64,000 bases of DNA, taken from assembly GCA_039916665.1 (NCBI GenBank), contig JBDSKX010000061.1, forward strand, positions 57,055 through 121,054, written 5' to 3'. This document shows positions 1 through 64,000 of the stretch, piece after piece. The position numbers and the translations under genes were made by a program. The DNA comes from Chryseolinea sp. Lineage in GTDB: Bacteria > Bacteroidota > Bacteroidia > Cytophagales > Cyclobacteriaceae. Below the pieces are notes generated by a model, which saw nothing but the letters and a program-made list of their open reading frames with translations, was not told the DNA's origin and searched no databases. Numbering within the stretch: the stretch's first letter is position 1; the number at the start of each line of letters is the position of its first letter.

Positions 1-831
1 AATCGCGTTGGAGATAATATTGTTAAAGATTACAGAGAGTCTGTATTTATCAGAATATAGCGGACTTTGCTCATCAACGATGATGTCTTTAATGATCAAC
101 GATGATCCCGGCATATATTGCATCCGTTCAAGGTTATCATTCAAAAGCTTATTGATATCGATCAACTCAATGGTTAAATCCTGCCGTGCATTTCTGGAAT
201 AGTCCAGAATTTCTTTTAATGTATCATCAAGTTTGTGGATACTTTGTTCCATCATTCCGAAGTAATCATTGAATGAACTTCCTTTTTTTTCATCTTCCAG
301 TCTGGCCAGGTTGATCAATCCAAGTACGGAGCGGAGTGGAGCTCTCAGGTTGTGTGAGACGCTGTATACGAAGCTGTCGAGTTCTTTATTGATCTTCATC
401 AGCTCATCGTATTGTTTTCTCATTGCATCGTTCGCAAGTAACTTGGCCACTTCTGCTTCTCGTTGCTTTACCGCATTGACGATAGCCGATGGCAAGCGCG
501 TAAGGTTAGACTTTAGAACATAGTCGTCTGCGCCTTGCTTCAAAGAGTTTACTGCAAATTCTTCGGATACCGCCCCCGTTACGAGTATAAATGGAATCTT
601 TAATCCCGATTCACGATATATTGCAAGAGCTTCCTCAGAATTGAACTGAGGCAGTGAGTGGTCAGAGAGGATGACGTCGAGGTGCCCTTTTGTAAGGGCA
701 GTAACGAAATCGTCGCGGTTGTCGACTCTTTTAGTCGTAAAATCTAAATGCGCATCTGACAGGATATATTCTATTAACTCCAGATCATCCTCCATGTCTT
801 CCAGAACAAGGATCCTTAAGTGTTTTTTCAT
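1..831 (-). CDS. Hybrid response-regulator receiver + HisKA/HATPase histidine kinase (3' end runs off the window)
   Basis: Not in the ORF track. Hand translation from ATG 831: MKKHLRILVLEDMEDD...DVILSDHSLP (REC), then FVYSVSHNLRAPLRSVLGL (H-box), and VIFNNIISNAI (N-box) at the window edge. Confidence 0.9.
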   Translation of the reverse strand, partial: MKKHLRILVLEDMEDDLELIEYILSDAHLDFTTKRVDNRDDFVTALTKGHLDVILSDHSLPQFNSEEALAIYRESGLKIPFILVTGAVSEEFAVNSLKQGADDYVLKSNLTRLPSAIVNAVKQREAEVAKLLANDAMRKQYDELMKINKELDSFVYSVSHNLRAPLRSVLGLINLARLEDEKKGSSFNDYFGMMEQSIHKLDDTLKEILDYSRNARQDLTIELIDINKLLNDNLERMQYMPGSSLIIKDIIVDEQSPLYSDKYRLSVIFNNIISNAI

Positions 832-1086
832 CCCAGGTAGTTTATACAGGTTCTCAAGTTCAATCAGAATCTGTCGCCACATCGATAGCTGAACGATCCC
901 CCGATATTCCGGGGTACATTCCAGTTATTTATAAACGATCTGGGTCGCAAATATTGTTCCGTCGAAAAACAGGCCCTATCAACACATAAATGTGGAATAT
1001 ATTCCTCAGAATGCGAATGGAAATTGTTCGGGCGGCTAAACCTGGCTTTGTAAAATCATTTCAGATGAAGGAAGTTTTAACGACTA

Positions 1087-1206
1087 TCATTGACATTGTC
1101 CGAGAGCGACCCAGATGATGATAAAGACGATTACCGTCCCAAGGCATCCACCACCAAGTTTTTTTGCACCATAGCCAGCGATCAGGCCACGAAATAAATT
1201 ATTCAT
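1087..1206 (-). CDS. 39-aa small membrane protein (MNNLFRGLIAGYGAKKLGGGCLGTVIVFIIIWVALGQCQ)
   Basis: ATG 1206 after an A-rich leader; Gly-rich segment then one hydrophobic helix; resembles a small-protein family recalled from Bacteroidota. Confidence 0.65.
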   Translation of the reverse strand: MNNLFRGLIAGYGAKKLGGGCLGTVIVFIIIWVALGQCQ

Positions 1207-1298
1207 AGTATTTGAGTTTGTATGTCCAACCAGTGGATCGATTAATATTAAATTTAATCTGCGGAAATCCAAGTAAATTTTGAATTTGAAACATTGTT

Positions 1299-3794
1299 TT
1301 ATTGTCCCAGTCTATCAAAACATCGCTTGAGATTAATCTTATCTTTCAAAACACCCTTAAATAAATCTCCTTTTTTGGCCAGTCTTTTACCAATGTTATT
1401 GATATTAAAATCAAGAGGATTCAACCCGTGCTTTAATTCTTTCCAGTCCAGCGGCGTCGATACAGAAGCTCCCGGTACTGGCCGCAGACTATACACTGAT
1501 GATAATGTCTGACCTCGACTGTTTTGGAGATAGTCAATATAGATCCGGCCTTTTCTTTTAATCAGGGAGCGTTGTATGGTAGCAACCTCTGAAATTATTT
1601 CGCTGGCTGTTATCGCGACAAGTTCGGCAAAAGGTTTTATTTGTTCGTAGGTGTAAAGGGCGTGCAACGGTACGTATATGTGAACTCCGGTGGCACCGGA
1701 AGTTTTGCAATAAGAGGAAGCGCCTGCTTTGTCGAGCACTTCTTTTACCGCGTGGGCAACATCTATAACTTCGTCAAATGAGTTTGATTCAGAAGGGTCC
1801 AGATCGATGATCAGATAATCGGGGTTATCTGGTTTCTTTATTCTAGAATTCCATGGATTAATTTCGATGCAACCGAGATTGTTGAGGTATAGCAGTGAGG
1901 CTTCGTTGTTGCAAAGGATGTATTCCACATTCTTGTTGCTACTTTGGGCATGTATCGATGCGTGTTTAACCCAGGAAGGCGCTGCATCTCCGGCATCCTT
2001 GTGAAAGAATCCCTTATCACTGATTCCATTTGGATTTCGTCGTAAGGATTGGGGCCTGTCTTTAAGATACGGAAGAATGTAAGGAGCAATTGAGTGATAG
2101 AAATCGATGACTTGTCCCTTAGTGTAACCTTCTTCCGGCCAATACACTTTTGAACGATTTGTGATTTTTACGGAATGTCCATTAACTTTTATAGACTCAT
2201 CTTCCTGATCTTCCTTTTTACTTCGAAGTCTTGGTTTCACCCCATTGGGTTTTGCCAGCGCTGTTTTCTTACGATCGACATGATCGACCTCCGACGCGTT
2301 CTTGTCAATGCGAAGTCCCAAAAAAATTGGATGTCTCATGATACCATCTTGTGTCAGTTCTGTATACTTCACATTGCAAACCAGGGCGGGTCTTAGCCAA
2401 GTAACAGAGGCGTTGGCGGGAATCTTTTCACTGAAAGGCGACGACGCTCGAACCAACGGCTGAAATTCTGTATACAAATCTTTTAAGACTTTCTCCGTGA
2501 AACCAGTCCCCGAATGTCCAATATATTTAAGTTTTCCTTTTTGTTTGATTGCAAGTATCAACGCGCCAAAATATTTCCGGCTCGCTCTGGGTGCTGTGTA
2601 CCCAGCAATGATCGCTTCCTGGGTGTTGGTATTTTTGATCTTCAACCAATTAGTTGTCCGTTTTCCTTTCTCGTAAGTGCTGAGTTTATGTTTCGCCATG
2701 ATCCCTTCAAGCTTCAGCTTCACAGCCTCTCTGAAAAACGCTATGCCATCAGCTTCGACGTGTTCTGAGTATCTGATGATGTCACTCTTTGGTATAATCT
2801 GGCTTAATAACTTCTTCCGCTCTATTAGCGCAAGGTTTGTTATATTTTTTCCTTCAAATTTCAGACAGTCAAACACATAATAGACGATCGCCAGTCGTCT
2901 GTTCTCTGGATAGTGTTGAAGCTTCTGAAAACTCGGTTTGCCGTCGTCATCGAGGATAACTATTTCGCCATCGAGCACGAACTTTCCTTTTATTTTTGTC
3001 AATTCGTCGGCAACGATCGGGTACAAGTCAATAAATGACAATCCGTTTCGCGAGTAAAGTTTAATTGACTTGCCATTAATTTCGGCGATAGCCCGGTAGC
3101 CATCCCATTTCATTTCAAATATCCAATCCAGATCATCAAATGCTTTATCGGTTAGCGTCGCTAACATCGGCGCAACGAAATCTTTGATCGTTCGCTCGCG
3201 TACGACAGCAGACCTTACGCTTAAAGATTTTGGCTTTGCGATCTTTTTAGCAGGACTATTATTTGATGCTTGCTCAATATCAAAGGCATCTTGGGCGAAT
3301 TCATCGCGATGTTTGATAAGCAACCAGTTGTTACCCTTACCATATTTTAATCGAACCAGTGCGAACGAACCGTTGAGCTTTCTCCCGTGGAGAACAAACT
3401 TTAGACTGCCCGACTCTAAACCTTTTCGAAGTCCCCTTGCGCCATCAGTTCCATACGCAGGATCGAGTTCATATATTCCTTTGTCCCAAATTTCAACAGT
3501 TCCAGCGCCGTAGTTACCCTCTGGTATTTTACCTTGGAACTTGCCGTACTCGAGTGGGTGGTCTTCCACCTGCACAGCAAGTCGTTTGTCTTTGGGGTTT
3601 AAAGACGGACCCTTCGGAATCGCCCAACTTTTTAATACGCCATCCAATTCAAGCCGGAAATCATAATGCAGATGAGTAGCATCATGCTTCTGGATCACAA
3701 AATTCAATGCTCCGTTTTTACCCTTTGCAGTTTTGCCTTTAGGTTCTGAAGTCTGCTTGAAATCCCTTTTGGTTTTATATGTCGTCAGTCCCAT
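1299..3794 (-). CDS. ligD: NHEJ DNA ligase D (phosphoesterase-ligase-polymerase)
   Basis: QKHDATHLHYDFRLE (PE), EMKWDGYRA (KxDG ligase), KTSGATGVHIYVP and IDYLQN (primase-polymerase); directly abuts the ku stop. Confidence 0.97.
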   Translation of the reverse strand: MGLTTYKTKRDFKQTSEPKGKTAKGKNGALNFVIQKHDATHLHYDFRLELDGVLKSWAIPKGPSLNPKDKRLAVQVEDHPLEYGKFQGKIPEGNYGAGTVEIWDKGIYELDPAYGTDGARGLRKGLESGSLKFVLHGRKLNGSFALVRLKYGKGNNWLLIKHRDEFAQDAFDIEQASNNSPAKKIAKPKSLSVRSAVVRERTIKDFVAPMLATLTDKAFDDLDWIFEMKWDGYRAIAEINGKSIKLYSRNGLSFIDLYPIVADELTKIKGKFVLDGEIVILDDDGKPSFQKLQHYPENRRLAIVYYVFDCLKFEGKNITNLALIERKKLLSQIIPKSDIIRYSEHVEADGIAFFREAVKLKLEGIMAKHKLSTYEKGKRTTNWLKIKNTNTQEAIIAGYTAPRASRKYFGALILAIKQKGKLKYIGHSGTGFTEKVLKDLYTEFQPLVRASSPFSEKIPANASVTWLRPALVCNVKYTELTQDGIMRHPIFLGLRIDKNASEVDHVDRKKTALAKPNGVKPRLRSKKEDQEDESIKVNGHSVKITNRSKVYWPEEGYTKGQVIDFYHSIAPYILPYLKDRPQSLRRNPNGISDKGFFHKDAGDAAPSWVKHASIHAQSSNKNVEYILCNNEASLLYLNNLGCIEINPWNSRIKKPDNPDYLIIDLDPSESNSFDEVIDVAHAVKEVLDKAGASSYCKTSGATGVHIYVPLHALYTYEQIKPFAELVAITASEIISEVATIQRSLIKRKGRIYIDYLQNSRGQTLSSVYSLRPVPGASVSTPLDWKELKHGLNPLDFNINNIGKRLAKKGDLFKGVLKDKINLKRCFDRLGQ

Positions 3795-4562
3795 TTATGA
3801 CGCCTTTTTAATGCTTGACTTTAATAGTGCCATGAGATCATTGGTCTTAGGGTGTGTCACTTTCATTGGCGACGGTGATTTTCCTTTGTGTCCTTTAGCT
3901 TTTGCCTTGATGTGCTTCATCAATTCAGCCGAGTAAGTATCTTTGAATTTGTCGATGTTGAATGACTTTGTAAGATGGTCAATTAAAGTCATCGCCATTT
4001 TCATTTCAGCGTCCTTTGGTTTTGTTTTTGAAGGACTTTTTAATTCTGAAATATCGCGGATCTCCTCTGCAAATCTTAAACGATTCAAAAGCAGGAAATT
4101 ATTGTAAGGTTTGATAAGGCAAAGGTGTTCTTTGCTGCGCAATACAAAACTTCCCAGCCCCGCCTTATTGGTTTTCTCAAGCGCATCATGAAGCAACCTG
4201 TAAGCTTTTTCGCCTGCTTTATCGGGCTCCAGGTAATAAGGTGTTTCGAAATAAATGCTGTCAACTTCCTGTGTATCGACGAAAGCTTCGATATCAATAA
4301 TCTTGCTCTTTTCAGGGTTTGCCTGAGCGAAGTCTTTCTCGTCGAGTAGGATGTAGTTGCCAGACATTTTGTAGCCCTTCACAATATCTTTCCAGGCTAC
4401 AACCTTTCCGCTAATCTCATTTATGCGTTGAAATTTGATACGGGCATGGTCTTTTTTATCAAGCATATCGAGATCGAGTGTACTTTCCTGTGATGCACTG
4501 TAAAGCTTCACCGGGATATTCACTAGTCCGAATCCGATGGCTCCAGTCCAGATAGATTTCAT
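3795..4562 (-). CDS. ku: NHEJ Ku protein
   Basis: MKSIWTGAIGFGLVNIPVKLY N-terminus, YFETPYYLEP, C-terminal DLMALLKSS; start placed at ATG 4562. Confidence 0.97.
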   Translation of the reverse strand: MKSIWTGAIGFGLVNIPVKLYSASQESTLDLDMLDKKDHARIKFQRINEISGKVVAWKDIVKGYKMSGNYILLDEKDFAQANPEKSKIIDIEAFVDTQEVDSIYFETPYYLEPDKAGEKAYRLLHDALEKTNKAGLGSFVLRSKEHLCLIKPYNNFLLLNRLRFAEEIRDISELKSPSKTKPKDAEMKMAMTLIDHLTKSFNIDKFKDTYSAELMKHIKAKAKGHKGKSPSPMKVTHPKTNDLMALLKSSIKKAS

Positions 4563-4588
4563 GTTCAACAAATTAAGTACTCAAGATT

Positions 4589-5335
4589 CTAACTCACAGG
4601 TAGCTCAATTTTTTCTTTTACCAGCGCTCGTGCGAGTGCTCTTTCGTCGGTAAGGTCGAGCCGCAAAGGTGTCATTGATATATAGCCATCGTCGACTGCC
4701 CAGCGATCAGTTCCTTCTTCTGCTGCTTCCAGGGGCACAACGGTGATCCAATAATGTTTTCGTCCCTTTGGATCTGTCCCGGGCATTACCTTGCCGTCAT
4801 ATTGACGAACGGATTGTCGGGTCCACTTTATTCCTTTCGCGTCAGGAGGAATATTAACATTGATCAAATTTACTTCTGTATTCTTTAAAAGTAATTCCAG
4901 TGTAGAGGACACGTAGCGTTCTAGATTTGGAAAATTAGGCTCTATGTCGCCGGCCGGAGTGCTTAGTGCAATGCCTTTAATGCCGAGTAACACTGCCTGC
5001 TTAGCGCCTGCAAGCGTACCTGAATGCCACATGGAATTTCCGAGGTTGAGGCCCAGGTTAATTCCACTTAGCACCACGTCGATCTTGGACAAATGAGTGC
5101 CTAACGAAACACAATCAGCAGGGGTACCGTTGACGCGATATGCATCAATGCTTCCGAAATTTATTGGCGCTTTTTTGTAAAACAGTGGTCGGGAGCCGGT
5201 TATCGCGTGACCCATAGATGACTGTTCAACATCTGGCGCTACAACCTTTACATTTCCGAATTTTGTGGCAATGTTAGCGAGTGACATGAGGCCAGGACTG
5301 TAGATCCCGTCATCATTTGTGATTAAGATATTCAT
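4589..5335 (-). CDS. surE: 5'/3'-nucleotidase SurE
   Basis: MNILITNDDG, GTPADCV, SGINLGLNLG, SGTLAGA motifs. Confidence 0.95.
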   Translation of the reverse strand: MNILITNDDGIYSPGLMSLANIATKFGNVKVVAPDVEQSSMGHAITGSRPLFYKKAPINFGSIDAYRVNGTPADCVSLGTHLSKIDVVLSGINLGLNLGNSMWHSGTLAGAKQAVLLGIKGIALSTPAGDIEPNFPNLERYVSSTLELLLKNTEVNLINVNIPPDAKGIKWTRQSVRQYDGKVMPGTDPKGRKHYWITVVPLEAAEEGTDRWAVDDGYISMTPLRLDLTDERALARALVKEKIELPVS

Positions 5336-5370
5336 ACGAAGGCAACACAAAAAATCATTCCATTGATATG

Positions 5371-5385
5371 TGGTACAGATTTGCA
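5371..5385 (+). promoter_or_regulatory. sigma54-like promoter motif TGGTACAGATTTGCA
   Basis: 30 nt before the lipid kinase ATG; one member of a recurring motif. Confidence 0.45.
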
Positions 5386-5415
5386 TGCATGATTATATAG
5401 CAATCGATCAAACAA

Positions 5416-6315
5416 ATGACATTTATCAAGGTTTTTCATAATCCTACGGCGGGTGAGGCGGAGCACACGAAAGAAACGCTTGTAGACGAAATCAAATCTG
5501 CAGGGTTCGACTGTAGCTATTCCTCTACAAAAAAATCGATCACTGAGAAAAGTATACCCGCTGAAACTGATTTTATTGCAGTGGCAGGTGGCGATGGTAG
5601 CGTACGTCGTTTAGCGGAGTACTTTTGTAATGAACCCGTTATTACAAAAAGACATCCTATTGGTTTGTTGCCGATGGGTACAGCCAATAACATTGCTATG
5701 ACTTTGGGAATTGGCGGTACCTCGAAGGAAATAATTGAGAGTTGGAAGCAGGGCAAAACGCAAAAATTTGATGTGGGCAAAGTTCATGGCCTGGAGAAAA
5801 ATCATTTCTTTCTCGAAGCCTGTGGTTTTGGCGTATTTCCCCGGCTTATTAAAAGGATGAGGAACGAGAAAATAGAAGGGGAGACACCTAATCCAGAGCG
5901 CGAGTTACAATTGGCGTTAAGTCGACTTCATGAAATCGTCCTCGAATACAAGCCCAAAGAATGTCGGCTTATTATAGATGGAGTTGAATACAATGGAAAG
6001 TATATTCTTGTCGAGATTATGAATATTAAATCCATCGGCCCCAATCTGAATATATCGCCAATGGGAAGTTTTGGAGATGGTGAGTTCGATGTTATTCTGG
6101 TATCAGAAGCGCAGCGGGAGCAATTGGCAAAGTATGTCCTCGACAGACTTCTTCACGGAAAGGAAACGCCATTCTTTTATACGGCATTAAAGGCAAAAAA
6201 AATTGAAGTGACATGGGCAGGAAAGCTTATGCATATAGACGATGCGTTGGTAGATGTTAGCGACAAGAGCATTGAAGTTGACGTCCTGCGTGAGATACTT
6301 AGTTTTCTAGTTTAA
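5416..6315 (+). CDS. Diacylglycerol kinase-family lipid kinase
   Basis: AGGDGS and LPMGTANNIA motifs. Confidence 0.9.
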   Translation: MTFIKVFHNPTAGEAEHTKETLVDEIKSAGFDCSYSSTKKSITEKSIPAETDFIAVAGGDGSVRRLAEYFCNEPVITKRHPIGLLPMGTANNIAMTLGIGGTSKEIIESWKQGKTQKFDVGKVHGLEKNHFFLEACGFGVFPRLIKRMRNEKIEGETPNPERELQLALSRLHEIVLEYKPKECRLIIDGVEYNGKYILVEIMNIKSIGPNLNISPMGSFGDGEFDVILVSEAQREQLAKYVLDRLLHGKETPFFYTALKAKKIEVTWAGKLMHIDDALVDVSDKSIEVDVLREILSFLV

Positions 6316-6549
6316 AAAGATTCTTAGCGATTGCGTATTCAGTTTTTAGGGCAGTGTGGATGAGACGCTGGCATGTCCTTATGGGTTGATTGCGTCTATA
6401 ATCAGTGTTTGGTCTTTGGTTTAATTAGTGACAGTGGCGTTAGTTCCCCAAATCTGTGTGATTTGTGGCCAGGTGTAATACTGCCAATTAAAAAAAAGGC
6501 GAATGCAGCCGTATGCGAGGTTCATATTTAATCGCAAGCTATTTGCAAA

Positions 6550-6564
6550 TGGTTAACGCCTAGC
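6550..6564 (+). promoter_or_regulatory. sigma54-like promoter motif TGGTTAACGCCTAGC
   Basis: Canonical GG-N10-GC spacing; 40 nt before the GH57-like ATG. Confidence 0.3.
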
Positions 6565-6604
6565 AAACACCTCATCCTATTTTAATGAACTTAACTTCAC
6601 ATCC

Positions 6605-7921
6605 ATGACCGCGCATTCTGTTAAGAACAAGCATCAAATCGTGATTTATCTACAGGTTCGACAACCGCGGAGGCTTCGGATATTTCAATATTTGGACACC
6701 GGTGGTCACAAGGGTTACTTCGATGAAGAACTTAACGAAATGGTAGTGAAGCGCGTTTCACAGGATTGCTATATCCCGGTAAACGAGATGCTTTTGAAGT
6801 TAATTTTCGCAAATCCTGAAGTCAGAATATGTTTATCGATTACCGGTGAGACCATAGATCTTCTCGAAAAATATTCACCCGAGGCGTTGGAAAGTTTCAT
6901 ACGATTGGCAAGTACTGGAGCGGTTGAGTTTTTTGGAGAAACCTATTATCACTCACTGTCGTCATCACTTGGTGCTGAAGAATTTCAAGCACAGAGTGTG
7001 TTGCATTCGGAAAGTATTTACCGGCACTTCGGATTAAGACCAACTGTTTTCAGAAATACCGAGTTGATCTACAGTGATGATATTGGATCTTTGGTCGCGG
7101 GCATGGGATTTAAAGGAGTAATTTGCGAGGGGGCTGCGAAAGTGGTTGATGGAAAAGATCCTGATCAAGTGTACAAGCATCCTGATGTAGATCTGAGCAT
7201 ACTGGCACGCAATGTTTCATTAAGCGATCAGATCAGTCTGCGTTTTGGAGCTGGTAACACGGCATTAACGGTAGACAAATTTATCTTGTCTCTCGACGAA
7301 ATATATGTTGAAAATGCGGTCACGCTTTATGGATTTAACTATGAAATATTTGCTGATCACCTTAACAGAGATGCTGGAATGGTTGAATTCTTTGGAGCAA
7401 TGCTTTCAGCCCTGGCGCACAATTCTAAATACAAATTAAGGACGGCCAGTGAAGTATTTGCTTCGGCCAGCAGTAGGCCAATCCTTTCGATGCCAAAAAT
7501 CACGTCTTGGTCAGATGGAAACAAAAATATGGTAAACTTCCTGGGTAACGATATGCAGCAGGAAGCGTTCGGAGTGTTGAGCGCTCAAACCGAAAAGATT
7601 TATCAGGTAGCTGATGAAACAGTCCTTGGCGCATGGAGAAGTCTACAAAGCAGCGATCATTTTTATTATATGGCAACCGGAAAATTAAAAACTGGTCACT
7701 ACCCTGACCTCTATACGCCATATCCCTCCCCTTACGAAGCTTTTATCAACTATATGAACGCAGTAAATGTTTTCTCCCTTAATCTTCAAACTTCGCCTGT
7801 AAAAGAGCCAGATGACGAACATGCAAAAGCTCTGGAATGTGAAAGGCAGCATCCAAGGATCCCGATGTGGGCGATGCAAAAAGAATATCATCAAGGAAAA
7901 GCTCCAGAGCTAAACGTATGA
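6605..7921 (+). CDS. GH57 alpha-amylase-like protein, probably non-catalytic
   Basis: GETYYHSL, FRNTELIY, LQSSDHFYYM and SPYEAFINYMN match GH57, but HQP reads RQP and the DYE motif reads NYE. Confidence 0.85.
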   Translation: MTAHSVKNKHQIVIYLQVRQPRRLRIFQYLDTGGHKGYFDEELNEMVVKRVSQDCYIPVNEMLLKLIFANPEVRICLSITGETIDLLEKYSPEALESFIRLASTGAVEFFGETYYHSLSSSLGAEEFQAQSVLHSESIYRHFGLRPTVFRNTELIYSDDIGSLVAGMGFKGVICEGAAKVVDGKDPDQVYKHPDVDLSILARNVSLSDQISLRFGAGNTALTVDKFILSLDEIYVENAVTLYGFNYEIFADHLNRDAGMVEFFGAMLSALAHNSKYKLRTASEVFASASSRPILSMPKITSWSDGNKNMVNFLGNDMQQEAFGVLSAQTEKIYQVADETVLGAWRSLQSSDHFYYMATGKLKTGHYPDLYTPYPSPYEAFINYMNAVNVFSLNLQTSPVKEPDDEHAKALECERQHPRIPMWAMQKEYHQGKAPELNV

Positions 7922-10038
7922 AACAATTTCCAGGGCACCCATACCCACTAGGGGCAACCTATACAAAGGAAGGTGTCAATTTCGCATTGTTTGCTGAGAA
8001 CGCGACAAAAATTGAACTTTGCCTTTTCAAAAATGCTCATGCCAAAAAAGAGTTCAGGACAGTAACTTTATGGGAACGAACCCATCAAGTATGGCATGTA
8101 TTTCTTCCGGGCATAGAGCCAGGACAACTATATGGCTACCGTGTTCACGGACCCTATGAACCTTCGGCAGGATTGCGATACAATGCTCATAAACTTCTGA
8201 TCGATCCTTATGCGAAGTCTATTGGTGGAACAATCCAGTGGAATGATGCATTATTTGGTTACGATGTTCACTCTAATGAGAAAGATCTTAGTTTCAGTAC
8301 CGCTGACAACGCATCATATATTCCTAAGTCCGTGGTCATCGATTCTGCATTCGATTGGGAGGGAGTAGTTGGTCCGGACATTCCCTATGAAGAGACAATT
8401 ATTTACGAACTTCATGTCAAAGGGTTTACTCAACTGTTCGAAAAGGTTCCAAAAGATCTTCGGGGCACTTATGCTGGTATAGGTCATCCTGAAAGTATAA
8501 AGTATCTCAAATCGCTTGGCATAACCTCAGTGGAGTTGATGCCGGTTCATCATTTTGTTGCAGATCGTCACCTTAAAGAGCGGGGCCTTACCAACTACTG
8601 GGGCTACAACACCATCGGATATTTTGCGCCGGATGCAAGGTACGCGCAAAGCGGGGTCCTTGGCCAGCAGGTTATCGAATTCAAAGAGATGGTTAAGGCG
8701 CTTCATCGTGCAGGAATTGAAGTGATACTCGATGTCGTCTACAACCACACCGCGGAAGGTAATGAACTCGGCCCCACGCTATCTTTCAAAGGCATAGATA
8801 ACGAAGGATACTACAGACTTACAGGCGATAGGCGGTATTACATGGATTATACCGGAACGGGCAATACGCTCAATGCCAATCTTCCGAGCGCGCTTCGCCT
8901 GATGATGGACAGTTTAAGATACTGGATAACCGAGATGAAAGTTGACGGGTTAAGGTTTGATCTAGCCTCAACGTTGGCTCGTGAACTTCATGCCGTAAAC
9001 CAACTCAGTGCGTTCTTTGATATCATACATCAGGATCCTGTCATTTCCCAGGTAAAGTTAATCGCCGAACCCTGGGATGTTGGTGAAGGGGGCTACCAGG
9101 TAGGCAATTTTCCTCCAGGATGGTTGGAGTGGAATGGAAAATATCGTGACTGTGTCCGTGACTACTGGCGAGGCGCGGATAGTATGTTGGGTGAGTTTGC
9201 GCTGAGATTCACCGGAAGCCCAGACCTCTATGAAGGCAGCAACAGGAAGCCAACCGCGAGTGTGAATTTCATTACCGCCCATGATGGATTTACATTAAGA
9301 GACCTGGTTTCGTACAATGAAAAACACAATGCGGCAAATGGTGAAAATAATAATGATGGAGAAAGTCATAACCGCTCCTGGAACTGCGGTGCCGAGGGTA
9401 ATACTACGGATCCTGCAATCATCAAATTGAGAGCAAAGCAGACGCGAAATTTTCTAGCAACTTTGTTCTTATCGCAAGGCATTCCTATGCTCGTTGCCGG
9501 CGATGAACTCGGGCGAACTCAAAAAGGTAACAACAATGCCTATTGCCAGGACAATGAGGTATCGTGGATTGATTGGGAAAACGCGGATACAGAGTTACTC
9601 GCGTTCGTAAAAAAATTGATTGCTTTTAGAAAACAGCACCCAGTCTTTTGCCGCCGAAAGTGGTTTCAAGGGAGAGCAGTGAAGGGTCGCGGACTTGAAG
9701 ATATCAGTTGGTTCCTCCCGGAAGGAATTGAAATGACCGACGGACATTGGCAGCATGATTTTGCCAAATCGCTGGGCGTGTATCTTAATGGAAAAGCATT
9801 GTATGCACGCGATGTTCATGGCAGGTATGTCGTTGATGATTCATTCTATTTGATTTTCAACGCCTATCACGAACCGCTGGGGTTTAAACTTCCGCCGGCA
9901 CATTATGGCAAAGTTTGGCTCAAGGTTCTTGATACTTCCGGTAATTCATTTACAAAGTCTGCTGCCCTGGGTCCGGAAGAGATGGTACAATGTGATGGAC
10001 GGAGTATGATGGTATTGAAATGCCCAAGAGAAGTATGA
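7918..10038 (+). CDS. glgX: Glycogen debranching enzyme / isoamylase (GH13)
   Basis: PYPLGAT, NYWGYNTIGYFAPD, DVVYNHTAEG, DGLRFDLA, LIAEPWD, FITAHDGFTL; ATGA overlap with the upstream gene. Confidence 0.97.
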   Translation: MKQFPGHPYPLGATYTKEGVNFALFAENATKIELCLFKNAHAKKEFRTVTLWERTHQVWHVFLPGIEPGQLYGYRVHGPYEPSAGLRYNAHKLLIDPYAKSIGGTIQWNDALFGYDVHSNEKDLSFSTADNASYIPKSVVIDSAFDWEGVVGPDIPYEETIIYELHVKGFTQLFEKVPKDLRGTYAGIGHPESIKYLKSLGITSVELMPVHHFVADRHLKERGLTNYWGYNTIGYFAPDARYAQSGVLGQQVIEFKEMVKALHRAGIEVILDVVYNHTAEGNELGPTLSFKGIDNEGYYRLTGDRRYYMDYTGTGNTLNANLPSALRLMMDSLRYWITEMKVDGLRFDLASTLARELHAVNQLSAFFDIIHQDPVISQVKLIAEPWDVGEGGYQVGNFPPGWLEWNGKYRDCVRDYWRGADSMLGEFALRFTGSPDLYEGSNRKPTASVNFITAHDGFTLRDLVSYNEKHNAANGENNNDGESHNRSWNCGAEGNTTDPAIIKLRAKQTRNFLATLFLSQGIPMLVAGDELGRTQKGNNNAYCQDNEVSWIDWENADTELLAFVKKLIAFRKQHPVFCRRKWFQGRAVKGRGLEDISWFLPEGIEMTDGHWQHDFAKSLGVYLNGKALYARDVHGRYVVDDSFYLIFNAYHEPLGFKLPPAHYGKVWLKVLDTSGNSFTKSAALGPEEMVQCDGRSMMVLKCPREV

Positions 10039-11867
10039 TGGACGTGAGGATTAACAAGCGGTCCATTGGTGTTAATTTCTCATCACGCGGTGAGTCGGAA
10101 GTAATGTTGTGGGCTCCCAACGCTAAGGATGTTTCCTTAGTACTTACGGATCACAATCAAAGCATTCCTCTTGAAAAACAGGAGCGTGGATATTTTACAT
10201 GCATTACGTCTGGATTAAAACCAGGGGATAGATATGTTTTTCAATTGGATCAAAAAGGTCGATACCCAGATCCAGCATCGTTATGTCAGCCTGATGGAAT
10301 TTTTGGACCTTCAGAAGTAACCAATCTTCATTATAGATGGACTGATCATCAATGGAAGAACACTCCAATATCGGATTATATATTTTATGAATTGCACGTG
10401 GGAACCTTCACTACGAACGGAACATTTGCAGCCATTGAACAAAAGCTTGATTATCTGTCGTCCCTCGGTGTGACTGCGATAGAGATTATGCCCGTTGCAG
10501 AATTTTCGGGCTTAAGGAACTGGGGATACGATGGCGTATTTCCTTTCGCAACCCATCATATATACGGCGGCCCATCAGGATTACAAAGCCTCGTCAACAA
10601 ATGCCATGAAGTCGGAATAGCCGTGGTATTAGATGTTGTTTATAACCATATGGGTCCGGAAGGAAACTATTTTGAACAATACGGTCCTTATTTTACGGAC
10701 AAGTATAAAACGCCATGGGGAAGCGCAATAAATTTTGATGACGTCGGTAGCGATGAGGTGAGAAGATACTTTATTGAAAATGTTCTGATGTGGTTTCGCG
10801 ACTTTCACATCGATGGACTTCGACTCGATGCCGTTCATGCCATACGGGATTTCGGTGCCAGACACATACTTCAGGAGATTCGTACCCATGTTGATCAACT
10901 CATGGATGAAACCGGTAGGACACATTATCTCATCGCCGAATGTGATCTTAATGATCCCAGGTTTATAACAGGAGTATCAAGTGGTGGTTATGGAATGGAT
11001 GCTCAATGGATTGATGAATTTCATCATGCTTTGCGGGTTGCTGCAGGGCATGACCGAAACGGATACTATGCAGACTTTAACGGAATTCTGCATCTCGGTA
11101 AATCCTTTCACGACGCGTATGTGTATGATGGAATGTATTCACCACACCGGCAAAAGACTTTCGGACTATCCGCTAATCACATTTCTTCAGATAAATTTAT
11201 CGTTTTCTCGCAGAACCACGACCAGGTAGGGAACAGAATGCTCGGCGAACGGACCAGCGTACTAACAAGTTTCGAGATGCAGAAACTTGCTGCGGCGACG
11301 GTTATTCTAAGTCCTTATCTGCCATTTCTTTTTATGGGTGAAGAATACGGAGAGACAAATCCATTTCAGTATTTCGTAAACCACAAAGATGAAGATCTGA
11401 TCGAAGCTGTTCGTAAGGGCAGAAAGAGCGAATTCATGGCGTTCCATCATGGAGAAAACGTACCCGACCCTCAATCACAGCAAACTTTTCAACAATCAAA
11501 ATTGCAATGGGGTCTTATCAACAGCGGTAACCACAAGATATTGTTTGAATATTATCGGGAACTAATCCGAATACGGAAAAAGCTACCCGCTAAATTATTG
11601 GGGGTGCGAGACACAATGTCTATCAAAATTCATGAACACGAAAATGTTCTTTTTGTGAAACGGTGGTTTGAAGACGCGGAATTGATCACAATTCACAATT
11701 ATTCGAGTAAAAGCCACAAAGTTTCTGTTCCATTCTTTCTAGATGGTCTCCAACTGATTATAGATTCTTCATCCACAACTTGGGGCGGCATTCAAAATGC
11801 GTTTCCAATGGAAGATGTTTCTATTGCTCCGGAGTCTTTCATGCTTTTCACAAACGCTAATGTATAA
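10035..11867 (+). CDS. treZ: Malto-oligosyltrehalose trehalohydrolase
   Basis: RNWGYDGV, DVVYNHMGPEGNY, DGLRLDAVHAI, QNHDQVGNR; ATGA overlap with glgX. Confidence 0.96.
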   Translation: MMDVRINKRSIGVNFSSRGESEVMLWAPNAKDVSLVLTDHNQSIPLEKQERGYFTCITSGLKPGDRYVFQLDQKGRYPDPASLCQPDGIFGPSEVTNLHYRWTDHQWKNTPISDYIFYELHVGTFTTNGTFAAIEQKLDYLSSLGVTAIEIMPVAEFSGLRNWGYDGVFPFATHHIYGGPSGLQSLVNKCHEVGIAVVLDVVYNHMGPEGNYFEQYGPYFTDKYKTPWGSAINFDDVGSDEVRRYFIENVLMWFRDFHIDGLRLDAVHAIRDFGARHILQEIRTHVDQLMDETGRTHYLIAECDLNDPRFITGVSSGGYGMDAQWIDEFHHALRVAAGHDRNGYYADFNGILHLGKSFHDAYVYDGMYSPHRQKTFGLSANHISSDKFIVFSQNHDQVGNRMLGERTSVLTSFEMQKLAAATVILSPYLPFLFMGEEYGETNPFQYFVNHKDEDLIEAVRKGRKSEFMAFHHGENVPDPQSQQTFQQSKLQWGLINSGNHKILFEYYRELIRIRKKLPAKLLGVRDTMSIKIHEHENVLFVKRWFEDAELITIHNYSSKSHKVSVPFFLDGLQLIIDSSSTTWGGIQNAFPMEDVSIAPESFMLFTNANV

Positions 11868-14800
11868 TCCGGGTTCAACATATCGACTTCAGTTTAACAA
11901 GCATTTTAAATTTTCGGATGCGGAACAACTTGTCGATTATTTCGAGACGTTGGGTATTAAAACCATTTACGCGTCGCCAATATTTAAGGCAGTTCCCGGA
12001 AGCCTTCACGGCTATGATGTGACAAATCCCTATGAAATAAATCCGGAGATAGGAAGCCTGGATGATCTAAGAAAACTTACCGGTAGTTTAAAGCACGCCG
12101 GTATCGGATGGATACAGGACATCGTTCCTAATCACATGGCGTTCCACCACTCTAACCCTTGGCTATGGGACGTTCTTGAGAAGGGAAGTATGTCGGTTTA
12201 TTCCGACTTCTTTGACATCACCTGGGCTGGTGATTTTTATAAAGGTCGACTGATGGCTCCTTTTCTTGGAGCTTCCCTGGAGGAGGTTATCCAAGACAAG
12301 GGGCTAAAGATCATCGTTTGGCAAAATAGATTATGTTTTAAATACGGAGATCAATATTATCCCCTGAACTCCCGATCATACGCGACGGTTCTGAACAATG
12401 AGTCAGCACATGAAAACATAGGGAGTTTCCTCAAACAACTGAGCGAACTACATCACATTACAGATCACGTACAATATGCGCTGCGTTGGCACGAAATATT
12501 GCTTCAGTTCGCTGCCATTCTCGGCCAACATAAGTTAAGAGTCGAGGTAGATAAAACGCTAACTTCTTTTATTGATGATGCCGATCGTTTAGCAAAACTT
12601 GCTGACGAACAATTCTACAGGCTTTGTCATTGGAATGAAACGGACAGCCAGATTACGTATCGGAGATTTTTTCTCGTCAACGGACTCATTTGCCTTAATA
12701 TGCAGTCTGACAAAGTCTTTTCGAGATATCACGAAGCTGTTCATCAATTGTTAGCAGAAGGTGTGTTTCAAGGATTGCGCGTAGATCATATTGACGGACT
12801 GTTTGATCCCTTGCAGTATTTGAACAGGCTTCGACTGCTCTGCGGTCCGAAGTGTTACATAGTAGTAGAGAAAATATTGGAAGCAGGAGAGGCGCTGCCA
12901 AAGTCATGGCCGATACAGGGAACGACGGGATATGAGTTCCTGGGTGCAGTCAACAATGTTTTCACGCGCGCAGGCGCTGAAAATAAATTCAATTCTATTT
13001 ATAAACCGCTCGCTGAAAATAGTAAGAGCATTCCTCAAAAAATTCGTGATAAAAAAGAGCTGATACTGAGCCGGTATATGCAGGGTGAGCTCTCCAATTT
13101 GTATCGCTACTTTATTGAACATGAACACGCTGTTGACGCGGAGGTCTTTCCGGAGGAAATTAAGTCAGCCATTGCGGAGTTACTTATTCAAATGCCCGTC
13201 TACAGATTTTATGGCAACAGTTTTCCACTTCGATCATCTGAACAAAGATTAGTCAGGCAATTGCTAAAGCGTTGTAAGATCAGCAAGCCGGATCTCATTC
13301 ACGCGTTTGACGTGCTCGAACACACATTGCTGAATGACGATGTTTCAGGACTGGCGACTGATGCCCTGACATTTTATCAGAGATTTATGCAATTCAGCGG
13401 ACCGCTGATGGCGAAAGGAGTAGAAGATACCTTGATGTATACTTTTAACCGGTTTGTAGGACACAATGAGGTCGGTGACTCACCGGAATCGTTTGGAATA
13501 TCCACAGATGATTTTCATCGACAGATGACAGACCGCCAACAGCGTTGGCCATTGGCTTTGAATGCAACTTCGACTCATGATACTAAGCGTGGAGAAGATG
13601 TGAGGAGTCGCCTTAATGTTTTACCTGATCTTGTAAACGAATGGAAGCAACTTGTTTCGGAATGGTCGACAGTTAACGACGCATTTAAGAACGATGATGC
13701 TCCGGATGAAAATGATGAGTATTTGATTTATCAGACGTTGGTCGGCGTATACCCACATCGTGATGAGTCTGATTTTCTGCAGCGGATGGATGATTACCTG
13801 ATCAAGGCTTTGCGGGAAGCAAAAAGGCATTCAGACTGGGCGGCGCCTGATGAACAATATGAAGCGGCAGTGACAAACTTCGTCCGATCTATTCTTCAGC
13901 CGGAATCGGAATTCATGAAATCATTTATGCCGTTTCAGAAAAGGGTGTCGGATTATGGTTTGATTAATAGTTTGTCACAGCTCATCCTAAAACTTACATG
14001 TCCTGGGGTGCCAGATATTTATCAGGGGACTACGGGCTGGGATTTGTCTATGGTAGATCCCGATAACAGAAGACTAATCGATTTCGATAAACACAAGGAT
14101 TGGTTGAAGTCATTAGATGCTCCTGACTTGTCTTTGTCGAAATTGTGGGCCGGTAGGAGTGACAGCAAGATTAAGCTTTGGATTGTTCTTGAATTATTGA
14201 AACTCCGTAATTCGCAAAGTGACTTATTCACAAAAGGCGACTATATCCCCCTCGAAATACAGGGAAGACATGCCGATAATTGTCTGGCTTTTGCGCGTCG
14301 GATGGGCTTGCATTGGGTTGTGATAGCCATTCCATTAAATATTGCCAGGATAAGTGATGATTTGCTTGAAATCGATTGGTCAAATACTTCCATTGTAATT
14401 CCGGATGATTTTCCAAAGTCGTGGTTACATCTTTTTAGCCATAGCGCAGGAACGCACATCGGATCCATTGCGTTATCGGATATATTTGTAGAGCTGCCAT
14501 TTGCCGTTCTATCGTTAAACGAAGTCTCGCGAGAAAGAAGCGCTGGTGTTTTGTTGTCACTAACTTCATTGCCCTCCGCATTTGGGATTGGTGACATGGG
14601 ACCAGCGGCAAGAAATTTCGCTCGATTTCTTGCTACGGGAAAGCAGAAGATATGGCAAGTGCTGCCGCTGAATCCCACAAATCAGGATTCAACCTATTCT
14701 CCCTATAGTTCTTATTCTGCAATGGCGGGTAACGTCTCTCTCATCAGCATAGAAGATCTTGTAGAATCTGAATTGCTCGAGCAGTCGGACATTGATGGGT

Positions 14801-16026
14801 TCAAGATCAGCAACGAAGGTGCCGCCAATTTTCTGAAAGCAAATGAATGTAGAGCGACGTTGCTGACAAAGGCTTATGAGAATTTTAAAAGATTTGGGCA
14901 CTCGCTAACGAGTGGTTTCGAACGATTTTCGAAGGAAGAATCTTATTGGCTCGATGACTTCGTGTTATTTGAATTGCTGAAAGATGAGTACGGCACATCG
15001 AACTGGTCGGCATGGCCTGAAGATATTCGAGACAGAGACGAGGTTGTCTTGACTCAATTTACTGCAATGCATCGCGAAGCAATTGAACGGGTGAAGTGGA
15101 TGCAATATATATTTTCCAACCAATGGAATCGACTCAGAGAGTTTTGTGGCATTTTGAGTATAAAGATACTGGGTGATCTTCCATTTTATGTGAGTTACAA
15201 CTCCGCTGACGTGTGGGCACACCGTGATGTGTTTAAACTCGATGAGGCTGGTGGTATGCAAGGTGTTGCTGGAGTACCTCCTGATTATTTTGCAGAAACT
15301 GGTCAGCTTTGGGGGATGCCAGTATTTAACTGGCGCAATATGCAGAAGGACAATTACGGGTGGTTTGTAAAACGGATTAAGAAAAATCTCGAACTGTTTG
15401 ACATACTCAGGCTTGATCACTTTAGAGCTTTTGTTAATTATTGGGAAGTTCCCAAAGGAGAGACAACTGCGGTGAATGGCAAATGGATGGACGGACCTGG
15501 ATTAAATCTGTTTGAAGCACTTCGTGAACAAATTGGAGGTTTGCCTTTTGTTGCAGAAGATCTTGGAGAAATTGACGAAAAGGTCTCTAGTTTACGCGAA
15601 GCACTCAATCTTCCCGGTATGAAAGTCCTTCAATTTGCCTTTGGCGATGGTGACAACGAATCCGATCATATTTCTTATCTCCATCATAAAAATTTCATCG
15701 TATATACTGGCACGCACGACAACAATACAACAAGGGGTTGGTATCGAAAGGATATTTCGCCGAAGCTGAAGAAAAAGCTTGATTTATATTTTGCCCGCAA
15801 GATTAATTCGGGAAACGTCACATCAACATTTATTCGTGAAGCTTACGCATCTGTGGCTGCTACTGCAATCATTCCCATGCAAGACCTGATGGATCTCGGC
15901 GAAAGGTCGAGAATGAATACCCCATCAACCACAAAGAGCAACTGGCTGTGGCGCATGCGATCAGAGGCGGACGAGGACATTGCGGCGACTCTACGCCACT
16001 TGATAGTTACGTATGGGAGAGGATGA
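11860..16026 (+). CDS. treY: Fused malto-oligosyltrehalose synthase (TreY) + 4-alpha-glucanotransferase (MalQ, GH77)
   Basis: TreY: STYRLQF, GLRVDHIDGL, VVEKIL, STHDTKRGED. MalQ: SAGVLLSLTSLP, LRLDHFRAF, VAEDLG, TGTHDNNT. One open frame. Confidence 0.95.
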   Translation: MYNPGSTYRLQFNKHFKFSDAEQLVDYFETLGIKTIYASPIFKAVPGSLHGYDVTNPYEINPEIGSLDDLRKLTGSLKHAGIGWIQDIVPNHMAFHHSNPWLWDVLEKGSMSVYSDFFDITWAGDFYKGRLMAPFLGASLEEVIQDKGLKIIVWQNRLCFKYGDQYYPLNSRSYATVLNNESAHENIGSFLKQLSELHHITDHVQYALRWHEILLQFAAILGQHKLRVEVDKTLTSFIDDADRLAKLADEQFYRLCHWNETDSQITYRRFFLVNGLICLNMQSDKVFSRYHEAVHQLLAEGVFQGLRVDHIDGLFDPLQYLNRLRLLCGPKCYIVVEKILEAGEALPKSWPIQGTTGYEFLGAVNNVFTRAGAENKFNSIYKPLAENSKSIPQKIRDKKELILSRYMQGELSNLYRYFIEHEHAVDAEVFPEEIKSAIAELLIQMPVYRFYGNSFPLRSSEQRLVRQLLKRCKISKPDLIHAFDVLEHTLLNDDVSGLATDALTFYQRFMQFSGPLMAKGVEDTLMYTFNRFVGHNEVGDSPESFGISTDDFHRQMTDRQQRWPLALNATSTHDTKRGEDVRSRLNVLPDLVNEWKQLVSEWSTVNDAFKNDDAPDENDEYLIYQTLVGVYPHRDESDFLQRMDDYLIKALREAKRHSDWAAPDEQYEAAVTNFVRSILQPESEFMKSFMPFQKRVSDYGLINSLSQLILKLTCPGVPDIYQGTTGWDLSMVDPDNRRLIDFDKHKDWLKSLDAPDLSLSKLWAGRSDSKIKLWIVLELLKLRNSQSDLFTKGDYIPLEIQGRHADNCLAFARRMGLHWVVIAIPLNIARISDDLLEIDWSNTSIVIPDDFPKSWLHLFSHSAGTHIGSIALSDIFVELPFAVLSLNEVSRERSAGVLLSLTSLPSAFGIGDMGPAARNFARFLATGKQKIWQVLPLNPTNQDSTYSPYSSYSAMAGNVSLISIEDLVESELLEQSDIDGFKISNEGAANFLKANECRATLLTKAYENFKRFGHSLTSGFERFSKEESYWLDDFVLFELLKDEYGTSNWSAWPEDIRDRDEVVLTQFTAMHREAIERVKWMQYIFSNQWNRLREFCGILSIKILGDLPFYVSYNSADVWAHRDVFKLDEAGGMQGVAGVPPDYFAETGQLWGMPVFNWRNMQKDNYGWFVKRIKKNLELFDILRLDHFRAFVNYWEVPKGETTAVNGKWMDGPGLNLFEALREQIGGLPFVAEDLGEIDEKVSSLREALNLPGMKVLQFAFGDGDNESDHISYLHHKNFIVYTGTHDNNTTRGWYRKDISPKLKKKLDLYFARKINSGNVTSTFIREAYASVAATAIIPMQDLMDLGERSRMNTPSTTKSNWLWRMRSEADEDIAATLRHLIVTYGRG

Positions 16027-16224
16027 AATTAAGAATTATGGCGTTTAACTCGTTTTTCTGTTATTAACTGCCCAATAGCAGTAAGTCAGCGACATTGATT
16101 TTAGAATTGTGCCTCGTTGGCAAGCGACTGCGTAATTCGTCGATGGGTAATTGAAAACAATGATCAATACCGCTGTAGAGATCGAAGAGATGCAAGTGGC
16201 GATTCGCCAATTCATAATTCTTAA

Positions 16225-19200
16225 TTATTCCGTCGCTTTCTTCATAATTGCCTTAATACCATTCAGCGGTATGATCACCCAATCGGGTCTGTTGTTCATT
16301 TCGTAGTTGAGCTCGTAGATTGCTTTTTCAAGCAGGAAAGTTGTCATCAAAATGTCGAGTTCAGCCCGGGTTTTTGGAATGAAGGCGGTATCTTTTACAG
16401 CTTCGCGATATGCCTGTAAGAAGATATTACTGACGTAACGATACCATTCTTCTACAATAGGCATCAATTTCTTGTAATCTTCTTTCCGTATCTGATTGTC
16501 GAGGAAAAGACTAGCATAAGCTGCATAATGGAATGATCGGATCATACCGGCAACGTCACGGAGCGGTGATCTTTTGAGTCGTCTTTCGGAATAACTTCTC
16601 GCAGGTTCCCCTTCAAAATCGGTTATGATAAAGTCTTTGCCCGTAAACAAAACCTGACCGAGGTGATAGTCTCCGTGTATTCTGATCTTCACCACATCGA
16701 TTTTCTCTTTATAAATATTCTTAAGAACCTCAAGAATGTCATTTTGCATATTCACAACTTCTTCCGCAGCCTCCTTGACTTCGCCGTGAAGTCGATTAAC
16801 GTTTTGAGTTTGATTCTGGAATGTATTTCGCACCAGCGTCTTTAACCCGGAAAAAAGAGAGCGTTGATAGTGCAAAGAATATTTCTCCGGAGCGAAAGAC
16901 TCTATTTCCGGGTGTGCGCCAAGTGCCAGGTGCATTTCTGCCGTACGCACGCCGAGAAGACGAATCTGTTCTGGTAATGGTCCCGAGAATAATTCCTTCA
17001 ACAGCGGATGAAGTTCGTGTTCATATTCCAGTTTAGGATTCTCTGCCAACTCTGTGGCTAGAGCAAGCGCTTCAGGACTTGCAAGGATTTTTTCGTTAAG
17101 TTCATCGAGTCTGTCGAGTATATACGACCAGCCATCGCCACTGTTCTCGACAAGCCTTTGCATCATTCCAAGGACTAGTGTATCCTGCCCCGTTTTCCAC
17201 TCAACGGTGCCGGCAAACGCTGGAAGATTGGAAAAACCACTTTCTTCGCTCAGAAATCTTGATATCTCGACATCGGCGTTTATCACATAATCAAGTTTCC
17301 GATAAAGTTTAAAGAAGAGGCTAGACCCGTAAATTATGGAAGTGTTGCTCTGTTCTGCTGATAGCACTCTGGGCTTCGCAGCTTCGTGGTTTGCTGCAAT
17401 CTCTTTAACAAAACTTTTTCCAGAGAATTCAAGCGTGTCCGTGTTAGATTGCAAAATATGGCTGTTGGCAGCAATGTGATCCATCAATGCAAACTGAAAT
17501 TCCGTTCCGTACATCGCGTCGTAAAGTATTCCTGTTTTGCCACCAACTTTGATCTTGGCCAGTACAGATTGGGGCGAATGTTGTATCAACGCCGTTGCTT
17601 CAGTTTCGTCCGCAAATGCAATGGGTATCTGATAAAACTCCGGCAATCCTTCGAGATAACAGATTTCGATGAAAAGAAGCACAACGCTCAGGCTATTCAT
17701 TGGGATATCAGCGTGACGAACGACCTTGATCGTTTCCATTGATCTGCTTTTGCCTCCAAACCATCTTCTTGCTGGCACATACCCAGGCAATACAATCTCT
17801 TCAATGATCTCTAATGTATCTTTACGGACGAGATTAGGCCAGTCACTTATTACTAGTTCGGTCAGCTGACTGCCGGATTCATGTATATCCATTTTTTTCT
17901 TAAGCAGAAACCATTGACAATCATAAGAACTTAGGGAGAGAAAGTAATGATTTTCTGCCTTGATCAGCGGAAATTTGTTCTTGCTGAAGACTTCTTCCGG
18001 GGTCTGTCCGGCATAATTCTGAAGTTCAAGCAGCGCCGGCTGCGCATAGCGAGAAAGGTTGGCCACGACCAGCATGGTTTGATCCTCATAGTTGCGGGTG
18101 AAAGCAAATATCTTCGGATTTTCGCAGGCAATGAATTTGATATCGCCCCACCCAAATGCCTTAAATTGTTTTCGTTTTGCAATGACCCGCTTCATCCACC
18201 AAAGAAGTGATGAAGGATTTCGGTTTTGGATTTCGACGTTCAGTGACTCATAATGATAATCGATGTCTTGTATTACAGGAAGATAGAGTCTATGCGGATT
18301 TGCCTCCGAGAACCCTGCGTTCCTGCCGGGAGTCCACTGCATGGGGGTTCGAACGCCGTCGCGATCTCCAAGGTAGAAGTTATCTCCCATTCCGATCTCG
18401 TCCCCATAATATAATACGGGCGTACCCGGCAACGAGAACAGAAGATAGTTTAGTAACTCAATTTTCTTACGGCTATTGTTCATCAGTGGCGCCAGACGAT
18501 GCCGTATACCAAGATTAATTCTTGCTTTTGGATCTTTGACATATACGCGATACATGTAGTCACGCTCTTCATCTGTAACCATCTCGAGCGTAAGTTCGTC
18601 GTGGTTTCGCAGAAAAATTGCCCATTGGCAAGTTTGTGGAATTTCTGGTGTCTGTTCGAAGATATCAATAACAGGATATCGGTCTTCCATCTGCAACGCC
18701 ATGTATATGCGTGGCATCAATGGAAAATGATAGTTCATATGACATTCATCACCTTTACCGAAGTATGAGGCAGAATCCTCGGGCCACATATTGGCTTCAG
18801 CGAGCAATACTGTTCCCGGATAGAAATGATCAACGTGTTTTCGAAGTTGCTTAAGGAAAGCATGTGTTTCCGGCAAATTCTCTCCATTCGTATTCTCTCG
18901 TTCAAACAAATAAGGTATAGCGTCTAATCTGAATCCGTCAACGCCCATGTTACACCAAAAGTCAAGGATCTTGATGACCTCTGCCTGCACATTCGGATTA
19001 TCGAAGTTCAGGTCCGGTTGGTGGGAGAAGAAGCGATGCCAGAAGTATTGCTTTGCCTCTGGATCCCAGGTCCAATTGGAAGTCTCGAAATCCTGAAATA
19101 TGATTCGTACGTCAGAATATTTGGAGGGGTCGTCCGACCAGACATAGTAATTTCTATAGTCAGAGTCCTGTGGAGATTTTCTAGCACGCTGAAACCAAGG

Positions 19201-19551
19201 ATGCTTGTCGGATGTGTGGTTTAGTACAAGTTCGGTGATGACTTTCAGCCCACGACTGTGCGCCTGTGCGAGCAAGTCTTTGAAGTCATCCAGGTTTCCA
19301 TATGCGGTATTTATTGAGTAATAATCAGCAATGTCATATCCGTCGTCTTTCTGCGGCGATGGATAGAAGGGAAGTAGCCAAATCGTGGTCACGCCAAGTT
19401 CCTGAAGATAGTCGAGCTTGCCCAGCAAACCTTTGAAATCGCCTATTCCATCCTGATTGCTGTCCGCGAAGGCTTTAATATGGAGTTCGTAAATGACAGC
19501 GTCTTTGTACCAGTAGGGGTCTTTTTTATTTCCAAAAGAGTCAGATGACAT
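16225..19551 (-). CDS. treS: Fused trehalose synthase (TreS) + maltokinase (Mak/Pep2)
   Basis: WYKDAVIYELH, GFRLDAIPYL, LLAEANMW, FLRNHDELT; C-terminal RIHGDYHLGQVL and DFEGEP. Confidence 0.96.
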   Translation of the reverse strand: MSSDSFGNKKDPYWYKDAVIYELHIKAFADSNQDGIGDFKGLLGKLDYLQELGVTTIWLLPFYPSPQKDDGYDIADYYSINTAYGNLDDFKDLLAQAHSRGLKVITELVLNHTSDKHPWFQRARKSPQDSDYRNYYVWSDDPSKYSDVRIIFQDFETSNWTWDPEAKQYFWHRFFSHQPDLNFDNPNVQAEVIKILDFWCNMGVDGFRLDAIPYLFERENTNGENLPETHAFLKQLRKHVDHFYPGTVLLAEANMWPEDSASYFGKGDECHMNYHFPLMPRIYMALQMEDRYPVIDIFEQTPEIPQTCQWAIFLRNHDELTLEMVTDEERDYMYRVYVKDPKARINLGIRHRLAPLMNNSRKKIELLNYLLFSLPGTPVLYYGDEIGMGDNFYLGDRDGVRTPMQWTPGRNAGFSEANPHRLYLPVIQDIDYHYESLNVEIQNRNPSSLLWWMKRVIAKRKQFKAFGWGDIKFIACENPKIFAFTRNYEDQTMLVVANLSRYAQPALLELQNYAGQTPEEVFSKNKFPLIKAENHYFLSLSSYDCQWFLLKKKMDIHESGSQLTELVISDWPNLVRKDTLEIIEEIVLPGYVPARRWFGGKSRSMETIKVVRHADIPMNSLSVVLLFIEICYLEGLPEFYQIPIAFADETEATALIQHSPQSVLAKIKVGGKTGILYDAMYGTEFQFALMDHIAANSHILQSNTDTLEFSGKSFVKEIAANHEAAKPRVLSAEQSNTSIIYGSSLFFKLYRKLDYVINADVEISRFLSEESGFSNLPAFAGTVEWKTGQDTLVLGMMQRLVENSGDGWSYILDRLDELNEKILASPEALALATELAENPKLEYEHELHPLLKELFSGPLPEQIRLLGVRTAEMHLALGAHPEIESFAPEKYSLHYQRSLFSGLKTLVRNTFQNQTQNVNRLHGEVKEAAEEVVNMQNDILEVLKNIYKEKIDVVKIRIHGDYHLGQVLFTGKDFIITDFEGEPARSYSERRLKRSPLRDVAGMIRSFHYAAYASLFLDNQIRKEDYKKLMPIVEEWYRYVSNIFLQAYREAVKDTAFIPKTRAELDILMTTFLLEKAIYELNYEMNNRPDWVIIPLNGIKAIMKKATE

Positions 19552-19580
19552 AGCGATAAGATCAGATTTAAAACATTGGA

Positions 19581-19595
19581 GTTAGAATTGTACCA
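19581..19595 (-). promoter_or_regulatory. sigma54-like promoter motif TGGTACAATTCTAAC
   Basis: 29 nt before the treS ATG. Confidence 0.4.
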
Positions 19596-19821
19596 CTTTG
19601 CAAACCTCTACAAATCATTTGCAAAGCGCAGTAAGTAGTATTGTTGTTACCAGCAATTGTCATGCAATTACACACAAAATGCGACAAATTTCCACAATTG
19701 GTTTTTTTTCCAATATCGCATACAACTATTTCTCGTTAATAATTTGAGGCATAGCTTTGGCGTAAGTACAGTATATGTTCGGCATGATTACCTGATAGGC
19801 GAGGTAGGTCGAAGCGCCAGT

Positions 19822-19836
19822 TGGTTCAACTTTATA
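19822..19836 (+). promoter_or_regulatory. sigma54-like promoter motif TGGTTCAACTTTATA
   Basis: 28 nt before ATG 19865. Confidence 0.4.
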
Positions 19837-19864
19837 GCCCGAAAATTTTAGGACACAGACTTTT

Positions 19865-20464
19865 ATGAACAATGATATTAGTATTGAGTGTACAGTGACA
19901 GCAACGTCAGACGAAATGGCAAATGGGATTTTCAAATTGGCAACGCAAAGGCTGCTTAATGTAAACTCCTGGAATGAACTGAATGGCTCTCTGCTCTCTA
20001 ATTGTCAGTTGATGGACGACCGTGGTGTCAAGGTTGAACGGGACGTTCATACAAATGATTACCTGAAAATCCATGAAAATATTGATCAATCGCCGGAATC
20101 ATTCAAATGGATAAAAGTTGAGAGCGTTCAAGAGTCTCTGATGTCAGGAGGTACTGAAAGTATTGTGCTGCAAACGCGGCCTGCCTCAAATCCGTGGAAT
20201 CATTCCTTTGACAGAGCGTTGGACTCCACGGGTGTGATCAGCATCGTCCGGAAAGGTTTGAACATAACAGCACGTGTACACGCGAAAGCCCAAAATGACA
20301 TTGTGGCGCACGAAGTGGTTGATAGAATGAAAAATATTTCAGCCGTTGTCTATTCAACGCTTGGCGCATATTGTGTTCAATGGAGGAGTCTGGTTAATGC
20401 AATACTAGGTGATCTTCGTGAAGTGGAGCAGTTTCCGGGAGGGCCAGGTAATTCAGCGATATAG
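19865..20464 (+). CDS. Conserved hypothetical protein (Bacteroidota stress-island type)
   Basis: 199-aa ORF; RLLNVNSW...QLMDDRG...QWRSLVNAIL resembles an uncharacterised family recalled from Bacteroidota. Confidence 0.7.
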   Translation: MNNDISIECTVTATSDEMANGIFKLATQRLLNVNSWNELNGSLLSNCQLMDDRGVKVERDVHTNDYLKIHENIDQSPESFKWIKVESVQESLMSGGTESIVLQTRPASNPWNHSFDRALDSTGVISIVRKGLNITARVHAKAQNDIVAHEVVDRMKNISAVVYSTLGAYCVQWRSLVNAILGDLREVEQFPGGPGNSAI

Positions 20465-21193
20465 CTTTTGACAGACTTTGCAGTAGAAGGTGCGCCGTTT
20501 GGTGATACCAAGATATTTTTTTTGCAGGTCATTATTGTCACGTGGGCATTTTTTTCGGGTATATGCTTCCCAATGTTTTTTCAATGTGCCCTCGCGTTTC
20601 CATTCAAGAAATTCTTTACTGTACTTAATACATTCCTCAATAATTACATTTCGCTTCAACAGAGGAATTTTCCCTATGCTGCTTTCCGGATGTATCTTCG
20701 TTCGAAAAAGAACCTCATTCTTGATAATGTTTCCAACGCCCGCAAAAATGTTTTGATCAAGGAGTGCGTCACAGATGAGTGTTGATGGGTGCTTTTTAAG
20801 CTTCAGCAGTGCCCCCGAAGAATTCCACTTACTGTTCAATACATCGCCCGTCCAATCATAATGTTTATTGACAGGACCTTCCAGCGTAGTAATGGAGCAT
20901 GCATAAAAGTACAATGATCTACCATTGTCGAATTGCAAACCCAGTTTAATAATTCGTTTGGGTTTGGGGACGTCAATGGCGTACGAGCCAAACATCAGAA
21001 AATGTACCTTCACTGTAAATTGAGCGAAACACAGAAGCAAATGTTTACCCCATGTCTTTATCGATACAAGTTTGGCGCCGTGAAGCCTTCCACAATCAAC
21101 CTTTTGGGTCGTGCCACTCGCTTCTTCTACATTCCTTCCCGAGAGAAACTTGATAGCCTCCTTCACCAGGACTATGGAAGGTCCTTCCGGCAT
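20453..21193 (-). CDS. Fpg/Nei-family DNA glycosylase/AP lyase
   Basis: N-terminal PEGP, WGKHLL, H2TH motif AGVGNIIKNEVLF, C-terminal zinc-finger-like segment. Confidence 0.92.
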   Translation of the reverse strand: MPEGPSIVLVKEAIKFLSGRNVEEASGTTQKVDCGRLHGAKLVSIKTWGKHLLLCFAQFTVKVHFLMFGSYAIDVPKPKRIIKLGLQFDNGRSLYFYACSITTLEGPVNKHYDWTGDVLNSKWNSSGALLKLKKHPSTLICDALLDQNIFAGVGNIIKNEVLFRTKIHPESSIGKIPLLKRNVIIEECIKYSKEFLEWKREGTLKKHWEAYTRKKCPRDNNDLQKKYLGITKRRTFYCKVCQKLYR

Positions 21194-21397
21194 ATTGTTC
21201 GCATTAGTTTAAAGATCATACGATGCGATCTCATGTGATATTCTTATGCCAGACATAAAACACAGCCATTGAGAGTTTATCCATTGCTATTACAATCGAT
21301 CGTGATGCGTTAATACTACAGCTGTGTGTGATAAACCTCAATTAAAAAAATGTTGTTACATCAACAGTACTTCTATTGATTTGATAATTTACCGGAG

Positions 21398-22618
21398 TCA
21401 GAATAAAACCAACTGTTCCCCTGAGGGCGCTTTGGCTTTTCCGGAAACAGTTCTGCCTCCATATTTGTAAGAATGCTTTCGTTCCTGTTCGATAACTTTT
21501 TCGAACGAAGCAGGTTCTGGTTCGAAACCTTTTTCGAGGTTTTGAGCGATAAGAGTAAGGCTTTTGATCGCCTGGAATTTATCCGTGTCTCCAATCTTTG
21601 CTTTTTCAACAGATCCCTTGAGAATATCAATTGTCTCATCGTAAATTTTCGTTGGAACGGGAAACGGATGACCATCTTTGCCGCCATGTGCAAATGAAAA
21701 ACGTGCCGGGTCACTAAATCTTGAAGGCGCACCATGGATCACTTCGCTTACAAGTGCCAGCGATTGAATCGCCCTTGGGCCGACTCCCTCCAGCAATAGA
21801 AGGGATTCGAAATCGCGGAGCTCTTTTTCATGCGCAAGCGCGAGAATACTTCCAAGTCTTTTAAGATTTACGTCTGCTTGTCTGACATCATGATGTGATG
21901 GCATAACAATTTTCCGAATTTCAGGTAATATGTAAGCAGGGTCTTCTTTCGTGATGTCAACGATACTTTGCTTTGCAGCTCCGGATTGTGCGTCCGTCAA
22001 ATTTAAAATCACCCCTTGATTATAACCATAAATGCTTGTATGTGGTGTTTCCAAAAATGAAGAGAACTGTTGTGAATGCCAATGATAGCGCCTGGCCATA
22101 CCGGTACTTTCATTCATCCCTTGCTGTATGACCGACCATTCGCCTTTGTCGGTAAGTACGAAATTGTGCAGGTAAATCTGGAAGCCATCCTGGATTGCAG
22201 TGTTGTCGACTTTTGCAGAAAGCTTGCTCGAGCGTACTAGGGAATCTCCATCAAGTCCTGTTTTGTCGGACAGCATCATAATTTCCTGTGGTGTTTCTCG
22301 GCTATGCTTGCCCTTCCCGCCGCAGATATAAATTCCAAGTTCCTGAAACCTCGGGTTAATGGCTTTTTTCAATGCGCCCATCACTGACGTTGTTATACCC
22401 GACGAATGCCAATCCATTCCCAATACACTTCCGAAGGCCTGAAACCAGAATGGATCGCTAAGGCGACTGAGTACCGCCGATTTACCATATTCAAGAATGA
22501 TAGACTCAAGGACGGCGCCCCCGAGAGAACTCATTCGCTGGGCAAGCCACAGTGGGACATGACCATAATGCAATGGAAGATCAGCATGTCGGTTACCGTT
22601 GAAATTTGTGCGGGACAT
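21398..22618 (-). CDS. DUF763 family protein
   Basis: ADLPLHYGHVP, GMDWHSSGITT, LSAKVDNTAIQDG, FSFAHGGKDGHP. Confidence 0.92.
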   Translation of the reverse strand: MSRTNFNGNRHADLPLHYGHVPLWLAQRMSSLGGAVLESIILEYGKSAVLSRLSDPFWFQAFGSVLGMDWHSSGITTSVMGALKKAINPRFQELGIYICGGKGKHSRETPQEIMMLSDKTGLDGDSLVRSSKLSAKVDNTAIQDGFQIYLHNFVLTDKGEWSVIQQGMNESTGMARRYHWHSQQFSSFLETPHTSIYGYNQGVILNLTDAQSGAAKQSIVDITKEDPAYILPEIRKIVMPSHHDVRQADVNLKRLGSILALAHEKELRDFESLLLLEGVGPRAIQSLALVSEVIHGAPSRFSDPARFSFAHGGKDGHPFPVPTKIYDETIDILKGSVEKAKIGDTDKFQAIKSLTLIAQNLEKGFEPEPASFEKVIEQERKHSYKYGGRTVSGKAKAPSGEQLVLF

Positions 22619-22787
22619 TGTTGGTTTTCTGTAGTCTCTAATGTATGAGAAAAGCTGCGGGGTTCAACCAAAGAGACAAAGCTTTGTCTAAGAATCTCTT
22701 TTAACCATTGTGGATATTTCCCGTCGAAGCGTTTCCTAATTACTCAAAAATCTTCATACAATATTCGATTAGGGGTGTTTCATCAAC

Positions 22788-22802
22788 TGGCTCGTTTTTT
22801 AT
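22788..22802 (+). promoter_or_regulatory. sigma54-like promoter motif TGGCTCGTTTTTTAT
   Basis: 29 nt before the SRPBCC ATG. Confidence 0.45.
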
Positions 22803-22831
22803 GCATAGTAAGATGATCCTTTGGCATAAAT

Positions 22832-23275
22832 ATGAACTCCACGAGTATAGTTACCAAGCGCATCGCCATCCTGGCTGAACCCAAAGATGTATGGGAGGCC
22901 CTTACAAATCCTGAACTAACTCAAAAGTATTTTTTTCGGTGTAAAGTTTTTTCAACGTGGAAGGAAGGTGATCCAATAACGTTTAAAGGACGAATGTTTC
23001 TGATTAAGAAAATTCAGTTAAATGGCAGGATTATCAAAGTAGAGCCTGAACGATTGTTGAAGTATACGTTGGTCAATGAGGATGCTAAGCACGGAACTTC
23101 GACCTCCACGGTTACGGATGAACTTTGTTATGTGAAAGGCGAGACGATTGTTTCGATTACAGATGACGTGGGGCAAGGCCCGGGGTCAGAAAAACGATAT
23201 GAAAGATCAATGAAGGGGTGGGATAAGGTTCTTCGTGGATTAAAAGAAGTTGTTGAGTCACGTCGGGCGGCGTAA
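22832..23275 (+). CDS. SRPBCC/AHSA1-like (START superfamily) protein
   Basis: VWEALTNPE, VEPERLLKY, C-terminal GWDKVLRGLKEVVE. Confidence 0.88.
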   Translation: MNSTSIVTKRIAILAEPKDVWEALTNPELTQKYFFRCKVFSTWKEGDPITFKGRMFLIKKIQLNGRIIKVEPERLLKYTLVNEDAKHGTSTSTVTDELCYVKGETIVSITDDVGQGPGSEKRYERSMKGWDKVLRGLKEVVESRRAA

Positions 23276-23319
23276 TGATCTTCATTTTTTTAAGGTTCTG
23301 ATTTTTTAAACTATTTGAC

Positions 23320-24282
23320 ATGAAAGATATCGAAAGTCGAATACACGAGACCGATCAAGACAGCGGATATTTTATAGTTGCTGATAAAGTATGGGGCAAA
23401 AAAGATAAGTTCGTAAACTATTACATGGTGCAGAGTTTTGCCAATGATGATTGGTTTTTGGTGGATGGAGGTCTTAAATGGTCGTCATCCAATATAATTG
23501 AAATGGCGGCAGATCTTTTTGGAGCCGGTCATTTGCCGAAAGGAATTTTCTTAACGCATGGCCATTTTGATCATTCAGGTTCTCTGCCGGAGTTGCTTCA
23601 CCATTGGGATGTTCCGGTGTATGCCCATGAACTCGAACTTCCATACCTCACAAATCAATCGGCATACCCGCCTGCAGATCCCGAGGTTGGCGGAGGAATT
23701 ATGTCGGCGCTGTCATTTATGTTTCCGCAAGGTCCGATCAATATTAGCTCCAACGTGAGGAAGCTTCCAGGTGATGGTTCGATTCCTGGCTTTTCCGAGT
23801 GGAGATACATTAATACTCCTGGACATTCGCCAGGTCACGTGAGTTTGTTTCGTGAACATGATAGCGTGTTGCTTGCTGGCGACGCATTTCTGACTACGAA
23901 AGCTGAATCAGCCTACCATGCTTTTACGTACAAAGAATCCGTGTCTGGGCCACCCAAGTATTTTACCTATGACTGGGGTCTTGCCAAAGAGTCCGTTGAA
24001 AAATTGTGTGCGCTTAGCCCTAGCGTGGCTGCGACCGGACATGGAAACCCCATAACCTCACCGCAATTGGCGTTTGAGTTGAATAACCTATTGAACAATT
24101 TTGATGTTATAGCTGTCCCTGAATTTGGGCGATATGTAAATGAGCCTGCAATAGTGAATAAATTTGGTTTGGCGTCCTGTCCACAACGAACTGGTTTGAT
24201 GCCTATCATCAAAAAAGTTGTCGCGTATTCCAGTTTGTTACTTTCGGCTTGTGTTATCGCGTATCGATGGAAGAGGTCATGA
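23320..24282 (+). CDS. Metallo-beta-lactamase-fold hydrolase with a C-terminal hydrophobic tail
   Basis: THGHFDH, TPGHSPGH, LLAGDA, TGHG. Confidence 0.9.
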   Translation: MKDIESRIHETDQDSGYFIVADKVWGKKDKFVNYYMVQSFANDDWFLVDGGLKWSSSNIIEMAADLFGAGHLPKGIFLTHGHFDHSGSLPELLHHWDVPVYAHELELPYLTNQSAYPPADPEVGGGIMSALSFMFPQGPINISSNVRKLPGDGSIPGFSEWRYINTPGHSPGHVSLFREHDSVLLAGDAFLTTKAESAYHAFTYKESVSGPPKYFTYDWGLAKESVEKLCALSPSVAATGHGNPITSPQLAFELNNLLNNFDVIAVPEFGRYVNEPAIVNKFGLASCPQRTGLMPIIKKVVAYSSLLLSACVIAYRWKRS

Positions 24283-24300
24283 GTATAAGATTCTCAGTAT

Positions 24301-24771
24301 TCAAAATGGGTCTTTTGAGTTCTCTGCTGTAATGGCACGATCAAGGAATGGAACCTGAGACGGGTTGATCATTTTCATTGCCTTCTCCAGATTCATCCAT
24401 TCGCCACGGTCTGCTTCAGGAATCTCAATGACCTTTCCCGATTTATAAGGATATTCAATTTTGATCTTGTTGGAGAGGATCTTGTCTTGCTGATTCCATT
24501 CTCCAATAAACGACCAAACGTGTAGGATCTTTCCTGCTTTTGTCTTCAGGCGACCAAGATCATGATAGGGAGGAACTGGTTTGATCCCAGTCTCTTCAAA
24601 AAATTCACGTAGCGCAGTGTCTAGCAATGATTCATTCCCTTCTGCTAAGCCCTTGGGAATACTCCACGCGCCGTCATTCTTATGTGCCCAGAATGGACCG
24701 CCAGGGTGAATAAGAAAGAATTCGGGTGAAGCGTCGACGTTGCGACACATTAACATTCCAGCACTAAGCAA
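24301..24771 (-). CDS. NUDIX hydrolase (TTG start)
   Basis: HPGGPFW, WSIPKG...ALREFFEETG Nudix box; no in-frame ATG upstream before the stop at 24811. Confidence 0.85.
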   Translation of the reverse strand: MLSAGMLMCRNVDASPEFFLIHPGGPFWAHKNDGAWSIPKGLAEGNESLLDTALREFFEETGIKPVPPYHDLGRLKTKAGKILHVWSFIGEWNQQDKILSNKIKIEYPYKSGKVIEIPEADRGEWMNLEKAMKMINPSQVPFLDRAITAENSKDPF

Positions 24772-24791
24772 ATGAGTGGGTTTGGTTAGTT

Positions 24792-25004
24792 TTAAGAAGA
24801 ACTGTCTTTGTCATTCTTTGTGTTGCCTTTTGACTGTCGTTTTTGCTCACCAGTAGATTCACCACGCTCTCTGACCTGTTGGGGCGTAGAGGTTTCCTCC
24901 TTTGAAGTATCATAAGAGGTGAATTTTCGATCATCCTTCTGGTTTCCCTTGGTTTTGGGCGTTTTATTCTCACGATCGTTTGGATTTCGAGGTTCATCTT
25001 TCAT
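24792..25004 (-). CDS. 70-aa highly hydrophilic, probably disordered protein
   Basis: MKDEPRNPNDRENK...; dominated by K/E/D/N/S/T/R/Q; promoter-like motif 20 nt upstream. Confidence 0.6.
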   Translation of the reverse strand: MKDEPRNPNDRENKTPKTKGNQKDDRKFTSYDTSKEETSTPQQVRERGESTGEQKRQSKGNTKNDKDSSS

Positions 25005-25024
25005 ATAGTTTTTGATATGAGGGT

Positions 25025-25039
25025 ATAAAATTGAAGCCA
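25025..25039 (-). promoter_or_regulatory. sigma54-like promoter motif TGGCTTCAATTTTAT
   Basis: 20 nt before ATG 25004. Confidence 0.4.
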
Positions 25040-25201
25040 TTAAAAAGATCACTATTTGGTACGGTAGGCGACTTGGTAGATTATAAATGCGAATTTCCTT
25101 TCTCAGCACCGTTACATAAGTTACACATAAGGACATTTTTCCAGTGTTGAGATATAAAAAGTCTGATATGTAAAGTCTCGGTAGAGAAACTTCTCATAAA
25201 T

Positions 25202-25234
25202 AAAAAACTCCAGGATTAATCCGGGAGTTTTTTT
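25202..25234. terminator. Intrinsic (bidirectional-type) terminator
   Basis: AAAAAACTCC-AGGATTAATCCG-GGAGTTTTTTT, downstream of the YciF-like gene. Confidence 0.75.
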
Positions 25235-25263
25235 ATAAGGCTTAATAGTTCGTTTCTTCAGAA

Positions 25264-25818
25264 CTACTCAGCGAAGTGTGCCTTGTGTAGTGTGATCTCA
25301 CTCAGCGCTCTCAGGCTTTCGCTGCACAATTTTTCCTCTATTAAAGACTCAGCCAGTGATGAGGCAACGTTTTCTCGTCCGATAGCATTTGCTATTTTGA
25401 TCAGCCCTTCATAGGCAGCTATTTCATAAGATACAATTCGCTCCGCTAAAAGAATAACGCTTGCGTCTCTTGTTGATGTACCGTCATCAGTGAATTCAAG
25501 TATTTCCGAAGCTTCCTTGCAAAGGCCGCTGATCGCTTCACACTTCCGTGCATCTATTGATTCACCCAGTAATTCGAGGATGTGTTCCAAACGATTCACC
25601 TGATGTTTTGCATTTTCGATCTGAGCTTTGATCGACCGTTGGATCTCCCGGTTGAATGTTCCATTGCTGAGGCTCAAAAGGGTCCTTATCAAGTGATTTT
25701 CCGACCAGTACGTTTCACGGATTCCACCAAGTAAGCATTCATAAATTGGACTGTTAACTGATGATTTTGTATGACTGTAGAAATCAGTTTTCAATAAATC
25801 GATCATAGTGGTGCGCAT
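25264..25818 (-). CDS. YciE/YciF (DUF892) ferritin-like protein, divergent
   Basis: YWSE..L, VNRLE, KCEAISGL, RDASVI, YEIAAY, EEK; ATG 25818 or 25806. Confidence 0.85.
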   Translation of the reverse strand: MRTTMIDLLKTDFYSHTKSSVNSPIYECLLGGIRETYWSENHLIRTLLSLSNGTFNREIQRSIKAQIENAKHQVNRLEHILELLGESIDARKCEAISGLCKEASEILEFTDDGTSTRDASVILLAERIVSYEIAAYEGLIKIANAIGRENVASSLAESLIEEKLCSESLRALSEITLHKAHFAE

Positions 25819-25837
25819 GTGAATTGTTTTCGACAAT

Positions 25838-25852
25838 AGAAATATTGTGCCG
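25838..25852 (-). promoter_or_regulatory. sigma54-like promoter motif CGGCACAATATTTCT
   Basis: 19 nt before ATG 25818 and 31 nt before ATG 25806. Confidence 0.45.
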
Positions 25853-26351
25853 CCTAATCGCCATTATGAACAGTGATACAAACGTTAACGGAAATCAAAA
25901 TGGGATTCTTCTCCCCAATCTGTGGAATTTTGTTGTGGGCAAATTGTGATTAAGGGGAACGATTGCTTACCTCAGGTAAATCAATAACATGTCAGACAGA
26001 AGGTTTAATCCGGTCTTTCAATGAATAGTTATGGCCGCGAGACCAGAAAAACAACACGCATTTTTCGTGTGCCAGAATTGACAAAACCTGGCAACATACT
26101 ACGGCATGATAATAATAAAGTAACTTCTACCCACATCAGCAAGCAAACGACGATAAATTCTTTGTCAATATCATCGTTCATTTCTATATGATCATCATCA
26201 TTGCTTTTTCAAGGTTGGTTCTTTTGATTTTTGTGAAATGTAGAATGACGCATATGCGCACCGTGGAATAGTTGACACACTAAAATGCTTGCTTGGCTTT
26301 ATCAACCGTTAGATCGATGGTATTCCGAAGGATAACGTGAGATGCTTGAAT

Positions 26352-26366
26352 TGGCATGCTTTTGAA
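26352..26366 (+). promoter_or_regulatory. sigma54-like promoter motif TGGCATGCTTTTGAA
   Basis: 24 nt before ATG 26391. Confidence 0.5.
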
Positions 26367-26390
26367 ACTCTGTTTGCAAATACATCGATT

Positions 26391-26729
26391 ATGAAGACTT
26401 TAAATATATGTTTGGCCGTCCTGCTCACGCTTTGCGTGAAAGTTCAGGCGCAAGATTCCACTAGCGCACCCGTTAACCAAGGTGATCCTGCCTTAAGGCA
26501 ATCCAGCAAAGTAGTTCAGGAGAACATGTTAAAAGACATGGTTAAAATAACTTCGTCCGAACTGCCTGACGCAATAAAAAAAGCTGTGGAATCTGACAAA
26601 TTTAAAGGATCAAAGACTTATTATAAGCATAAAAATAGAGAGGAATACTGTGTTGAAGTCCGGGATGGTGAAGTGTCAAGTTATCATCTCTACGACAAAG
26701 ACGGTAACCCATTGAATAAGCGCAACTGA
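26391..26729 (+). CDS. Secreted/periplasmic hypothetical protein, PepSY-like (BLIP-like) fold suspected
   Basis: Signal peptide MKTLNICLAVLLTLCVKVQA; ELPDAIKKAV...YCVEV...LYDKDG pattern. Confidence 0.7.
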   Translation: MKTLNICLAVLLTLCVKVQAQDSTSAPVNQGDPALRQSSKVVQENMLKDMVKITSSELPDAIKKAVESDKFKGSKTYYKHKNREEYCVEVRDGEVSSYHLYDKDGNPLNKRN

Positions 26730-26777
26730 TATGGATCTTAAATGTGGGGTGCAGCCCTTCTGTACTTCACATTTGTT

Positions 26778-29234
26778 TTAATCTGTTCTTAAAAAAGCAA
26801 TTGGGTTGCTCCTCGCTACCCCTATTGTTTTGAATGACAAGGTAATCATAGCAACTGCCAGCAGGAATAATCCACTCCCTGCGAATACCCACCAACTGAT
26901 CGAAGTTTTATAGGCAAAATATTCGAGCCATCTATCTACTGCATACCACGCAATTGGTGCGGCTAGTGCAAATGCAATGAGTACCAACTGAACAAATTCG
27001 ATTGAAAGTAATGAGACGATTGCCGTGACTGAAGCACCCAGGATTTTTCTTATGCCCACTTCTTTCTTTCTGGTTTCTGAAGTGTACAACACCAATCCAA
27101 GCAATCCAAGACAGCTGATCACAATTGAAAGTCCCATAGCCCAATTCAGCAATTTTGAAGTCTTCTGTTCCGCGGCATAAAAATTCGCAATCGTTTCATC
27201 GAAAAAGCTATAAGTAAAGTCTTCAGACGGATAAATCTCCTGGTAAGCTTTCGAAATATTGGCAATAGTGGCTTGCCAATCATTTAGATTATTGTTCGTT
27301 GAAGCCAAGCCAATATGGAAAATGTTTCCTTCTCCTCCTTTAAAAACGAGTGGGCCCATCATCATTCTAGACGTGCCTTCATGAAAATCACCCATCACGC
27401 CTACGATCGTCAGACTATGATTTTTGCCCTCCAACAAGTGTTCACCAATCGCCTTGGTAGGTTGAGCAAATCCCAATGCTTTTGAATAAGTTTCATTGAT
27501 AACGGCCTCATTGTTCCTATCCTGGCTTATGTTTCGGCCAGCCAAAATCTTGATATTATATAGTGGTAAGAATTTGGAATCACCCCAGCGAACATTGACT
27601 TGCACATTGTTGTTTTCCTGTTTGCCATTTTGATAGCTGAAGTTTCCAAAAGCCATGCCCTCCATAGCAGGTGGCGAAAATCCTACACTTACGACTTCCA
27701 CGCCGGATAATAAAGCAATCTTGTTCCTGAGCGCTTGGACATGTCTGTTGGTTGCGTCTCTGGGCGTTTCAAAATTCAGAATAGCATCTTTTCGATATCC
27801 AAGATCCTGATTGATCGAAAAATGAATTTGCTTGGATACCATAAACGCTCCGATCACAAAGAACTGCGCGATAAGGAATTGTGAAACGGTCAATACTTTT
27901 CTTAGTCGCCCGCTGCGTGTAGCACCACCGGTAATTCGGTTCTTAAGTGCTTGAACAGGCTGCAACGCAGACATGATGATCGCCGGATAGAATCCTGACA
28001 AACACGTAACGACGAGAACAAGAACAAATACGAATAACATTGAGAATGCATCTGCCCATATTTTGTATTGCAATAATCCAGGCGGAAGAAAATCACCAAA
28101 GATCTGAAGGATCAATGGTGTAATTCCTATGGACACAATCGCGGAGATGGATGTGATGCAGAAAGTTTCAATTAAGAATTGTGATATCAGCTGTTTTTTT
28201 AAACCCCCGATAGTTTTTCTAATGCCAATCTCTTTTGCGCGAATGGTTGCCTGCGCTGTGCTAAGATTGATGAAATTGATGCAGCCTAAGAGCAAAAGAA
28301 ATGCGGCGATGGCGAGCAAACCCAACAATACATCTTTGTTAGCAACACGCTGACCGTATCCAGCGTATGTCGTACTGAAATGTAGTTCATTAAGAGGAAG
28401 TAATGAGAACGATCTTGAATTCTTTGGATCTTCAAGTGACTTCGCGTCGTATTTCCGGATCAATCTGTTAAGCTGAGCAGTTACCGATGAGGGTTCAGTG
28501 CCTCGATTTAATTTTACGTAAGCTTTTGAATATGCCATCCAATCATTCCAGACATTCATCATGTAACTGTCTTGTCGGTATGTTTTGGCAATCGATGCGT
28601 ATGATATAAACTCCAGAGACGTAAAGTCTGTGTTTTGATCGAGATCTTTCACAATGCCTGTGACGTACGCGCTAAGGTCTTTGTCATAGATAATCTCACG
28701 ACCTATAATCGATTCATATGACAACCCTGGAAAATATTCTATCGCTCTGCTTTCCGTAAGTACTGTAGAAAAAGGTGATGATAGTGCATTGCCAGGTTTG
28801 CCCGTAATCCACTCAAAGGGTATAAGTTTAAAATAGTCATCATTTGTGAAGACGATCTCTGCTTGCTTTTTGATTATCGTTTGCTGTTGCGTTCCAGGCC
28901 TTGTGATGGCGACGGTTACCGTACCGTTGCCCTGGAACTGCATTACCGGTACTGTTGCCTCTACGCCGGTCACTTCATTTGCTATTGCCGGCGCAATGGG
29001 CGCGGGAATGGCAGAGCCATAACCTTTCATGTCGCCGAATTTGAAATCCATTACGACCTTGTATATGCGATCGCCATCTGGTTCAAATTTATCAAACGTG
29101 AGTTCGTGTTTCGCAATCACAAAGATCACTATAGAAGCAGATAGGCCAATCGAAAGGCCCAGGATATGGATAAACGAAAAGATTTTGTTGCGTTGAAAAT
29201 GACGGAAGGCGACGCGGAAATAATTCTTGAGCAT
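26778..29234 (-). CDS. MacB/FtsX-family ABC transporter permease
   Basis: MLKNYFRVAFRH start, CINFINLSTA...RAKEIGIRK, RKKEVGIRKILGAS, C-terminal NPIAFLRTD. Confidence 0.93.
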   Translation of the reverse strand: MLKNYFRVAFRHFQRNKIFSFIHILGLSIGLSASIVIFVIAKHELTFDKFEPDGDRIYKVVMDFKFGDMKGYGSAIPAPIAPAIANEVTGVEATVPVMQFQGNGTVTVAITRPGTQQQTIIKKQAEIVFTNDDYFKLIPFEWITGKPGNALSSPFSTVLTESRAIEYFPGLSYESIIGREIIYDKDLSAYVTGIVKDLDQNTDFTSLEFISYASIAKTYRQDSYMMNVWNDWMAYSKAYVKLNRGTEPSSVTAQLNRLIRKYDAKSLEDPKNSRSFSLLPLNELHFSTTYAGYGQRVANKDVLLGLLAIAAFLLLLGCINFINLSTAQATIRAKEIGIRKTIGGLKKQLISQFLIETFCITSISAIVSIGITPLILQIFGDFLPPGLLQYKIWADAFSMLFVFVLVLVVTCLSGFYPAIIMSALQPVQALKNRITGGATRSGRLRKVLTVSQFLIAQFFVIGAFMVSKQIHFSINQDLGYRKDAILNFETPRDATNRHVQALRNKIALLSGVEVVSVGFSPPAMEGMAFGNFSYQNGKQENNNVQVNVRWGDSKFLPLYNIKILAGRNISQDRNNEAVINETYSKALGFAQPTKAIGEHLLEGKNHSLTIVGVMGDFHEGTSRMMMGPLVFKGGEGNIFHIGLASTNNNLNDWQATIANISKAYQEIYPSEDFTYSFFDETIANFYAAEQKTSKLLNWAMGLSIVISCLGLLGLVLYTSETRKKEVGIRKILGASVTAIVSLLSIEFVQLVLIAFALAAPIAWYAVDRWLEYFAYKTSISWWVFAGSGLFLLAVAMITLSFKTIGVARSNPIAFLRTD

Positions 29235-29262
29235 AGACTTTAATTTAGGTAAGTCTTGCTTT

Positions 29263-29277
29263 GCCAAGTTAATGCCA
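29263..29277 (-). promoter_or_regulatory. sigma54-like promoter motif TGGCATTAACTTGGC
   Basis: 28 nt before the permease ATG; palindrome TCCG-TAAT-CGGA about 55 bp upstream (29331-29342). Confidence 0.5.
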
Positions 29278-29595
29278 GACACAGTGATCTGTCAATGAGA
29301 TTGTTATATTAATTCAAGTGGTGGCTAGCGTCCGTAATCGGAACGTAGTGTTCGGTGGCGTTGTCAAAAACCCAAACGCTTCTTTAGGTTTGGCAGCTCT
29401 GTTTTGATCAAAATCCTTTTTCTCATTTTCGTCGTGAAGCAAGCTGACGTATAACTACCTGACTGTATGTCGGAGAAGGTAACGCTCATTTCATTGCCTT
29501 AGCGTGGCGCGGAAACCCAGCAGCCCTATTATAATAATCCGACAATAATACCTCCACAATCATTCTTGATGTTCCTGATATTAACTGTAAGGTTG

Positions 29596-29635
29596 CTTTG
29601 TGCGCGATGGTGAGAAACCACCATCGCGCACAAAG
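29596..29635. repeat. Perfect 17-bp inverted repeat (hairpin)
   Basis: CTTTGTGCGCGATGGTG-AGAAAC-CACCATCGCGCACAAAG. Confidence 0.9.
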
Positions 29636-29679
29636 AAAAATGCTCGAAGTGTTGACTTGATAGCCTTCACATTTAAGGG

Positions 29680-29847
29680 TTACTTTTTAAATATCGATGC
29701 CCCAAATACAAGGACGATGATGAACCCCACGAGGAATATGAAGAAAAGTACTCTCGCGATATCAGCAGCACCTTCAGCAACTCCGCCGAAACCAAAGATC
29801 CCGGCAATAATAGCGATGACAAGAAATATAGCGGCCCAGCGTAACAT
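29680..29847 (-). CDS. DUF1328 (UPF0391) small membrane protein, 55 aa
   Basis: Not in the ORF track. [55 protein letters not shown]. Confidence 0.93.
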
Positions 29848-29878
29848 AGTATTGTTGGTTTAGTTTATTTAACCGATG

Positions 29879-29893
29879 TGAAAATTCATACCA
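29879..29893 (-). promoter_or_regulatory. sigma54-like promoter motif TGGTATGAATTTTCA
   Basis: 31 nt before the DUF1328 ATG. Confidence 0.45.
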
Positions 29894-30067
29894 ATGTGTG
29901 ACCGCAGTGAATAATCAACCCAATAATGATTTGAATCGCCTTTTTAAGTTCGAAAATGATGACCAGTGGATGTTTTGAACAACGCTCAAAAGATGATTAG
30001 CATTTGCAACGTTTGTCTTTGTGGATAATTAACAACAGTTTTTGAGGATAATATTGCCTGCAAAAAT

Positions 30068-30595
30068 TTATGATGCACCTTCTTCAGTGCTGCCCTTAAT
30101 ATACTTGGATTGATCCATCACCACCGTGGCACCCAAAGACATCAGGCATCCTAAAGTTGATTCAATAAACCGCATAAGTGCGTTGATCCAGATTTCCGAG
30201 AACACTGCACTATGCATTGGGATGGTTACTATAAGCACTGTAGTACAAGCAATCTTCAGCGCACCGCTCAGGTTTAGGATGTTGATAAAAGTTGACACAA
30301 CCACCAGCGAAACGCACAACGAAATGACAATGTCGTGAATGAAGTAGATAGACAGAACAGCCAACAATGATCCGATGAACGTTCCTATTAATCTATTCTT
30401 AAGCAGGGTCATCACATTTTCACGGAGGTCGTCGAAAACGACAATCGCAGACACTGCGCACCACATACCGCTGACGAACTGGTCCGACATTCTCACCATG
30501 ATGCTTAGACTCTGGCCGGTAAAGTAGCTGATGACAACAATTGTTGTCAGCACGACTGATTTGATTAGGATTTTGGTGGAAGCTTTACCGAACAT
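30068..30595 (-). CDS. FUSC/aromatic acid exporter-like membrane protein
   Basis: WCAVSAIVV...NRLIGTFIG...RFIESTLG pattern; several TM segments. Confidence 0.75.
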   Translation of the reverse strand: MFGKASTKILIKSVVLTTIVVISYFTGQSLSIMVRMSDQFVSGMWCAVSAIVVFDDLRENVMTLLKNRLIGTFIGSLLAVLSIYFIHDIVISLCVSLVVVSTFINILNLSGALKIACTTVLIVTIPMHSAVFSEIWINALMRFIESTLGCLMSLGATVVMDQSKYIKGSTEEGAS

Positions 30596-30729
30596 AGATA
30601 TGGCAAATTTATAATAGATGTAGCAACATGGGAAATATAATCAGGCGCAATGGTTTTCGTCGACGCTAGTTTACAGCCCGTTCTTCGTTTCCAGTTAATC
30701 AATTGATATATTTCCCGACTTCAACAATA

Positions 30730-31614
30730 ATGCAGCAAGATACAGCGCGTAGTGAAAAAATCTTTCTTGTCGGAATGATCTTAAGCATGACTTGCTGGGG
30801 GATCAGCTGGACTTCTGGCAAAATACTTTCATCGTATAGTGGCCCGATCATCATTTCATTTTTAAGATTTGCCTTTACGTTTCTTTCGCTGTTATTTATT
30901 CTTCCTATTCTAAAATCCAAACTCACAATTGCCAAAGCCGGACTACTTGATTTAGTGTGCGCTGCAATCATGATCTCAATTTATACGTTCTTATTTTTCA
31001 GGGGGCTTATCACGGGCAAGCCTGGCGCAGGAGGTGTATTGGTCACAATTCTCAATCCTATTATTTCATATTTCATCATGTTGGTGATGAACCGCAGGAG
31101 ACCGACAAGAAATGAAGTGATTGGATTGGCACTTGGTATTTCCGCCGGAGTTATACTTTTGAAGTTACTAACTGACGCTTCGGATATTTTCCGGGCAGGC
31201 AACCTTTATTTTTTGTTTGCTTCTGTAAGCTGGGCAATTCTGAGCGTATTCACCTCCAGATCGTCGCGATATGGTGAACCCGTCACCTTTAGCTTTTATA
31301 TGTATGGGATCAGTACACTGATCATGTTATTCTTTACAGATTGGAATACAGTTTTAACCACCCTGCAATCTGGTGACGGAATTTTTTGGTTCAATTTGTT
31401 CTTTAGTGCCACGGTTACAACAGCCATCGCGACTACCTTTTATTTCGTTGCAACGGCAAAGATAGGTGCCAGCCGCGCCAGTAGTTTTATTTTTCTGGTA
31501 CCGTTTTCCGCGTCGCTTGGGTCATGGTTTTTCTTCAACGAAATTCCTCAGGTAAATACGATCATCGGTGGGGTGCTTGGTATCGGTGCCGTGTTAATTC
31601 TTAATAAAAAATAG
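30730..31614 (+). CDS. DMT/EamA-family transporter
   Basis: About 10 TM helices; CWGISW, LRFAF, IGASRASSFIFLVP. Confidence 0.88.
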   Translation: MQQDTARSEKIFLVGMILSMTCWGISWTSGKILSSYSGPIIISFLRFAFTFLSLLFILPILKSKLTIAKAGLLDLVCAAIMISIYTFLFFRGLITGKPGAGGVLVTILNPIISYFIMLVMNRRRPTRNEVIGLALGISAGVILLKLLTDASDIFRAGNLYFLFASVSWAILSVFTSRSSRYGEPVTFSFYMYGISTLIMLFFTDWNTVLTTLQSGDGIFWFNLFFSATVTTAIATTFYFVATAKIGASRASSFIFLVPFSASLGSWFFFNEIPQVNTIIGGVLGIGAVLILNKK

Positions 31615-31835
31615 TTCGTTCATTATATTTTTGGCTTTTTCGGTATTTTCAGACAACTCTGGTATTCCTCGATGACCAGATTTTCAGTGACAGGAATGGT
31701 TGAAACTTTGCGTTGAACAGACACTCGCAGAAGAATAGGGTTAGGAACAGGCGACTCATCGATCAAAGTAGTTTATTCGGACGAATTTTAGATTATGAAT
31801 TATTGCTGTCCGGTATGAGGTGTGAAAAAAAATAG

Positions 31836-31861
31836 GGGTAGAACCGTTTAGGATTCTACCC
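31836..31861 (-). terminator. Minus-strand terminator-like hairpin
   Basis: GGGTAGAA-N10-TTCTACCC, followed on the minus strand by a T-tract (A-run 31825-31832). Confidence 0.5.
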
Positions 31862-31967
31862 GATAGAGGTTAATTTTAGTTACCACAGAAAAATTCTCCT
31901 CATGAGTAAAAGTATATTTTTACCGGAAAGTAATAATTAATAGTTCTTAATTTTAAATTTCTTTCTT

Positions 31968-32477
31968 ATGAAGGATATATCTCCGCCCGAGGTTTGGATG
32001 CGTGGTCCGATCTCAGGGATTATTCAGATACTTCAACCTGTTGCTCATGCTCTGTTGCAGGCTTCTGAAGAAGTGTCTGTGATCATGGAAAAGTTTCATG
32101 ATGACCTGCTCTGGACAACGCCTGCTGGTGTGGCGTCTGTTGGCTTTCATTTGCGGCACATGAAAGGTGTGCTTGATAGACTGTTTTCATATTCACGATC
32201 TGAAATTTTAAGTGAACAACAATTGACCTATCTGCGCAACGAAGGAATTGCCGATCCTGAAATCACGCATGCTGAACTCGTTGCAGCATTTCAAAATCAA
32301 ATTAGAGTCTCCATTGACTATCTGAAGACGATTCAAGAGTTTCAACTGACCGAAGTAAGGGGCATAGGCCGGAAACAAATACCGACGAACGTCCTAGGAC
32401 TGTTGTTTCACGCGGCTGAGCATACGCAGCGACATTTGGGACAATTGCTTGTGACGGCTAAGGTTTTGATTCAGTAA
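31968..32477 (+). CDS. DinB-family protein
   Basis: SVGFHLRH and HAAEHTQRHLGQ His motifs. Confidence 0.88.
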   Translation: MKDISPPEVWMRGPISGIIQILQPVAHALLQASEEVSVIMEKFHDDLLWTTPAGVASVGFHLRHMKGVLDRLFSYSRSEILSEQQLTYLRNEGIADPEITHAELVAAFQNQIRVSIDYLKTIQEFQLTEVRGIGRKQIPTNVLGLLFHAAEHTQRHLGQLLVTAKVLIQ

Positions 32478-32539
32478 GAAGCAGACAAACACGGGAGTTC
32501 GACAGTCAGAAATCAGATAATCCTAATTACCTTCTACGG

Positions 32540-33861
32540 ATGAGGTTAATGGCAATTTTATTTCTCCTTATCTATTCCTTCGTTACCGTTGCTCAAACTT
32601 ATAAGTTTCCACTAACCGTGAGCAAGGATCACCACTATCTGGTCGATCAAAATGGCAAGCCATTTTTTTATAATGGCGATACTGGTTGGAAAATATTTTT
32701 GAAACTGGATAAGAAATCAGTGATAGAATATCTTGTTGATCGCAAGAAAAAAAAATTCAATGTGATTGAATTTATGCTGACAGGGTTCAAAGATGAAATG
32801 AATCTTGCGGCATCAAGCCCTTCAACAATCCAAATGATTTCTCGACACTTAATGAATCCTACTTTGATCATGCCGCCTGGGTTATTCGTCTTGCAGATTC
32901 GTTGGGTTTGCTAATGGCTATTGCACCGATGTGGGCTGGCTGTTGTGGCAAAGGATATGGCGGCAAAGGCGCCGTAGGCCACACAAGTTTCATGTCAACC
33001 AACGGCCTTGAAAAATGCAGTGCATTTGGAGAGTTCCTCGGCCAGAAGTATAAAAAGTTTAAAAATATTTTGTGGATTATGGGCGGCGACATCGATCCAT
33101 TCGAAGACAAAGAGATGATTGATACCATGGCCAAAAGCATTAAGTCGAAGGCCCCTTCCCAGCTAATGACTTTTCATCCTTCGTCCGCTCATTCCAGTAC
33201 GGATATTTGGGACAACCCATCGTGGCTTGATGTCACGATGAGTTACACTTACTTCCGTGGTTTCAATAAAGCATGGACGCAAGACATGCCCGACGTCTAT
33301 GAACTCAACTGGAAGGAATATTCAAAGCGACCGGTGCGGCCTTACTTCATTGGCGAATCAACGTATGAGGAATTGGAAGGGGAGTGGGGGTCACAAACCC
33401 AAGTGAGAAAGCAAGCTTACTGGTCGGTTCTTGGTGGTGGAATTGGCAGTGCTTATGGTACACAACTTTGGGATTTTCCCGCCGACTGGCGAAGGTATCT
33501 TGATCTCCCCGGCGCAAACTCGCTTCAATTTTACGTGGCATTGTTTAATAAATATCCTTGGCATCGAATTATTCCGGATCCTGAAAGTCATATCATTATT
33601 GAAGGTAAAGGTGAGATGGCGCAGAATAGCATGGCGGTTGCTGCATCAGACCAGAAACACGAGTTTATCGTTGTCTATATTCCTTCTCGCAGAAGACTTA
33701 AAGTCGATGCATCACTAATAGAAAGTAATAGAGTAAAAGCCAGCTGGTTCGATCCGCGGACAGGGAAGTATTCGACGATCAGCACCAACGCTGAATCAAG
33801 GGTCGGTACTTTTGAATCACCTGACGAGCGCGATTGGGTTCTGGTTTTAGAATCGAATTAA
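32540..33861 (+). pseudogene. DUF4038/apiosidase-like (GH140-related) secreted glycoside hydrolase split by a single frameshift near 32807
   Basis: Frame 1 gives a signal peptide, GKPFFYNGDTGW and FNVIEFML. A 1-nt shift continues as GIKPFNNPNDFSTLNESYFDHAAWVIRLADSLGLLMAIAP, joining ORF 32902..33861 (ESTYE, C-terminal WFDPRTG). Confidence 0.8.
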
Positions 33862-34084
33862 GCGGTAAATTTGATTCTGATACTAACCTTATCTAAAAGA
33901 TAAAAATGTTGCGTCGTAAGAAGAATTAGCGCAGCTGAATGACGACTCATCTTGGCCATCCCACAAGGAATGGTGGATTTTTTTAAACGAAGTTTACAAA
34001 GTTCACCCTTCAGTGGTCATGATGCCGGTTTGCAGATAGCGATATCGATATGATCTTCCAAAATAGGGTAACGTCAGCCCAAAA

Positions 34085-34102
34085 TTAGGGAATACTCCCT
34101 AA
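34085..34102. promoter_or_regulatory. Palindromic operator-like site TTAGGGA-ATAC-TCCCTAA
   Basis: Perfect 7-bp inverted repeat about 100 bp upstream of the lipoprotein ATG; half-site AAATAGGG at 34061. Confidence 0.6.
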
Positions 34103-34199
34103 CCCTGTCCCCAACCTCCGTTCAATCTTTGTGTATCCAAACAGAAGTCATTCATGTCTGAGTGGAATAATCAATCAACTAAAAAAAAACGCAACAATT

Positions 34200-34724
34200 A
34201 TGTCAATTATTCTAAAGAGGTTAACACAAAAGCATTTGATTTTATCATTTATCATGATCGCATTTCTGGTTCCGAGTATTTTTGTTGCATGTTCAGATGA
34301 CGGTGACGCGAAAGAAAAAGAGCAGTGGGAAAAAGAAGTCGACATTTTGAAAGCTTCGGTTGCTCCGAACAAACCATTGGATAACGCGCAAGCTGCAGGT
34401 TACGACAACGAATTTACCGGATACCGTACCCAGATGGGTTTCCATTACTTGTTCGGCGATTTGTTAGACGACAAGTTTGAAGTTAACAAGCCGGAGGTCA
34501 TGATCTACGCGCCGGACGATAATGGCATCTTGAAGTTTGTCGCTGTTGAATACGCAACGCCGATTGCAGATCTCAAAAACCCTCAGCCAGCGCCGGAGGG
34601 ATTCACAGGCAGCAAAGATGTTTGGGTGATCAATGAAGAGTTCAGCGTATGGACACTGCATGTTTGGGTTGGAAAAGAAAATCCGAGTGGCATTTTTGAT
34701 CCCCACAATCCTACTTTACCTTAA
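34200..34724 (+). CDS. Hypothetical lipoprotein (MGxHY...PExxxY...VAVEY...WTLHVW...NPxGxF family)
   Basis: Lipobox FVAC followed by acidic SDDGD; conserved motif set. Confidence 0.75.
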   Translation: MSIILKRLTQKHLILSFIMIAFLVPSIFVACSDDGDAKEKEQWEKEVDILKASVAPNKPLDNAQAAGYDNEFTGYRTQMGFHYLFGDLLDDKFEVNKPEVMIYAPDDNGILKFVAVEYATPIADLKNPQPAPEGFTGSKDVWVINEEFSVWTLHVWVGKENPSGIFDPHNPTLP

Positions 34725-34742
34725 TCATACCAGTCCCCAAAC

Positions 34743-34779
34743 CGTAGCCGTATCGCATAAATCAATGTGTACGGCTACG
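34743..34779 (+). terminator. Hairpin after the lipoprotein gene
   Basis: CGTAGCCGTA...TACGGCTACG, 10-bp perfect stem. Confidence 0.55.
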
Positions 34780-34879
34780 AATTTTACCAGTGATCTCTAA
34801 AAAAATGGCCGTTTACTTTTAAGCAGCATTTTCGTATCGATTTCAACACGATGTACATTCGGAGAGGACCATCGAGCAA

Positions 34880-35253
34880 TCTCCATTACGGCAGTTCGCG
34901 TCGTTTTGTTTGAACACCAAGAGTGTATCAGATCTTTATCTTGATAATATAGAATTTTTCTTTCAGATAATTCATTGCCAGTAGCCACGCCGTTACCATT
35001 TACAGTATATGGAACGGATCCTTTTACTCCTGGAGATTTTTACATTCCCTTTGATTTAAGTGAGCGGCAGGAAGTTCTCTACTCCATCGTAGATACGACT
35101 GGCAGGTCATTACTCACTAAAGTACTCGATGAGGTTCTCAATCAGACTTACCAGGTTGAGCCCAACCTTAACGCAGGGATTTATATTCAGAATTCAGATC
35201 GGGGAGAATTCGTACTCAAGCCGATTGTACGTCAGCAACTTATCAGTAATTAA
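34880..35253 (+). pseudogene. Relic 3' end of a T9SS-secreted protein (type A CTD)
   Basis: DLYLDNIEFF, a frameshift, then VYGTDPF...SIVDTTGR...LNAGIYI; no ATG and no N-terminus. Confidence 0.55.
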
Positions 35254-35857
35254 TGAGAATTATTGAAATAAGGGACAACACCTGCTTTCGTATTAGGCGA
35301 AGCGTTTTAAATACGGCATTGTAAACAGATTGCATCGTAATGCCGAGGGCTTCAGAGATCTCTTTGTTGGTCCGCTCTTCGGTGAATTTGAGCTTTAAAA
35401 GTTGTTGTTGGTATTCCGAAAGATTGTTGATCGCCTTTAGCACCTTTTCTTTTCGGTAATCTTCGCCAAGATCGGGCACAATGATATCAGCGATCATTTT
35501 GTCATCGATTGATGTTAGGGATGCCTCGTGCTTGTGCTGATTTGATCGGAGGTGATCCAGCAGCTTATTTCTAAGGCACGTGAACAGATAATATTTGACG
35601 GAAGTCGTTTCAGAAAGTCTTTCCCGATTGTTCCAGATCTTGATAAACAAATCCTGAACACAATCCTTTACGAGATTCTCATCTACAGTGATCTTTCGGC
35701 CGTACTGATACAGTACAAAGAAGTATTTCTTATAAATGACGGCGTATGCCTCAAGGTCACCTTCCTGGAATTGCTTCCAAAGTGAATTGTCTTCGAAGGA
35801 AACCGAAGATTCTTTTTCAAACTGAAGGTCGGTGCCATGATGCTCATTCTTCATCAC
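35243..35857 (-). CDS. ECF RNA polymerase sigma factor
   Basis: IYKKY..LYQYG, KDCVQDLFIKIW, YLF..LRN, EISEALGITMQSVYN. Confidence 0.92.
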   Translation of the reverse strand: MMKNEHHGTDLQFEKESSVSFEDNSLWKQFQEGDLEAYAVIYKKYFFVLYQYGRKITVDENLVKDCVQDLFIKIWNNRERLSETTSVKYYLFTCLRNKLLDHLRSNQHKHEASLTSIDDKMIADIIVPDLGEDYRKEKVLKAINNLSEYQQQLLKLKFTEERTNKEISEALGITMQSVYNAVFKTLRLIRKQVLSLISIILINY

Positions 35858-35982
35858 GAGGTCTTTTTAACAAGAAGGTGCATTTCTCACACGATTGAAA
35901 TACAGATTTTATCGTGGATATCAAATTCGCTCTATTTGTGCTACAATCCAAAGGATTGGTGTCGCTGATATTGAAACGAGCT

Positions 35983-37404
35983 TTATTTTGATAGATACCG
36001 GAACGCAACCGCGGGCGATTTGCTGGTTTTAACAAGACCGGATGGAAGCACAACCATGACTTTATCCCCCTTTATACTGTACTTCACCGCTTCCCCGGTC
36101 TCAACCATAATCAGCTTTCCTGTTGGAAGGTTCCCACGCCATTCCACTTTTGCCGGTATTGGTGCATCCTGTTTAAAAAGAACGATTGCGTTTATCGTAG
36201 AATCTGTGTTTCCGGTAAAATAGGTGTTGCCATCCATGTATAGGTCAACTGTGCGGGTATCATAAATAGCTTTTCCATTTTTATCGAGCCACATACCTAT
36301 TTCTTTTAAACGTTCCACTTGCGCCGGCTGCAGTAGTCCTTCCGGTGTTGGCCCAACACCAAGCAATAGACTTCCTCCTTTTGCAACAACTTCAACCAAC
36401 AAATGAATTACAGTGGCCGATGATTTGAAGTTCTCTTGTGGTGAGTAACCCCACGTATCTCCAAGTGTAATACAACTTTCCCACGGTGTATCAAGTTTAT
36501 GATCGGGGATACGCTGCTCCGGCGTCTGATAATTTTCATACTCACCATGAACGGTGCGGTCTACGATGAGCAGTCCCGGCTGCGCTTTCCTTGAAAATTC
36601 TGCAATCTTATCCATCTCGATGTGCTGACTAAACTCTGGTATAGCCGCGCCCCACGCGCGGACTTCATCCGTGACAGTCTCAAGTGGCCTAATCCATCCG
36701 CCATCAAGCCAAAGTATATCAATCTTTCCGTATTCTGTCATCAATTCATTGATCTGATGATGTGTAAATTCCTTGAACTTGTTCCAGCGCCAGGGATTCT
36801 TACGGATGTCATAATTTACATTCCGGTCGGGTGTTGCATAGTTCGGCCACCAAAAATATTCAGAGTGCCAGTCAGGTTTTGAGTAGTAAGCACCAATTTT
36901 GAATCCTTGTTTCCGGAATGCATCAAAAACAAATTTCGCGACGTTGGATTTTGGATGGTTTGAAAATGGACCGTTTGTAATTTTGTAATCTGAGTAATTT
37001 GTGTCGAACATTGAAAAGCCATCGTGGTGTTTAGTGGTAAATACAACGTATCGCATACCTGCAGACTTGGCGGCGGAGGCCCATTGATCAGGATCAAATT
37101 TTGTCGGATTAAATTTTTCGCTGAGTCCCCAGTACCACTTCTTAAAATCCTCATACGCTACAGTACTGTCTCTCGTGATCCAGTCTTCAGAGCACAACGC
37201 CCATGATTCAATCATTCCCGGAACTGCATAGACTCCCCAGTGAATGATCATTCCAAACTTCTGATTTCGCCATTGCTCAAGATTCTTGACAACCAACGGA
37301 TCCTTTGGCCAAACATAGACGGTTGATTGCTGATGAATATTTCCCTGCGCTATGATCGACACAGGAATGCACATGACTAATGCGAGTATGACGATGAATT
37401 TCAT
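35983..37404 (-). CDS. GH29 alpha-L-fucosidase, secreted
   Basis: KFGMIIHWG, TTKHHDGF, LWLDGGW (nucleophile Asp), WESCITLGDTWGY; signal peptide. Confidence 0.93.
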   Translation of the reverse strand: MKFIVILALVMCIPVSIIAQGNIHQQSTVYVWPKDPLVVKNLEQWRNQKFGMIIHWGVYAVPGMIESWALCSEDWITRDSTVAYEDFKKWYWGLSEKFNPTKFDPDQWASAAKSAGMRYVVFTTKHHDGFSMFDTNYSDYKITNGPFSNHPKSNVAKFVFDAFRKQGFKIGAYYSKPDWHSEYFWWPNYATPDRNVNYDIRKNPWRWNKFKEFTHHQINELMTEYGKIDILWLDGGWIRPLETVTDEVRAWGAAIPEFSQHIEMDKIAEFSRKAQPGLLIVDRTVHGEYENYQTPEQRIPDHKLDTPWESCITLGDTWGYSPQENFKSSATVIHLLVEVVAKGGSLLLGVGPTPEGLLQPAQVERLKEIGMWLDKNGKAIYDTRTVDLYMDGNTYFTGNTDSTINAIVLFKQDAPIPAKVEWRGNLPTGKLIMVETGEAVKYSIKGDKVMVVLPSGLVKTSKSPAVAFRYLSK

Positions 37405-37440
37405 GGGTGTAAATTATCGATAATATGTATACGTTTTGAT

Positions 37441-37473
37441 AAAAAAAGGCGCCTCGTATTCGGGGCGCCTTTT
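37441..37473 (-). terminator. Intrinsic terminator between susD and GH29
   Basis: AAAAAAAGGCGCCTCG-TATT-CGGGGCGCCTTTT. Confidence 0.8.
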
Positions 37474-37555
37474 AATTCATTAAAAAAAAGAAAAGTGGGA
37501 AGTAATTTAAATTGCAGCTCAAATACTTCCCCTTTCCAAACCCAAATCTTCTACG

Positions 37556-39154
37556 TTATTGCGCGTCCCACCAGATCCTTGACCCAAACGTATCACCGCT
37601 GCTCAAGCGACCAACCGCGTCAGCATAATTGACAGGATTGTTGGCAGGTTCTTGCGATTGATAAGGAATTCTCCGTGGTATTGCACCAGCACTAAACTGA
37701 GATGCATAGGTAACAGGCGTCAATACCGGGAATCCCGAACGACGCCAGTTGCTCCATGTCTCGATGAAGTTGAAGAGCGATCCTGTTGTTACCCAGTATT
37801 GCTCGTTGATCATCTTAAGCGATGCAGAAAGCGTGGTAACATCCAAAGGATGGGCAGTCGCGTACGTAGTTGCATCGCCGCTGCTAATCGCGCCAGTTGT
37901 AGCATTGAATTGTGCGAGCGAAGTTATTGCTGCTATAACGCCGTTGCTATAATGCTGCGCGGCAGTTGTCGCGCCAACGTTCCATCCTCTCGCTTTTGCT
38001 TCAGCAAGAAGAAGTTCTGTCTGCGAGTAGCTTAAAAGAAAATTCGGTGCATCACGGCTAAGGTATAAACCTGTAACCGGTCTGGAATATTTTCCAAGCG
38101 GTGCAGCGTCATCGCCAGTGCCAGTTGCTCCGGGATAAAGTCCGTAATTTGTAATATCAGTAGCGCCGCCGTTAAGATCGTGACCGTTCGGCAAACCGAT
38201 TTGAATCGCAGGGTTGGAGTCACCAGCGAGTGCTTGATTTGCATTTGCAGTCTTACCTGCTGCTGGTACTTCAGCAATAACACCCAGCCGGGGATCATTT
38301 GTTGACTTAAGGAAGCTAATGAATGTCTCGCTCCAGCGAACTTCGCGATAATCGTCACCTACCAGTAGTGCACCAGTTGTGTTATTTCCAAAGCCAGTGC
38401 TGTTTTGTGTATAGACCCGTGCATTGTCATCGATCGAGCTGAAGGTTCCGCCAACCGCAGCTTTTTCAGCCCACGTCTGTGCTGTTGATGCACTAATTTT
38501 CGTCATACGCATAGCAATCTTTAGCATCAGCGAATAACCAAACTTCTTCCAGCTTATGATGTCACCTTTGTAGATCACATCGTTTGTAGGAATTGCCTTG
38601 GAAGCATCGAGACTTGTGATTGCTGTTTCCAACTCAGTCAGCATGGCAGTGTAAATTGATTGTTGCGTGTCGTAAACCGGAGTGCTCACACCTGAACTCG
38701 CCTGAAGTGCTTCCGAATATGGAATGTCGCCATAACAATCTGTAATCAATTGCATGATCTCAACTTTCATGATCGTGCTTACCGCAGAAAGATTTGACAA
38801 CTCAGGTTTGTCTTTAACCAGTTTTTGGATTTCGACGTCAAGTGCCGCTGCGCGATACTGCTCTTCGAAAATTCTGTTCTGGTAAGAGATAAGACTTCCG
38901 GATCCAACGTACTTATCTCCGTTGCTGTAGTAGCCGAACGTTGAAGCCAGCACCTGCGACCACATACTTTGGAAAAGAAGTTGTGAGTAACCGGTGTTAC
39001 TATGCTCAAACTGTGCCTGTGCCAGCAAATAATTTGCGTTGAAAGCCGATGCGCTGGTTTGTTTCGGATCAGTGTTGATCTGTTCAAAATCACTGTCACA
39101 CCCGAGGGGTACTAACAGCAGGATGACCATTAAGAATTTAAATATATTTTTCAT
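37556..39154 (-). CDS. SusD/RagB-family (SusD-like_2) lipoprotein #2
   Basis: Lipobox PLGC-DSDFEQINTDP, YGDIPYSEAL, WSNWRRSGFP, RIWWD. Confidence 0.92.
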   Translation of the reverse strand: MKNIFKFLMVILLLVPLGCDSDFEQINTDPKQTSASAFNANYLLAQAQFEHSNTGYSQLLFQSMWSQVLASTFGYYSNGDKYVGSGSLISYQNRIFEEQYRAAALDVEIQKLVKDKPELSNLSAVSTIMKVEIMQLITDCYGDIPYSEALQASSGVSTPVYDTQQSIYTAMLTELETAITSLDASKAIPTNDVIYKGDIISWKKFGYSLMLKIAMRMTKISASTAQTWAEKAAVGGTFSSIDDNARVYTQNSTGFGNNTTGALLVGDDYREVRWSETFISFLKSTNDPRLGVIAEVPAAGKTANANQALAGDSNPAIQIGLPNGHDLNGGATDITNYGLYPGATGTGDDAAPLGKYSRPVTGLYLSRDAPNFLLSYSQTELLLAEAKARGWNVGATTAAQHYSNGVIAAITSLAQFNATTGAISSGDATTYATAHPLDVTTLSASLKMINEQYWVTTGSLFNFIETWSNWRRSGFPVLTPVTYASQFSAGAIPRRIPYQSQEPANNPVNYADAVGRLSSGDTFGSRIWWDAQ

Positions 39155-39167
39155 GATGTGGTCTTGA

Positions 39168-42100
39168 TTAGAATTTAACATTGAGGTTAAAACCATACGA
39201 TCTCGTAGAAGGCAGACTGTTACCCTCAATACCGGCGTATTTCACAACGGAAGAAAATCCTGCTTCCGGATCTATGTTGTCCAGCTTGCTCATAAGCGTA
39301 GCCAGGTTACGTGCCACAAATGAAATACTCACGCTTTGAACAGGGAAAGCGCCAAACACGGACTTAGGGATCGTGTAACCCAACGTTACCTGACGAAGTT
39401 TGATAAAGCTTGCATCGAGTACGTTAAGTTTAGATACATTGTTAACATAACCTCTGTAGAAATCCTGAGCGTCTGTTTTCACTTCATTTACTGAACCATC
39501 CGCGTGCACGCCGTCAAAGGTCACACCACCTTCACGACCTTCAAGAGTCATTGTGTTTAAGCCGTTGTAGATAGAGTAGTGGTTGGTGGCGGAAAGTACT
39601 TTGTTCCCAAATTTCCCGTCGATCAGGAATGCGAGCGCAATTCCCTTGTAAGTGAAGGTGTTGTTAATACCGCCGTAAGTCTTTGGCAATACACTTCCCA
39701 TTGGCACCAGAGCTCCTCGAACGGGAATACCAGCATCGTCGACGATGATCTGACCGTTGGGGTTACGTGAGTAATCGTATGCCATAACCTGTGGACCACT
39801 CAGACCTTTCACATAAGCAGTGTTGGCATTAAGCGGGCGATAGGTTCCTAAAGTAAGCGTTGTGTTTGTGCTTCCGTCTCCGTAGATATCTTCGATCTTA
39901 TTCTTCAACGCAGTGAAGTTGAAGGAGACATCCCAACTGAAGGCTCCGTTTTTGATAGGCGAGCCGGTCAACAATAATTCCACCCCTTTGTTGGAAGTTG
40001 AACCCGTGGCGATGTATCCGCTTTCGCGACCCGTAGCTCTGGACAAAGCACCATTGATGATTTCATTCTTCGTCTTTCTGTCAAAATACGTCACGTCTAG
40101 TCCGAGCCGATTATTGAAGAACTTGATTTCAGTTCCTACTTCAAATTCTCCCAGCGTGAATGGCTTGAGGAACAAGTTGGGAAGTGATGCATTGAATGAC
40201 CCTGTAGACGTTCCGTTAAGTGTTGATCCTACGCTGTAATACTGAGATGTCTGGTACGGCTCATCCGGTTCACCACTCACCTGTCCGTACGACGCTCTGA
40301 ATTTACCATAGCTGATTTCAGGAACGTGTATCAGATCGCCAAATATGAAACTGCCGGTAACGGAAGAAGTAAAGATGCTGTTATTGTTTGCCGGGAGCGT
40401 TGAGTAAACATCATAACGTCCAGTGGTTGATAATGTCAGGATTGACTTGTAAGTAAAGTCGGCAGTGTAATATGCAGAATGAACTTCGCGTTTCTTGTAG
40501 TCGTAAGTTCTATTGAACGTTGTAACGTTATTGTAACTATAGAAGTAAGGAATAACGAACTGGTTTCCGTTGAGGCCAAGTTGTTCAAAATTATTCTTTC
40601 TAAGGTTGGCACCGGCTGCGATATCTACACTAAAGTCGGATGTGATGGCTTTGCTAAATCCCAGAAGAACATCAGTATTCATCTCAGAGCGTTGTGCTCT
40701 TGAAAGCTCCTGCAAATTTCCGGATTTAAGGTTGGTGTACGCAGTACCCCATGGCTCAACTTTAAAGGTCCTGTCGTTGGATATATCATATCCAAGACGT
40801 CCTTGCAGGAACAACCACTTGGTGATATCATAACGTGCCGTCACGATAGAAATCAATCTCTTGCGATCAACGTTATTTTTGTATTGATTCACAACGAACC
40901 AGGGATTGGTGACATAAATGTCATCTCTCCAGGTTTGTTCTGCGCCATTATTGTTCACATCGTAACCCGGGTTGAGTACTGAATTATCGATGTTTGTTGC
41001 CAATGTGTTGATGTTGTTGGCATTCATCGGCCCATCGCTCAGCTGTGGTTTGTTTTTGTTTGCGTCGTCGATATAGTTGGCGACCACACCAATCTTAATC
41101 TTTTTCGTAAGATTCTGCTCGATGTTCAGGTTCACTGTTCTTCGGGTAAGCCCGCTGTTTCGCAGGATGGCCTTGTTGTCCATATTTGACATCGAGAGTC
41201 TGAATGATCCTTGCTCGCCGCCCTTGGAGACTGAAACCGTATTTGTCCAAGTCGGCGCAGTTCTGTAAAACGTAGCGATGTTATCTTTCACCGCGCTGTA
41301 GGGATAATTTTTACCGTCAAATTGAATGGTTGGTGAGCCATCAAGTTTTGCGCCCCAGCTATATGCACCGCTCGCCAATGCGCCCGCCGCAGTGGTTGGT
41401 TTTGCGCCATGCTGACCCTGGCCATAATCGTATTGGAAATCAGTGTAGTTGATAGCCTTCTCCATCTGATAAGTTCCATTGTATTCAATGCTGAGATCGC
41501 CGCGCTTACCTTTCTTAGTAGTGATGATGATAACGCCGTTTGCTGCGCGTGATCCGTACAACGCAGAAGCAGCGGCACCCTTAAGCACAGTCATGTCAGC
41601 TATATCATCAGGATTGATGTTTGAAATTCCATCTCCCTGATCTGCACCGCCCCATTCTCCGGCGGCACCGCGTTGGGTATTATCAATTGGAACCCCGTTG
41701 ATAACAAAGAGTGGGGTACTGGCACCAAAGCTTGAAAGACCTCTTAACATAATGCGGGCTGAAGAACCAGGACCGCCATTTGTTCCACTTACGCTCAAAC
41801 CTGCAACACGACCTGCGAGCGACAACGCAACGTTAGTCTCGCGCGCCTTGCTCATCAGATCACCACTAACTTTTGAAACAGAGTAGCCGATCTGTTCATC
41901 TTTTTTCTCAATACCGAGCGCCGTTACCACGACTTCGCCCAATTGAGTAGCATCTTCTGCCAGGGTTACATTGATTGTTGTTTGAGTTCCCACCGGTAGC
42001 TCTTGAGAGGTGAATCCGATAAAAGAGAAAACCAGGACGGCATCAGAGCCTCCTGCATTAACTGTAAATAAACCATCGCTGTCGGTAGTTGTTCCGGTGC

Positions 42101-42263
42101 TACTTCCTTTAACAATTACGTTGACACCAGGTAGTGGTGAACCATCAGAAGCAGCTGTGACTTTGCCGCTTACTGTTGCATTTTGCCCGTGCGCCATGCT
42201 AAGCATGCAAAGGCACAGAGCCAAGACCATCAATGGTCTTTTCTTCAGTAAAGCTTTCTTCAT
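39168..42263 (-). CDS. SusC/RagA TonB-dependent transporter #2 (no STN domain)
   Basis: PLPGVNVIVKG, EVVVTALGI, VLKGAAASALYGSRAANGVI, ends GFNLNVKF. Confidence 0.96.
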   Translation of the reverse strand: MKKALLKKRPLMVLALCLCMLSMAHGQNATVSGKVTAASDGSPLPGVNVIVKGSSTGTTTDSDGLFTVNAGGSDAVLVFSFIGFTSQELPVGTQTTINVTLAEDATQLGEVVVTALGIEKKDEQIGYSVSKVSGDLMSKARETNVALSLAGRVAGLSVSGTNGGPGSSARIMLRGLSSFGASTPLFVINGVPIDNTQRGAAGEWGGADQGDGISNINPDDIADMTVLKGAAASALYGSRAANGVIIITTKKGKRGDLSIEYNGTYQMEKAINYTDFQYDYGQGQHGAKPTTAAGALASGAYSWGAKLDGSPTIQFDGKNYPYSAVKDNIATFYRTAPTWTNTVSVSKGGEQGSFRLSMSNMDNKAILRNSGLTRRTVNLNIEQNLTKKIKIGVVANYIDDANKNKPQLSDGPMNANNINTLATNIDNSVLNPGYDVNNNGAEQTWRDDIYVTNPWFVVNQYKNNVDRKRLISIVTARYDITKWLFLQGRLGYDISNDRTFKVEPWGTAYTNLKSGNLQELSRAQRSEMNTDVLLGFSKAITSDFSVDIAAGANLRKNNFEQLGLNGNQFVIPYFYSYNNVTTFNRTYDYKKREVHSAYYTADFTYKSILTLSTTGRYDVYSTLPANNNSIFTSSVTGSFIFGDLIHVPEISYGKFRASYGQVSGEPDEPYQTSQYYSVGSTLNGTSTGSFNASLPNLFLKPFTLGEFEVGTEIKFFNNRLGLDVTYFDRKTKNEIINGALSRATGRESGYIATGSTSNKGVELLLTGSPIKNGAFSWDVSFNFTALKNKIEDIYGDGSTNTTLTLGTYRPLNANTAYVKGLSGPQVMAYDYSRNPNGQIIVDDAGIPVRGALVPMGSVLPKTYGGINNTFTYKGIALAFLIDGKFGNKVLSATNHYSIYNGLNTMTLEGREGGVTFDGVHADGSVNEVKTDAQDFYRGYVNNVSKLNVLDASFIKLRQVTLGYTIPKSVFGAFPVQSVSISFVARNLATLMSKLDNIDPEAGFSSVVKYAGIEGNSLPSTRSYGFNLNVKF

Positions 42264-42425
42264 AGATTATTTGGGTTGATTAATTAATGGACAATGAAGC
42301 GGACACAACTGTGCCTGACTTTATTACCATTTTGCTCCAAACGGTTGGAAATCTGGATTCTAACCTGATAATCTAAAATTATTTTGGACTCTTAGTGTTT
42401 GATGGAATTTTCCGGCGAGAGCAGG

Positions 42426-44009
42426 CTAGTCGATATCCCAAAAGATCTTTCCGGTCCGTCGATCCTTACCTTTCACTTTTGTATAGTTCGGATTAAACGT
42501 CTTTTCACTGGTTGGATAATCAAGCCTTGACGGAGGTAATTCAAAACCGCTCAACGGTGCCGGCAAAAACTCAATCTCGGGTTGATTCGTTCTGCGCAAT
42601 TCTGACCATGCATCAATTGACTGAAGGAAACTAAAGTGAGCCCATTTCTGGGTGTAAATGAGGTTTAATCTATCGGATTGGCTACCCCCATAGTGAACAC
42701 CAGGACGCTGAAGGAACGTAGTAATTGTTTGTTCCGAAGGTGGCGATAACTTTCTGCTTGCAAAAGTGTTTAAATGATTGAGATGGAAGTAGAAGCTTAT
42801 TGAGTGTCGCAGACCTTGCTCGTAAGCTAACGCGGCATCGCCACCACCCCATCTTTCAAATACTTCAGCTTTTAGAAAATCAACTTCAGCAACCGTCATC
42901 ACTACGCCAGGAAGTTGGCTGTTAAGAAGAAATGTAACGGAATCAAGTATTGCATAATTACCCAGATTACTTTGTTGCTGAATTCTGTCAGCGTTCCAAG
43001 GCATGGCGCGATAGTCATCATTGGCAATGAAAGTGGTTCCTGCAGATAATCCATACTTGTCGAACATAACAGGAATGCGCGGATCGTCGACGGGTTTCAT
43101 CACCTTTTCCAGCAAATAATAAGGTGCCGGATAGTTTGTCCAGTCCGTGAAGGCGGCATGGAGATCGTCGGTGTATGTCGTCAATGGACTTAGCAACACA
43201 TCATTAACTCCCGGTTCGTATTGGTCACCCGTTGACAGTGGATATTTCTTTGGATCGGACAACATGTCGAGCACCTGAACTCTCGCGGTTGCTTCATCAA
43301 CATTCGACGTGCGCATCAGCAGACGCAATCGCAGCGCGTTGCCATACCGTTGCCACATCTGAGTATTTCCATGCAGAAGGATATCCTGCTGGGCGAAAAG
43401 GCTCTTTACTGCATCAGTCATTGAGTGAGTCGCCAGAAATTCTGTTGCCACTGCCAGATCAGTAATAATCTGAGCATACACTTTAGAGTCCTCATCAAAG
43501 TCAGGATATACAACTGCCCCCGTTTCGTTCAGTAATCCAGCCTGTGAAAAGGGGATGTCACCCCAGAGATCAACCATATCTGCTGCATGATCCGACAATA
43601 TAATTTTTCCAGCTTCCATAAAAATTCTCCACTGGTCTTTGTCTGTTTCAGAAAGTGTGTTGAATATCTTTTCCATTTCACGATAGTGTGCTACAACGCC
43701 AGCGCCATTCGAACTTGGACGATAAAAGTCATTCCATCGTTCCTGGACATATTGATCATTCTGCTGATAAACAAATTCGTTGTTAAGGTATCCGACAGTT
43801 TGAGAATAAATGCCGATATGCCAGTTTACAATAGTGCTCACTTCCCAGTAAGAAGGTCGTACGCGGTTGTCATCCAGCATCCGTGTGAATAATTTGTCAA
43901 TCGTAGGAGACTCGTTTTTATCTGGACTTAGATAACGATCCTCAAGCTGATTTTGACATGAGATCATTGTCAGGAGCAGGAAAAGCCATTTGATGGTCTT
44001 CGCATTCAT
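42426..44009 (-). CDS. SusD/RagB-family (SusD-like_2) lipoprotein #1
   Basis: Lipobox MISC-QNQLED, WGDIPFSQA, WSELRRT, IFWD. Confidence 0.92.
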   Translation of the reverse strand: MNAKTIKWLFLLLTMISCQNQLEDRYLSPDKNESPTIDKLFTRMLDDNRVRPSYWEVSTIVNWHIGIYSQTVGYLNNEFVYQQNDQYVQERWNDFYRPSSNGAGVVAHYREMEKIFNTLSETDKDQWRIFMEAGKIILSDHAADMVDLWGDIPFSQAGLLNETGAVVYPDFDEDSKVYAQIITDLAVATEFLATHSMTDAVKSLFAQQDILLHGNTQMWQRYGNALRLRLLMRTSNVDEATARVQVLDMLSDPKKYPLSTGDQYEPGVNDVLLSPLTTYTDDLHAAFTDWTNYPAPYYLLEKVMKPVDDPRIPVMFDKYGLSAGTTFIANDDYRAMPWNADRIQQQSNLGNYAILDSVTFLLNSQLPGVVMTVAEVDFLKAEVFERWGGGDAALAYEQGLRHSISFYFHLNHLNTFASRKLSPPSEQTITTFLQRPGVHYGGSQSDRLNLIYTQKWAHFSFLQSIDAWSELRRTNQPEIEFLPAPLSGFELPPSRLDYPTSEKTFNPNYTKVKGKDRRTGKIFWDID

Positions 44010-44010
44010 A

Positions 44011-47000
44011 TTAGAAACCCATTCGTATTGAGAATCCATAACTCCGTGTTGCTGCTTCAGAGCCTTCATCTATTCCCTGATTCAACCAGCTCGAACCGAT
44101 GGTTGTTTCAGGATCGAGGTTTTCCAGTGTGCGATAGACATAGAAAACGTTTCGCGCGATCAATGATAGTTGGATCTGGTTCATGTGAAGCCTTGATACT
44201 ACAGTCTGAGGAATGGAATAGATGAGCGCAATTTCCCGAACTTTGAGATAAGTGTTATTATAGATCATGCCGTTGTCGTTCCATGCATTGTTCCCCCAAT
44301 CAAATGTATTGAGATAGTACGATGCAGCGTCGATGATCGTGGAGTTGGGTCTGCCTTCTCCATTTACACCTGGGAGTATCAGACCATCATGATAGATTGT
44401 TTTTCCAGCAGGGACCTGACCATTGACAAGAGTGTTCTCGCCTGCATCGTTAACATAATATGCTAAACCTCCATGTGCCTCGTCACGATATTGAAGTGTG
44501 TTTTTATAGAGTCCGGAACCTTTGCCATATTTCAAAGAAGGAGAAACAATTTGCCCGCCAATACTGTAATCCATTTGTAGGTGGAATGATAAATTCTTGT
44601 AGGAAAGTGAGTTGCCTAGCCCGCCAGTTGCCCGGGGAAGGATGTTGCCAGTTCTCACGTACTTGCTCTTGTCAATGACATACATGCCATCGTCCTGAAT
44701 GACCGGATTATTTTGCGAGTCGGTCAGCCGCGGATGAGAGTAAATATTCCCAATCCGTTGACCCGGTTCGGCGACGATCTGCACCGAGCCACCTTCGAGG
44801 TCACGAAAGACCAGTTGATCGATACCTTTGACGAGGTGATTCAACGTCGTGCTGTTGACGGCTGCGTTAAACGTTGTTGTCCATGAGAAGCGTCCCGTCA
44901 CAGGAACTCCTTTTAGTGCAAGTTCCCAACCACGACTTCTTAGTACGCCTACATTTGTCAGTATTCTCGAAGCACCAACACTTGCCGGGAGATCAAGTTT
45001 AAGGATTTGATCCTTCGTCCTGCTTTGATAATATGTGAGGTCGATGCCAATTCTATTGTTGATCATCCATATCTCCGTTCCAATTTCGAGTTCATGTCGT
45101 AGTTCGGGTTTGATTCTGTTGTTGCCATAAAGATTGCCATTTGTGCCAGCTGATGTAACAGGACCTTTAACTGTTTGCAAGGTTGTCAACTCATACAATA
45201 CGTTGGCCTCGTATGGTGGCGGAGCATTACCGACTACGCCATATGATGTTCTTAGCTTTCCGTAGTTAATGAACGATGGCAGCTTGAAGGCTTCTGAAAA
45301 AATAAAACCTGAATTTACAGAAGGGTAGAAGTAGCTGTTGTTTCCTGGTGGAAGCGTTGAGGAAGATTCCTGGCGCCCCGTAGCTTGCAGATAAAAAATA
45401 TCTTTATAACTAAAGTCTGCTATTCCGAGGAATGCGTATTTCAGAATACTTGAAGTCGTTTGCCTGACGGTGAGTGAAGGAAAAAACGAGTTTTTGAAGT
45501 CGAACCAATTTTCAAGAACAAGTCCCCCGTTTGTGGAAGTTGAAACGTCTTTATATTGTTCATTTCGGATTTGGAATCCGCCATTTGCTGTAAAATTGAA
45601 ATTTCTCGAGATCTTTTTGGAATAGGTAGCCAACGCTTCTGCAAACATGAATGAATAGTTGCCGTGGGCTTGACCATATGATCCTGTACTGGTAGTGCCG
45701 TTGAAAGCAGTAGGGTATTCGTTGTGCTGTTTGGTCTCCATGGATTGCCGCGTCAAATCGGTGCCGAAGCGACCGCGTAAAGAAAGGTCTTTGTGAAGTT
45801 TATAATTTAATGTGACACTTGAAATCAGGCGGTTTGACTTTTCATTTTCGCTATTCTTCAGTTGCTGCCAGAGCAAATCCATGACGTCATATCCTTTTGG
45901 CGTTGTATACTTCAATGCTTCTTCGGGATTGCGTTGGGACTGGTCATAGGGTACCCATTTGTAACCTTCGCTAGTTTGATATTTGTCGAAGAAGTTAGTC
46001 ATGTTTTCTGCGCGACTGTAAAACCCTGACCAGCTTGACGCCAGTCGATAAAGCTTCATCGGGCGATTGTGGACAAAGCTATTGGAAAAGTATGTCACAA
46101 CATCCGCGCTAAGGCGATCACTGAACTTATATGACATGTTCAGATTAAAAGTATTTCTGTTAAGTTTTCCGCCGACCTGAATTCCTTCGTAAGTATTGTT
46201 AGTGTAGGATAGACGATATGATAGCTTGTCTGCTTTGTCCGACAATGCAATATTAAAGATTGAGTTGTAGCCATCGCGGTGTAAGTTTTTGTAGTTGTTG
46301 GGCTGAGCTTCGTATGACTTTGTAGTGCCATCCCACCATTGTACCTGTTGTCCCTGTAGGGCGGGGCCAAATTGCGCGTTGCTTTCGAAAAGCGGTCTTC
46401 TCGAATCGTGGACCCCATCATTGTTGTTGTCAACCTGTACCCAGCCATCGGCATCTGCACCCATGGCGATATTTCTGGCGCGACTGAAGCCCGGCCCATA
46501 GGAATTTTGGAATTTGGGCGTGAAAGCTGCCTTCTCACGTGTAGCTGTATAGTTAATCGTAACACCGACGCCTTTCTTTTTAACTCCCTTCTTCGTATTG
46601 ATCAGGACCACACCACCCCCTGCATCTGACCCGTATAATGCAGTAGCACTCGCACCTTTGAGGACAGTCATTGTTTCGATGTCTTCGGGACTGATATCAA
46701 GAATTCCGTTTCCGCGGATACGCGTATCAGTGTAATAGTCGTCGTTGTTAAGACCTGCCTGTCCTTTTTCATTCGCATCACGCATCGGGATACCGTCGAT
46801 TACGAACAAAGGCTGCGAATTGTAGTTAAGCGAATTGAAACCTCTTATCTGCACCGATACTGCGCTGGTTGCACCACCAGGTGCAGTCCGGATTCTCATA
46901 CCTGGCACTTTGCCATACATCGTTGATACAATGTTTGTGTTTCCAACACCATTCAAATCCGCGGCATGTAGGGTGGCAGTTGAATATCCAACACTTCTTT

Positions 47001-47682
47001 GTTTTCGGTCGATACCAAGGGCAGTAACAATTATTTCGGTAAGTGGCTGAAGGTTTTCGCGGAGCATCACGTTAACAGGTTGATTGGTCAGTACAGGCGC
47101 TTCGAGCCTACTCAGTCCGACGTAGGAGAATACAAGTGTATCGTTTGTATTGAATTCACCATACAATGCGTAGTCACCTTTGACGTTTGTAGTGCCGCCG
47201 ATGTTTCTGCCTTTAACAACAATGTTAACACCTTGCAAAGGTGATCCTGTAACGTTTCTCACCCTTCCGTTGAGCGAAGAAAAGGTTGCAAGGTTATTAC
47301 TGTCAGCATTTCCTCCTGAATCGGAAATAGGAAAAATCACAAAGATGTTTTCCTGGATGTTTTTCACTTTTCGAATACCAAGGCCAGCCCCACTGAGAAT
47401 GTCGCGGACATAATCTTCCAAACTGTCAGTGAGCAGGGGCGATGGATCGATGTATTTGCCTGATAGATTTTGCTTTTGATAGGCAAAGCTGACGTTGTTA
47501 TTTTCTTCCAGCTTTTCGAGCCAATCAATGATCGATACCTGTCCTGCCTTTGGACCAGGTCGATCTATTTTTTTAACACGTCCTTTGAATGCGAGACTTT
47601 GACCAAAAGATGAAGGACAAAAAGTAATGATGCCACCAAATGTCAGCATTGCTACAATCAATCCAACGAGAGAAACGCGCAT
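44011..47682 (-). CDS. SusC/RagA TonB-dependent transducer #1 with an N-terminal STN signalling domain
   Basis: About 110-aa N-terminal extension (LEKLEE...VSFAY...ILSGAGL), VLKGASATALYGS, ends GFSIRMGF. Confidence 0.95.
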   Translation of the reverse strand: MRVSLVGLIVAMLTFGGIITFCPSSFGQSLAFKGRVKKIDRPGPKAGQVSIIDWLEKLEENNNVSFAYQKQNLSGKYIDPSPLLTDSLEDYVRDILSGAGLGIRKVKNIQENIFVIFPISDSGGNADSNNLATFSSLNGRVRNVTGSPLQGVNIVVKGRNIGGTTNVKGDYALYGEFNTNDTLVFSYVGLSRLEAPVLTNQPVNVMLRENLQPLTEIIVTALGIDRKQRSVGYSTATLHAADLNGVGNTNIVSTMYGKVPGMRIRTAPGGATSAVSVQIRGFNSLNYNSQPLFVIDGIPMRDANEKGQAGLNNDDYYTDTRIRGNGILDISPEDIETMTVLKGASATALYGSDAGGGVVLINTKKGVKKKGVGVTINYTATREKAAFTPKFQNSYGPGFSRARNIAMGADADGWVQVDNNNDGVHDSRRPLFESNAQFGPALQGQQVQWWDGTTKSYEAQPNNYKNLHRDGYNSIFNIALSDKADKLSYRLSYTNNTYEGIQVGGKLNRNTFNLNMSYKFSDRLSADVVTYFSNSFVHNRPMKLYRLASSWSGFYSRAENMTNFFDKYQTSEGYKWVPYDQSQRNPEEALKYTTPKGYDVMDLLWQQLKNSENEKSNRLISSVTLNYKLHKDLSLRGRFGTDLTRQSMETKQHNEYPTAFNGTTSTGSYGQAHGNYSFMFAEALATYSKKISRNFNFTANGGFQIRNEQYKDVSTSTNGGLVLENWFDFKNSFFPSLTVRQTTSSILKYAFLGIADFSYKDIFYLQATGRQESSSTLPPGNNSYFYPSVNSGFIFSEAFKLPSFINYGKLRTSYGVVGNAPPPYEANVLYELTTLQTVKGPVTSAGTNGNLYGNNRIKPELRHELEIGTEIWMINNRIGIDLTYYQSRTKDQILKLDLPASVGASRILTNVGVLRSRGWELALKGVPVTGRFSWTTTFNAAVNSTTLNHLVKGIDQLVFRDLEGGSVQIVAEPGQRIGNIYSHPRLTDSQNNPVIQDDGMYVIDKSKYVRTGNILPRATGGLGNSLSYKNLSFHLQMDYSIGGQIVSPSLKYGKGSGLYKNTLQYRDEAHGGLAYYVNDAGENTLVNGQVPAGKTIYHDGLILPGVNGEGRPNSTIIDAASYYLNTFDWGNNAWNDNGMIYNNTYLKVREIALIYSIPQTVVSRLHMNQIQLSLIARNVFYVYRTLENLDPETTIGSSWLNQGIDEGSEAATRSYGFSIRMGF

Positions 47683-47709
47683 GTTTCGGTCCAGATATGG
47701 TGAAACGGA

Positions 47710-48714
47710 TCAATGTATCTCCGCCTTTCGAATATAGAGACGGTTTTCCTTTTCTTCAATCTTTATCTCAAGAGCCTGACTGAGCACCTCAACCAGCACT
47801 TTTAAATCGTTGGCGGGAACTCTGGCGGTGACTCTTTTTTTCAGAAGAGATGTATCGGTTGAGATAACCACCTTACCAAACGTCTCTTTAATGTTGTCAG
47901 CGACTACAGAAAGTGGCACGTCATTCATCACATACTGATTTTTCAACCATGCAAGATTATCTTCGGCTTTCGTGTCTGCAAGTTTTCGCACGGCTATCGT
48001 ATTTGCACCATTAACAATGCTCGCTTCGTCTCCAGGACTTAAAGTCTCTTCAGCATTTCCTTTTGTCAGTTTTATTTTTCCTGACTGAAGATAAATCTTT
48101 ACTGCGTTGTTGCGACAGTTAACATTGAAAGAGGTTCCGTGGACATGAATCTCTATACCATTATTGGTATGGACAATGAACGGGGAATTATTAGCGGTAT
48201 GGACAACTTCAAAGAAAGCGTCACCATCGACAGTTACATTCCGAGCATCTGAGTTGAAATGGGCGGACTCAACTTGCAATATTGAACCTGCATTGAGCGT
48301 AATGGATGTTCCATCCTCAAGCGTAATCTTCTTCGTTTCGCCGTATCCTGTTGTATATAATATAGTGTCATTGGTCTTCGACTGAAACCTGTAGGTTGCA
48401 AATGCAATTATCATCAATCCAGCAACAGCAGCGGCTACTTTGTAAATCATTGCTCTCCTTGAGTTGATGTGTGAGTAATTTTGGTGGATTTGCTGCCACG
48501 TTTCAAGGAATGCAACATTGGCGGTCTCGTCAGTGGACAATCCCGTAAGGCGCACCAATTCCACAGCCTGATGTAGTGTTTCTTTTTTGTGGGGGTATTG
48601 TTCGAGAAATTCCGCCCAATCACGGTTAGAACGAATGTTTGGAGCTAAAGCCCACTCCTGAAAATACTTATCGAGCGCAAATTGCTCTGGCGAGTAAAGC
48701 CTATAATGGTTCAT
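47710..48714 (-). CDS. FecR-family anti-sigma factor
   Basis: N-terminal F..D.YFQEW, TM helix, ITLEDGTSITLNAGS, GDAFFEV, VHGTSFNV. Confidence 0.92.
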   Translation of the reverse strand: MNHYRLYSPEQFALDKYFQEWALAPNIRSNRDWAEFLEQYPHKKETLHQAVELVRLTGLSTDETANVAFLETWQQIHQNYSHINSRRAMIYKVAAAVAGLMIIAFATYRFQSKTNDTILYTTGYGETKKITLEDGTSITLNAGSILQVESAHFNSDARNVTVDGDAFFEVVHTANNSPFIVHTNNGIEIHVHGTSFNVNCRNNAVKIYLQSGKIKLTKGNAEETLSPGDEASIVNGANTIAVRKLADTKAEDNLAWLKNQYVMNDVPLSVVADNIKETFGKVVISTDTSLLKKRVTARVPANDLKVLVEVLSQALEIKIEEKENRLYIRKAEIH

Positions 48715-48984
48715 GGTCCGGGTAAACAATCCTGTTAAAATAATCAACCAAAATGAAATAGCCTACACGAAACAAAGTCTCCACGTGGGGATTCTGGTGT
48801 TTACCAGGAAGGCATTCTAGGGTAAGACGGGCAAAAAGTGAATTTCTCCTCCCTCGTGGCTGAATTTAATTTCGCAGACCCCAAATAATCTGGCAAAGTC
48901 ACGAAAAAATGGTCATACGGCCCTGTTCTGCAAGAGTACTACTTCAATGCGATAACTTTATTGAAAACAAGGAAATACGAACGC

Positions 48985-49376
48985 CGTATGAGGATCTCGA
49001 ATTCGGTGAACTTTCACTCAAGAATACCGAATCGTCTGAAGTAAAGAAATTTGCACAGACGATGATTAACGACCATACCAAAGCCGGCAATGAGTCAAAG
49101 GCTTTGGCACAAAGAGGAACATTTCTGTTCCTACCAACCTGAGCGCTGATCATCAAAAAAAGTATGATGAGTTCGCTTCGAAAAAGGTGGCGACTTTGAA
49201 AAAGAGTATACGGCACTCATGGTGAATGATCATGAGGAAGTTGCAGATGCCTTGAAAAAGAAATCGACAAAGGCGGCGACATGGAAATAAAACCTTGGGC
49301 CACGAAAACTTTACCAACAATTGAACATCACCTAATGATGGCTCAACAAATGGATAGGTCGGTCAGTTGCAAGTGA
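48985..49376 (+). pseudogene. DUF4142 protein relic (5'-truncated, three 1-nt deletions)
   Basis: VKKFAQTMINDHTKA / NISVPTNLSADHQKKYD / DFEKEYTALMVNDHE / WATKTLPTIEHHLMMA lie in successively shifted frames. Confidence 0.8.
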
Positions 49377-49420
49377 AACTTTATATAACGTACGATCATT
49401 TTCAAGTATTGACCCGCAAT

Positions 49421-49455
49421 AAAAAACTGCCCAGCCTTGAATGGACAGTTTTTTT
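49421..49455. terminator. Intrinsic terminator
   Basis: AAAAAACTGCCCA-GCCTTGAA-TGGACAGTTTTTTT. Confidence 0.65.
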
Positions 49456-49622
49456 AAGCACTCTTGTGATGGTAGTCATGTTGCTTGGGGTTATGCCCTG
49501 GGGTAAAAGTCTACAATGAGTTGTTATACGTGATGTTGAACCAGCGTCAATAAACGTTTTCGGAGCCATTTTAAAATCGTCATTCGATTTGCTGCAGGAA
49601 GTCAGACTTTAATGCGCGAGAA

Positions 49623-49811
49623 ATGATATTAACACTTTTAAGTTGCCTGCTTGGTCAGATGGCCGGTGTTTCAGTGATGGGCTATGACTACTTGCATCCA
49701 GACGAAAAATTGCTTTCATCCTGGTCAATGAAATTCTGGACAGGATACGTCATATCTTTAAGTTTTACGGGAATCATGTATCTGTATGCAACTGCGGATG
49801 GTCTGGGTTAA
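49623..49811 (+). CDS. Possible 62-aa membrane protein
   Basis: ATG start and two hydrophobic stretches; no recognised family. Confidence 0.35.
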   Translation: MILTLLSCLLGQMAGVSVMGYDYLHPDEKLLSSWSMKFWTGYVISLSFTGIMYLYATADGLG

Positions 49812-49863
49812 ATGGTGCCAGTCCTGTTGGCGAAGTCCGCTAATTCATAATTAATTCGCGTTT

Positions 49864-51942
49864 TCATTTCTTCTTCTCCGAAGGCAATGGAACGCACAGC
49901 GTAACATCTGGCGGAAGACGTTTACCAGCTACTTTAATGCGTTTACTATCTTTGGTAGCGATAGCTGGATTGTGATCAAAGAAGCCGAATGGCGCCAACG
50001 TAAAGCCTAGTGTATGTGTATTCATGATAGGCCACTCCTCGGGCCTGACGATGTGAGTAATTCCCAGGTTATACCAGACGACGAGATCCTTCCCCACTAC
50101 ATCTTCATTGTCTGACGTCCAACGTGTAATACCATCTTTTATTCCTCTCGTATTCGGATACTCGCCGGCAGGATGCATCTCGTCTTGTTTGAAAGTTGTG
50201 ACCCACACCTGATTTTCAAGGAAGTCGGCCATTTTTCTTGGACCAGATGGCGTGGCGGCGTAAGGCATTGCATTTGAACCCGGCATGATCACATAACTCT
50301 TCATCTGGCCCAATGCGTTTGTTTCTTTTGAATCGCCGATCATCCAATGTCTGTTGCTGGAAGGATTGAGGCTTCGTTGCCCATCGGCTTCTTTTTTAAT
50401 CAATGATGTTATCCGGGCAAAAGCGTTGCTGTGGGGATTCTTGATTGATGTTGGAAGTGTTACTGTGTTCATCTCTTCAACCATGTTTTCAGATCCATCG
50501 ACATCGAAGTCAAGTCGGAATGAAAAGAAATGTTGGTGATTTACTGCTTCGACATGGGGAGCGACCAGAGTTCCAAAATAATTTCCATTGAAAGTCTCAT
50601 CTGCGCCACCGGGCAGATCGTTGATACGATTCACACCTTTAATACCGACGATACCAGTCAGTTCAGCGCGAAGATCGATTGTGCCGTCTTCGTGAAATAT
50701 CCACTTCAAACCATAATCATAATTCCAGACTCGCGTGAAATATTTGACTACAAGGTTTCTGGCTTCTTGAGAAAACTTTCCGTGTCTCGTCAGCGGACCG
50801 CCATATTCTTCATACACTGCAATGACACTGTCGAGTTTGACTGGATCACCCGCTTCTGTATGAAATATTGATGAAATAAATTTTGAATTCATTGGAACAT
50901 CTGCACCTGCTTTCAATCCGTTCATACCTCCGGGTTCTGATTGCCCCAGTCTATATGCGCCAACGTCGTAGTAATTCCAAGCTGCGTGTGTCAGGTCCGT
51001 TGAGCCATAGGGAACATACATTTCAGCAACTGATGCGCGGTATAGTATTCTGCGCATTTGTCCTTCATCGTTAAAGCGAACGTCGCGAATAACAAGACCT
51101 TCGCGGTTGTCCATGGCAACGCGAAACGTCCAGTATTTGCTTTTTATTTCATAGCCTTCGATGGTAAAGTCGGTACCCTCCGGCTGTGTAATATTCAACG
51201 GCTTGTTGTTTGCCAGGGCTTTGTTTACAGTGGGATCGAAATAGCCGATGTCTTCGGGTTTATAATAACCTTTTCCACCATCATCCATCACCTTTAGCAC
51301 TTCACGAGATGTCAGGTCGACGTAAGCAACAAGTCCGTCGATAAGCAGTTCATGATATTTTTTATTGATGTATTGAGGCGTACAAATCATTTCGCGGTGG
51401 TCTGCAGGCGCCATGCCCATTTCACCGGCAAAAACATACGAAGTATGTACTGAGTCAGGGTGAATGTTCCGGCGCTTTAATCCTTCTAACCAGCGCGCAT
51501 CCTTTTTCAAAATCAAATCTGTGAGTGTGTCACCTTCAAGACCGCCTGCCGTAACTCCGGGGATATTGTTAAACGATTTTACACTTTTTGAATTGAGATC
51601 GATGACTGCTTCATACGTTTTGTTGTTGTTCCAATCATAAAGTACGGCAAAGGCTTCTCTTGTGAAGGTATCACCTGTTTTGTAATTCAGAATTTCATTT
51701 TTCGCAGGCTCTTTAAGATTAATGACAAAAAACCGATGGCTGGAATCGATTTTCTTTTCACTCAGAAGGAGTCTTTTTACACTGTTGATTTCATCGGATG
51801 AAAGAGGATCGAGTGGGTGCAGCGCAGAAGTGAACGCTTTTTCAGCTTTTAGAGGCGATGCAGTTTTCCTTTGTGAGCAATTCATCAACATCAACGCAAT
51901 GCAGGGGACAAAGAGGAATGAAGCGCGCATTTGATTCTTCAT
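49864..51942 (-). CDS. Copper/TPQ primary amine oxidase, lipoprotein
   Basis: HPLDPLS, NYYD (active-site Asp), WNYDY (TPQ consensus), NHQH and ITHIVRPEEWPIM (three Cu His); lipobox LMNC. Confidence 0.93.
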   Translation of the reverse strand: MKNQMRASFLFVPCIALMLMNCSQRKTASPLKAEKAFTSALHPLDPLSSDEINSVKRLLLSEKKIDSSHRFFVINLKEPAKNEILNYKTGDTFTREAFAVLYDWNNNKTYEAVIDLNSKSVKSFNNIPGVTAGGLEGDTLTDLILKKDARWLEGLKRRNIHPDSVHTSYVFAGEMGMAPADHREMICTPQYINKKYHELLIDGLVAYVDLTSREVLKVMDDGGKGYYKPEDIGYFDPTVNKALANNKPLNITQPEGTDFTIEGYEIKSKYWTFRVAMDNREGLVIRDVRFNDEGQMRRILYRASVAEMYVPYGSTDLTHAAWNYYDVGAYRLGQSEPGGMNGLKAGADVPMNSKFISSIFHTEAGDPVKLDSVIAVYEEYGGPLTRHGKFSQEARNLVVKYFTRVWNYDYGLKWIFHEDGTIDLRAELTGIVGIKGVNRINDLPGGADETFNGNYFGTLVAPHVEAVNHQHFFSFRLDFDVDGSENMVEEMNTVTLPTSIKNPHSNAFARITSLIKKEADGQRSLNPSSNRHWMIGDSKETNALGQMKSYVIMPGSNAMPYAATPSGPRKMADFLENQVWVTTFKQDEMHPAGEYPNTRGIKDGITRWTSDNEDVVGKDLVVWYNLGITHIVRPEEWPIMNTHTLGFTLAPFGFFDHNPAIATKDSKRIKVAGKRLPPDVTLCVPLPSEKKK

Positions 51943-52001
51943 AAGGTATTTCGGGATTGCCAGGACTAACGTGTTGTAATAATAACATTTATTTTTATTT
52001 G

Positions 52002-52018
52002 TGCGTAATACTTACGCA
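52002..52018. promoter_or_regulatory. NrtR-type operator 1: TGCGTAA-TAC-TTACGCA
   Basis: Perfect palindrome with GT-N7-AC core, upstream of an NrtR-family gene. Confidence 0.8.
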
Positions 52019-52035
52019 AAGAGTTGATACTTTAG

Positions 52036-52052
52036 TGCGTAATATCTACGCT
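52036..52052. promoter_or_regulatory. NrtR-type operator 2: TGCGTAATATCTACGCT
   Basis: GCGT-N7-ACGC core, 34 bp from site 1; shares GTGCGTAATA with it. Confidence 0.75.
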
Positions 52053-52071
52053 AAGACAGTCTGAGGCCCAT

Positions 52072-52800
52072 ATGAAACAATATTCGCGAAGTCGATTTGG
52101 CGATTCCCTGAACGAAGTATCGGTAGACTGCGTCATGTTTGGGTTTCATGCGGATGAATTGAAAGTGCTTTTAGTTAAGGCTAAAGACTCTGATATATGG
52201 AGTCTGCCACGAGGCGGAATATTCATGAGAGAACCGGTAGAAGAGGCAGCTGTCAGGGTCTTGCAAGAAACAACGGGCATCGAAGATGTGTTTCTCCAGC
52301 AGTTTTACACATTTGGAGCGGGACAGCGAGATAAGTACATCATGCCTTCTAAAGGATCACGCCGACGGGGCTCTAAAGCAAAACGAGACGAGGAAAGTGT
52401 GATATCGATTGGGTACTATGCGCTGGTGGATTTTGAGAAGGTTGTTCCGAGTCTCACGGACATGTTTTTATGGTGTGAGATATCTGCTTTACCCGATCTG
52501 CAATTTGATCACAATGTTATGATTGAGTTGGCACTTGTGGCATTGAAGAAAGATCTTCGGTACCTGCCAATTGCCAAGCTGCTTCCCAGAAAATTCACTT
52601 TGAGGGAAATGCAGAAATTGTACGAAACGATACTCAACAGAAGTTTTGATCGACGCAATTTTCACAAACTCCTGATGGGTTATGATTTTCTGATCAAGTT
52701 ATCCGAAAAAAAAACAGGAACGGCGAATAAGTCTCCGCACCTCTACAAGATCAATTTTGAAAGATATGAAACAGCACTCCAGGATGGTATCTCATATTAA
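52072..52800 (+). CDS. NrtR/AraR-family Nudix-wHTH transcriptional regulator
   Basis: VSVDCVMFG, degenerate Nudix box, QFYTFG..RD, FDH, LLP.KFTL, DRRNFHK. Confidence 0.92.
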   Translation: MKQYSRSRFGDSLNEVSVDCVMFGFHADELKVLLVKAKDSDIWSLPRGGIFMREPVEEAAVRVLQETTGIEDVFLQQFYTFGAGQRDKYIMPSKGSRRRGSKAKRDEESVISIGYYALVDFEKVVPSLTDMFLWCEISALPDLQFDHNVMIELALVALKKDLRYLPIAKLLPRKFTLREMQKLYETILNRSFDRRNFHKLLMGYDFLIKLSEKKTGTANKSPHLYKINFERYETALQDGISY

Positions 52801-55309
52801 AGGACTTTTATCTCATCATTCCTACACGAAATTTGTTTTGATGTGTATCCCGATGTTGCTGTTATTCGGCGATGTGAATGCTCAGCATGCGACAACTCGG
52901 GGCAAAATAAAAGTGTTTGTCATTGCTGCCAAAGATCAATCTCATAGCGCTATGGTCGATCAGGCATCGGTAATGTTCAAAAAAATAGGCGATGATAACA
53001 GTTATCAAATTGATTTTAGTAAAGATACTGCACTACTTACTGCCGCCAATCTCGCCAAGTATGACGTAATAATCCAGCTTCACGTTTCACCGTTGAGCCT
53101 TGCACGAAAGCATCAATTTGCTATCCAGCAATTTATCTCAAAAGGTAAAGGGTGGATTGGAATCCACGCTGCAGGTGTCCGGGCAGAACAAGCCGACTTG
53201 GAAGCACAGGATCACTGGAAGTGGTATTCGCAATTATTAGGTGGAGCACGTTACACTCCGTTGCCTCCGGTTCGTGAGGGTCTTGTCACGATAGAAGCGA
53301 GTACCCATCCAGTTACAAAAAATCTTTCCACCAGTTTTGCTCTTACGGATGAGTGGTATTCATTCGACAAACAACTGGCATCAGACGCGATTATACTGGC
53401 GACTGCAGACGTGGACAAAAAAGGGAAGCAGCCTGTGATATGGATCAATCCACATTTTGACAGAGCGCTGTATATCGCCCTGGGGCACGATGCAAGTTCT
53501 TGCACGAATGCGAGCTATCATACTTTACTAAAGGATGCGATCTCCTGGGCAGCAATTCATGAAGGTGTCGAAGTACACAAGATGGAAGAGTTCACGAAAA
53601 GTTCAGGATCAATACTTGTCAATCAGGTGGGATATAATGCCAACTTGCCGAAGGCAGCAGTTTTTAAAACGAAAGCAAAACTCAATGGTGATATAACTTT
53701 CAGTATTGTCGACGCGCTGTCCTTCGAACCAGTCTACTCTGGAAAAATCAAAACATCCGAGCAAGTTCTAGATTGGAATGATGCATGGTATAGTCAGATC
53801 GACTTTAGTGAATTTAAAAAACCGGGGTTTTATAAGATCAAGGCTGAGATTGATCATCAGACGTATGAATCATTCAATTTTGAGATTGGAGATCATTTGT
53901 TAGCAAAGACATTGATTCCTGCTATCGCAAATTTCTTTGTCGGCCAAAAAGCAAATTCGAAAGAGGAGTTATCGGGCGACGAACATGTTAGGCTATTCGG
54001 GAGTGATAAAACGGTAGACCTGCGCGGCGGATGGGCTGATGCATCAGGTGATGTGAGCAAGTACTTCTCTCATCTTGCTTATACCAATTTTATGAGTCCA
54101 CAGCAAATACCGCTTGCAGACTGGTCGATGATTCAGTCTGTGGAATCGATTCCCTCTGTATTAAGGGGATCAGTCGTAGAGGACTCGTTAAGGCTTGAAG
54201 CATTCTATGGTGCTGATTACATTATGAAATCTCTTTCGACTGAAGGCTATTTTTATATGACGCTGTTTTCATATTTCAAGAAAGACCCCAGTGAACGCCG
54301 TGTCGTTGGACTTTTGGCCGACAGCAAAACAACGTCAGAATACCAAGCGGGGTATCGTGAGGGTGGTGGCATGGGTGTCGCGTGTCTTGCACGTATTTCG
54401 ACATGGAAGCAAAAAAGTACGTACTCGCAAGCTCAATATTTGAAGGCCGCTGAAAGAGCGTTTGAACATTTGCAAAAAAATAGCATTAAGTATATTGATG
54501 ATCATAAGGAGAATATTATTGATGATTATACTGCGTTGATGGGTAGCACTGAACTGTGGATTGCCACCAAAAACTTTTCATATCGAAGGGAAGCAAGATT
54601 GCGCGCAAAGAAATTAGCGGACAGGATATCAACCGAAGGATTCTTCTGGAGCAACGATGAAAAGACACGCCCGTTCTGGCATGCATCGGATGCGGGATTG
54701 CCAGTCATCTCATTGATCAGATACCTCCAAGTCGAAACTGATGCGCCAATGCGAGAAAAAGCGTTGGAGACGATCAAGAAGTTTATTGATTATCAGTTGC
54801 GGGTTTCTAAAGAGACCGTTAATCCATTCCGATATCCAAGACAGACATTTAAGGTGAACGGTGAGATCAAGAATGGATTTTTTATTCCACATGAGAATGA
54901 GAGCGGATGGTGGTGGCAAGGTGAAGACGCACGTATCGGATCCCTGGCAAGTGTGTTACTGAGGGGCGGCCGCCTCGTGTACCCTGAAAATAACGCACTG
55001 GGCGTCAGATCAGATATCGGAGAAGTGGCGAGCAGCCTTGTGGGTTGGGTGCTGGGTTGTAATCCTTATGAAGTGTGTATGATGTATGGATATGGTCAAA
55101 TCAACGTTCCTTACATGGCAGCAATGTATGGCCATGGTTCCGGAATAGGCGGAATATCAAACGGCGTAACCGGCGCCAACGGTAAGCCTGATGGTTCTGG
55201 GATTGATTTCAAATACGAAGACAACGGCAACGAATGGCGCTGGAGTGAGCAATGGATTCCGCATTCTGCGTGGTTTCTTCAGGCGATTACGGCCATTGAA
55301 TCCAAATGA
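52784..55309 (+). CDS. Secreted ThuA-like + Ig + GH9 fusion (exo-beta-glucosaminidase-like subgroup)
   Basis: Signal-like LLLFGDVNAQ; ThuA motifs GWIGIHAA and DEWY; ILVNQVGY; DLRGGWADASGDVSKYFSHL...PQQIP; WRWSEQWIPH. Confidence 0.85.
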   Translation: MVSHIKGLLSHHSYTKFVLMCIPMLLLFGDVNAQHATTRGKIKVFVIAAKDQSHSAMVDQASVMFKKIGDDNSYQIDFSKDTALLTAANLAKYDVIIQLHVSPLSLARKHQFAIQQFISKGKGWIGIHAAGVRAEQADLEAQDHWKWYSQLLGGARYTPLPPVREGLVTIEASTHPVTKNLSTSFALTDEWYSFDKQLASDAIILATADVDKKGKQPVIWINPHFDRALYIALGHDASSCTNASYHTLLKDAISWAAIHEGVEVHKMEEFTKSSGSILVNQVGYNANLPKAAVFKTKAKLNGDITFSIVDALSFEPVYSGKIKTSEQVLDWNDAWYSQIDFSEFKKPGFYKIKAEIDHQTYESFNFEIGDHLLAKTLIPAIANFFVGQKANSKEELSGDEHVRLFGSDKTVDLRGGWADASGDVSKYFSHLAYTNFMSPQQIPLADWSMIQSVESIPSVLRGSVVEDSLRLEAFYGADYIMKSLSTEGYFYMTLFSYFKKDPSERRVVGLLADSKTTSEYQAGYREGGGMGVACLARISTWKQKSTYSQAQYLKAAERAFEHLQKNSIKYIDDHKENIIDDYTALMGSTELWIATKNFSYRREARLRAKKLADRISTEGFFWSNDEKTRPFWHASDAGLPVISLIRYLQVETDAPMREKALETIKKFIDYQLRVSKETVNPFRYPRQTFKVNGEIKNGFFIPHENESGWWWQGEDARIGSLASVLLRGGRLVYPENNALGVRSDIGEVASSLVGWVLGCNPYEVCMMYGYGQINVPYMAAMYGHGSGIGGISNGVTGANGKPDGSGIDFKYEDNGNEWRWSEQWIPHSAWFLQAITAIESK

Positions 55310-55351
55310 AACAGTTTGAATTGACGCAGTGAACAAATGAGAATTATTTAG

Positions 55352-55762
55352 ATGAGAAAATTTCTTATAGCAGCGCACGGTAGTTTTTCATCCGGTATAA
55401 AATCGTCATTAGACTTTATTATCGGTGAAACTAAAAATCTATACATCATCGACGCGTACATCGATAACAATAAATCAATCGAAGATGAACTTCAGTTGAT
55501 ACTGATTGATCTTAAGCCGGACGACGAACTTATTGTGATGTCGGATCTTATGGGTGGAAGTATTACAAACCAGATTCTCAGATTCGCGTTGCAACGAAAT
55601 GTTCACATAGTTTCAGGAATCAGCCTGGGGTTGGTAATTGAAATTGTTATGGGCGATGAGTTAGTTTCGGCCGGAGAAATTATTGAAAACGCAATCATAA
55701 ATGCACGAGAGCAAATGGTTTATGTGAATAAATTGATTAATAAAGAAAACGACAATGCTTAA
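55352..55762 (+). CDS. PTS mannose/fructose/sorbose family EIIA
   Basis: LIAAHG (phospho-His), SDLMGGSITN. Confidence 0.93.
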   Translation: MRKFLIAAHGSFSSGIKSSLDFIIGETKNLYIIDAYIDNNKSIEDELQLILIDLKPDDELIVMSDLMGGSITNQILRFALQRNVHIVSGISLGLVIEIVMGDELVSAGEIIENAIINAREQMVYVNKLINKENDNA

Positions 55763-56231
55763 ACTATTAAGGATCGACGACAGGCTGGTTCACGGGCAGG
55801 TGGCTTTTACGTGGGTGCCATCTTTGGGGATTGATTGTTTGTTAGTCGCCAATGATAAAGTGGCGCGCGATGACTTTCAGAAAATGACACTAGGTTTGGC
55901 TAAACCGGCGAGCACAAAGCTCATTATTAAATCTGTAGGTGATGCCGTTCTTTTTCTGAATGATGAAAAGAACAAAGGTCTGAAGATACTCACGCTTGTC
56001 AACTCAGTAGTTGACGCCTTTGCACTCGCGAGCGGAGTTTCCCAAGTTCAATCGATCAACTTCGGAGGAATTCGGGCAAGAGAAGGTGCAAAGCTAATCT
56101 CGAAGGCTATCGCAGTGACAGAGCAAGATGTGACGTTGATCAGGGAATTGGTTCGACGAGGCATTGAATTGGAGATACGCCAGGTTCCATCGGATCAAAA
56201 ACAGAAAGTTGAATCTTTTATTCAAAATTAG
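55755..56231 (+). CDS. PTS mannose/fructose/sorbose family EIIB
   Basis: LRIDDRLVHGQV (phospho-His), INFGG, RQVP; 8-nt overlap with EIIA. Confidence 0.95.
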   Translation: MLKLLRIDDRLVHGQVAFTWVPSLGIDCLLVANDKVARDDFQKMTLGLAKPASTKLIIKSVGDAVLFLNDEKNKGLKILTLVNSVVDAFALASGVSQVQSINFGGIRAREGAKLISKAIAVTEQDVTLIRELVRRGIELEIRQVPSDQKQKVESFIQN

Positions 56232-56257
56232 ACTAGCCTTAACGCCATGAACACGCT

Positions 56258-57826
56258 ATGATAATGAGCTATTTTATGATCACGCTCGTAGCCATGTTCG
56301 GGCACCTGGAAGATTTTCTAGGAACTACGTTGCTGAGCCGCCCATTGGTTCTCGGTCCCCTGGTTGGACTTGTACTTGGTGACTTTCAGCAAGGAATTAT
56401 TATCGGCGCAACGCTAGAGCTGATCTTTATGGGCAACATCAAGGTAGGGGCGGCAATTCCACCGGACGTTATCACGGGTGGGGTACTGGGTACAGCATTC
56501 GCAATCATTTCAGGCAAGGGCGCTGCCGTTGCTCTTGGACTCGCAGTGCCAATTTCAATTTTGGCGGAAATGTTGCTGAGCAGCTTGTTTATTTTTCGCG
56601 CGACCTTTAACAAAAAATTTAATCAATATGCTGAAGAGGGTGATCTTCGTAAGCTCGAGTGGCTTCACATATTCTCTGGACTACTGAAGCCATTGCTTAT
56701 GGGGCTTATCGTTTTTCTTGCCTTACAACTCGGCGCTGAAACAATGAAGACCGTACTTGACAGCATTCCGGAATGGGTCACAAGGGGTCTGCAGGTTGCG
56801 GGCGCAATGTTGCCTGCACTTGGATTCGCGCTCTTGATGAGCGTAATGTTTAACAACCGCGTTGCTCCATATTTTTTTCTAGGATTTATTCTCAGTGGAT
56901 ATCTCAAACTGCCGATGATTGCAATAGGTGGGTTGGGACTTATTCTCGCATTGTTGATAGTACGTTTGAAGACCGAAAACTCCGAGGAGGAGGGAGACGG
57001 ACAAACAGATTCGCCGACACCCGATAACTCAGTGCTTTCGAGGCAAGACATCAGAAAGATATTCTTCAGATCACTTGCCCTCGAGGCAAATTTCAATTTT
57101 GAAACCTGTCAGAATACCGGTTTTGCATTTTCAATAGCCCCCGCGTTGAAGAAAATATATCGAACAAAAGAAGCGATCTCGATAGCGATGAAAAGGCATT
57201 TGCAATTCTTTAATACGAGTCCTTACGGATCAACGTTCATTTTAGGTATGTCTGCGGCGATGGAAGAACAGAACGGAAAGTCTGATGATTTTGATCCTGA
57301 ATCCATCAATTCCGTCAAGCTTGGCTTGATGGGTCCGTTAGCAGGTGTGTTTGATTCTTTGTTTTGGGGAACGTTAAAAGTGATTGCTGCAGGTGTAGGC
57401 ACATCGTTGGCACTAAAAGGAAGCTTCGTTGGGCCTTTGCTATTTATCATGATTTATAATATCCCGCATATTTTAATTCGATACAACCTTACATTTCTTG
57501 GCTATCGTCAGGGGAATAAATTTCTCCAGAAAATGGCGTCGGGGCATATGATGGATAAACTTACTTCTGGTGCGGCGATAGTAGGTCTCATGGTAGTGGG
57601 TGCAATGCCTTCATTATTAATGTCGGTCAAAACACCGTTGTCGTATGGTGCAGACTCGAACATTCAGTTACAGCAAATACTGGATCAAATCGTGCCAGGA
57701 ATAATACCTCTTGCGTTGACATTCCTGTCTTACTTTCTTTTGAAACGAAACATTAAACCTACTTACATTTTGCTGAGTCTGCTGATCCTTGGATTCATCG
57801 GAAGCGCTTTGCATGTGTTGTCTTGA
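56258..57826 (+). CDS. PTS mannose-family fused EIIC-EIID permease
   Basis: IIC: RPLVLGPLVGLVLGD...LELIFMG...GAAIPPD. Acidic linker. IID: RHLQFFNT, KLGLMGPLAG..DSLFWGTL. Confidence 0.93.
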   Translation: MIMSYFMITLVAMFGHLEDFLGTTLLSRPLVLGPLVGLVLGDFQQGIIIGATLELIFMGNIKVGAAIPPDVITGGVLGTAFAIISGKGAAVALGLAVPISILAEMLLSSLFIFRATFNKKFNQYAEEGDLRKLEWLHIFSGLLKPLLMGLIVFLALQLGAETMKTVLDSIPEWVTRGLQVAGAMLPALGFALLMSVMFNNRVAPYFFLGFILSGYLKLPMIAIGGLGLILALLIVRLKTENSEEEGDGQTDSPTPDNSVLSRQDIRKIFFRSLALEANFNFETCQNTGFAFSIAPALKKIYRTKEAISIAMKRHLQFFNTSPYGSTFILGMSAAMEEQNGKSDDFDPESINSVKLGLMGPLAGVFDSLFWGTLKVIAAGVGTSLALKGSFVGPLLFIMIYNIPHILIRYNLTFLGYRQGNKFLQKMASGHMMDKLTSGAAIVGLMVVGAMPSLLMSVKTPLSYGADSNIQLQQILDQIVPGIIPLALTFLSYFLLKRNIKPTYILLSLLILGFIGSALHVLS

Positions 57827-57836
57827 AATAAAAGTG

Positions 57837-59576
57837 ATGGATAATTTGAATTATAAATCGGGAGTGGCAGAAATAAAAGGAGTTGGAGCATCACCGGGTA
57901 TTGCCATTGGAAATGCTTTTCGTTTCCGAAAAGAAGTGGTCCGTGCTACTGAATTGAAATTATCGGATGACTCAGAAGTCAAACGTGAAATTGAAAAGTT
58001 CGATGCGGCAGTTAATATATCTGTGCGAGATGTTAAGCAAGTCATTGAGCGCGATTCATCCCTAAACCGCGAAGTAGTAGATGTGCTTGAAAGTCATCTT
58101 GAATTTATAACCGATCCGCAGCTGAGGTCGGACGTTGTTTCCCGGATTACGGATCATAAAATGTTCGCTATCGACTCCGTTGTAAAAGTTATTGAACTGA
58201 CAACTGTTGCCTTCAATGATCTGGATAGTGACTACATGCGCGCAAGAGCTGCCGACGTTCAGGATATCGGTGAACGCATACTGAGAAACCTCAGTTATTC
58301 GTATTCCGGTAAGCTCGAAATAAATGAGAATTCTATATTGATTGCCGAAGACATTTCGCCATCCGATACGATAGCGCTGGATCTTAGTAAAGTTATGGGA
58401 TTTGCAACCCAACTTGGAAGCCGAACGTCGCATACCGCCATTCTGGCAAGATCTAAGAATATTCCTGCGGTACTTGGATGTGGCGAAATTCTTGCGTCGG
58501 TCAACGATGGCGATCTCCTGATTGTTGATGGACTAAATGGAATCGTCCACGTTAATCCACCAGCGCATTTGTTGAGATACTATCGCGAACGGAAAGAAGC
58601 GCATGAACGGCAAGCAGACGCGTTAAAATCTTTGAGACACCACCTTGCAGTAACTGCTGATGGACGTCAAATTAAATTGCTGGCGAACATATCGTCAGCA
58701 GACGATCTTGAGGATTCTTTTGAATATGGTGCGATGGGTGCCGGGCTATTCAGAACTGAAATGCTATTCATGAATAGAACTTCATTTCCTTCCGAGCAGA
58801 GGCAATTTGAATGCTATAAACAGGTTGGGGTAAAGTCGAGGGGAAAGGAAGTCACCATACGAACGATGGATATCGGTGGCGATAAACCACTTGATTATTT
58901 TGAGATTCCAAGGGAAGACAATCCATTTTTAGGCTATCGCGGCGTACGAATTTCGCTTGATAGAAGAGATGTTTTTATTACTCAACTCCGCGCAATTCTG
59001 CGCGCATCCATATTTGGCAACTTCAGGATTATGTTTCCGATGATATCGGGTCTTGAAGAGTTGCTCGCAGCGAAGTCGATGGTGGAGGAGGCCAAATCGC
59101 AGTTGAAAACTGAGCAGTTGGAGTTTGACAGGCAGATTCCCCTTGGTATTATGATTGAAGTGCCATCCGCGGCAATAGTGGCAGATATCCTCGCGCCCGA
59201 AGCCGACTTCTTTAGCATTGGCACGAATGACTTGTGTCAGTATACTTTGGCAGTAGATCGCGGTAATGAAAAGATCAAGTCCTTATATGAGCCACTAAAT
59301 CCTGCTGTGTTGAGATTGATCAGTTTCGTGATCGATGCGGCGCGTCAAAATAATATCGACGTTGGAATGTGTGGTGAATTCGCGGCTGATCCAAAATCGA
59401 CGTTGTTGTTGATTGGGATGGGGCTGCATGAATTTTCGATGAGTGCGTCGTCTATACCGCGCGTTAAAAATGTAATACTCAACCATACTGAGGCGAAGGC
59501 GCGGGAAATATGGCGCAACGTGAAGACAATGCGTCGCACCGACAGTATTATAAAATATTTAGAGGCCTTAATATGA
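57837..59576 (+). CDS. ptsI: PTS enzyme I (PEP-protein phosphotransferase)
   Basis: ASPGIAIG, SRTSHTAILARS (phospho-His), GLFRTE, RTMDIGGDK, NPFLGYRG, FSIGTNDL, GMCGE. Confidence 0.97.
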   Translation: MDNLNYKSGVAEIKGVGASPGIAIGNAFRFRKEVVRATELKLSDDSEVKREIEKFDAAVNISVRDVKQVIERDSSLNREVVDVLESHLEFITDPQLRSDVVSRITDHKMFAIDSVVKVIELTTVAFNDLDSDYMRARAADVQDIGERILRNLSYSYSGKLEINENSILIAEDISPSDTIALDLSKVMGFATQLGSRTSHTAILARSKNIPAVLGCGEILASVNDGDLLIVDGLNGIVHVNPPAHLLRYYRERKEAHERQADALKSLRHHLAVTADGRQIKLLANISSADDLEDSFEYGAMGAGLFRTEMLFMNRTSFPSEQRQFECYKQVGVKSRGKEVTIRTMDIGGDKPLDYFEIPREDNPFLGYRGVRISLDRRDVFITQLRAILRASIFGNFRIMFPMISGLEELLAAKSMVEEAKSQLKTEQLEFDRQIPLGIMIEVPSAAIVADILAPEADFFSIGTNDLCQYTLAVDRGNEKIKSLYEPLNPAVLRLISFVIDAARQNNIDVGMCGEFAADPKSTLLLIGMGLHEFSMSASSIPRVKNVILNHTEAKAREIWRNVKTMRRTDSIIKYLEALI

Positions 59577-59839
59577 TATCAAAAGACTACTTGATTACGG
59601 CTGCGGAAGGAATTCACGCCCGTCCAGCGACAACATTGATCAGACTTGTTAAACATTTCAAGTCTGCGGTCATCCTTAGGAAAGGTGATAAGTCGATCCG
59701 TTTGAATAGTATTCTTAACATCCTGACTTTCGGTGCGAAAGGTGGCGACACAGTCACGGTAATTGTCGAAGGTGAAGATGAGGTAGCGGCAGCAGCGTCA
59801 ATCGATAAATTTTTCAAAGAGGAATTAAAGCAACTTTAA
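59573..59839 (+). CDS. ptsH: Phosphocarrier protein HPr
   Basis: GIHARPA (His15), NSILNILTFG (Ser46 region); ATGA overlap with EI. Confidence 0.95.
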   Translation: MISKDYLITAAEGIHARPATTLIRLVKHFKSAVILRKGDKSIRLNSILNILTFGAKGGDTVTVIVEGEDEVAAAASIDKFFKEELKQL

Positions 59840-59853
59840 TTGATTTTACATCC

Positions 59854-60579
59854 ATGAAAATAACAATAGAGAAAAGTGAACGTGAATTTGATATAGCCGC
59901 TGCGTGGCGGATCATCGGACAGATGCTTGAAAAGCCCAATGCTGTTATCGGCCTGTCAACGGGACAAACGACGTTGAACATGCATGCCGTAGTTTCTGAG
60001 ATCTACGCCAAGTATCGATTTGACGTTTCACGTGTGACCTTGTTTAATGTCGATGAGCTAACGAACCTTCCGCGAGAGTATTCCGGCAGTTGTTACACAA
60101 TGATATTGAATCAGATTGCGGCGCCTTTGGGAATTCCCAATGAAAATTTCATTATGCCTCCAACGCTTTCAAACGATTTTGAGGCAGAATGTTTGCTTTT
60201 TGAAAAGAGACTTCAAGAACGTGGTGGTGCGGATCTGCAAATGCTTGGTCTTGGTGCGAATGGACATATTGGAATCAATCAACCAGGAACACCCTTTGAA
60301 AGTGAGACATGGGTTTCTCCTATGGATCCCGACTTTGAGGCGCGCGTCAGAAGGGAGACTAACGTGCCTGCAGATCACATTTTGGGCGGGCTTACGAGAG
60401 GCATCAAAAATATCATGCATACCAGGAAGCTGATATTGATTGCGAAAGGCAAACATAAAGCGGCAATGGTGAGGCAGGCAGTACTTGGTCCGGTGACTAC
60501 GGATATTCCCGCTTCGGTTTTGCAGCTGCATCCCAATTGCGAGATACTACTGGACGCTGATGCAGCGTCGGAACTATAG
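59854..60579 (+). CDS. nagB: Glucosamine-6-phosphate deaminase-like protein (atypical)
   Basis: GLSTGQT, FNVDE, LGANGHIGINQPG, PASVLQLHP. Confidence 0.82.
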   Translation: MKITIEKSEREFDIAAAWRIIGQMLEKPNAVIGLSTGQTTLNMHAVVSEIYAKYRFDVSRVTLFNVDELTNLPREYSGSCYTMILNQIAAPLGIPNENFIMPPTLSNDFEAECLLFEKRLQERGGADLQMLGLGANGHIGINQPGTPFESETWVSPMDPDFEARVRRETNVPADHILGGLTRGIKNIMHTRKLILIAKGKHKAAMVRQAVLGPVTTDIPASVLQLHPNCEILLDADAASEL

Positions 60580-60793
60580 TTGCTTTCTCAGAGCGGAACC
60601 TGTCACTACTGCAGCGTAGTGCACTGCAAGTGCATCTCAAATTCAGACTTCAGTACTTTTTTCAGGAACCGTGTACTTACGATTGCAAAAAGTATCGTGT
60701 GTGTGAAGGCTAAGTGATTTGGACTAATGTTATAGTAGGACGGCCAAACCTTGAGGCTTCTTGCCATCAGGAGGAAACGTGAGGTATATTGTC

Positions 60794-60967
60794 ATGCTAT
60801 TTTTGTTAACGCCTATTTCTGCTTTATCGCAGGAGATACAGTTGCCGGGGATTGTACTGGGATCTGATGGCAGCCACTACCGTCAGCCTCTGTTAGAGCG
60901 ACTCCGAACAAAAGGATTGTTGCTGATCAACAAGGACATTTTACAGTGTCATTCAGAAAGAAATTAA
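60794..60967 (+). pseudogene. Relic 5' end of a carboxypeptidase-regulatory-like domain protein
   Basis: Signal-like MLFLLTPISALSQ..LPGIVLGSDG, then a 1-nt shift at about 60870 to QPLPSASV...ADQQGHF; truncated. Confidence 0.5.
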
Positions 60968-61034
60968 CGACAGCTTTAGATCTCCCACCTTTGCTACAAA
61001 CCGTTAAATTATGTTACAGCAGTTAAGAAGGACC

Positions 61035-61184
61035 TATTATAAATTTCTGAAGCTTCGTAGCGACAGCGAATTCAATCTTGGAGATTTCATTAGTTGGCCA
61101 ATAAATTATCCCTCCAATGTTAACGGAGGATATGGCTTTTTCAATCTATACTTGCCTGACGTGAGGATTTTTGTAGTCGAGTGA
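61035..61184 (+). pseudogene. Relic 3' end of a DUF4249-like protein
   Basis: YYKFLKL...YPSNVNGGYGFFNLY...* with no start. Confidence 0.45.
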
Positions 61185-61338
61185 TAGAACATTGTGGCAG
61201 TCGATTCAAAGCTGAAGTTGTACAACTGCAAATGAAAAGCTCCGTTGATGTATAACCTGTGTCGAAATCTGCCGGAAGATATAACTTTATCATTAGCGCG
61301 CAACAAATATTCAATTGTTGCATAAACATAAAAAAAGC

Positions 61339-62874
61339 ATGAGGAGAATTATGATAATGATGTTCGCTTCGCTGTCGACATTGTGTAATGCGCAACCTGC
61401 GACTAAGCACAAATCAACGCCGATAGCTTTTACTGCAGATGAGGATCATCAGAATATGATGGATCAATTAGGCGTTAAGGCGCTTCGACCTGGGCCAAGT
61501 GGCAACGAGTCAGCACCAAATCACGCGAATTATGACGAGTCTGTGGCTAACCCATATCCTGATCTACCCGATCCGTTGGTATTGAATAATGGAAAGAAAG
61601 TGACAACAGCTGATATGTGGTGGAAGCAACGGCGACCCGAGATCGTCGAAGATTTTGAACGGGAAGTGTATGGTCGACTTCCGAAGAATATTCCGAAGGT
61701 TACCTGGAAGGTTGTTCTTTCCGAACGCGAAAATCTTGGCTTTACCCCGGTATTGACACGGAAAGTCATTGGCCATGTTGACAACTCTATGTATGCACAG
61801 ATTGATGTCAATATTTCGATGATAGTTGTGACACCTGCAAATGCAAAAGGTCCTGTGCCTGTACTGATGATGTTTGGCACGTCGACATTCCCTGCGGCAG
61901 TACAACCCAACAAAGATGATTTTGAAAAATTAAATGCTGCCTTTCGGGAATTGATGTCCAAGGATCCAGAGATTAAGGCATTGCTGGATAAATACCCGAC
62001 GTATAGCCCACTCGTGAGACCTGCTGGCGTGACCGCGTCGGGTTTCCAAATGCCACAGCCGGGTGAGCCGTCGCCAACAAATCAATTGATTGCTGATGGA
62101 TGGGGATTTGTGTTAATCGAGCCGGGCTCAATTCAGGCAGATAATGGCGAAGGAATAACAAAAGGAATTATAGGATTAGTGAATAAGGGCCAACCGAGAA
62201 AGCCTGACGATTGGGGAGCTCTTCGGGCCTGGAGTTGGGGCGCGGCGCGCGCATTGGATTATCTCGAGACGGATGCAACTGTTGATTCAAAACACATTGG
62301 AATTGAAGGTGTGTCGAGGTATGGTAAGGCCGCACTGGTCACGCTGGCTTTCGAACCTCGTTTTGCATTCGGATTGATCGGATCGTCAGGCAAAGGTGGA
62401 TCAACATTGCACCGACGAAATTTCGGTGAGGCTGTTGAAAGCCTGACGGGTGGTGAGTATTATTGGATGGCTGGAAACTATATCAAGTATGGCGCGTCCG
62501 AAGGCAAATATGGTAACATGGATGCGGGTAAGCTGCCTGTTGATTCACACGAACTCATTGCACTTTGTGCACCGCGTCCAACATTCATCAGTTATGGCGT
62601 ACCGGAGCAGGGCGACGCAAAGTGGCTGGATCAACAGGGAAGCTATATGGCGACCGTTGCAGCCGGACCTGTGTATAGATTGCTTGGCGCGAAAGACATT
62701 GGTGTTTCAAGTGAATATAAAACAGAAAAGATGCCAGGCATTAATATCAGTTTACTCGATGGCGAGCTCGCGTGGCGACAGCATGATGGAGGTCATACAG
62801 ATGCACCGAATTTCAAGTACTTTATTCCCTGGGCGGATAAATTTGTAAGAGTACCCTCCAAAACAGAAAACTAA
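61339..62874 (+). CDS. CE15 glucuronoyl-esterase-like secreted esterase
   Basis: LPDPL, WGALRAWSWGAARALDYL, GVSRYGK nucleophile motif, ELIALCAPRP, HDGGH. Confidence 0.88.
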   Translation: MRRIMIMMFASLSTLCNAQPATKHKSTPIAFTADEDHQNMMDQLGVKALRPGPSGNESAPNHANYDESVANPYPDLPDPLVLNNGKKVTTADMWWKQRRPEIVEDFEREVYGRLPKNIPKVTWKVVLSERENLGFTPVLTRKVIGHVDNSMYAQIDVNISMIVVTPANAKGPVPVLMMFGTSTFPAAVQPNKDDFEKLNAAFRELMSKDPEIKALLDKYPTYSPLVRPAGVTASGFQMPQPGEPSPTNQLIADGWGFVLIEPGSIQADNGEGITKGIIGLVNKGQPRKPDDWGALRAWSWGAARALDYLETDATVDSKHIGIEGVSRYGKAALVTLAFEPRFAFGLIGSSGKGGSTLHRRNFGEAVESLTGGEYYWMAGNYIKYGASEGKYGNMDAGKLPVDSHELIALCAPRPTFISYGVPEQGDAKWLDQQGSYMATVAAGPVYRLLGAKDIGVSSEYKTEKMPGINISLLDGELAWRQHDGGHTDAPNFKYFIPWADKFVRVPSKTEN

Positions 62875-63022
62875 TCTGTCAGCTTTCGTTAATCGTACCA
62901 TATATCTGCGTTGAATCCCATTTTCGAAAACGGGATAAGATAGTTATCGATACAGAAATTATTCCAGATTTCGTGTATCTCAAACCCGACTTCTGGTCGA
63001 TAAAGGCGGGGAGCGAACGTAT

Positions 63023-63757
63023 TTATTTCGTCGCCTTATGAATGACCATCATTTTAATGATCTCATCCTTGCTCTCGATTTTGGATGCTTCTGGATGGCT
63101 CCCGTTAAATGATTCGACAAATTTGTCGTATTCCACATCAGACATTGAAAATGTGTTTTGAAAAAAGTATTTGGTTTCTTCCGAGGTAATGACATCACTG
63201 TATACTGCCGTTCGTTGAGCGGTTTCACGCATAGTCTTGACCTTCTTTTTTTCCTTTTCCGATTTCGAGAAGCGCGTGACCAGCCCACTGATTGAAACAC
63301 CAGGACCAAATGTTTGCACCAGATAATTGGAATTTGGTCCGGCAGGGTTTTTAAATGCGGATGGTTTTGAGAATGCATTTTTCCATTTATCCGCTCCATG
63401 TGGATTAAAGCCGCCGTATACAGTTACAGGCTGAAGCGTGAAAGCAAACTCGCGGAGAAAGACGATCATGGCAAGTTCGTTCGCCACAACTGTTCGTGTT
63501 CTCTTCGTGTAACCCAATATCGTGAAAAGTATAGTGTCACCTTGTGCACCATAAAGTTTGAATCTCCCGTTGTCGTCGGTGGAAGCGGCCGTATTTTTCG
63601 ATTGGTTGACCACCGTTACGTAGGGAAGTGGTGATTTATTTAACGAATCGTAAACTACCCCGTGAATTTCAAATCCTCCTTGTTGTGCCGTAGACGTAAT
63701 GACGCATATCATGATCAATACAAAGGAGAGGTATAGACAACGAATCCATCTGGCCAT
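63023..63757 (-). CDS. Carboxypeptidase-regulatory-like domain hypothetical protein
   Basis: Signal peptide, GVVYDS...PLPYVTV...STDDNGRF...ILFTILGY. Confidence 0.8.
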   Translation of the reverse strand: MARWIRCLYLSFVLIMICVITSTAQQGGFEIHGVVYDSLNKSPLPYVTVVNQSKNTAASTDDNGRFKLYGAQGDTILFTILGYTKRTRTVVANELAMIVFLREFAFTLQPVTVYGGFNPHGADKWKNAFSKPSAFKNPAGPNSNYLVQTFGPGVSISGLVTRFSKSEKEKKKVKTMRETAQRTAVYSDVITSEETKYFFQNTFSMSDVEYDKFVESFNGSHPEASKIESKDEIIKMMVIHKATK

Positions 63758-63981
63758 AATAAGGGTATGATGCGCAACCTGGTGCATAAAGTTTTGGCAA
63801 AGTATCATTTATTTACCTCATGCGAGGCGCGATATTTCCTCCAGATTGCTTGCAGTAAGGTAGAAGACTCACGCGTTCGGTTTTGACAATGCCTTTTCTT
63901 AACCTAGTTCAAGGGTTTCAATCGCCTGTACCTCCTAAATTTACGTTCATGATAGTAGTTCAAAACAAAGAATCAAACATT

Positions 63982-64000
63982 ATGGAAAGCAAGATTTTAG
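63982..64000 (+). CDS. Possible start of a gene running off the window (MESKIL...)
   Basis: ATG after an A-rich leader at the window edge. Confidence 0.25.

Follow-up and report, generated by a model that had tools for sequence, protein, structure and literature searches.

A soil Chryseolinea (Cytophagales) carries, divergent from the regulator gene of an amino-sugar PTS operon, a gene whose 692-residue product is, judged from domain matches and alignments to solved structures, a bona fide copper amine oxidase (EC 1.4.3.21) and a new member of this known family. The gene lies in the window, by which we mean the whole 64,000-nucleotide stretch of DNA analysed here (Table 1). What might such an enzyme be doing beside a sugar operon? 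The explanation we favour, to which as a whole we give an even chance, is that an exported, lipidated and active oxidase is repressed together with the operon and harvests ammonium. The protein would be lipidated on Cys22 and face the periplasm, where it would convert primary amines (R-CH2-NH2) into aldehyde, ammonium and H2O2. It belongs to a subclade confined to Chryseolinea, in which the TPQ surround is remodelled (Arg404, Trp406 and Phe412 to Ile/Leu/Val) and which travels with an NrtR-regulated amino-sugar cluster of ThuA-GH9, mannose-type PTS and NagB. The oxidase-proximal operator would abut the probable -7 element of the oxidase and, because the two predicted promoters lie back to back with this operator against that element, the repressor most likely shuts off transcription both ways until it is released by a sugar effector, as in Bacteroides AraR. 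The most likely role of the oxidase would be to gain ammonium from primary amines while amino sugars are broken down.

The roles of bacterial TPQ oxidases beyond aromatic-amine catabolism are poorly known. A literature search found no characterised copper amine oxidase from Bacteroidota, and nothing relevant on Chryseolinea PTS, on lipoprotein amine oxidases or on amine oxidase combined with PTS. Here, within one genus, a predicted membrane-tethered oxidase has been kept beside a rare, self-contained amino-sugar PTS cluster despite rearrangement and patchy inheritance. If the two are co-regulated, amine oxidation would be tied to amino-sugar or chitosan scavenging, and one operator pair would govern two divergent promoters in Cytophagales. 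Otherwise the gene encodes an ordinary nitrogen scavenger that stands next to an interesting operon.

Table 1. Features of the oxidase gene, the spacer and the divergent operon, in window coordinates
Feature	Position	Strand	Basis or remark
Copper (TPQ) primary-amine oxidase gene, 692 aa, ATG start	49864..51942	-	ORF, translation, Pfam, structure alignments
Signal peptide with lipobox-like L-M-N-C22 at its end	51877..51942	-	Cys22 invariant (alignment, genus orthologues)
Catalytic base Asp326	50965..50967	-	Aligned to Asp of AGAO NYFDTGEY; invariant in 118 homologues
TPQ motif T403-R-V-W-N-Y408-D-Y410	50713..50736	-	Aligned to AGAO TTIGNYDY; Trp406 clade-specific
Copper ligands His469-Gln-His471	50530..50538	-	Aligned to AGAO HQH; invariant in 118 homologues
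Third copper ligand His630	50053..50055	-	Aligned to His of AGAO GLTH; invariant in 118 homologues
C-terminal tail past the AGAO-aligned core, with PPDVxLC683VPLP	49867..49959	-	Alignment
AT-rich block from oxidase start to operator 1, putative -7 element	51978..52001	.	Conservation
Operator 1, perfect 7+3+7 palindrome TGCGTAA-N3-TTACGCA, TGCGTAAtacTTACGCA	52002..52018	.	60 bp from ATG 51942
Operator 2, imperfect copy 34 bp downstream of operator 1	52036..52052	.	Spacing conserved
NrtR/AraR-type Nudix + winged-helix regulator	52072..52800	+	Pfam NrtR_WHD E 1e-18, NUDIX, AraR_C
Exported ThuA - CelD_N - GH9 fusion, exact start uncertain	52757..55309	+	Pfam
Mannose-family PTS: EIIA, EIIB, fused EIIC-EIID	55352..57826	+	Pfam
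Enzyme I (probably from ATG 57837) + HPr (59573-59839, GIHARPA)	57789..59839	+	Domain matches
NagB-like glucosamine-6-phosphate deaminase homologue	59854..60579	+	Pfam; NCBIfam NF001684 E 1.5e-55, under cut-off

The family assignment begins with Pfam, where the protein matches PF01179 (Cu_amine_oxid) along the entire profile (1-407 of 407; E 2e-115, 386.3 bits against a cut-off of 27) and the oxidase N2 domain is also detected. Full-length alignments were obtained with the Arthrobacter phenylethylamine oxidase AGAO (1av4; E 7e-89) and with the E. coli amine oxidase (E 4e-81). Homology to AGAO covers residues 48-661 in a common D2-D3-D4 layout, free of the E. coli-type extra N-terminal domain, and the catalytic set is identical (NYDY, the Asp base, HxH plus His, and the TPQ-stabilising Tyr). 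Tyr408, the TPQ precursor, stands in N407-Y408-D409-Y410 aligned to the AGAO NYDY, and Tyr312, which hydrogen-bonds and stabilises TPQ, is present; both are invariant in 118 homologues, as are the base and copper ligands of Table 1. The first-pass annotation had called a copper amine oxidase with all catalytic motifs intact, and these residues bear it out. With NCBIfam NF008559, a primary-amine oxidase subfamily, the score is 605.1 bits for a cut-off of 651, which places the protein near the subfamily and outside it.

The same annotation rightly flagged the cofactor context (TRVWNYDY) as unusual. The TPQ-motif consensus is T-x-x-N-Y-D/E (PMC3382800); the window protein reads FTRVWNYDY, in which Arg404 replaces the consensus Thr, a Thr stands one residue earlier at 403, and Trp406 occupies position -2. 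With respect to AGAO, Thr378 and Gly380 have become Arg and Trp. The Thr is part of the consensus but takes no part in catalysis. Could an Arg for Thr and a bulky Trp by the cofactor Tyr leave a catalytically dead protein, or one that is no oxidase at all? The departure from T-x-x-N-Y at Arg404 and the NF008559 score below cut-off point in this direction. Against them stand the copper ligands, base Asp, TPQ-stabilising Tyr and N-Y-D-Y core, unchanged across the 118 homologues, and a high within-clade conservation (73% mean column identity). Furthermore, Arg or Lys at 404 is common to the whole group of Chryseolinea-type relatives (Mucilaginibacter-type proteins have Met), and active human diamine oxidase has an aromatic residue at -2 (PMC7144023). 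We consider a dead enzyme highly improbable.

Position 406 has a clear history. Trp is restricted to a single clade of 30 members (support 100), whereas Gly stands there in the sister clade and Glu in Mucilaginibacter-type proteins; the Gly406 to Trp change is placed at the base of the Trp clade, and the change of Phe412 to Ile/Leu/Val is confined to the PTS-linked inner clade. Is this remodelling the trace of a specialised substrate? The Trp-clade oxidase might act on a compound generated by the cluster, or might provide H2O2 for periplasmic polymer cleavage with ThuA-GH9, and the active-site changes at 406 and 412 do coincide with the linkage. In the human paralogues diamine oxidase (AOC1) and VAP-1 (AOC3), whose substrate preferences differ, ligands are contacted by the two residues that precede Asn-TPQ; these are Leu468/Leu469 in VAP-1 and Val458/Tyr459 in diamine oxidase, the latter pair being close to the Val-Trp of the window protein (PMC7144023). 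Both are distant homologues, matching in the D4 domain only (E about 1e-26 to 1e-28), and their substrates are not transferable. The oxidase and ThuA-GH9 are also both predicted to be exported. Candidate substrates would be a CH2-NH2 sugar or glycan (a 6-amino-6-deoxy sugar or a fructosamine-type 1-amino-1-deoxy-ketose) or a chitosan companion amine. However, Trp406 is older than the linkage, since the outer-clade loci L034 and L042 have the Trp and no PTS, and an LPMO, or any other enzyme that uses H2O2, is missing from the cluster. As a rule, amines borne on a secondary carbon are not accepted by TPQ oxidases; the C2 amine of glucosamine is such an amine, so glucosamine itself is an unlikely substrate, which also weighs against specialisation. 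We regard a specialised substrate or H2O2 role as unlikely. Similarly improbable is that a lipid-anchored Trp-clade oxidase was recruited into the amino-sugar regulon to act in the periplasm on an amine derived from chitosan-type glycans or found with them, such as a CH2-NH2 sugar, or to supply H2O2 for oxidative cleavage; were this true, it would be the first TPQ amine oxidase in a glycan-utilisation system under a sugar-sensing Nudix-type repressor.

The N-terminus of the oxidase runs from a basic stretch through a hydrophobic one to L-M-N-C22. Cys22 is invariant in 22 clade members of the alignment and in 12 of 12 genus orthologues. Because the signal peptide ends in this invariant cysteine, the oxidase is probably a lipoprotein. 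A lipobox had been read here at first pass; the Asn at -1 departs from the canonical pattern [LVI][ASTVI][GAS]C, while several genus orthologues have a canonical LAGC, MSAC or LSAC. After the cysteine comes a basic stretch (SQRK) instead of the acidic residues of a surface-export signal. In the C-terminal tail, P678, D679, C683, V684, P685, L686 and P687 are invariant in the clade alignment, and C683 co-occurs with C187 across clades, which makes a Cys187-Cys683 disulfide likely. An AlphaFold2 model made from the 22-sequence clade alignment was discarded (mean pLDDT 45.7, pTM 0.42).

These features separate the protein from its best-known relatives. AGAO comes from a Gram-positive organism and is soluble and cytoplasmic, whereas the window protein has a predicted signal peptide and lipidation Cys, carries 5 inserted residues after Gln334 and ends in a 31-residue tail that contains a Cys. 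E. coli TynA (ECAO) is likewise a Gram-negative copper/TPQ amine oxidase; it is periplasmic and lets E. coli use amines as a nutrient (PMC4640556). Unlike the window protein, TynA is soluble with an extra N-terminal D1 domain, and it feeds phenylacetaldehyde into feaB and paa, while the window genome has neither PaaA/PaaC nor an adjacent aldehyde dehydrogenase. Since the genome is 100% complete and yielded no PaaA or PaaC, phenylethylamine is unlikely to serve as a carbon source here by the E. coli route. Near the oxidase no aldehyde dehydrogenase or amine transporter gene is encoded, which counts against the favoured explanation. A terminator scan gave no terminator 3' of the gene.

The neighbours of the oxidase, again unlike those of TynA, are a sugar regulator and a PTS operon. 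The regulator gene, divergent from the oxidase, is the first of a ThuA-GH9/PTS/NagB-like operon, and the window genome has six paralogues of this NrtR/AraR-type regulator. ThuA-GH9 has a type I signal peptide ending in VNA, before QH. The PTS is complete, and the nearest NCBIfam models of its genes are of the Aga/Man type, all under cut-off. An adjoining sugar-PTS operon had been noted from the outset, and it was found to be amino-sugar-like, with Aga/Man EIIs, EI, HPr, a NagB-like protein and an exported ThuA-GH9.

How could one regulator reach both directions? The putative promoters of oxidase and operon lie back to back in a 129-bp spacer, most of which is occupied by two 21-bp NrtR-type operators. 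A distance of 60 bp between the oxidase ATG and operator 1 had been claimed, and it agrees with the coordinates in Table 1. A gene in the regulon of the adjacent repressor should carry a cognate operator within its promoter region, as the oxidase does. Across the 6.3 Mb of the genome, operator 1 is the sole zero-mismatch site; when up to 2 mismatches were allowed in a search for further regulon members, the matches beyond the local pair stayed at background (51 sites for 51 in the control). The pair at its 34-bp spacing is kept in five related loci (G012, G006, G002, G202 and L031). This arrangement recalls B. thetaiotaomicron AraR, a sugar-released NrtR-family repressor with tandem 21-bp semipalindromic sites (PMC4666351): in both, a Nudix + winged-helix repressor gene lies within the operon and there are two tandem sites. 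The operator core TGCGTAA-N3-TTACGCA is a distinct sequence, however, and in place of arabinose genes the operon encodes a PTS, GH9 and NagB. No precedent exists for an amine oxidase in such a regulon, if it is indeed a member.

The oxidase side of the spacer is also conserved. The AT-rich block is found in 7 of 7 loci where an oxidase abuts operator 1, and it is absent upstream of operator 1 in G195, where there is no oxidase. Among the seven is the metagenome contig L033, which has no regulator gene: one operator lies 52 bp upstream of the oxidase and regulator and PTS genes are not adjacent. In L032, also without an adjacent regulator, the block is present, operator 1 and block being in degenerate form. 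The block is a probable -7 promoter element of the oxidase. The exact Bacteroidota -7 consensus TAnnTTTG does not occur on the oxidase side of the window spacer (among the loci it was found in G006 only, on the operon side), and a sigma-70 scan of the spacer, not designed for Bacteroidota promoters, gave no match. The operator geometry makes co-regulation of oxidase and operon through the operators plausible in this genome. In favour of control on the oxidase side, L033 and L032 have retained operator 1 and the AT block ahead of the oxidase; against it count the loci where the oxidase adjoins the cluster without an operator, the oxidase-less operon of G195 and the missing TAnnTTTG.

How far, then, does the linkage extend? 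Among Trp-subclade loci with enough context, the oxidase adjoins the PTS cluster in 12 of 13, in two gene orders; for metagenome homologues the context was read from a related-loci search and local tblastn. Order A comprises the type A loci G000, G012, G006, G002, G202 and L031, where, as in L033, operator 1 is conserved. In order B (the four genomes G003, G016, G004 and G008 and the two metagenome contigs L029 and L045) the oxidase lies at the distal end of the operon and converges on nagB. The first-pass interpretation, a control region shared with the operon, is partly supported: the linkage is conserved in this subclade, and the shared-operator layout belongs to order A only. Type B loci lack an NrtR gene, no operator occurs close to their oxidase or PTS genes, and a search for a motif shared by the upstream regions of the two found no common word of at least 9 bases; the type B oxidase upstream regions carry a conserved palindrome of their own. 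Their best NrtR homologue (53% identity) was considered as a trans-acting regulator and rejected: as it lies elsewhere in the genome with its own tandem operators, beside a GSDH-PKD-cytochrome c-CBM6 gene, it is apparently a paralogue directed at something else.

An alternative that we hold possible, if doubtful, is that the adjacency is historical only, with the operators serving the regulator-PTS operon and the oxidase being an independent, general nitrogen scavenger. A PTS island inserted beside a resident oxidase locus, or joint inheritance and loss, would be the routes to it. The genome G195 speaks for this reading, having regulator, operators and PTS operon and no adjacent oxidase, which makes the operators primarily a property of the operon; the lack of a shared operator in type B loci does too. 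Oxidases of the sister clade have housekeeping neighbours, being flanked by fabF-like and mlaFE/ispG genes, and the outer-clade loci L042 and L034 adjoin PadR-MacB pairs whose MacB is 62-64% identical to the MacB beside the G195 operon, tying these oxidase loci to that operon locus. Bacteroidota amine oxidases are widespread without PTS: at 60 more distant metagenome oxidase loci, tblastn found no match to PTS, NrtR, ThuA-GH9 or NagB. Order B, G195 and the sister clade deny the first-pass interpretation support as a general rule. In favour of the linkage, an amine oxidase is present within the genus in 11 of 11 PTS-bearing genomes compared with 5 of 29 PTS-less ones, counts that are not independent because the genomes are close kin. 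The oxidase-PTS adjacency may also be chance.

Several observations speak against a purely historical adjacency. The pairing has outlived a rearrangement by which the oxidase changed ends of the operon. The flanking genes vary between genomes. The conserved AT block and operator stay by the oxidase, and L033 has kept its operator there after losing the regulator and PTS neighbours. Finally, oxidase and PTS share a phylogeny: both trees join G012 to G006/G002 (support 99 and 98), in mutual agreement and in disagreement with the housekeeping IspG, whose tree joins G012 to the type B genomes (support 100).

The oxidase is an additional member of a known family with some variant features: a probable lipid anchor, Arg and Trp beside the TPQ cofactor, and a Cys-bearing tail. 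Pfam matches the catalytic copper amine oxidase domain end to end (E 2e-115) and also identifies the N2 domain. Residues 48-661 align with the phenylethylamine oxidase of Arthrobacter globiformis (AGAO; E 7e-89), the E. coli amine oxidase aligns at E 4e-81, and the nearest NCBIfam model, the primary-amine oxidase subfamily NF008559, gives 605 bits, slightly below its cut-off of 651. The best named homologue is a Chryseolinea lacunae protein (74% identity). The first-pass annotation had called the catalytic motifs intact, and this is borne out: the cofactor residue Tyr408 (N-Y-D-Y), the base Asp326, Tyr312 and the copper ligands His469, His471 and His630 all have their counterparts in the AGAO alignment and are invariant in a 118-sequence homologue alignment.

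Features of the oxidase gene, its control region and the HPr gene in the window
Feature	Position	Strand	Remarks
Copper amine oxidase gene	49864-51942	-	692 aa; ORF call and translation
Operator 1	52002-52018		perfect palindrome TGCGTAA-N3-TTACGCA; 60 bp from oxidase ATG
Operator 2	52036-52052		imperfect copy, 34 bp downstream; ends 19 nt before regulator ATG
HPr gene	59573-59839	+	GIHARPA motif; ATG overlaps Enzyme I stop (ATGA)

What makes the TPQ context unusual, as had been claimed? The claim stands on two residues: Arg404 occupies the Thr position of the T-x-x-N-Y-D/E consensus (PMC3382800), and the clade-specific Trp406 lies two residues before the cofactor Tyr. Position 406 is Glu in 58, Gly in 33 and Trp in 24 of 121 homologues. 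A maximum-likelihood tree makes Trp the mark of a single clade of 30 members (support 100), with Gly in the sister clade; in an inner 24-member clade (support 100) Phe412 is further replaced by Ile, Leu or Val. The two equivalent residues touch ligands in human VAP-1 and diamine oxidase and differ between these paralogues; diamine oxidase has Val-Tyr there (PMC7144023), close to the Val-Trp of this oxidase. The change is placed where substrate preference could be affected. The conserved C-terminal tail, PPDVxLCVPLP, includes Cys683 (window 49894-49896), which co-occurs with Cys187 (51380-51382): the Trp clade has both, as do most Gly-clade members, and Mucilaginibacter-type proteins lack both cysteines and the tail. 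This co-occurrence suggests a disulfide, which may pin the tail onto the D3 domain.

The N-terminus runs from a basic stretch through a hydrophobic one to L-M-N-C22. The lipobox proposed here is a probable one: Cys22 is invariant in 22/22 clade members and all genus orthologues, and several orthologues have textbook boxes (LAGC, MSAC, LSAC), but the window's own box has a non-canonical Asn at -1. Farther out in the family, the Mucilaginibacter-type homologues begin with an ordinary signal peptide instead. Surface export of Bacteroidota lipoproteins uses an acidic stretch after the Cys; the residues following Cys22 are basic or neutral, from which we infer a lipoprotein facing the periplasm.

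Divergent from the oxidase lie, in order, an NrtR/AraR-type regulator (Nudix plus winged helix), an exported ThuA-CelD_N-GH9 fusion, EIIA, EIIB and a fused EIIC-EIID of the mannose family, Enzyme I, HPr and a NagB-like deaminase. HPr makes the PTS phosphorelay complete; its gene is easy to overlook because the longest ORF begins upstream, at 59510. An extra stand-alone ThuA-domain gene, absent from the window, sits between the fusion and EIIA in the Chryseolinea-genus genomes G006, G002 and G202 (L018 14543-15307; L019, L028). SusC/SusD pairs, a FecR-like gene and a fucosidase upstream are consistent with a Bacteroidota genome.

How tightly is the oxidase tied to this operon? In the way the genomes are organised, the coupling is real within one subclade. 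Among 150 genomes (132 genera) of the family, the PTS EIIC-EIID was found only in the Chryseolinea genus, where a search of 40 genomes gave it in 11 and the amine oxidase in 16. The oxidase is present in 11/11 PTS-bearing versus 5/29 PTS-less genomes (Fisher's p = 2e-6, for genomes that are close kin and not independent). Two gene orders occur. In type A (the window's genome G000, G012, G006, G002, G202 and locus L031) the oxidase diverges from regulator-ThuAGH9-PTS-NagB; in type B (G003, G016, G004, G008 and loci L029 and L045), which has no regulator gene, ThuAGH9 diverges from PTS-NagB and the oxidase converges on NagB. The type A oxidase of G202 (L027 = G202:C27, about 3380-5456; 80% identity) is interrupted, matching as two pieces with one in-frame TGA, which points to a pseudogene or else to a misassembly. 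Neighbourhood conservation, an earlier suggested check, holds for the inner clade, whose oxidase directly adjoins the cluster in 12/13 loci with enough context (the exception is L033) while the flanking genes vary from genome to genome. It does not extend to the outer Trp-clade loci L034 and L042 or to the sister clade, whose oxidase lies between fabF-like and mlaFE/ispG genes; neither is linked to a PTS. In G000 that fabF-like/mlaFE-ispG locus is split and has no oxidase. At L020 (G005:C432, 4281-11130) an inserted SusC/SusD pair, on the oxidase strand, separates the fabF-like gene from the sister-clade oxidase. None of 60 more distant metagenome oxidase loci showed a PTS, NrtR, ThuA-GH9 or NagB neighbour.

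When IspG from 35 genomes of the genus is placed in a tree, type A falls into at least four lineages, and genomes with neither gene set are scattered among them. This tree puts G012 among type B genomes (support 100), whereas G012 groups with G006/G002 in both the oxidase tree (99) and a concatenated EIIB + EIICD + EI tree (98). Oxidase and PTS thus seem to have a common history unlike that of IspG, the one marker compared, as expected for gain and loss as a unit. The window's own copy takes conflicting positions in the two trees, with weak support. PadR-MacB neighbours are common to the outer-clade oxidase loci L034 and L042 and to the G195 operon locus (MacB 62-64% identical), a hint that a resident oxidase locus may simply have received the island next to it.

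The start codons of oxidase and regulator are 129 bp apart, and the distance earlier given from the oxidase ATG to operator 1 agrees with the coordinates. The zero-mismatch operator 1 site occurs once in the 6.3-Mb genome; looser matches genome-wide were at background level. The pair keeps its 34-bp spacing in G012, G006, G002, G202 and the metagenome locus L031, an architecture similar to the tandem 21-bp sites of BtAraR, a repressor released by arabinose (PMC4666351). Wherever the oxidase abuts operator 1, an AT-rich block is conserved in the stretch leading to the oxidase start. This block is a putative -7 element of the oxidase, in which case operator 1 would cover -12 to -35; the exact TAnnTTTG was not found on the oxidase side of the window spacer. 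The block is missing in G195, whose regulator-PTS operon has two operators 23 bp apart and no oxidase, so the operators can serve the operon alone. Co-regulation of oxidase and operon through the predicted operators is plausible, for gene order A only.

Remnants at other loci, like the AT-rich block, bear on whether the oxidase is itself under operator control. In the metagenome locus L033, regulator and PTS genes are absent for 3.9 kb on the upstream side of the oxidase and for 10 kb on its downstream side, and yet a single near-perfect operator survives 52 bp ahead of the oxidase ATG; a different palindrome, GCCAT-N10-ATGGC (about 3860-3885), lies upstream of this operator, at operator 2's expected place. 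L032 has lost the regulator gene; there the oxidase faces a divergent ThuA-type gene and only half of an operator is left. Type B loci showed no operator near oxidase or PTS genes and no motif common to their upstream regions. Five of them (L013-L016, L029) have a conserved palindrome, GTGTGTTTTTTCACACA, about 110-150 bp upstream of the oxidase start, with CTCCTGGCTCCTGG-type short repeats farther upstream; it could be a different regulator's site replacing the NrtR operator. The ThuAGH9-EIIA spacer (L013 3184-3329; L016) has a conserved inverted repeat, TGACAA-N10-TTGTCA, where type A has the NrtR gene and operators, and the PTS operon seems to have switched regulator. Genomes of the genus have 6-10 NrtR paralogues each. 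The best type B homologue (53% identity), considered as the missing regulator, looks like a paralogue serving another target: it lies elsewhere with its own tandem operators (in L109, G003:C1:8027000-8040000, 5860-5910, two copies of TGCGTA-N5-TACGCA at a 34-bp spacing), and the genes divergent from it encode a GSDH-PKD-cytochrome c-CBM6 protein and a xylose-isomerase-like TIM barrel.

The first-pass interpretation as a whole is partly supported. The substrates of TPQ oxidases are primary amines with the amino group on a CH2 carbon. In glucosamine and chitosan the C2 amine is not so placed, which makes direct action on either unlikely. An E. coli-type phenylethylamine carbon route is not indicated, since PaaA/PaaC were not found in the window's genome and no aldehyde dehydrogenase adjoins the oxidase. 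The most economical reading is periplasmic ammonium release from amines, beside NagB-mediated release from GlcN-6-P. Past the end of the oxidase gene comes a gene-poor 1.1 kb (48748-49863) with no intact ORF of at least 100 aa; it holds frameshifted remnants at 48900-49330 (+), with KKFAQTMINDHTKAGNE and FEKEYTALMVNDHEEV in different frames, which from their motifs we take to be DUF4142-like.

What the first reader, a model, noticed from the sequence alone, without database searches (positions are those of the whole stretch)
52072..60579. Complete self-contained mannose-family PTS operon in a Bacteroidota genome: candidate undescribed amino-sugar system
Seen: regulator, ThuA-GH9, EIIA, EIIB, EIIC-D, EI, HPr and NagB-like are co-oriented with overlaps or short gaps, and the phospho-His motifs of EI, HPr, IIA and IIB are all present. 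Established: Bacteroidota are generally regarded as lacking complete sugar PTSs and use TonB/SusC plus symporters and kinases. Mannose-family PTSs can carry glucosamine and other amino sugars, and NagB converts GlcN-6-P to Fru-6-P. Inference: a horizontally acquired cassette bringing its own EI and HPr, running (GlcN)n to GlcN (periplasm) to GlcN-6-P (PTS) to Fru-6-P + NH3, grafted onto Bacteroidota-type regulation and secretion.
Basis: partly seen in the sequence, partly recalled or inferred. Interest (0 to 1): 0.9.

Follow-up and report, generated by a model that had tools for sequence, protein, structure and literature searches.

The report
Self-contained amino-sugar PTS operon in Chryseolinea
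A soil Bacteroidota bacterium (Chryseolinea) carries an intact sugar-import operon of a kind its class almost never has, complete with its own energy-coupling proteins; it most likely takes up glucosamine that a periplasmic enzyme clips off chitosan-type oligomers, and nobody has tested it.

Summary
Window 52072-60579 holds nine co-oriented, tightly packed genes: a NrtR/AraR-type regulator, a secreted ThuA-GH9, IIA, IIB, a fused IIC-IID, EI, HPr and a NagB-like deaminase. All four phospho-His sites are present. It is the only PTS in this 6.3-Mb Chryseolinea genome.

- It is not a one-off. The same IIA-IIB-IICD-EI-HPr-NagB core lies in 28 named Bacteroidota species of at least four orders and in over 700 metagenome protein clusters.
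- It is rare in class Bacteroidia: IID 0/400 and EI 1/400 in even draws, against 9/36 in the genus.
- The nearest relatives outside the phylum, for both IID (50-55% identity) and EI (43-49%), are from Clostridia. G+C is native, so any transfer was old, and the cassette has since moved within the phylum.
- The GH9 is of the Vibrio exo-beta-glucosaminidase type but carries a signal peptide.
- The NagB-like enzyme has Gln for the canonical Glu in 25/25 copies.
- ThuA-like secreted proteins and, in six loci, a copper amine oxidase travel with the cassette. Neither is explained.

The most likely function is periplasmic GlcN release, then PTS uptake to GlcN-6-P, then Fru-6-P. The held literature has no characterisation. 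This scan met the cassette before on another genome (e1-2227126), and that reading agrees.

The parts
49864..51942 (-). Copper amine oxidase with a lipoprotein-type signal. It is transcribed divergently from the operon and shares its control region. It is an associated gene, not part of the PTS core.
   Evidence: Pfam Cu_amine_oxid 386 bits and NCBIfam primary-amine oxidase 605 bits. A homologue lies next to the cassette in 6 loci and inside the operon in L013. The N-terminus has a Cys lipobox.
52003..52051 (.). Two palindromic operator-like sites, GCGTA-N5-TACGC, at 52003-52017 and 52037-52051, upstream of the regulator gene.
   Evidence: The same motif lies upstream of the NrtR-type gene in all 10 related loci that have that regulator, and in none of the other 39 fetched loci. 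The tandem pair is unique in the 6.3-Mb genome.
52072..52800 (+). NrtR/AraR-family regulator: a degenerate Nudix ligand-binding domain plus a winged helix.
   Evidence: PF21906 67 bits, NUDIX 31 bits, AraR_C 31 bits. The NtrR equivalog score is only 81 against a cut-off of 400. The Nudix box reads RVLQETTG, so the catalytic residues are lost.
52757..55309 (+). Secreted three-part enzyme: signal peptide, ThuA-like domain (aa 52-265), CelD_N Ig-like domain (aa 283-364) and an exo-type GH9 catalytic domain (to aa 845).
   Evidence: PDB matches 3h7l, 6gdt and 5dgq at E 1e-115 to 1e-121, aligned end to end with DASGD and the C-terminal catalytic Glu kept. The N-terminus has a hydrophobic stretch ending in VNAQ. 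No T9SS C-terminal domain was found.
55352..55762 (+). EIIA of the mannose family, phospho-His9.
   Evidence: PF03610. The best NCBIfam hit is AgaF at 65.8 bits, below its cut-off of 130. AAHG motif.
55755..56231 (+). EIIB of the mannose/sorbose family, phospho-His12. It overlaps the IIA gene by 8 bases.
   Evidence: PF03830 147 bits. RIDDRLVHGQ motif.
56258..57826 (+). Fused EIIC-EIID membrane translocator, 522 aa.
   Evidence: PF03609 (aa 3-232) plus PF03613 (aa 260-521). Matches ManY and ManZ of 6k1h. All 28 related loci and the top 120 database relatives are fused, at 510-545 aa.
57837..59576 (+). Enzyme I (PEP-protein phosphotransferase), the only one in the genome.
   Evidence: TIGR01417 613.8 bits against a cut-off of 341.7. 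His in GSRTSHTAI. Single copy. The start ATG lies 10 bases after the IICD stop.
59573..59839 (+). HPr, with His15 and Ser46. Its start overlaps the EI stop as ATGA.
   Evidence: PF00381 80 bits and TIGR01003 79.5 bits against a cut-off of 47.9. Sequence read.
59854..60579 (+). NagB-like sugar-phosphate deaminase/isomerase of the short monomeric type, with Gln in place of the canonical Glu.
   Evidence: PF01182. Below all NCBIfam cut-offs. The best PDB match is B. subtilis NagB 2bkv at 122 bits; FNVDE is kept and NGHIGINQPG stands where NagB has NEPG. The change is in 25/25 cassette copies, which are 81-87% identical across orders.

Best explanation
This is a working, dedicated phosphotransferase pathway for an unacetylated amino sugar, most likely D-glucosamine. 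It belongs to an old lineage confined to Bacteroidota.

Proposed flow:
1. Beta-1,4-linked glucosamine oligomers (chitosan or partly deacetylated chitin fragments) reach the periplasm.
2. The secreted ThuA-GH9 enzyme removes GlcN from the non-reducing end.
3. The fused IIC-IID translocator takes up GlcN and phosphorylates it at O6, with phosphate passed PEP -> EI -> HPr(His15) -> IIA(His9) -> IIB(His12).
4. The NagB-like enzyme converts GlcN-6-P to fructose-6-P plus ammonium.

The cassette carries its own EI and HPr because the host class has none. The NrtR/AraR-type repressor binds the two GCGTA-N5-TACGC sites and probably releases them on binding the sugar or its phosphate. In this way it controls both the operon and the divergent amine oxidase gene.

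Shown: gene content, order and motifs, conservation, distribution, and the signal peptides.
Inferred: the substrate, the direction of flow, the effector, and the repressor mode.
For: - All parts are complete and all phospho-His sites are present.
- Every PTS part is single-copy and no other PTS component is in the genome.
- The order IIA-IIB-IICD-EI-HPr-NagB is conserved in 25-28 loci from Cytophagales, Sphingobacteriales, Flavobacteriales, Chitinophagales and Saprospirales, which indicates purifying selection on the set.
- The GH9 partner is next to the cassette in 18 loci. It aligns end to end with the three exo-acting GH9 enzymes VP2484, VC0615 and PBPRA0520, with catalytic residues kept. 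PBPRA0520 prefers (GlcN)2 about 15-fold over cellobiose, and VC0615 cleaves chitosan oligomers (PMC6096475).
- All GH9 and ThuA copies have signal peptides, so cleavage comes before uptake.
- The only cytoplasmic enzyme is NagB-like, and there is no NagA, kinase or aldolase. GlcN-6-P to Fru-6-P is therefore the one amino-sugar route that needs nothing further.
- The nearest non-fused relatives, in Clostridium tertium and Lachnospiraceae (IID 52-55% identical), sit in IIA-IIB-IIC-IID operons. These are followed by a GlmS-isomerase/NagB-II/FrlB-like SIS enzyme, so this branch of the family handles amino-sugar phosphates.
- From established knowledge: E. coli ManXYZ is the GlcN transporter of that organism.
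- The operators are conserved in all 10 NrtR-type loci.
Against: - There is no experiment on any member, and no RNA data could be fetched.
- The NagB-like protein falls below every NCBIfam NagB cut-off. It carries an invariant Gln where NagB has the Glu of the ring-opening His-Glu pair, so its substrate or chemistry may differ.
- No GH46 or GH75 chitosanase is in the genome, and no SusC/D pair is linked to the cassette in any locus. How oligomers are made and how they cross the outer membrane is open.
- Exo-GH9 enzymes also cleave beta-glucosides.
- NCBIfam scores for IIA and IIC lean towards the GalNAc system (AgaF, AgaW), though below cut-off.
- The model gives no role to the ThuA-like proteins or the copper amine oxidase.
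Confidence: 0.6

Rival explanations
1. The system is an amino-sugar PTS, but for a sugar other than GlcN. Examples are galactosamine from fungal galactosaminogalactan or Pel-type polymers, or mannosamine. The Gln-variant NagB-like enzyme would then be the matching 6-phosphate deaminase/isomerase.
For: The best named NCBIfam hits for IIA and IIC are AgaF and AgaW of the GalNAc system. The deaminase also scores 138 bits on the galactosamine-6-P isomerase model. The invariant Glu-to-Gln change suggests a specificity different from canonical NagB. The ThuA-like fold is the fold of CBM87 in Agd3, which binds galactosaminogalactan (PMC7229062).
Against: All Aga scores are below cut-off. GalN-6-P would give tagatose-6-P, which needs a kinase and an aldolase, and no locus carries them. 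The conserved glycosidase partner belongs to the beta-glucosaminidase/glucosidase GH9 subgroup.
Confidence: 0.12
2. The GH9 works as an exo-beta-glucosidase on cello-oligosaccharides. The PTS is a broad glucose/mannose/GlcN porter like ManXYZ, and the NagB-like enzyme serves only the GlcN share.
For: VC0615 and PBPRA0520 also cleave cello-oligosaccharides. The IID half scores 240 bits on the ManZ-type model. ManXYZ-type porters are broad (established knowledge).
Against: The deaminase is the most conserved gene of the cassette, at 81-87% identity across orders against 50-60% for EI. That would be odd for a side activity. The closest outgroup operons all carry an amino-sugar-phosphate enzyme. 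Motifs in IID differ from ManZ: FNFETCQ against WNFERMQ, and AGVFDS against AGVGDP.
Confidence: 0.1
3. The system takes up sugar-amine adducts, such as Heyns or Amadori compounds like glucoselysine. The NagB-like enzyme acts as a deglycase that releases the amine.
For: JGI's automatic annotation names the IICD 'fructoselysine and glucoselysine-specific IID'. The chemistry of glucoselysine-6-P deglycation parallels the NagB reaction (inference). An amine oxidase is linked to the cassette.
Against: Known Gfr and Frl systems use SIS-domain deglycases and sigma-54 or GntR control, and neither is present here. The amine oxidase is exported, not cytoplasmic. A glycoside hydrolase partner has no role in this model.
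Confidence: 0.05
4. The cassette is a decaying or purely regulatory remnant of an old transfer and has no transport role.
For: Its distribution is patchy: 9/36 in the genus and 0/400 in the class. A decayed Man-type PTS in another Bacteroidota genome was noted earlier in this scan (e1-4063083; unchecked).
Against: All nine ORFs are intact, with overlapping start and stop codons. All catalytic His residues are kept. Synteny is conserved across orders, and more than 700 full-length fused relatives exist.
Confidence: 0.03

Closest known systems
E. coli ManXYZ and streptococcal ManLMN (mannose-family PTS, TC 4.A.6), which also carry glucosamine
   Same: The IIA-Man, IIB-sorbose, IIC and IID domains are present, with His on both IIA and IIB. 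The IIC and IID halves align with ManY and ManZ of structure 6k1h. Phosphate presumably passes PEP-EI-HPr-IIA-IIB.
   Different: IIC and IID are one polypeptide, and IIA and IIB are separate. EI and HPr are encoded inside the operon. Motifs in IID differ (FNFETCQ, AGVFDS). Control is by an NrtR/AraR-type regulator, not Mlc or LevR. The host is class Bacteroidia. The substrate is supplied by a periplasmic glycosidase.
Clostridial IIA-IIB-IIC-IID-SIS operons (Clostridium tertium; Lachnospiraceae, the latter with HPr and EI nearby)
   Same: These are the nearest sequence relatives of the IID half, at 52-55% identity. Each has an amino-sugar-phosphate enzyme directly downstream, and the Lachnospiraceae locus also has its own HPr and EI.
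   Different: IIC and IID are unfused. The downstream enzyme is a SIS (GlmS-isomerase/NagB-II/FrlB-like) protein, not NagB-like. Regulators are sigma-54/LevR-type or GntR. The linked Lachnospiraceae EI is only 37% identical. These operons are themselves uncharacterised.
Vibrionaceae chitobiose (GlcN)2 pathway with the exo-GH9 enzymes VC0615 and PBPRA0520
   Same: The GH9 exo-glucosaminidase subgroup is the same, with full-length alignment and catalytic DASGD and Glu kept. In both cases the enzyme is coupled to a PTS and to GlcN-6-P catabolism.
   Different: In Vibrio the PTS is of the Lac/chitobiose family and imports the disaccharide, and the GH9 has been proposed to act on GlcN-GlcN-6-P after PTS import (PMC6096475). 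Here the GH9 has a signal peptide and an N-terminal ThuA domain, so the order is cleavage first, then uptake of the monomer by a Man-family PTS.
Usual Bacteroidota glucosamine route (NagX transacetylase, NagP, NagK, NagA, NagB; PMC9007349)
   Same: The end product is the same, Fru-6-P through a GlcN-6-P deaminase step.
   Different: That route acetylates GlcN in the periplasm, imports GlcNAc by a symporter, phosphorylates it with ATP and then deacetylates it. The cassette would skip acetylation and use PEP.
Bacteroides AraR and NrtR (Nudix-related regulators)
   Same: The architecture is a Nudix-like domain plus a winged helix, with palindromic operators in front of a sugar operon.
   Different: The score on the NtrR equivalog model is 81 against a cut-off of 400. 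The operator is GCGTA-N5-TACGC, and the effector is unknown.

Membership tests
Mannose-family PTS enzyme II (TC 4.A.6) | IIA-Man and IIB-sorbose domains, each with a phosphorylatable His | tested here: met
   PF03610 and PF03830. His9 in AAHG and His12 in DDRLVHGQ. The strict regexes [GAS][TS]HG and D.R.[IVL]HGQ matched 14/27 IIA and 19/21 IIB copies. The window's own AAHG is outside the IIA regex, so the regex undercounts and the remaining copies were not examined.
Mannose-family PTS enzyme II (TC 4.A.6) | Both IIC (EII-Sor) and the family-specific IID membrane domains | tested here: met
   PF03609 250.6 bits and PF03613 321.2 bits in one ORF. Aligns to ManY and ManZ of 6k1h. Scores are below the narrower NCBIfam subfamily cut-offs.
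Mannose-family PTS enzyme II (TC 4.A.6) | PEP-dependent transport and phosphorylation of a hexose or amino sugar | not testable with these tools
   This needs a biochemical or genetic assay.
General PTS proteins EI and HPr | Three-domain EI with active His, above the curated cut-off, and HPr with His15 | tested here: met
   TIGR01417 613.8 against 341.7 and TIGR01003 79.5 against 47.9. GSRTSHTAI and GIHARPA.
Glucosamine-6-phosphate deaminase NagB | Score above the curated NagB model cut-offs | tested here: not met
   TIGR00502 142.1 against 236.9, and NF001684 188.5 against 326. The Pfam superfamily domain is met.
Glucosamine-6-phosphate deaminase NagB | Catalytic Asp (FNxDE) and the His...Glu pair of the GHIxFNEP motif | tested here: inconclusive
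   Asp and His are kept (FNVDE, NGHIG). The Glu is Gln (NQPG) in 25/25 copies. The effect on activity is unknown.
Exo-acting GH9 glucosaminidase/glucosidase subgroup (VC0615, PBPRA0520, VP2484) | Full-length similarity that includes the loop regions closing subsites -2 to -4, the catalytic Asp pair and the catalytic Glu | tested here: met
   E 5e-121, 1.5e-116 and 2e-115. The alignment runs over residues 6-565 of the domain without large gaps. GGWADASGDVSKY and WRWSEQWIPH are kept. The loops are described in PMC6096475.
Exo-acting GH9 glucosaminidase/glucosidase subgroup (VC0615, PBPRA0520, VP2484) | Preference for GlcN over Glc at the cleaved bond | not testable with these tools
   No sequence determinant of this preference is known (PMC6096475).
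E. coli Aga (GalNAc/GalN) PTS | Equivalog-level scores and linked agaS, agaA and kbaY genes | tested here: not met
   AgaF 65.8 against 130, AgaW 214.6 against 300, AgaE 183 against 500. No SIS enzyme, deacetylase or aldolase gene is in any locus.
Gfr fructoselysine/glucoselysine PTS | SIS-domain deglycases and a sigma-54 activator in the operon | tested here: not met
   None is present. The name comes only from automatic JGI annotation.
NrtR/AraR Nudix-related regulators | Nudix-like domain plus NrtR-type winged helix, with palindromic operators upstream of target genes | tested here: met
   PF21906, PF00293 and PF19368. Operators are conserved in 10/10 loci that have the regulator. The NtrR equivalog cut-off is not met, so this is a family member, not an NtrR orthologue.

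The most novel reading that the evidence does not exclude
The ThuA-like domain is fused to the GH9 here. It is also present as 23 further secreted stand-alone copies in 13 related loci, and it has four invariant His, one Glu and several invariant Trp and Tyr residues. It may be an undescribed periplasmic enzyme, or a binder, for amino-glycans. The most interesting version is an N-deacetylase. That would give a 'deacetylate, clip off GlcN, import by PTS' route from chitin oligomers, a bacterial analogue of the archaeal Dac/GlmA pathway. This would explain three things: no NagA and no chitosanase are present, GH18 genes sit in some loci, and the NagB variant is so strongly conserved. The linked copper amine oxidase would belong to the same amine-nitrogen regulon.
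Probability: 0.12. Interest if true: 0.8.

Novelty: new variant of a known kind. Interest (0 to 1): 0.6.

Why it matters
Class Bacteroidia is the textbook case of sugar uptake without a PTS, relying on SusC/D, symporters and kinases. In even draws of 400 species only one other genome had an EI and none had a IID.

A conserved, self-sufficient PTS lineage in soil and freshwater Bacteroidia would be the first sugar PTS to characterise in the class. It links a periplasmic glycosidase to PEP-driven uptake in a diderm that has no other PTS. It therefore offers a natural minimal PTS: one EI, one HPr and one EII, with no regulatory branches.

Four items have no tested function: the fused IIC-IID, the Gln-variant NagB, the ThuA-like partners and the linked amine oxidase. 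Cultivable carriers exist, so the questions can be tested directly.

Tried and rejected
- A within-phylum vertical origin of EI was rejected. EI is nearly universal in the non-Bacteroidia classes of GTDB Bacteroidota (294/295), but those EIs are only 38-40% identical to the cassette EI. That is lower than E. coli EI at 43%.
- The HPr-EI pair linked to the nearest Lachnospiraceae IID operon is not the source of the cassette EI (37% identity).
- PDB comparison of EI does not discriminate: E. coli 487 bits against Staphylococcus 449-466 bits.
- Names for the representative-library EI hits were mostly missing. The sister group was placed only by a further search with P0249. The deep nodes of the FastTree EI tree are weak, at 68-80 support.
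- A regulon search found no second tandem operator pair in the genome. The ten single sites are near the roughly six expected by chance.
- No GH46 or GH75 chitosanase was found. The GH75 control matched nothing in any control genome, so that result says little. GH5, GH8 and GH80 were not searched.
- Literature searches found no study of this cassette. The held library lacks most subscription journals.
- A structure prediction of the ThuA domain was considered and dropped. A solved close relative (4jqs) is itself uncharacterised, and model coordinates cannot be measured with these tools.

Full report
**1. What is there**

All are on the + strand and separated by 45 bases or fewer:

| Gene | Window coordinates | Notes |
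|---|---|---|
| NrtR/AraR-type regulator | 52072-52800 | |
| ThuA + CelD_N + GH9 | 52757-55309 | 850 aa |
| EIIA-Man | 55352-55762 | |
| EIIB-sorbose | 55755-56231 | |
| EII-Sor + EIID in one ORF | 56258-57826 | 522 aa |
| Enzyme I | ORF from 57789; likely start ATG 57837 | 10 bases after the IICD stop |
| HPr | ORF from 59510; likely start ATG 59573 | overlaps the EI stop as ATGA |
| NagB-like | 59854-60579 | |

The phospho-acceptor residues are all present: IIA His9 (AAHG), IIB His12 (DDRLVHGQ), HPr His15 (GIHARPA) plus Ser46, and the EI His in GSRTSHTAI.

A lipoprotein-type copper amine oxidase (49864-51942) is transcribed divergently. The 129-base spacer holds two GCGTA-N5-TACGC palindromes.

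**2. Whose DNA it is**

- The window is G000:C61:57055-121054 of a 6.3-Mb genome, 100% complete and 0.12% contaminated.
- Upstream lie two SusC/SusD pairs, FecR, an ECF sigma factor and a GH29 fucosidase.
- G+C is flat at 0.43-0.45 through the operon.
- The IICD protein is 98% identical to one from a 'Chryseolinea sp.' MAG.
- Same-genus genomes are row-identical to named Chryseolinea records in the tree.
- The cassette occurs in single-contig genomes of the genus.

**3. It is the only PTS of the cell**

The genome has one IID, one EI, and one copy each of IIA, IIB and HPr. It has no EIIA-Ntr (PF00359) and no HPr kinase (PF07475). The operon must therefore supply its own EI and HPr.

**4. Distribution**

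| Group searched | IID | EI |
|---|---|---|
| Same genus | 9/36 | not searched |
| 24 genomes of 21 other families of the order | 0/24 | not searched |
| Class Bacteroidia, 400 species, at least 90% complete | 0/400 | 1/400 |
| GTDB phylum, even draw | 0/400 | 294/295 genomes of other classes |

- The single EI hit in the class draw lies on a 2.3-kb contig and has an internal stop.
- The EIs of the other classes are only 38-40% identical to the cassette EI. They come without a IID, so they are a different system. The 2008 survey PMC2405797 describes regulatory EI in Chlorobia and states that the PTS is absent from Bacteroidetes.
- A pattern search over one genome for each of 185,579 species gave 28 loci, all Bacteroidota: Chryseolinea, Cyclobacteriaceae, Mucilaginibacter, Pedobacter, Daejeonella, Sphingobacterium, Flagellimonas, Chitinophagaceae and Saprospiraceae.
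- The protein database holds over 700 relatives. The best 120 are all fused, 510-545 aa long and at least 68% identical.

**5. Conserved anatomy**

- In 25-28 loci the order IIA-IIB-IICD-EI-HPr-NagB is kept.
- Across orders the NagB-like protein is 81-87% identical, IICD 67-77% and EI only 50-60%.
- Recurrent neighbours are listed below.

| Neighbour | Occurrence |
|---|---|
| Exo-type GH9 | 18 loci; fused to ThuA in most NrtR-type loci, stand-alone at about 609 aa in Mucilaginibacter |
| Secreted stand-alone ThuA-like proteins | 23 copies in 13 loci |
| NrtR-type regulator | 10 related loci, plus the window |
| Peroxiredoxin/thioredoxin-like protein | 7 loci |
| Copper amine oxidase | 6 loci; inside the operon in L013 |
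| GH18 | 4 loci |
| Y_Y_Y-type regulators | 3 loci (two Pedobacter, one unclassified Bacteroidota MAG) |

- Every GH9, ThuA and amine oxidase copy begins with a signal peptide or a lipobox.
- The operator motif lies upstream of the regulator gene in all 10 loci that have that regulator, and in none of the other 39 fetched loci. The tandem pair is unique in the genome.

**6. The glycosidase**

- The GH9 part matches VP2484 (3h7l), VC0615 (6gdt) and PBPRA0520 (5dgq) at E 5e-121 to 2e-115. The alignment runs end to end, with the DASGD Asp pair and the C-terminal Glu kept.
[quoted passage not shown] PBPRA0520 prefers (GlcN)2 about 15-fold over cellobiose, and VC0615 cleaves chitosan oligomers and beta-glucosides (PMC6096475).
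- For VC0615 it has been proposed that the enzyme acts on GlcN-GlcN-6-P after PTS import. Here it is exported, so the order is reversed: cleavage in the periplasm, then uptake of the monomer.

**7. The deaminase**

- It aligns over its full length with the short, monomeric B. subtilis NagB (2bkv, 122 bits).
- FNVDE and the His are kept, but the motif reads NGHIGINQPG where NagB has NEPG.
- The Gln is present in 25/25 cassette copies. Two other paralogues in the genome read NEPG and NDPP.
- It is below all curated NagB cut-offs.
- I therefore treat it as NagB-like, with activity on GlcN-6-P probable but unproven.

**8. Origin**

- With the IID half alone as query, the nearest unfused relatives are Clostridium tertium (55%) and Lachnospiraceae (52-53%).
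- Their operons read IIA-IIB-IIC-IID-SIS. The SIS protein resembles the GlmS isomerase domain, NagB-II and FrlB. In the Lachnospiraceae an HPr and an EI lie close by.
- In an IICD tree rooted on these, the Bacteroidota cassette is one clade (99% SH-aLRT support). The genus Chryseolinea holds at least two deep lineages, and Flagellimonas and a Saprospiraceae bin nest among Cytophagales. This points to spread within the phylum.
- In a library clustered at 50% identity, the cassette EI clade is represented by only a handful of sequences. Everything else is 47% identical or less.
- In a FastTree the cassette EIs form one clade, with P0249 and P0316 as sister at 98% SH-like support. This lies in a part of the tree that also holds Paenibacillus, a Bacillota MAG and the Lachnospiraceae EI. 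E. coli EI lies elsewhere, and the deep support is weak.
- P0249's own relatives are Caproiciproducens (61%), Synergistaceae (57%) and Thermoanaerobacterium, Thermoanaerobacter and Caldanaerobacter (48-52%). Mucilaginibacter cassette EIs reach 47-49%.
- Both markers thus lean towards Clostridia-like donors. At these identities and with native G+C, the event is old and the donor is not identified.

**9. Mechanism proposed**

GlcN oligomers are cleaved in the periplasm by ThuA-GH9. GlcN then passes through IIC-IID and receives phosphate by the route PEP-EI-HPr-IIA-IIB. The NagB-like enzyme gives Fru-6-P and ammonium. The Nudix-type repressor senses the sugar.

This route needs no further enzyme, which fits the absence of NagA, a kinase or an aldolase in all loci.

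Weak points:
- the Gln variant of the deaminase;
- no GH46 or GH75 chitosanase in the genome;
- no linked outer-membrane transporter;
- no role for ThuA or the amine oxidase.

The ThuA copies share invariant His63, His137, His184, His244, Glu199 and several Trp and Tyr residues, numbered on the window protein. That pattern fits an enzyme or a sugar binder.

At the level of fold only:
- a ThuA-like domain is the galactosaminogalactan-binding CBM87 of Agd3 (PMC7229062);
- a ThuA-like core hosts the amide-cleaving iron site of dimethylformamidase (PMC7686228).

**10. What is known**

- The usual Bacteroidota GlcN route goes through NagX, NagP, NagK and NagA (PMC9007349).
- A 2026 review lists no characterised Bacteroidota PTS and describes Man-family EII as three or four separate proteins (PMC13543919).
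- One species description notes a Fru-type PTS with ptsH and ptsI in a Maribacter (PMC10942906).
- No paper on this cassette was found.
- The scan itself met the cassette before on another genome. The follow-up there reached the same reading: a glucosamine PTS of an old lineage (e1-2227126).

**11. Verdict**

This is a real, intact and conserved system. It is a new variant of a known kind: a Man-family PTS with fused IIC-IID, its own EI and HPr, a periplasmic exo-GH9/ThuA feeder and a Gln-variant NagB, in a class that otherwise lacks the PTS.

Interest is 0.6. It would surprise specialists and can be tested in cultivable strains. The transport mechanism itself is conventional, and the substrate is still an inference.

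Noticed in passing
window 49864-51942 (-); L013:11354-13393; L015-L018: A copper amine oxidase with a lipoprotein-type signal accompanies the cassette in 6 loci. In an uncultured Sphingobacterium it sits inside the operon, between EI and HPr. No substrate link to glucosamine is evident.
   Followed up: partly
L015:6331-7095, L020 (5 copies), L024 (4), L026 (3); own genome C78, C54, C187 and others: Secreted ThuA-like proteins of about 254 aa are the commonest accessory gene of the cassette, with 23 copies in 13 loci. The window's genome has about a dozen ThuA paralogues. Invariant residues are four His, one Glu and several Trp and Tyr. The function is unknown.
   Followed up: partly
L024:5612-6739, L028:688-1812 and 5 more, mainly Mucilaginibacter, loci: A 375-aa AhpC/TSA-plus-thioredoxin-like protein lies next to the GH9 gene in 7 loci (six Mucilaginibacter and one unclassified Bacteroidota MAG). 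This may hint at peroxide handling near this pathway.
   Followed up: no
genomes G062-G458: In an even draw of the GTDB phylum Bacteroidota, 294 of 295 genomes outside class Bacteroidia carry an EI above the curated cut-off. Within class Bacteroidia the figure is 1 of 400. 'Bacteroidota lack PTS' is therefore true only of the class.
   Followed up: partly
L003-L006 versus L007-L010 (same genus): The genus Chryseolinea holds at least two deeply separated cassette lineages: IICD 66-67% against 73-74% identical to the window, and EI 50-52% against 57-60%. Flavobacteriales and Saprospiraceae copies nest among the Cytophagales ones, which suggests transfer within the phylum.
   Followed up: partly
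L048, L049 (Lachnospiraceae): A Lachnospiraceae locus joins two GntR regulators, IIA-IIB-IIC-IID, two SIS enzymes, a HAD hydrolase, HPr and EI. In L049 IS66-family genes lie next to it. This is another self-contained amino-sugar-type PTS module, and it is uncharacterised.
   Followed up: no
window 35243-48747 (-): A separate Bacteroidota-type locus: an ECF sigma factor, a GH29 fucosidase, two SusC/SusD pairs (one SusC of 1223 aa, unusually long) and FecR. No link to the PTS operon was seen in related loci.
   Followed up: no
window 61315-62874 (+): A 519-aa protein matches the fungal-type glucuronyl esterase domain (GCE_fung, 101.6 bits). It lies downstream of the operon and is not conserved next to the cassette elsewhere.
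   Followed up: no
own genome C69:20433-21125, C7:1710-2426, C236, C227, C61:3945-4589: Five further NrtR/AraR-like regulators, 32-42% identical to the operon's regulator, are in the same genome. The family appears to be expanded for sugar control in this organism.
   Followed up: no
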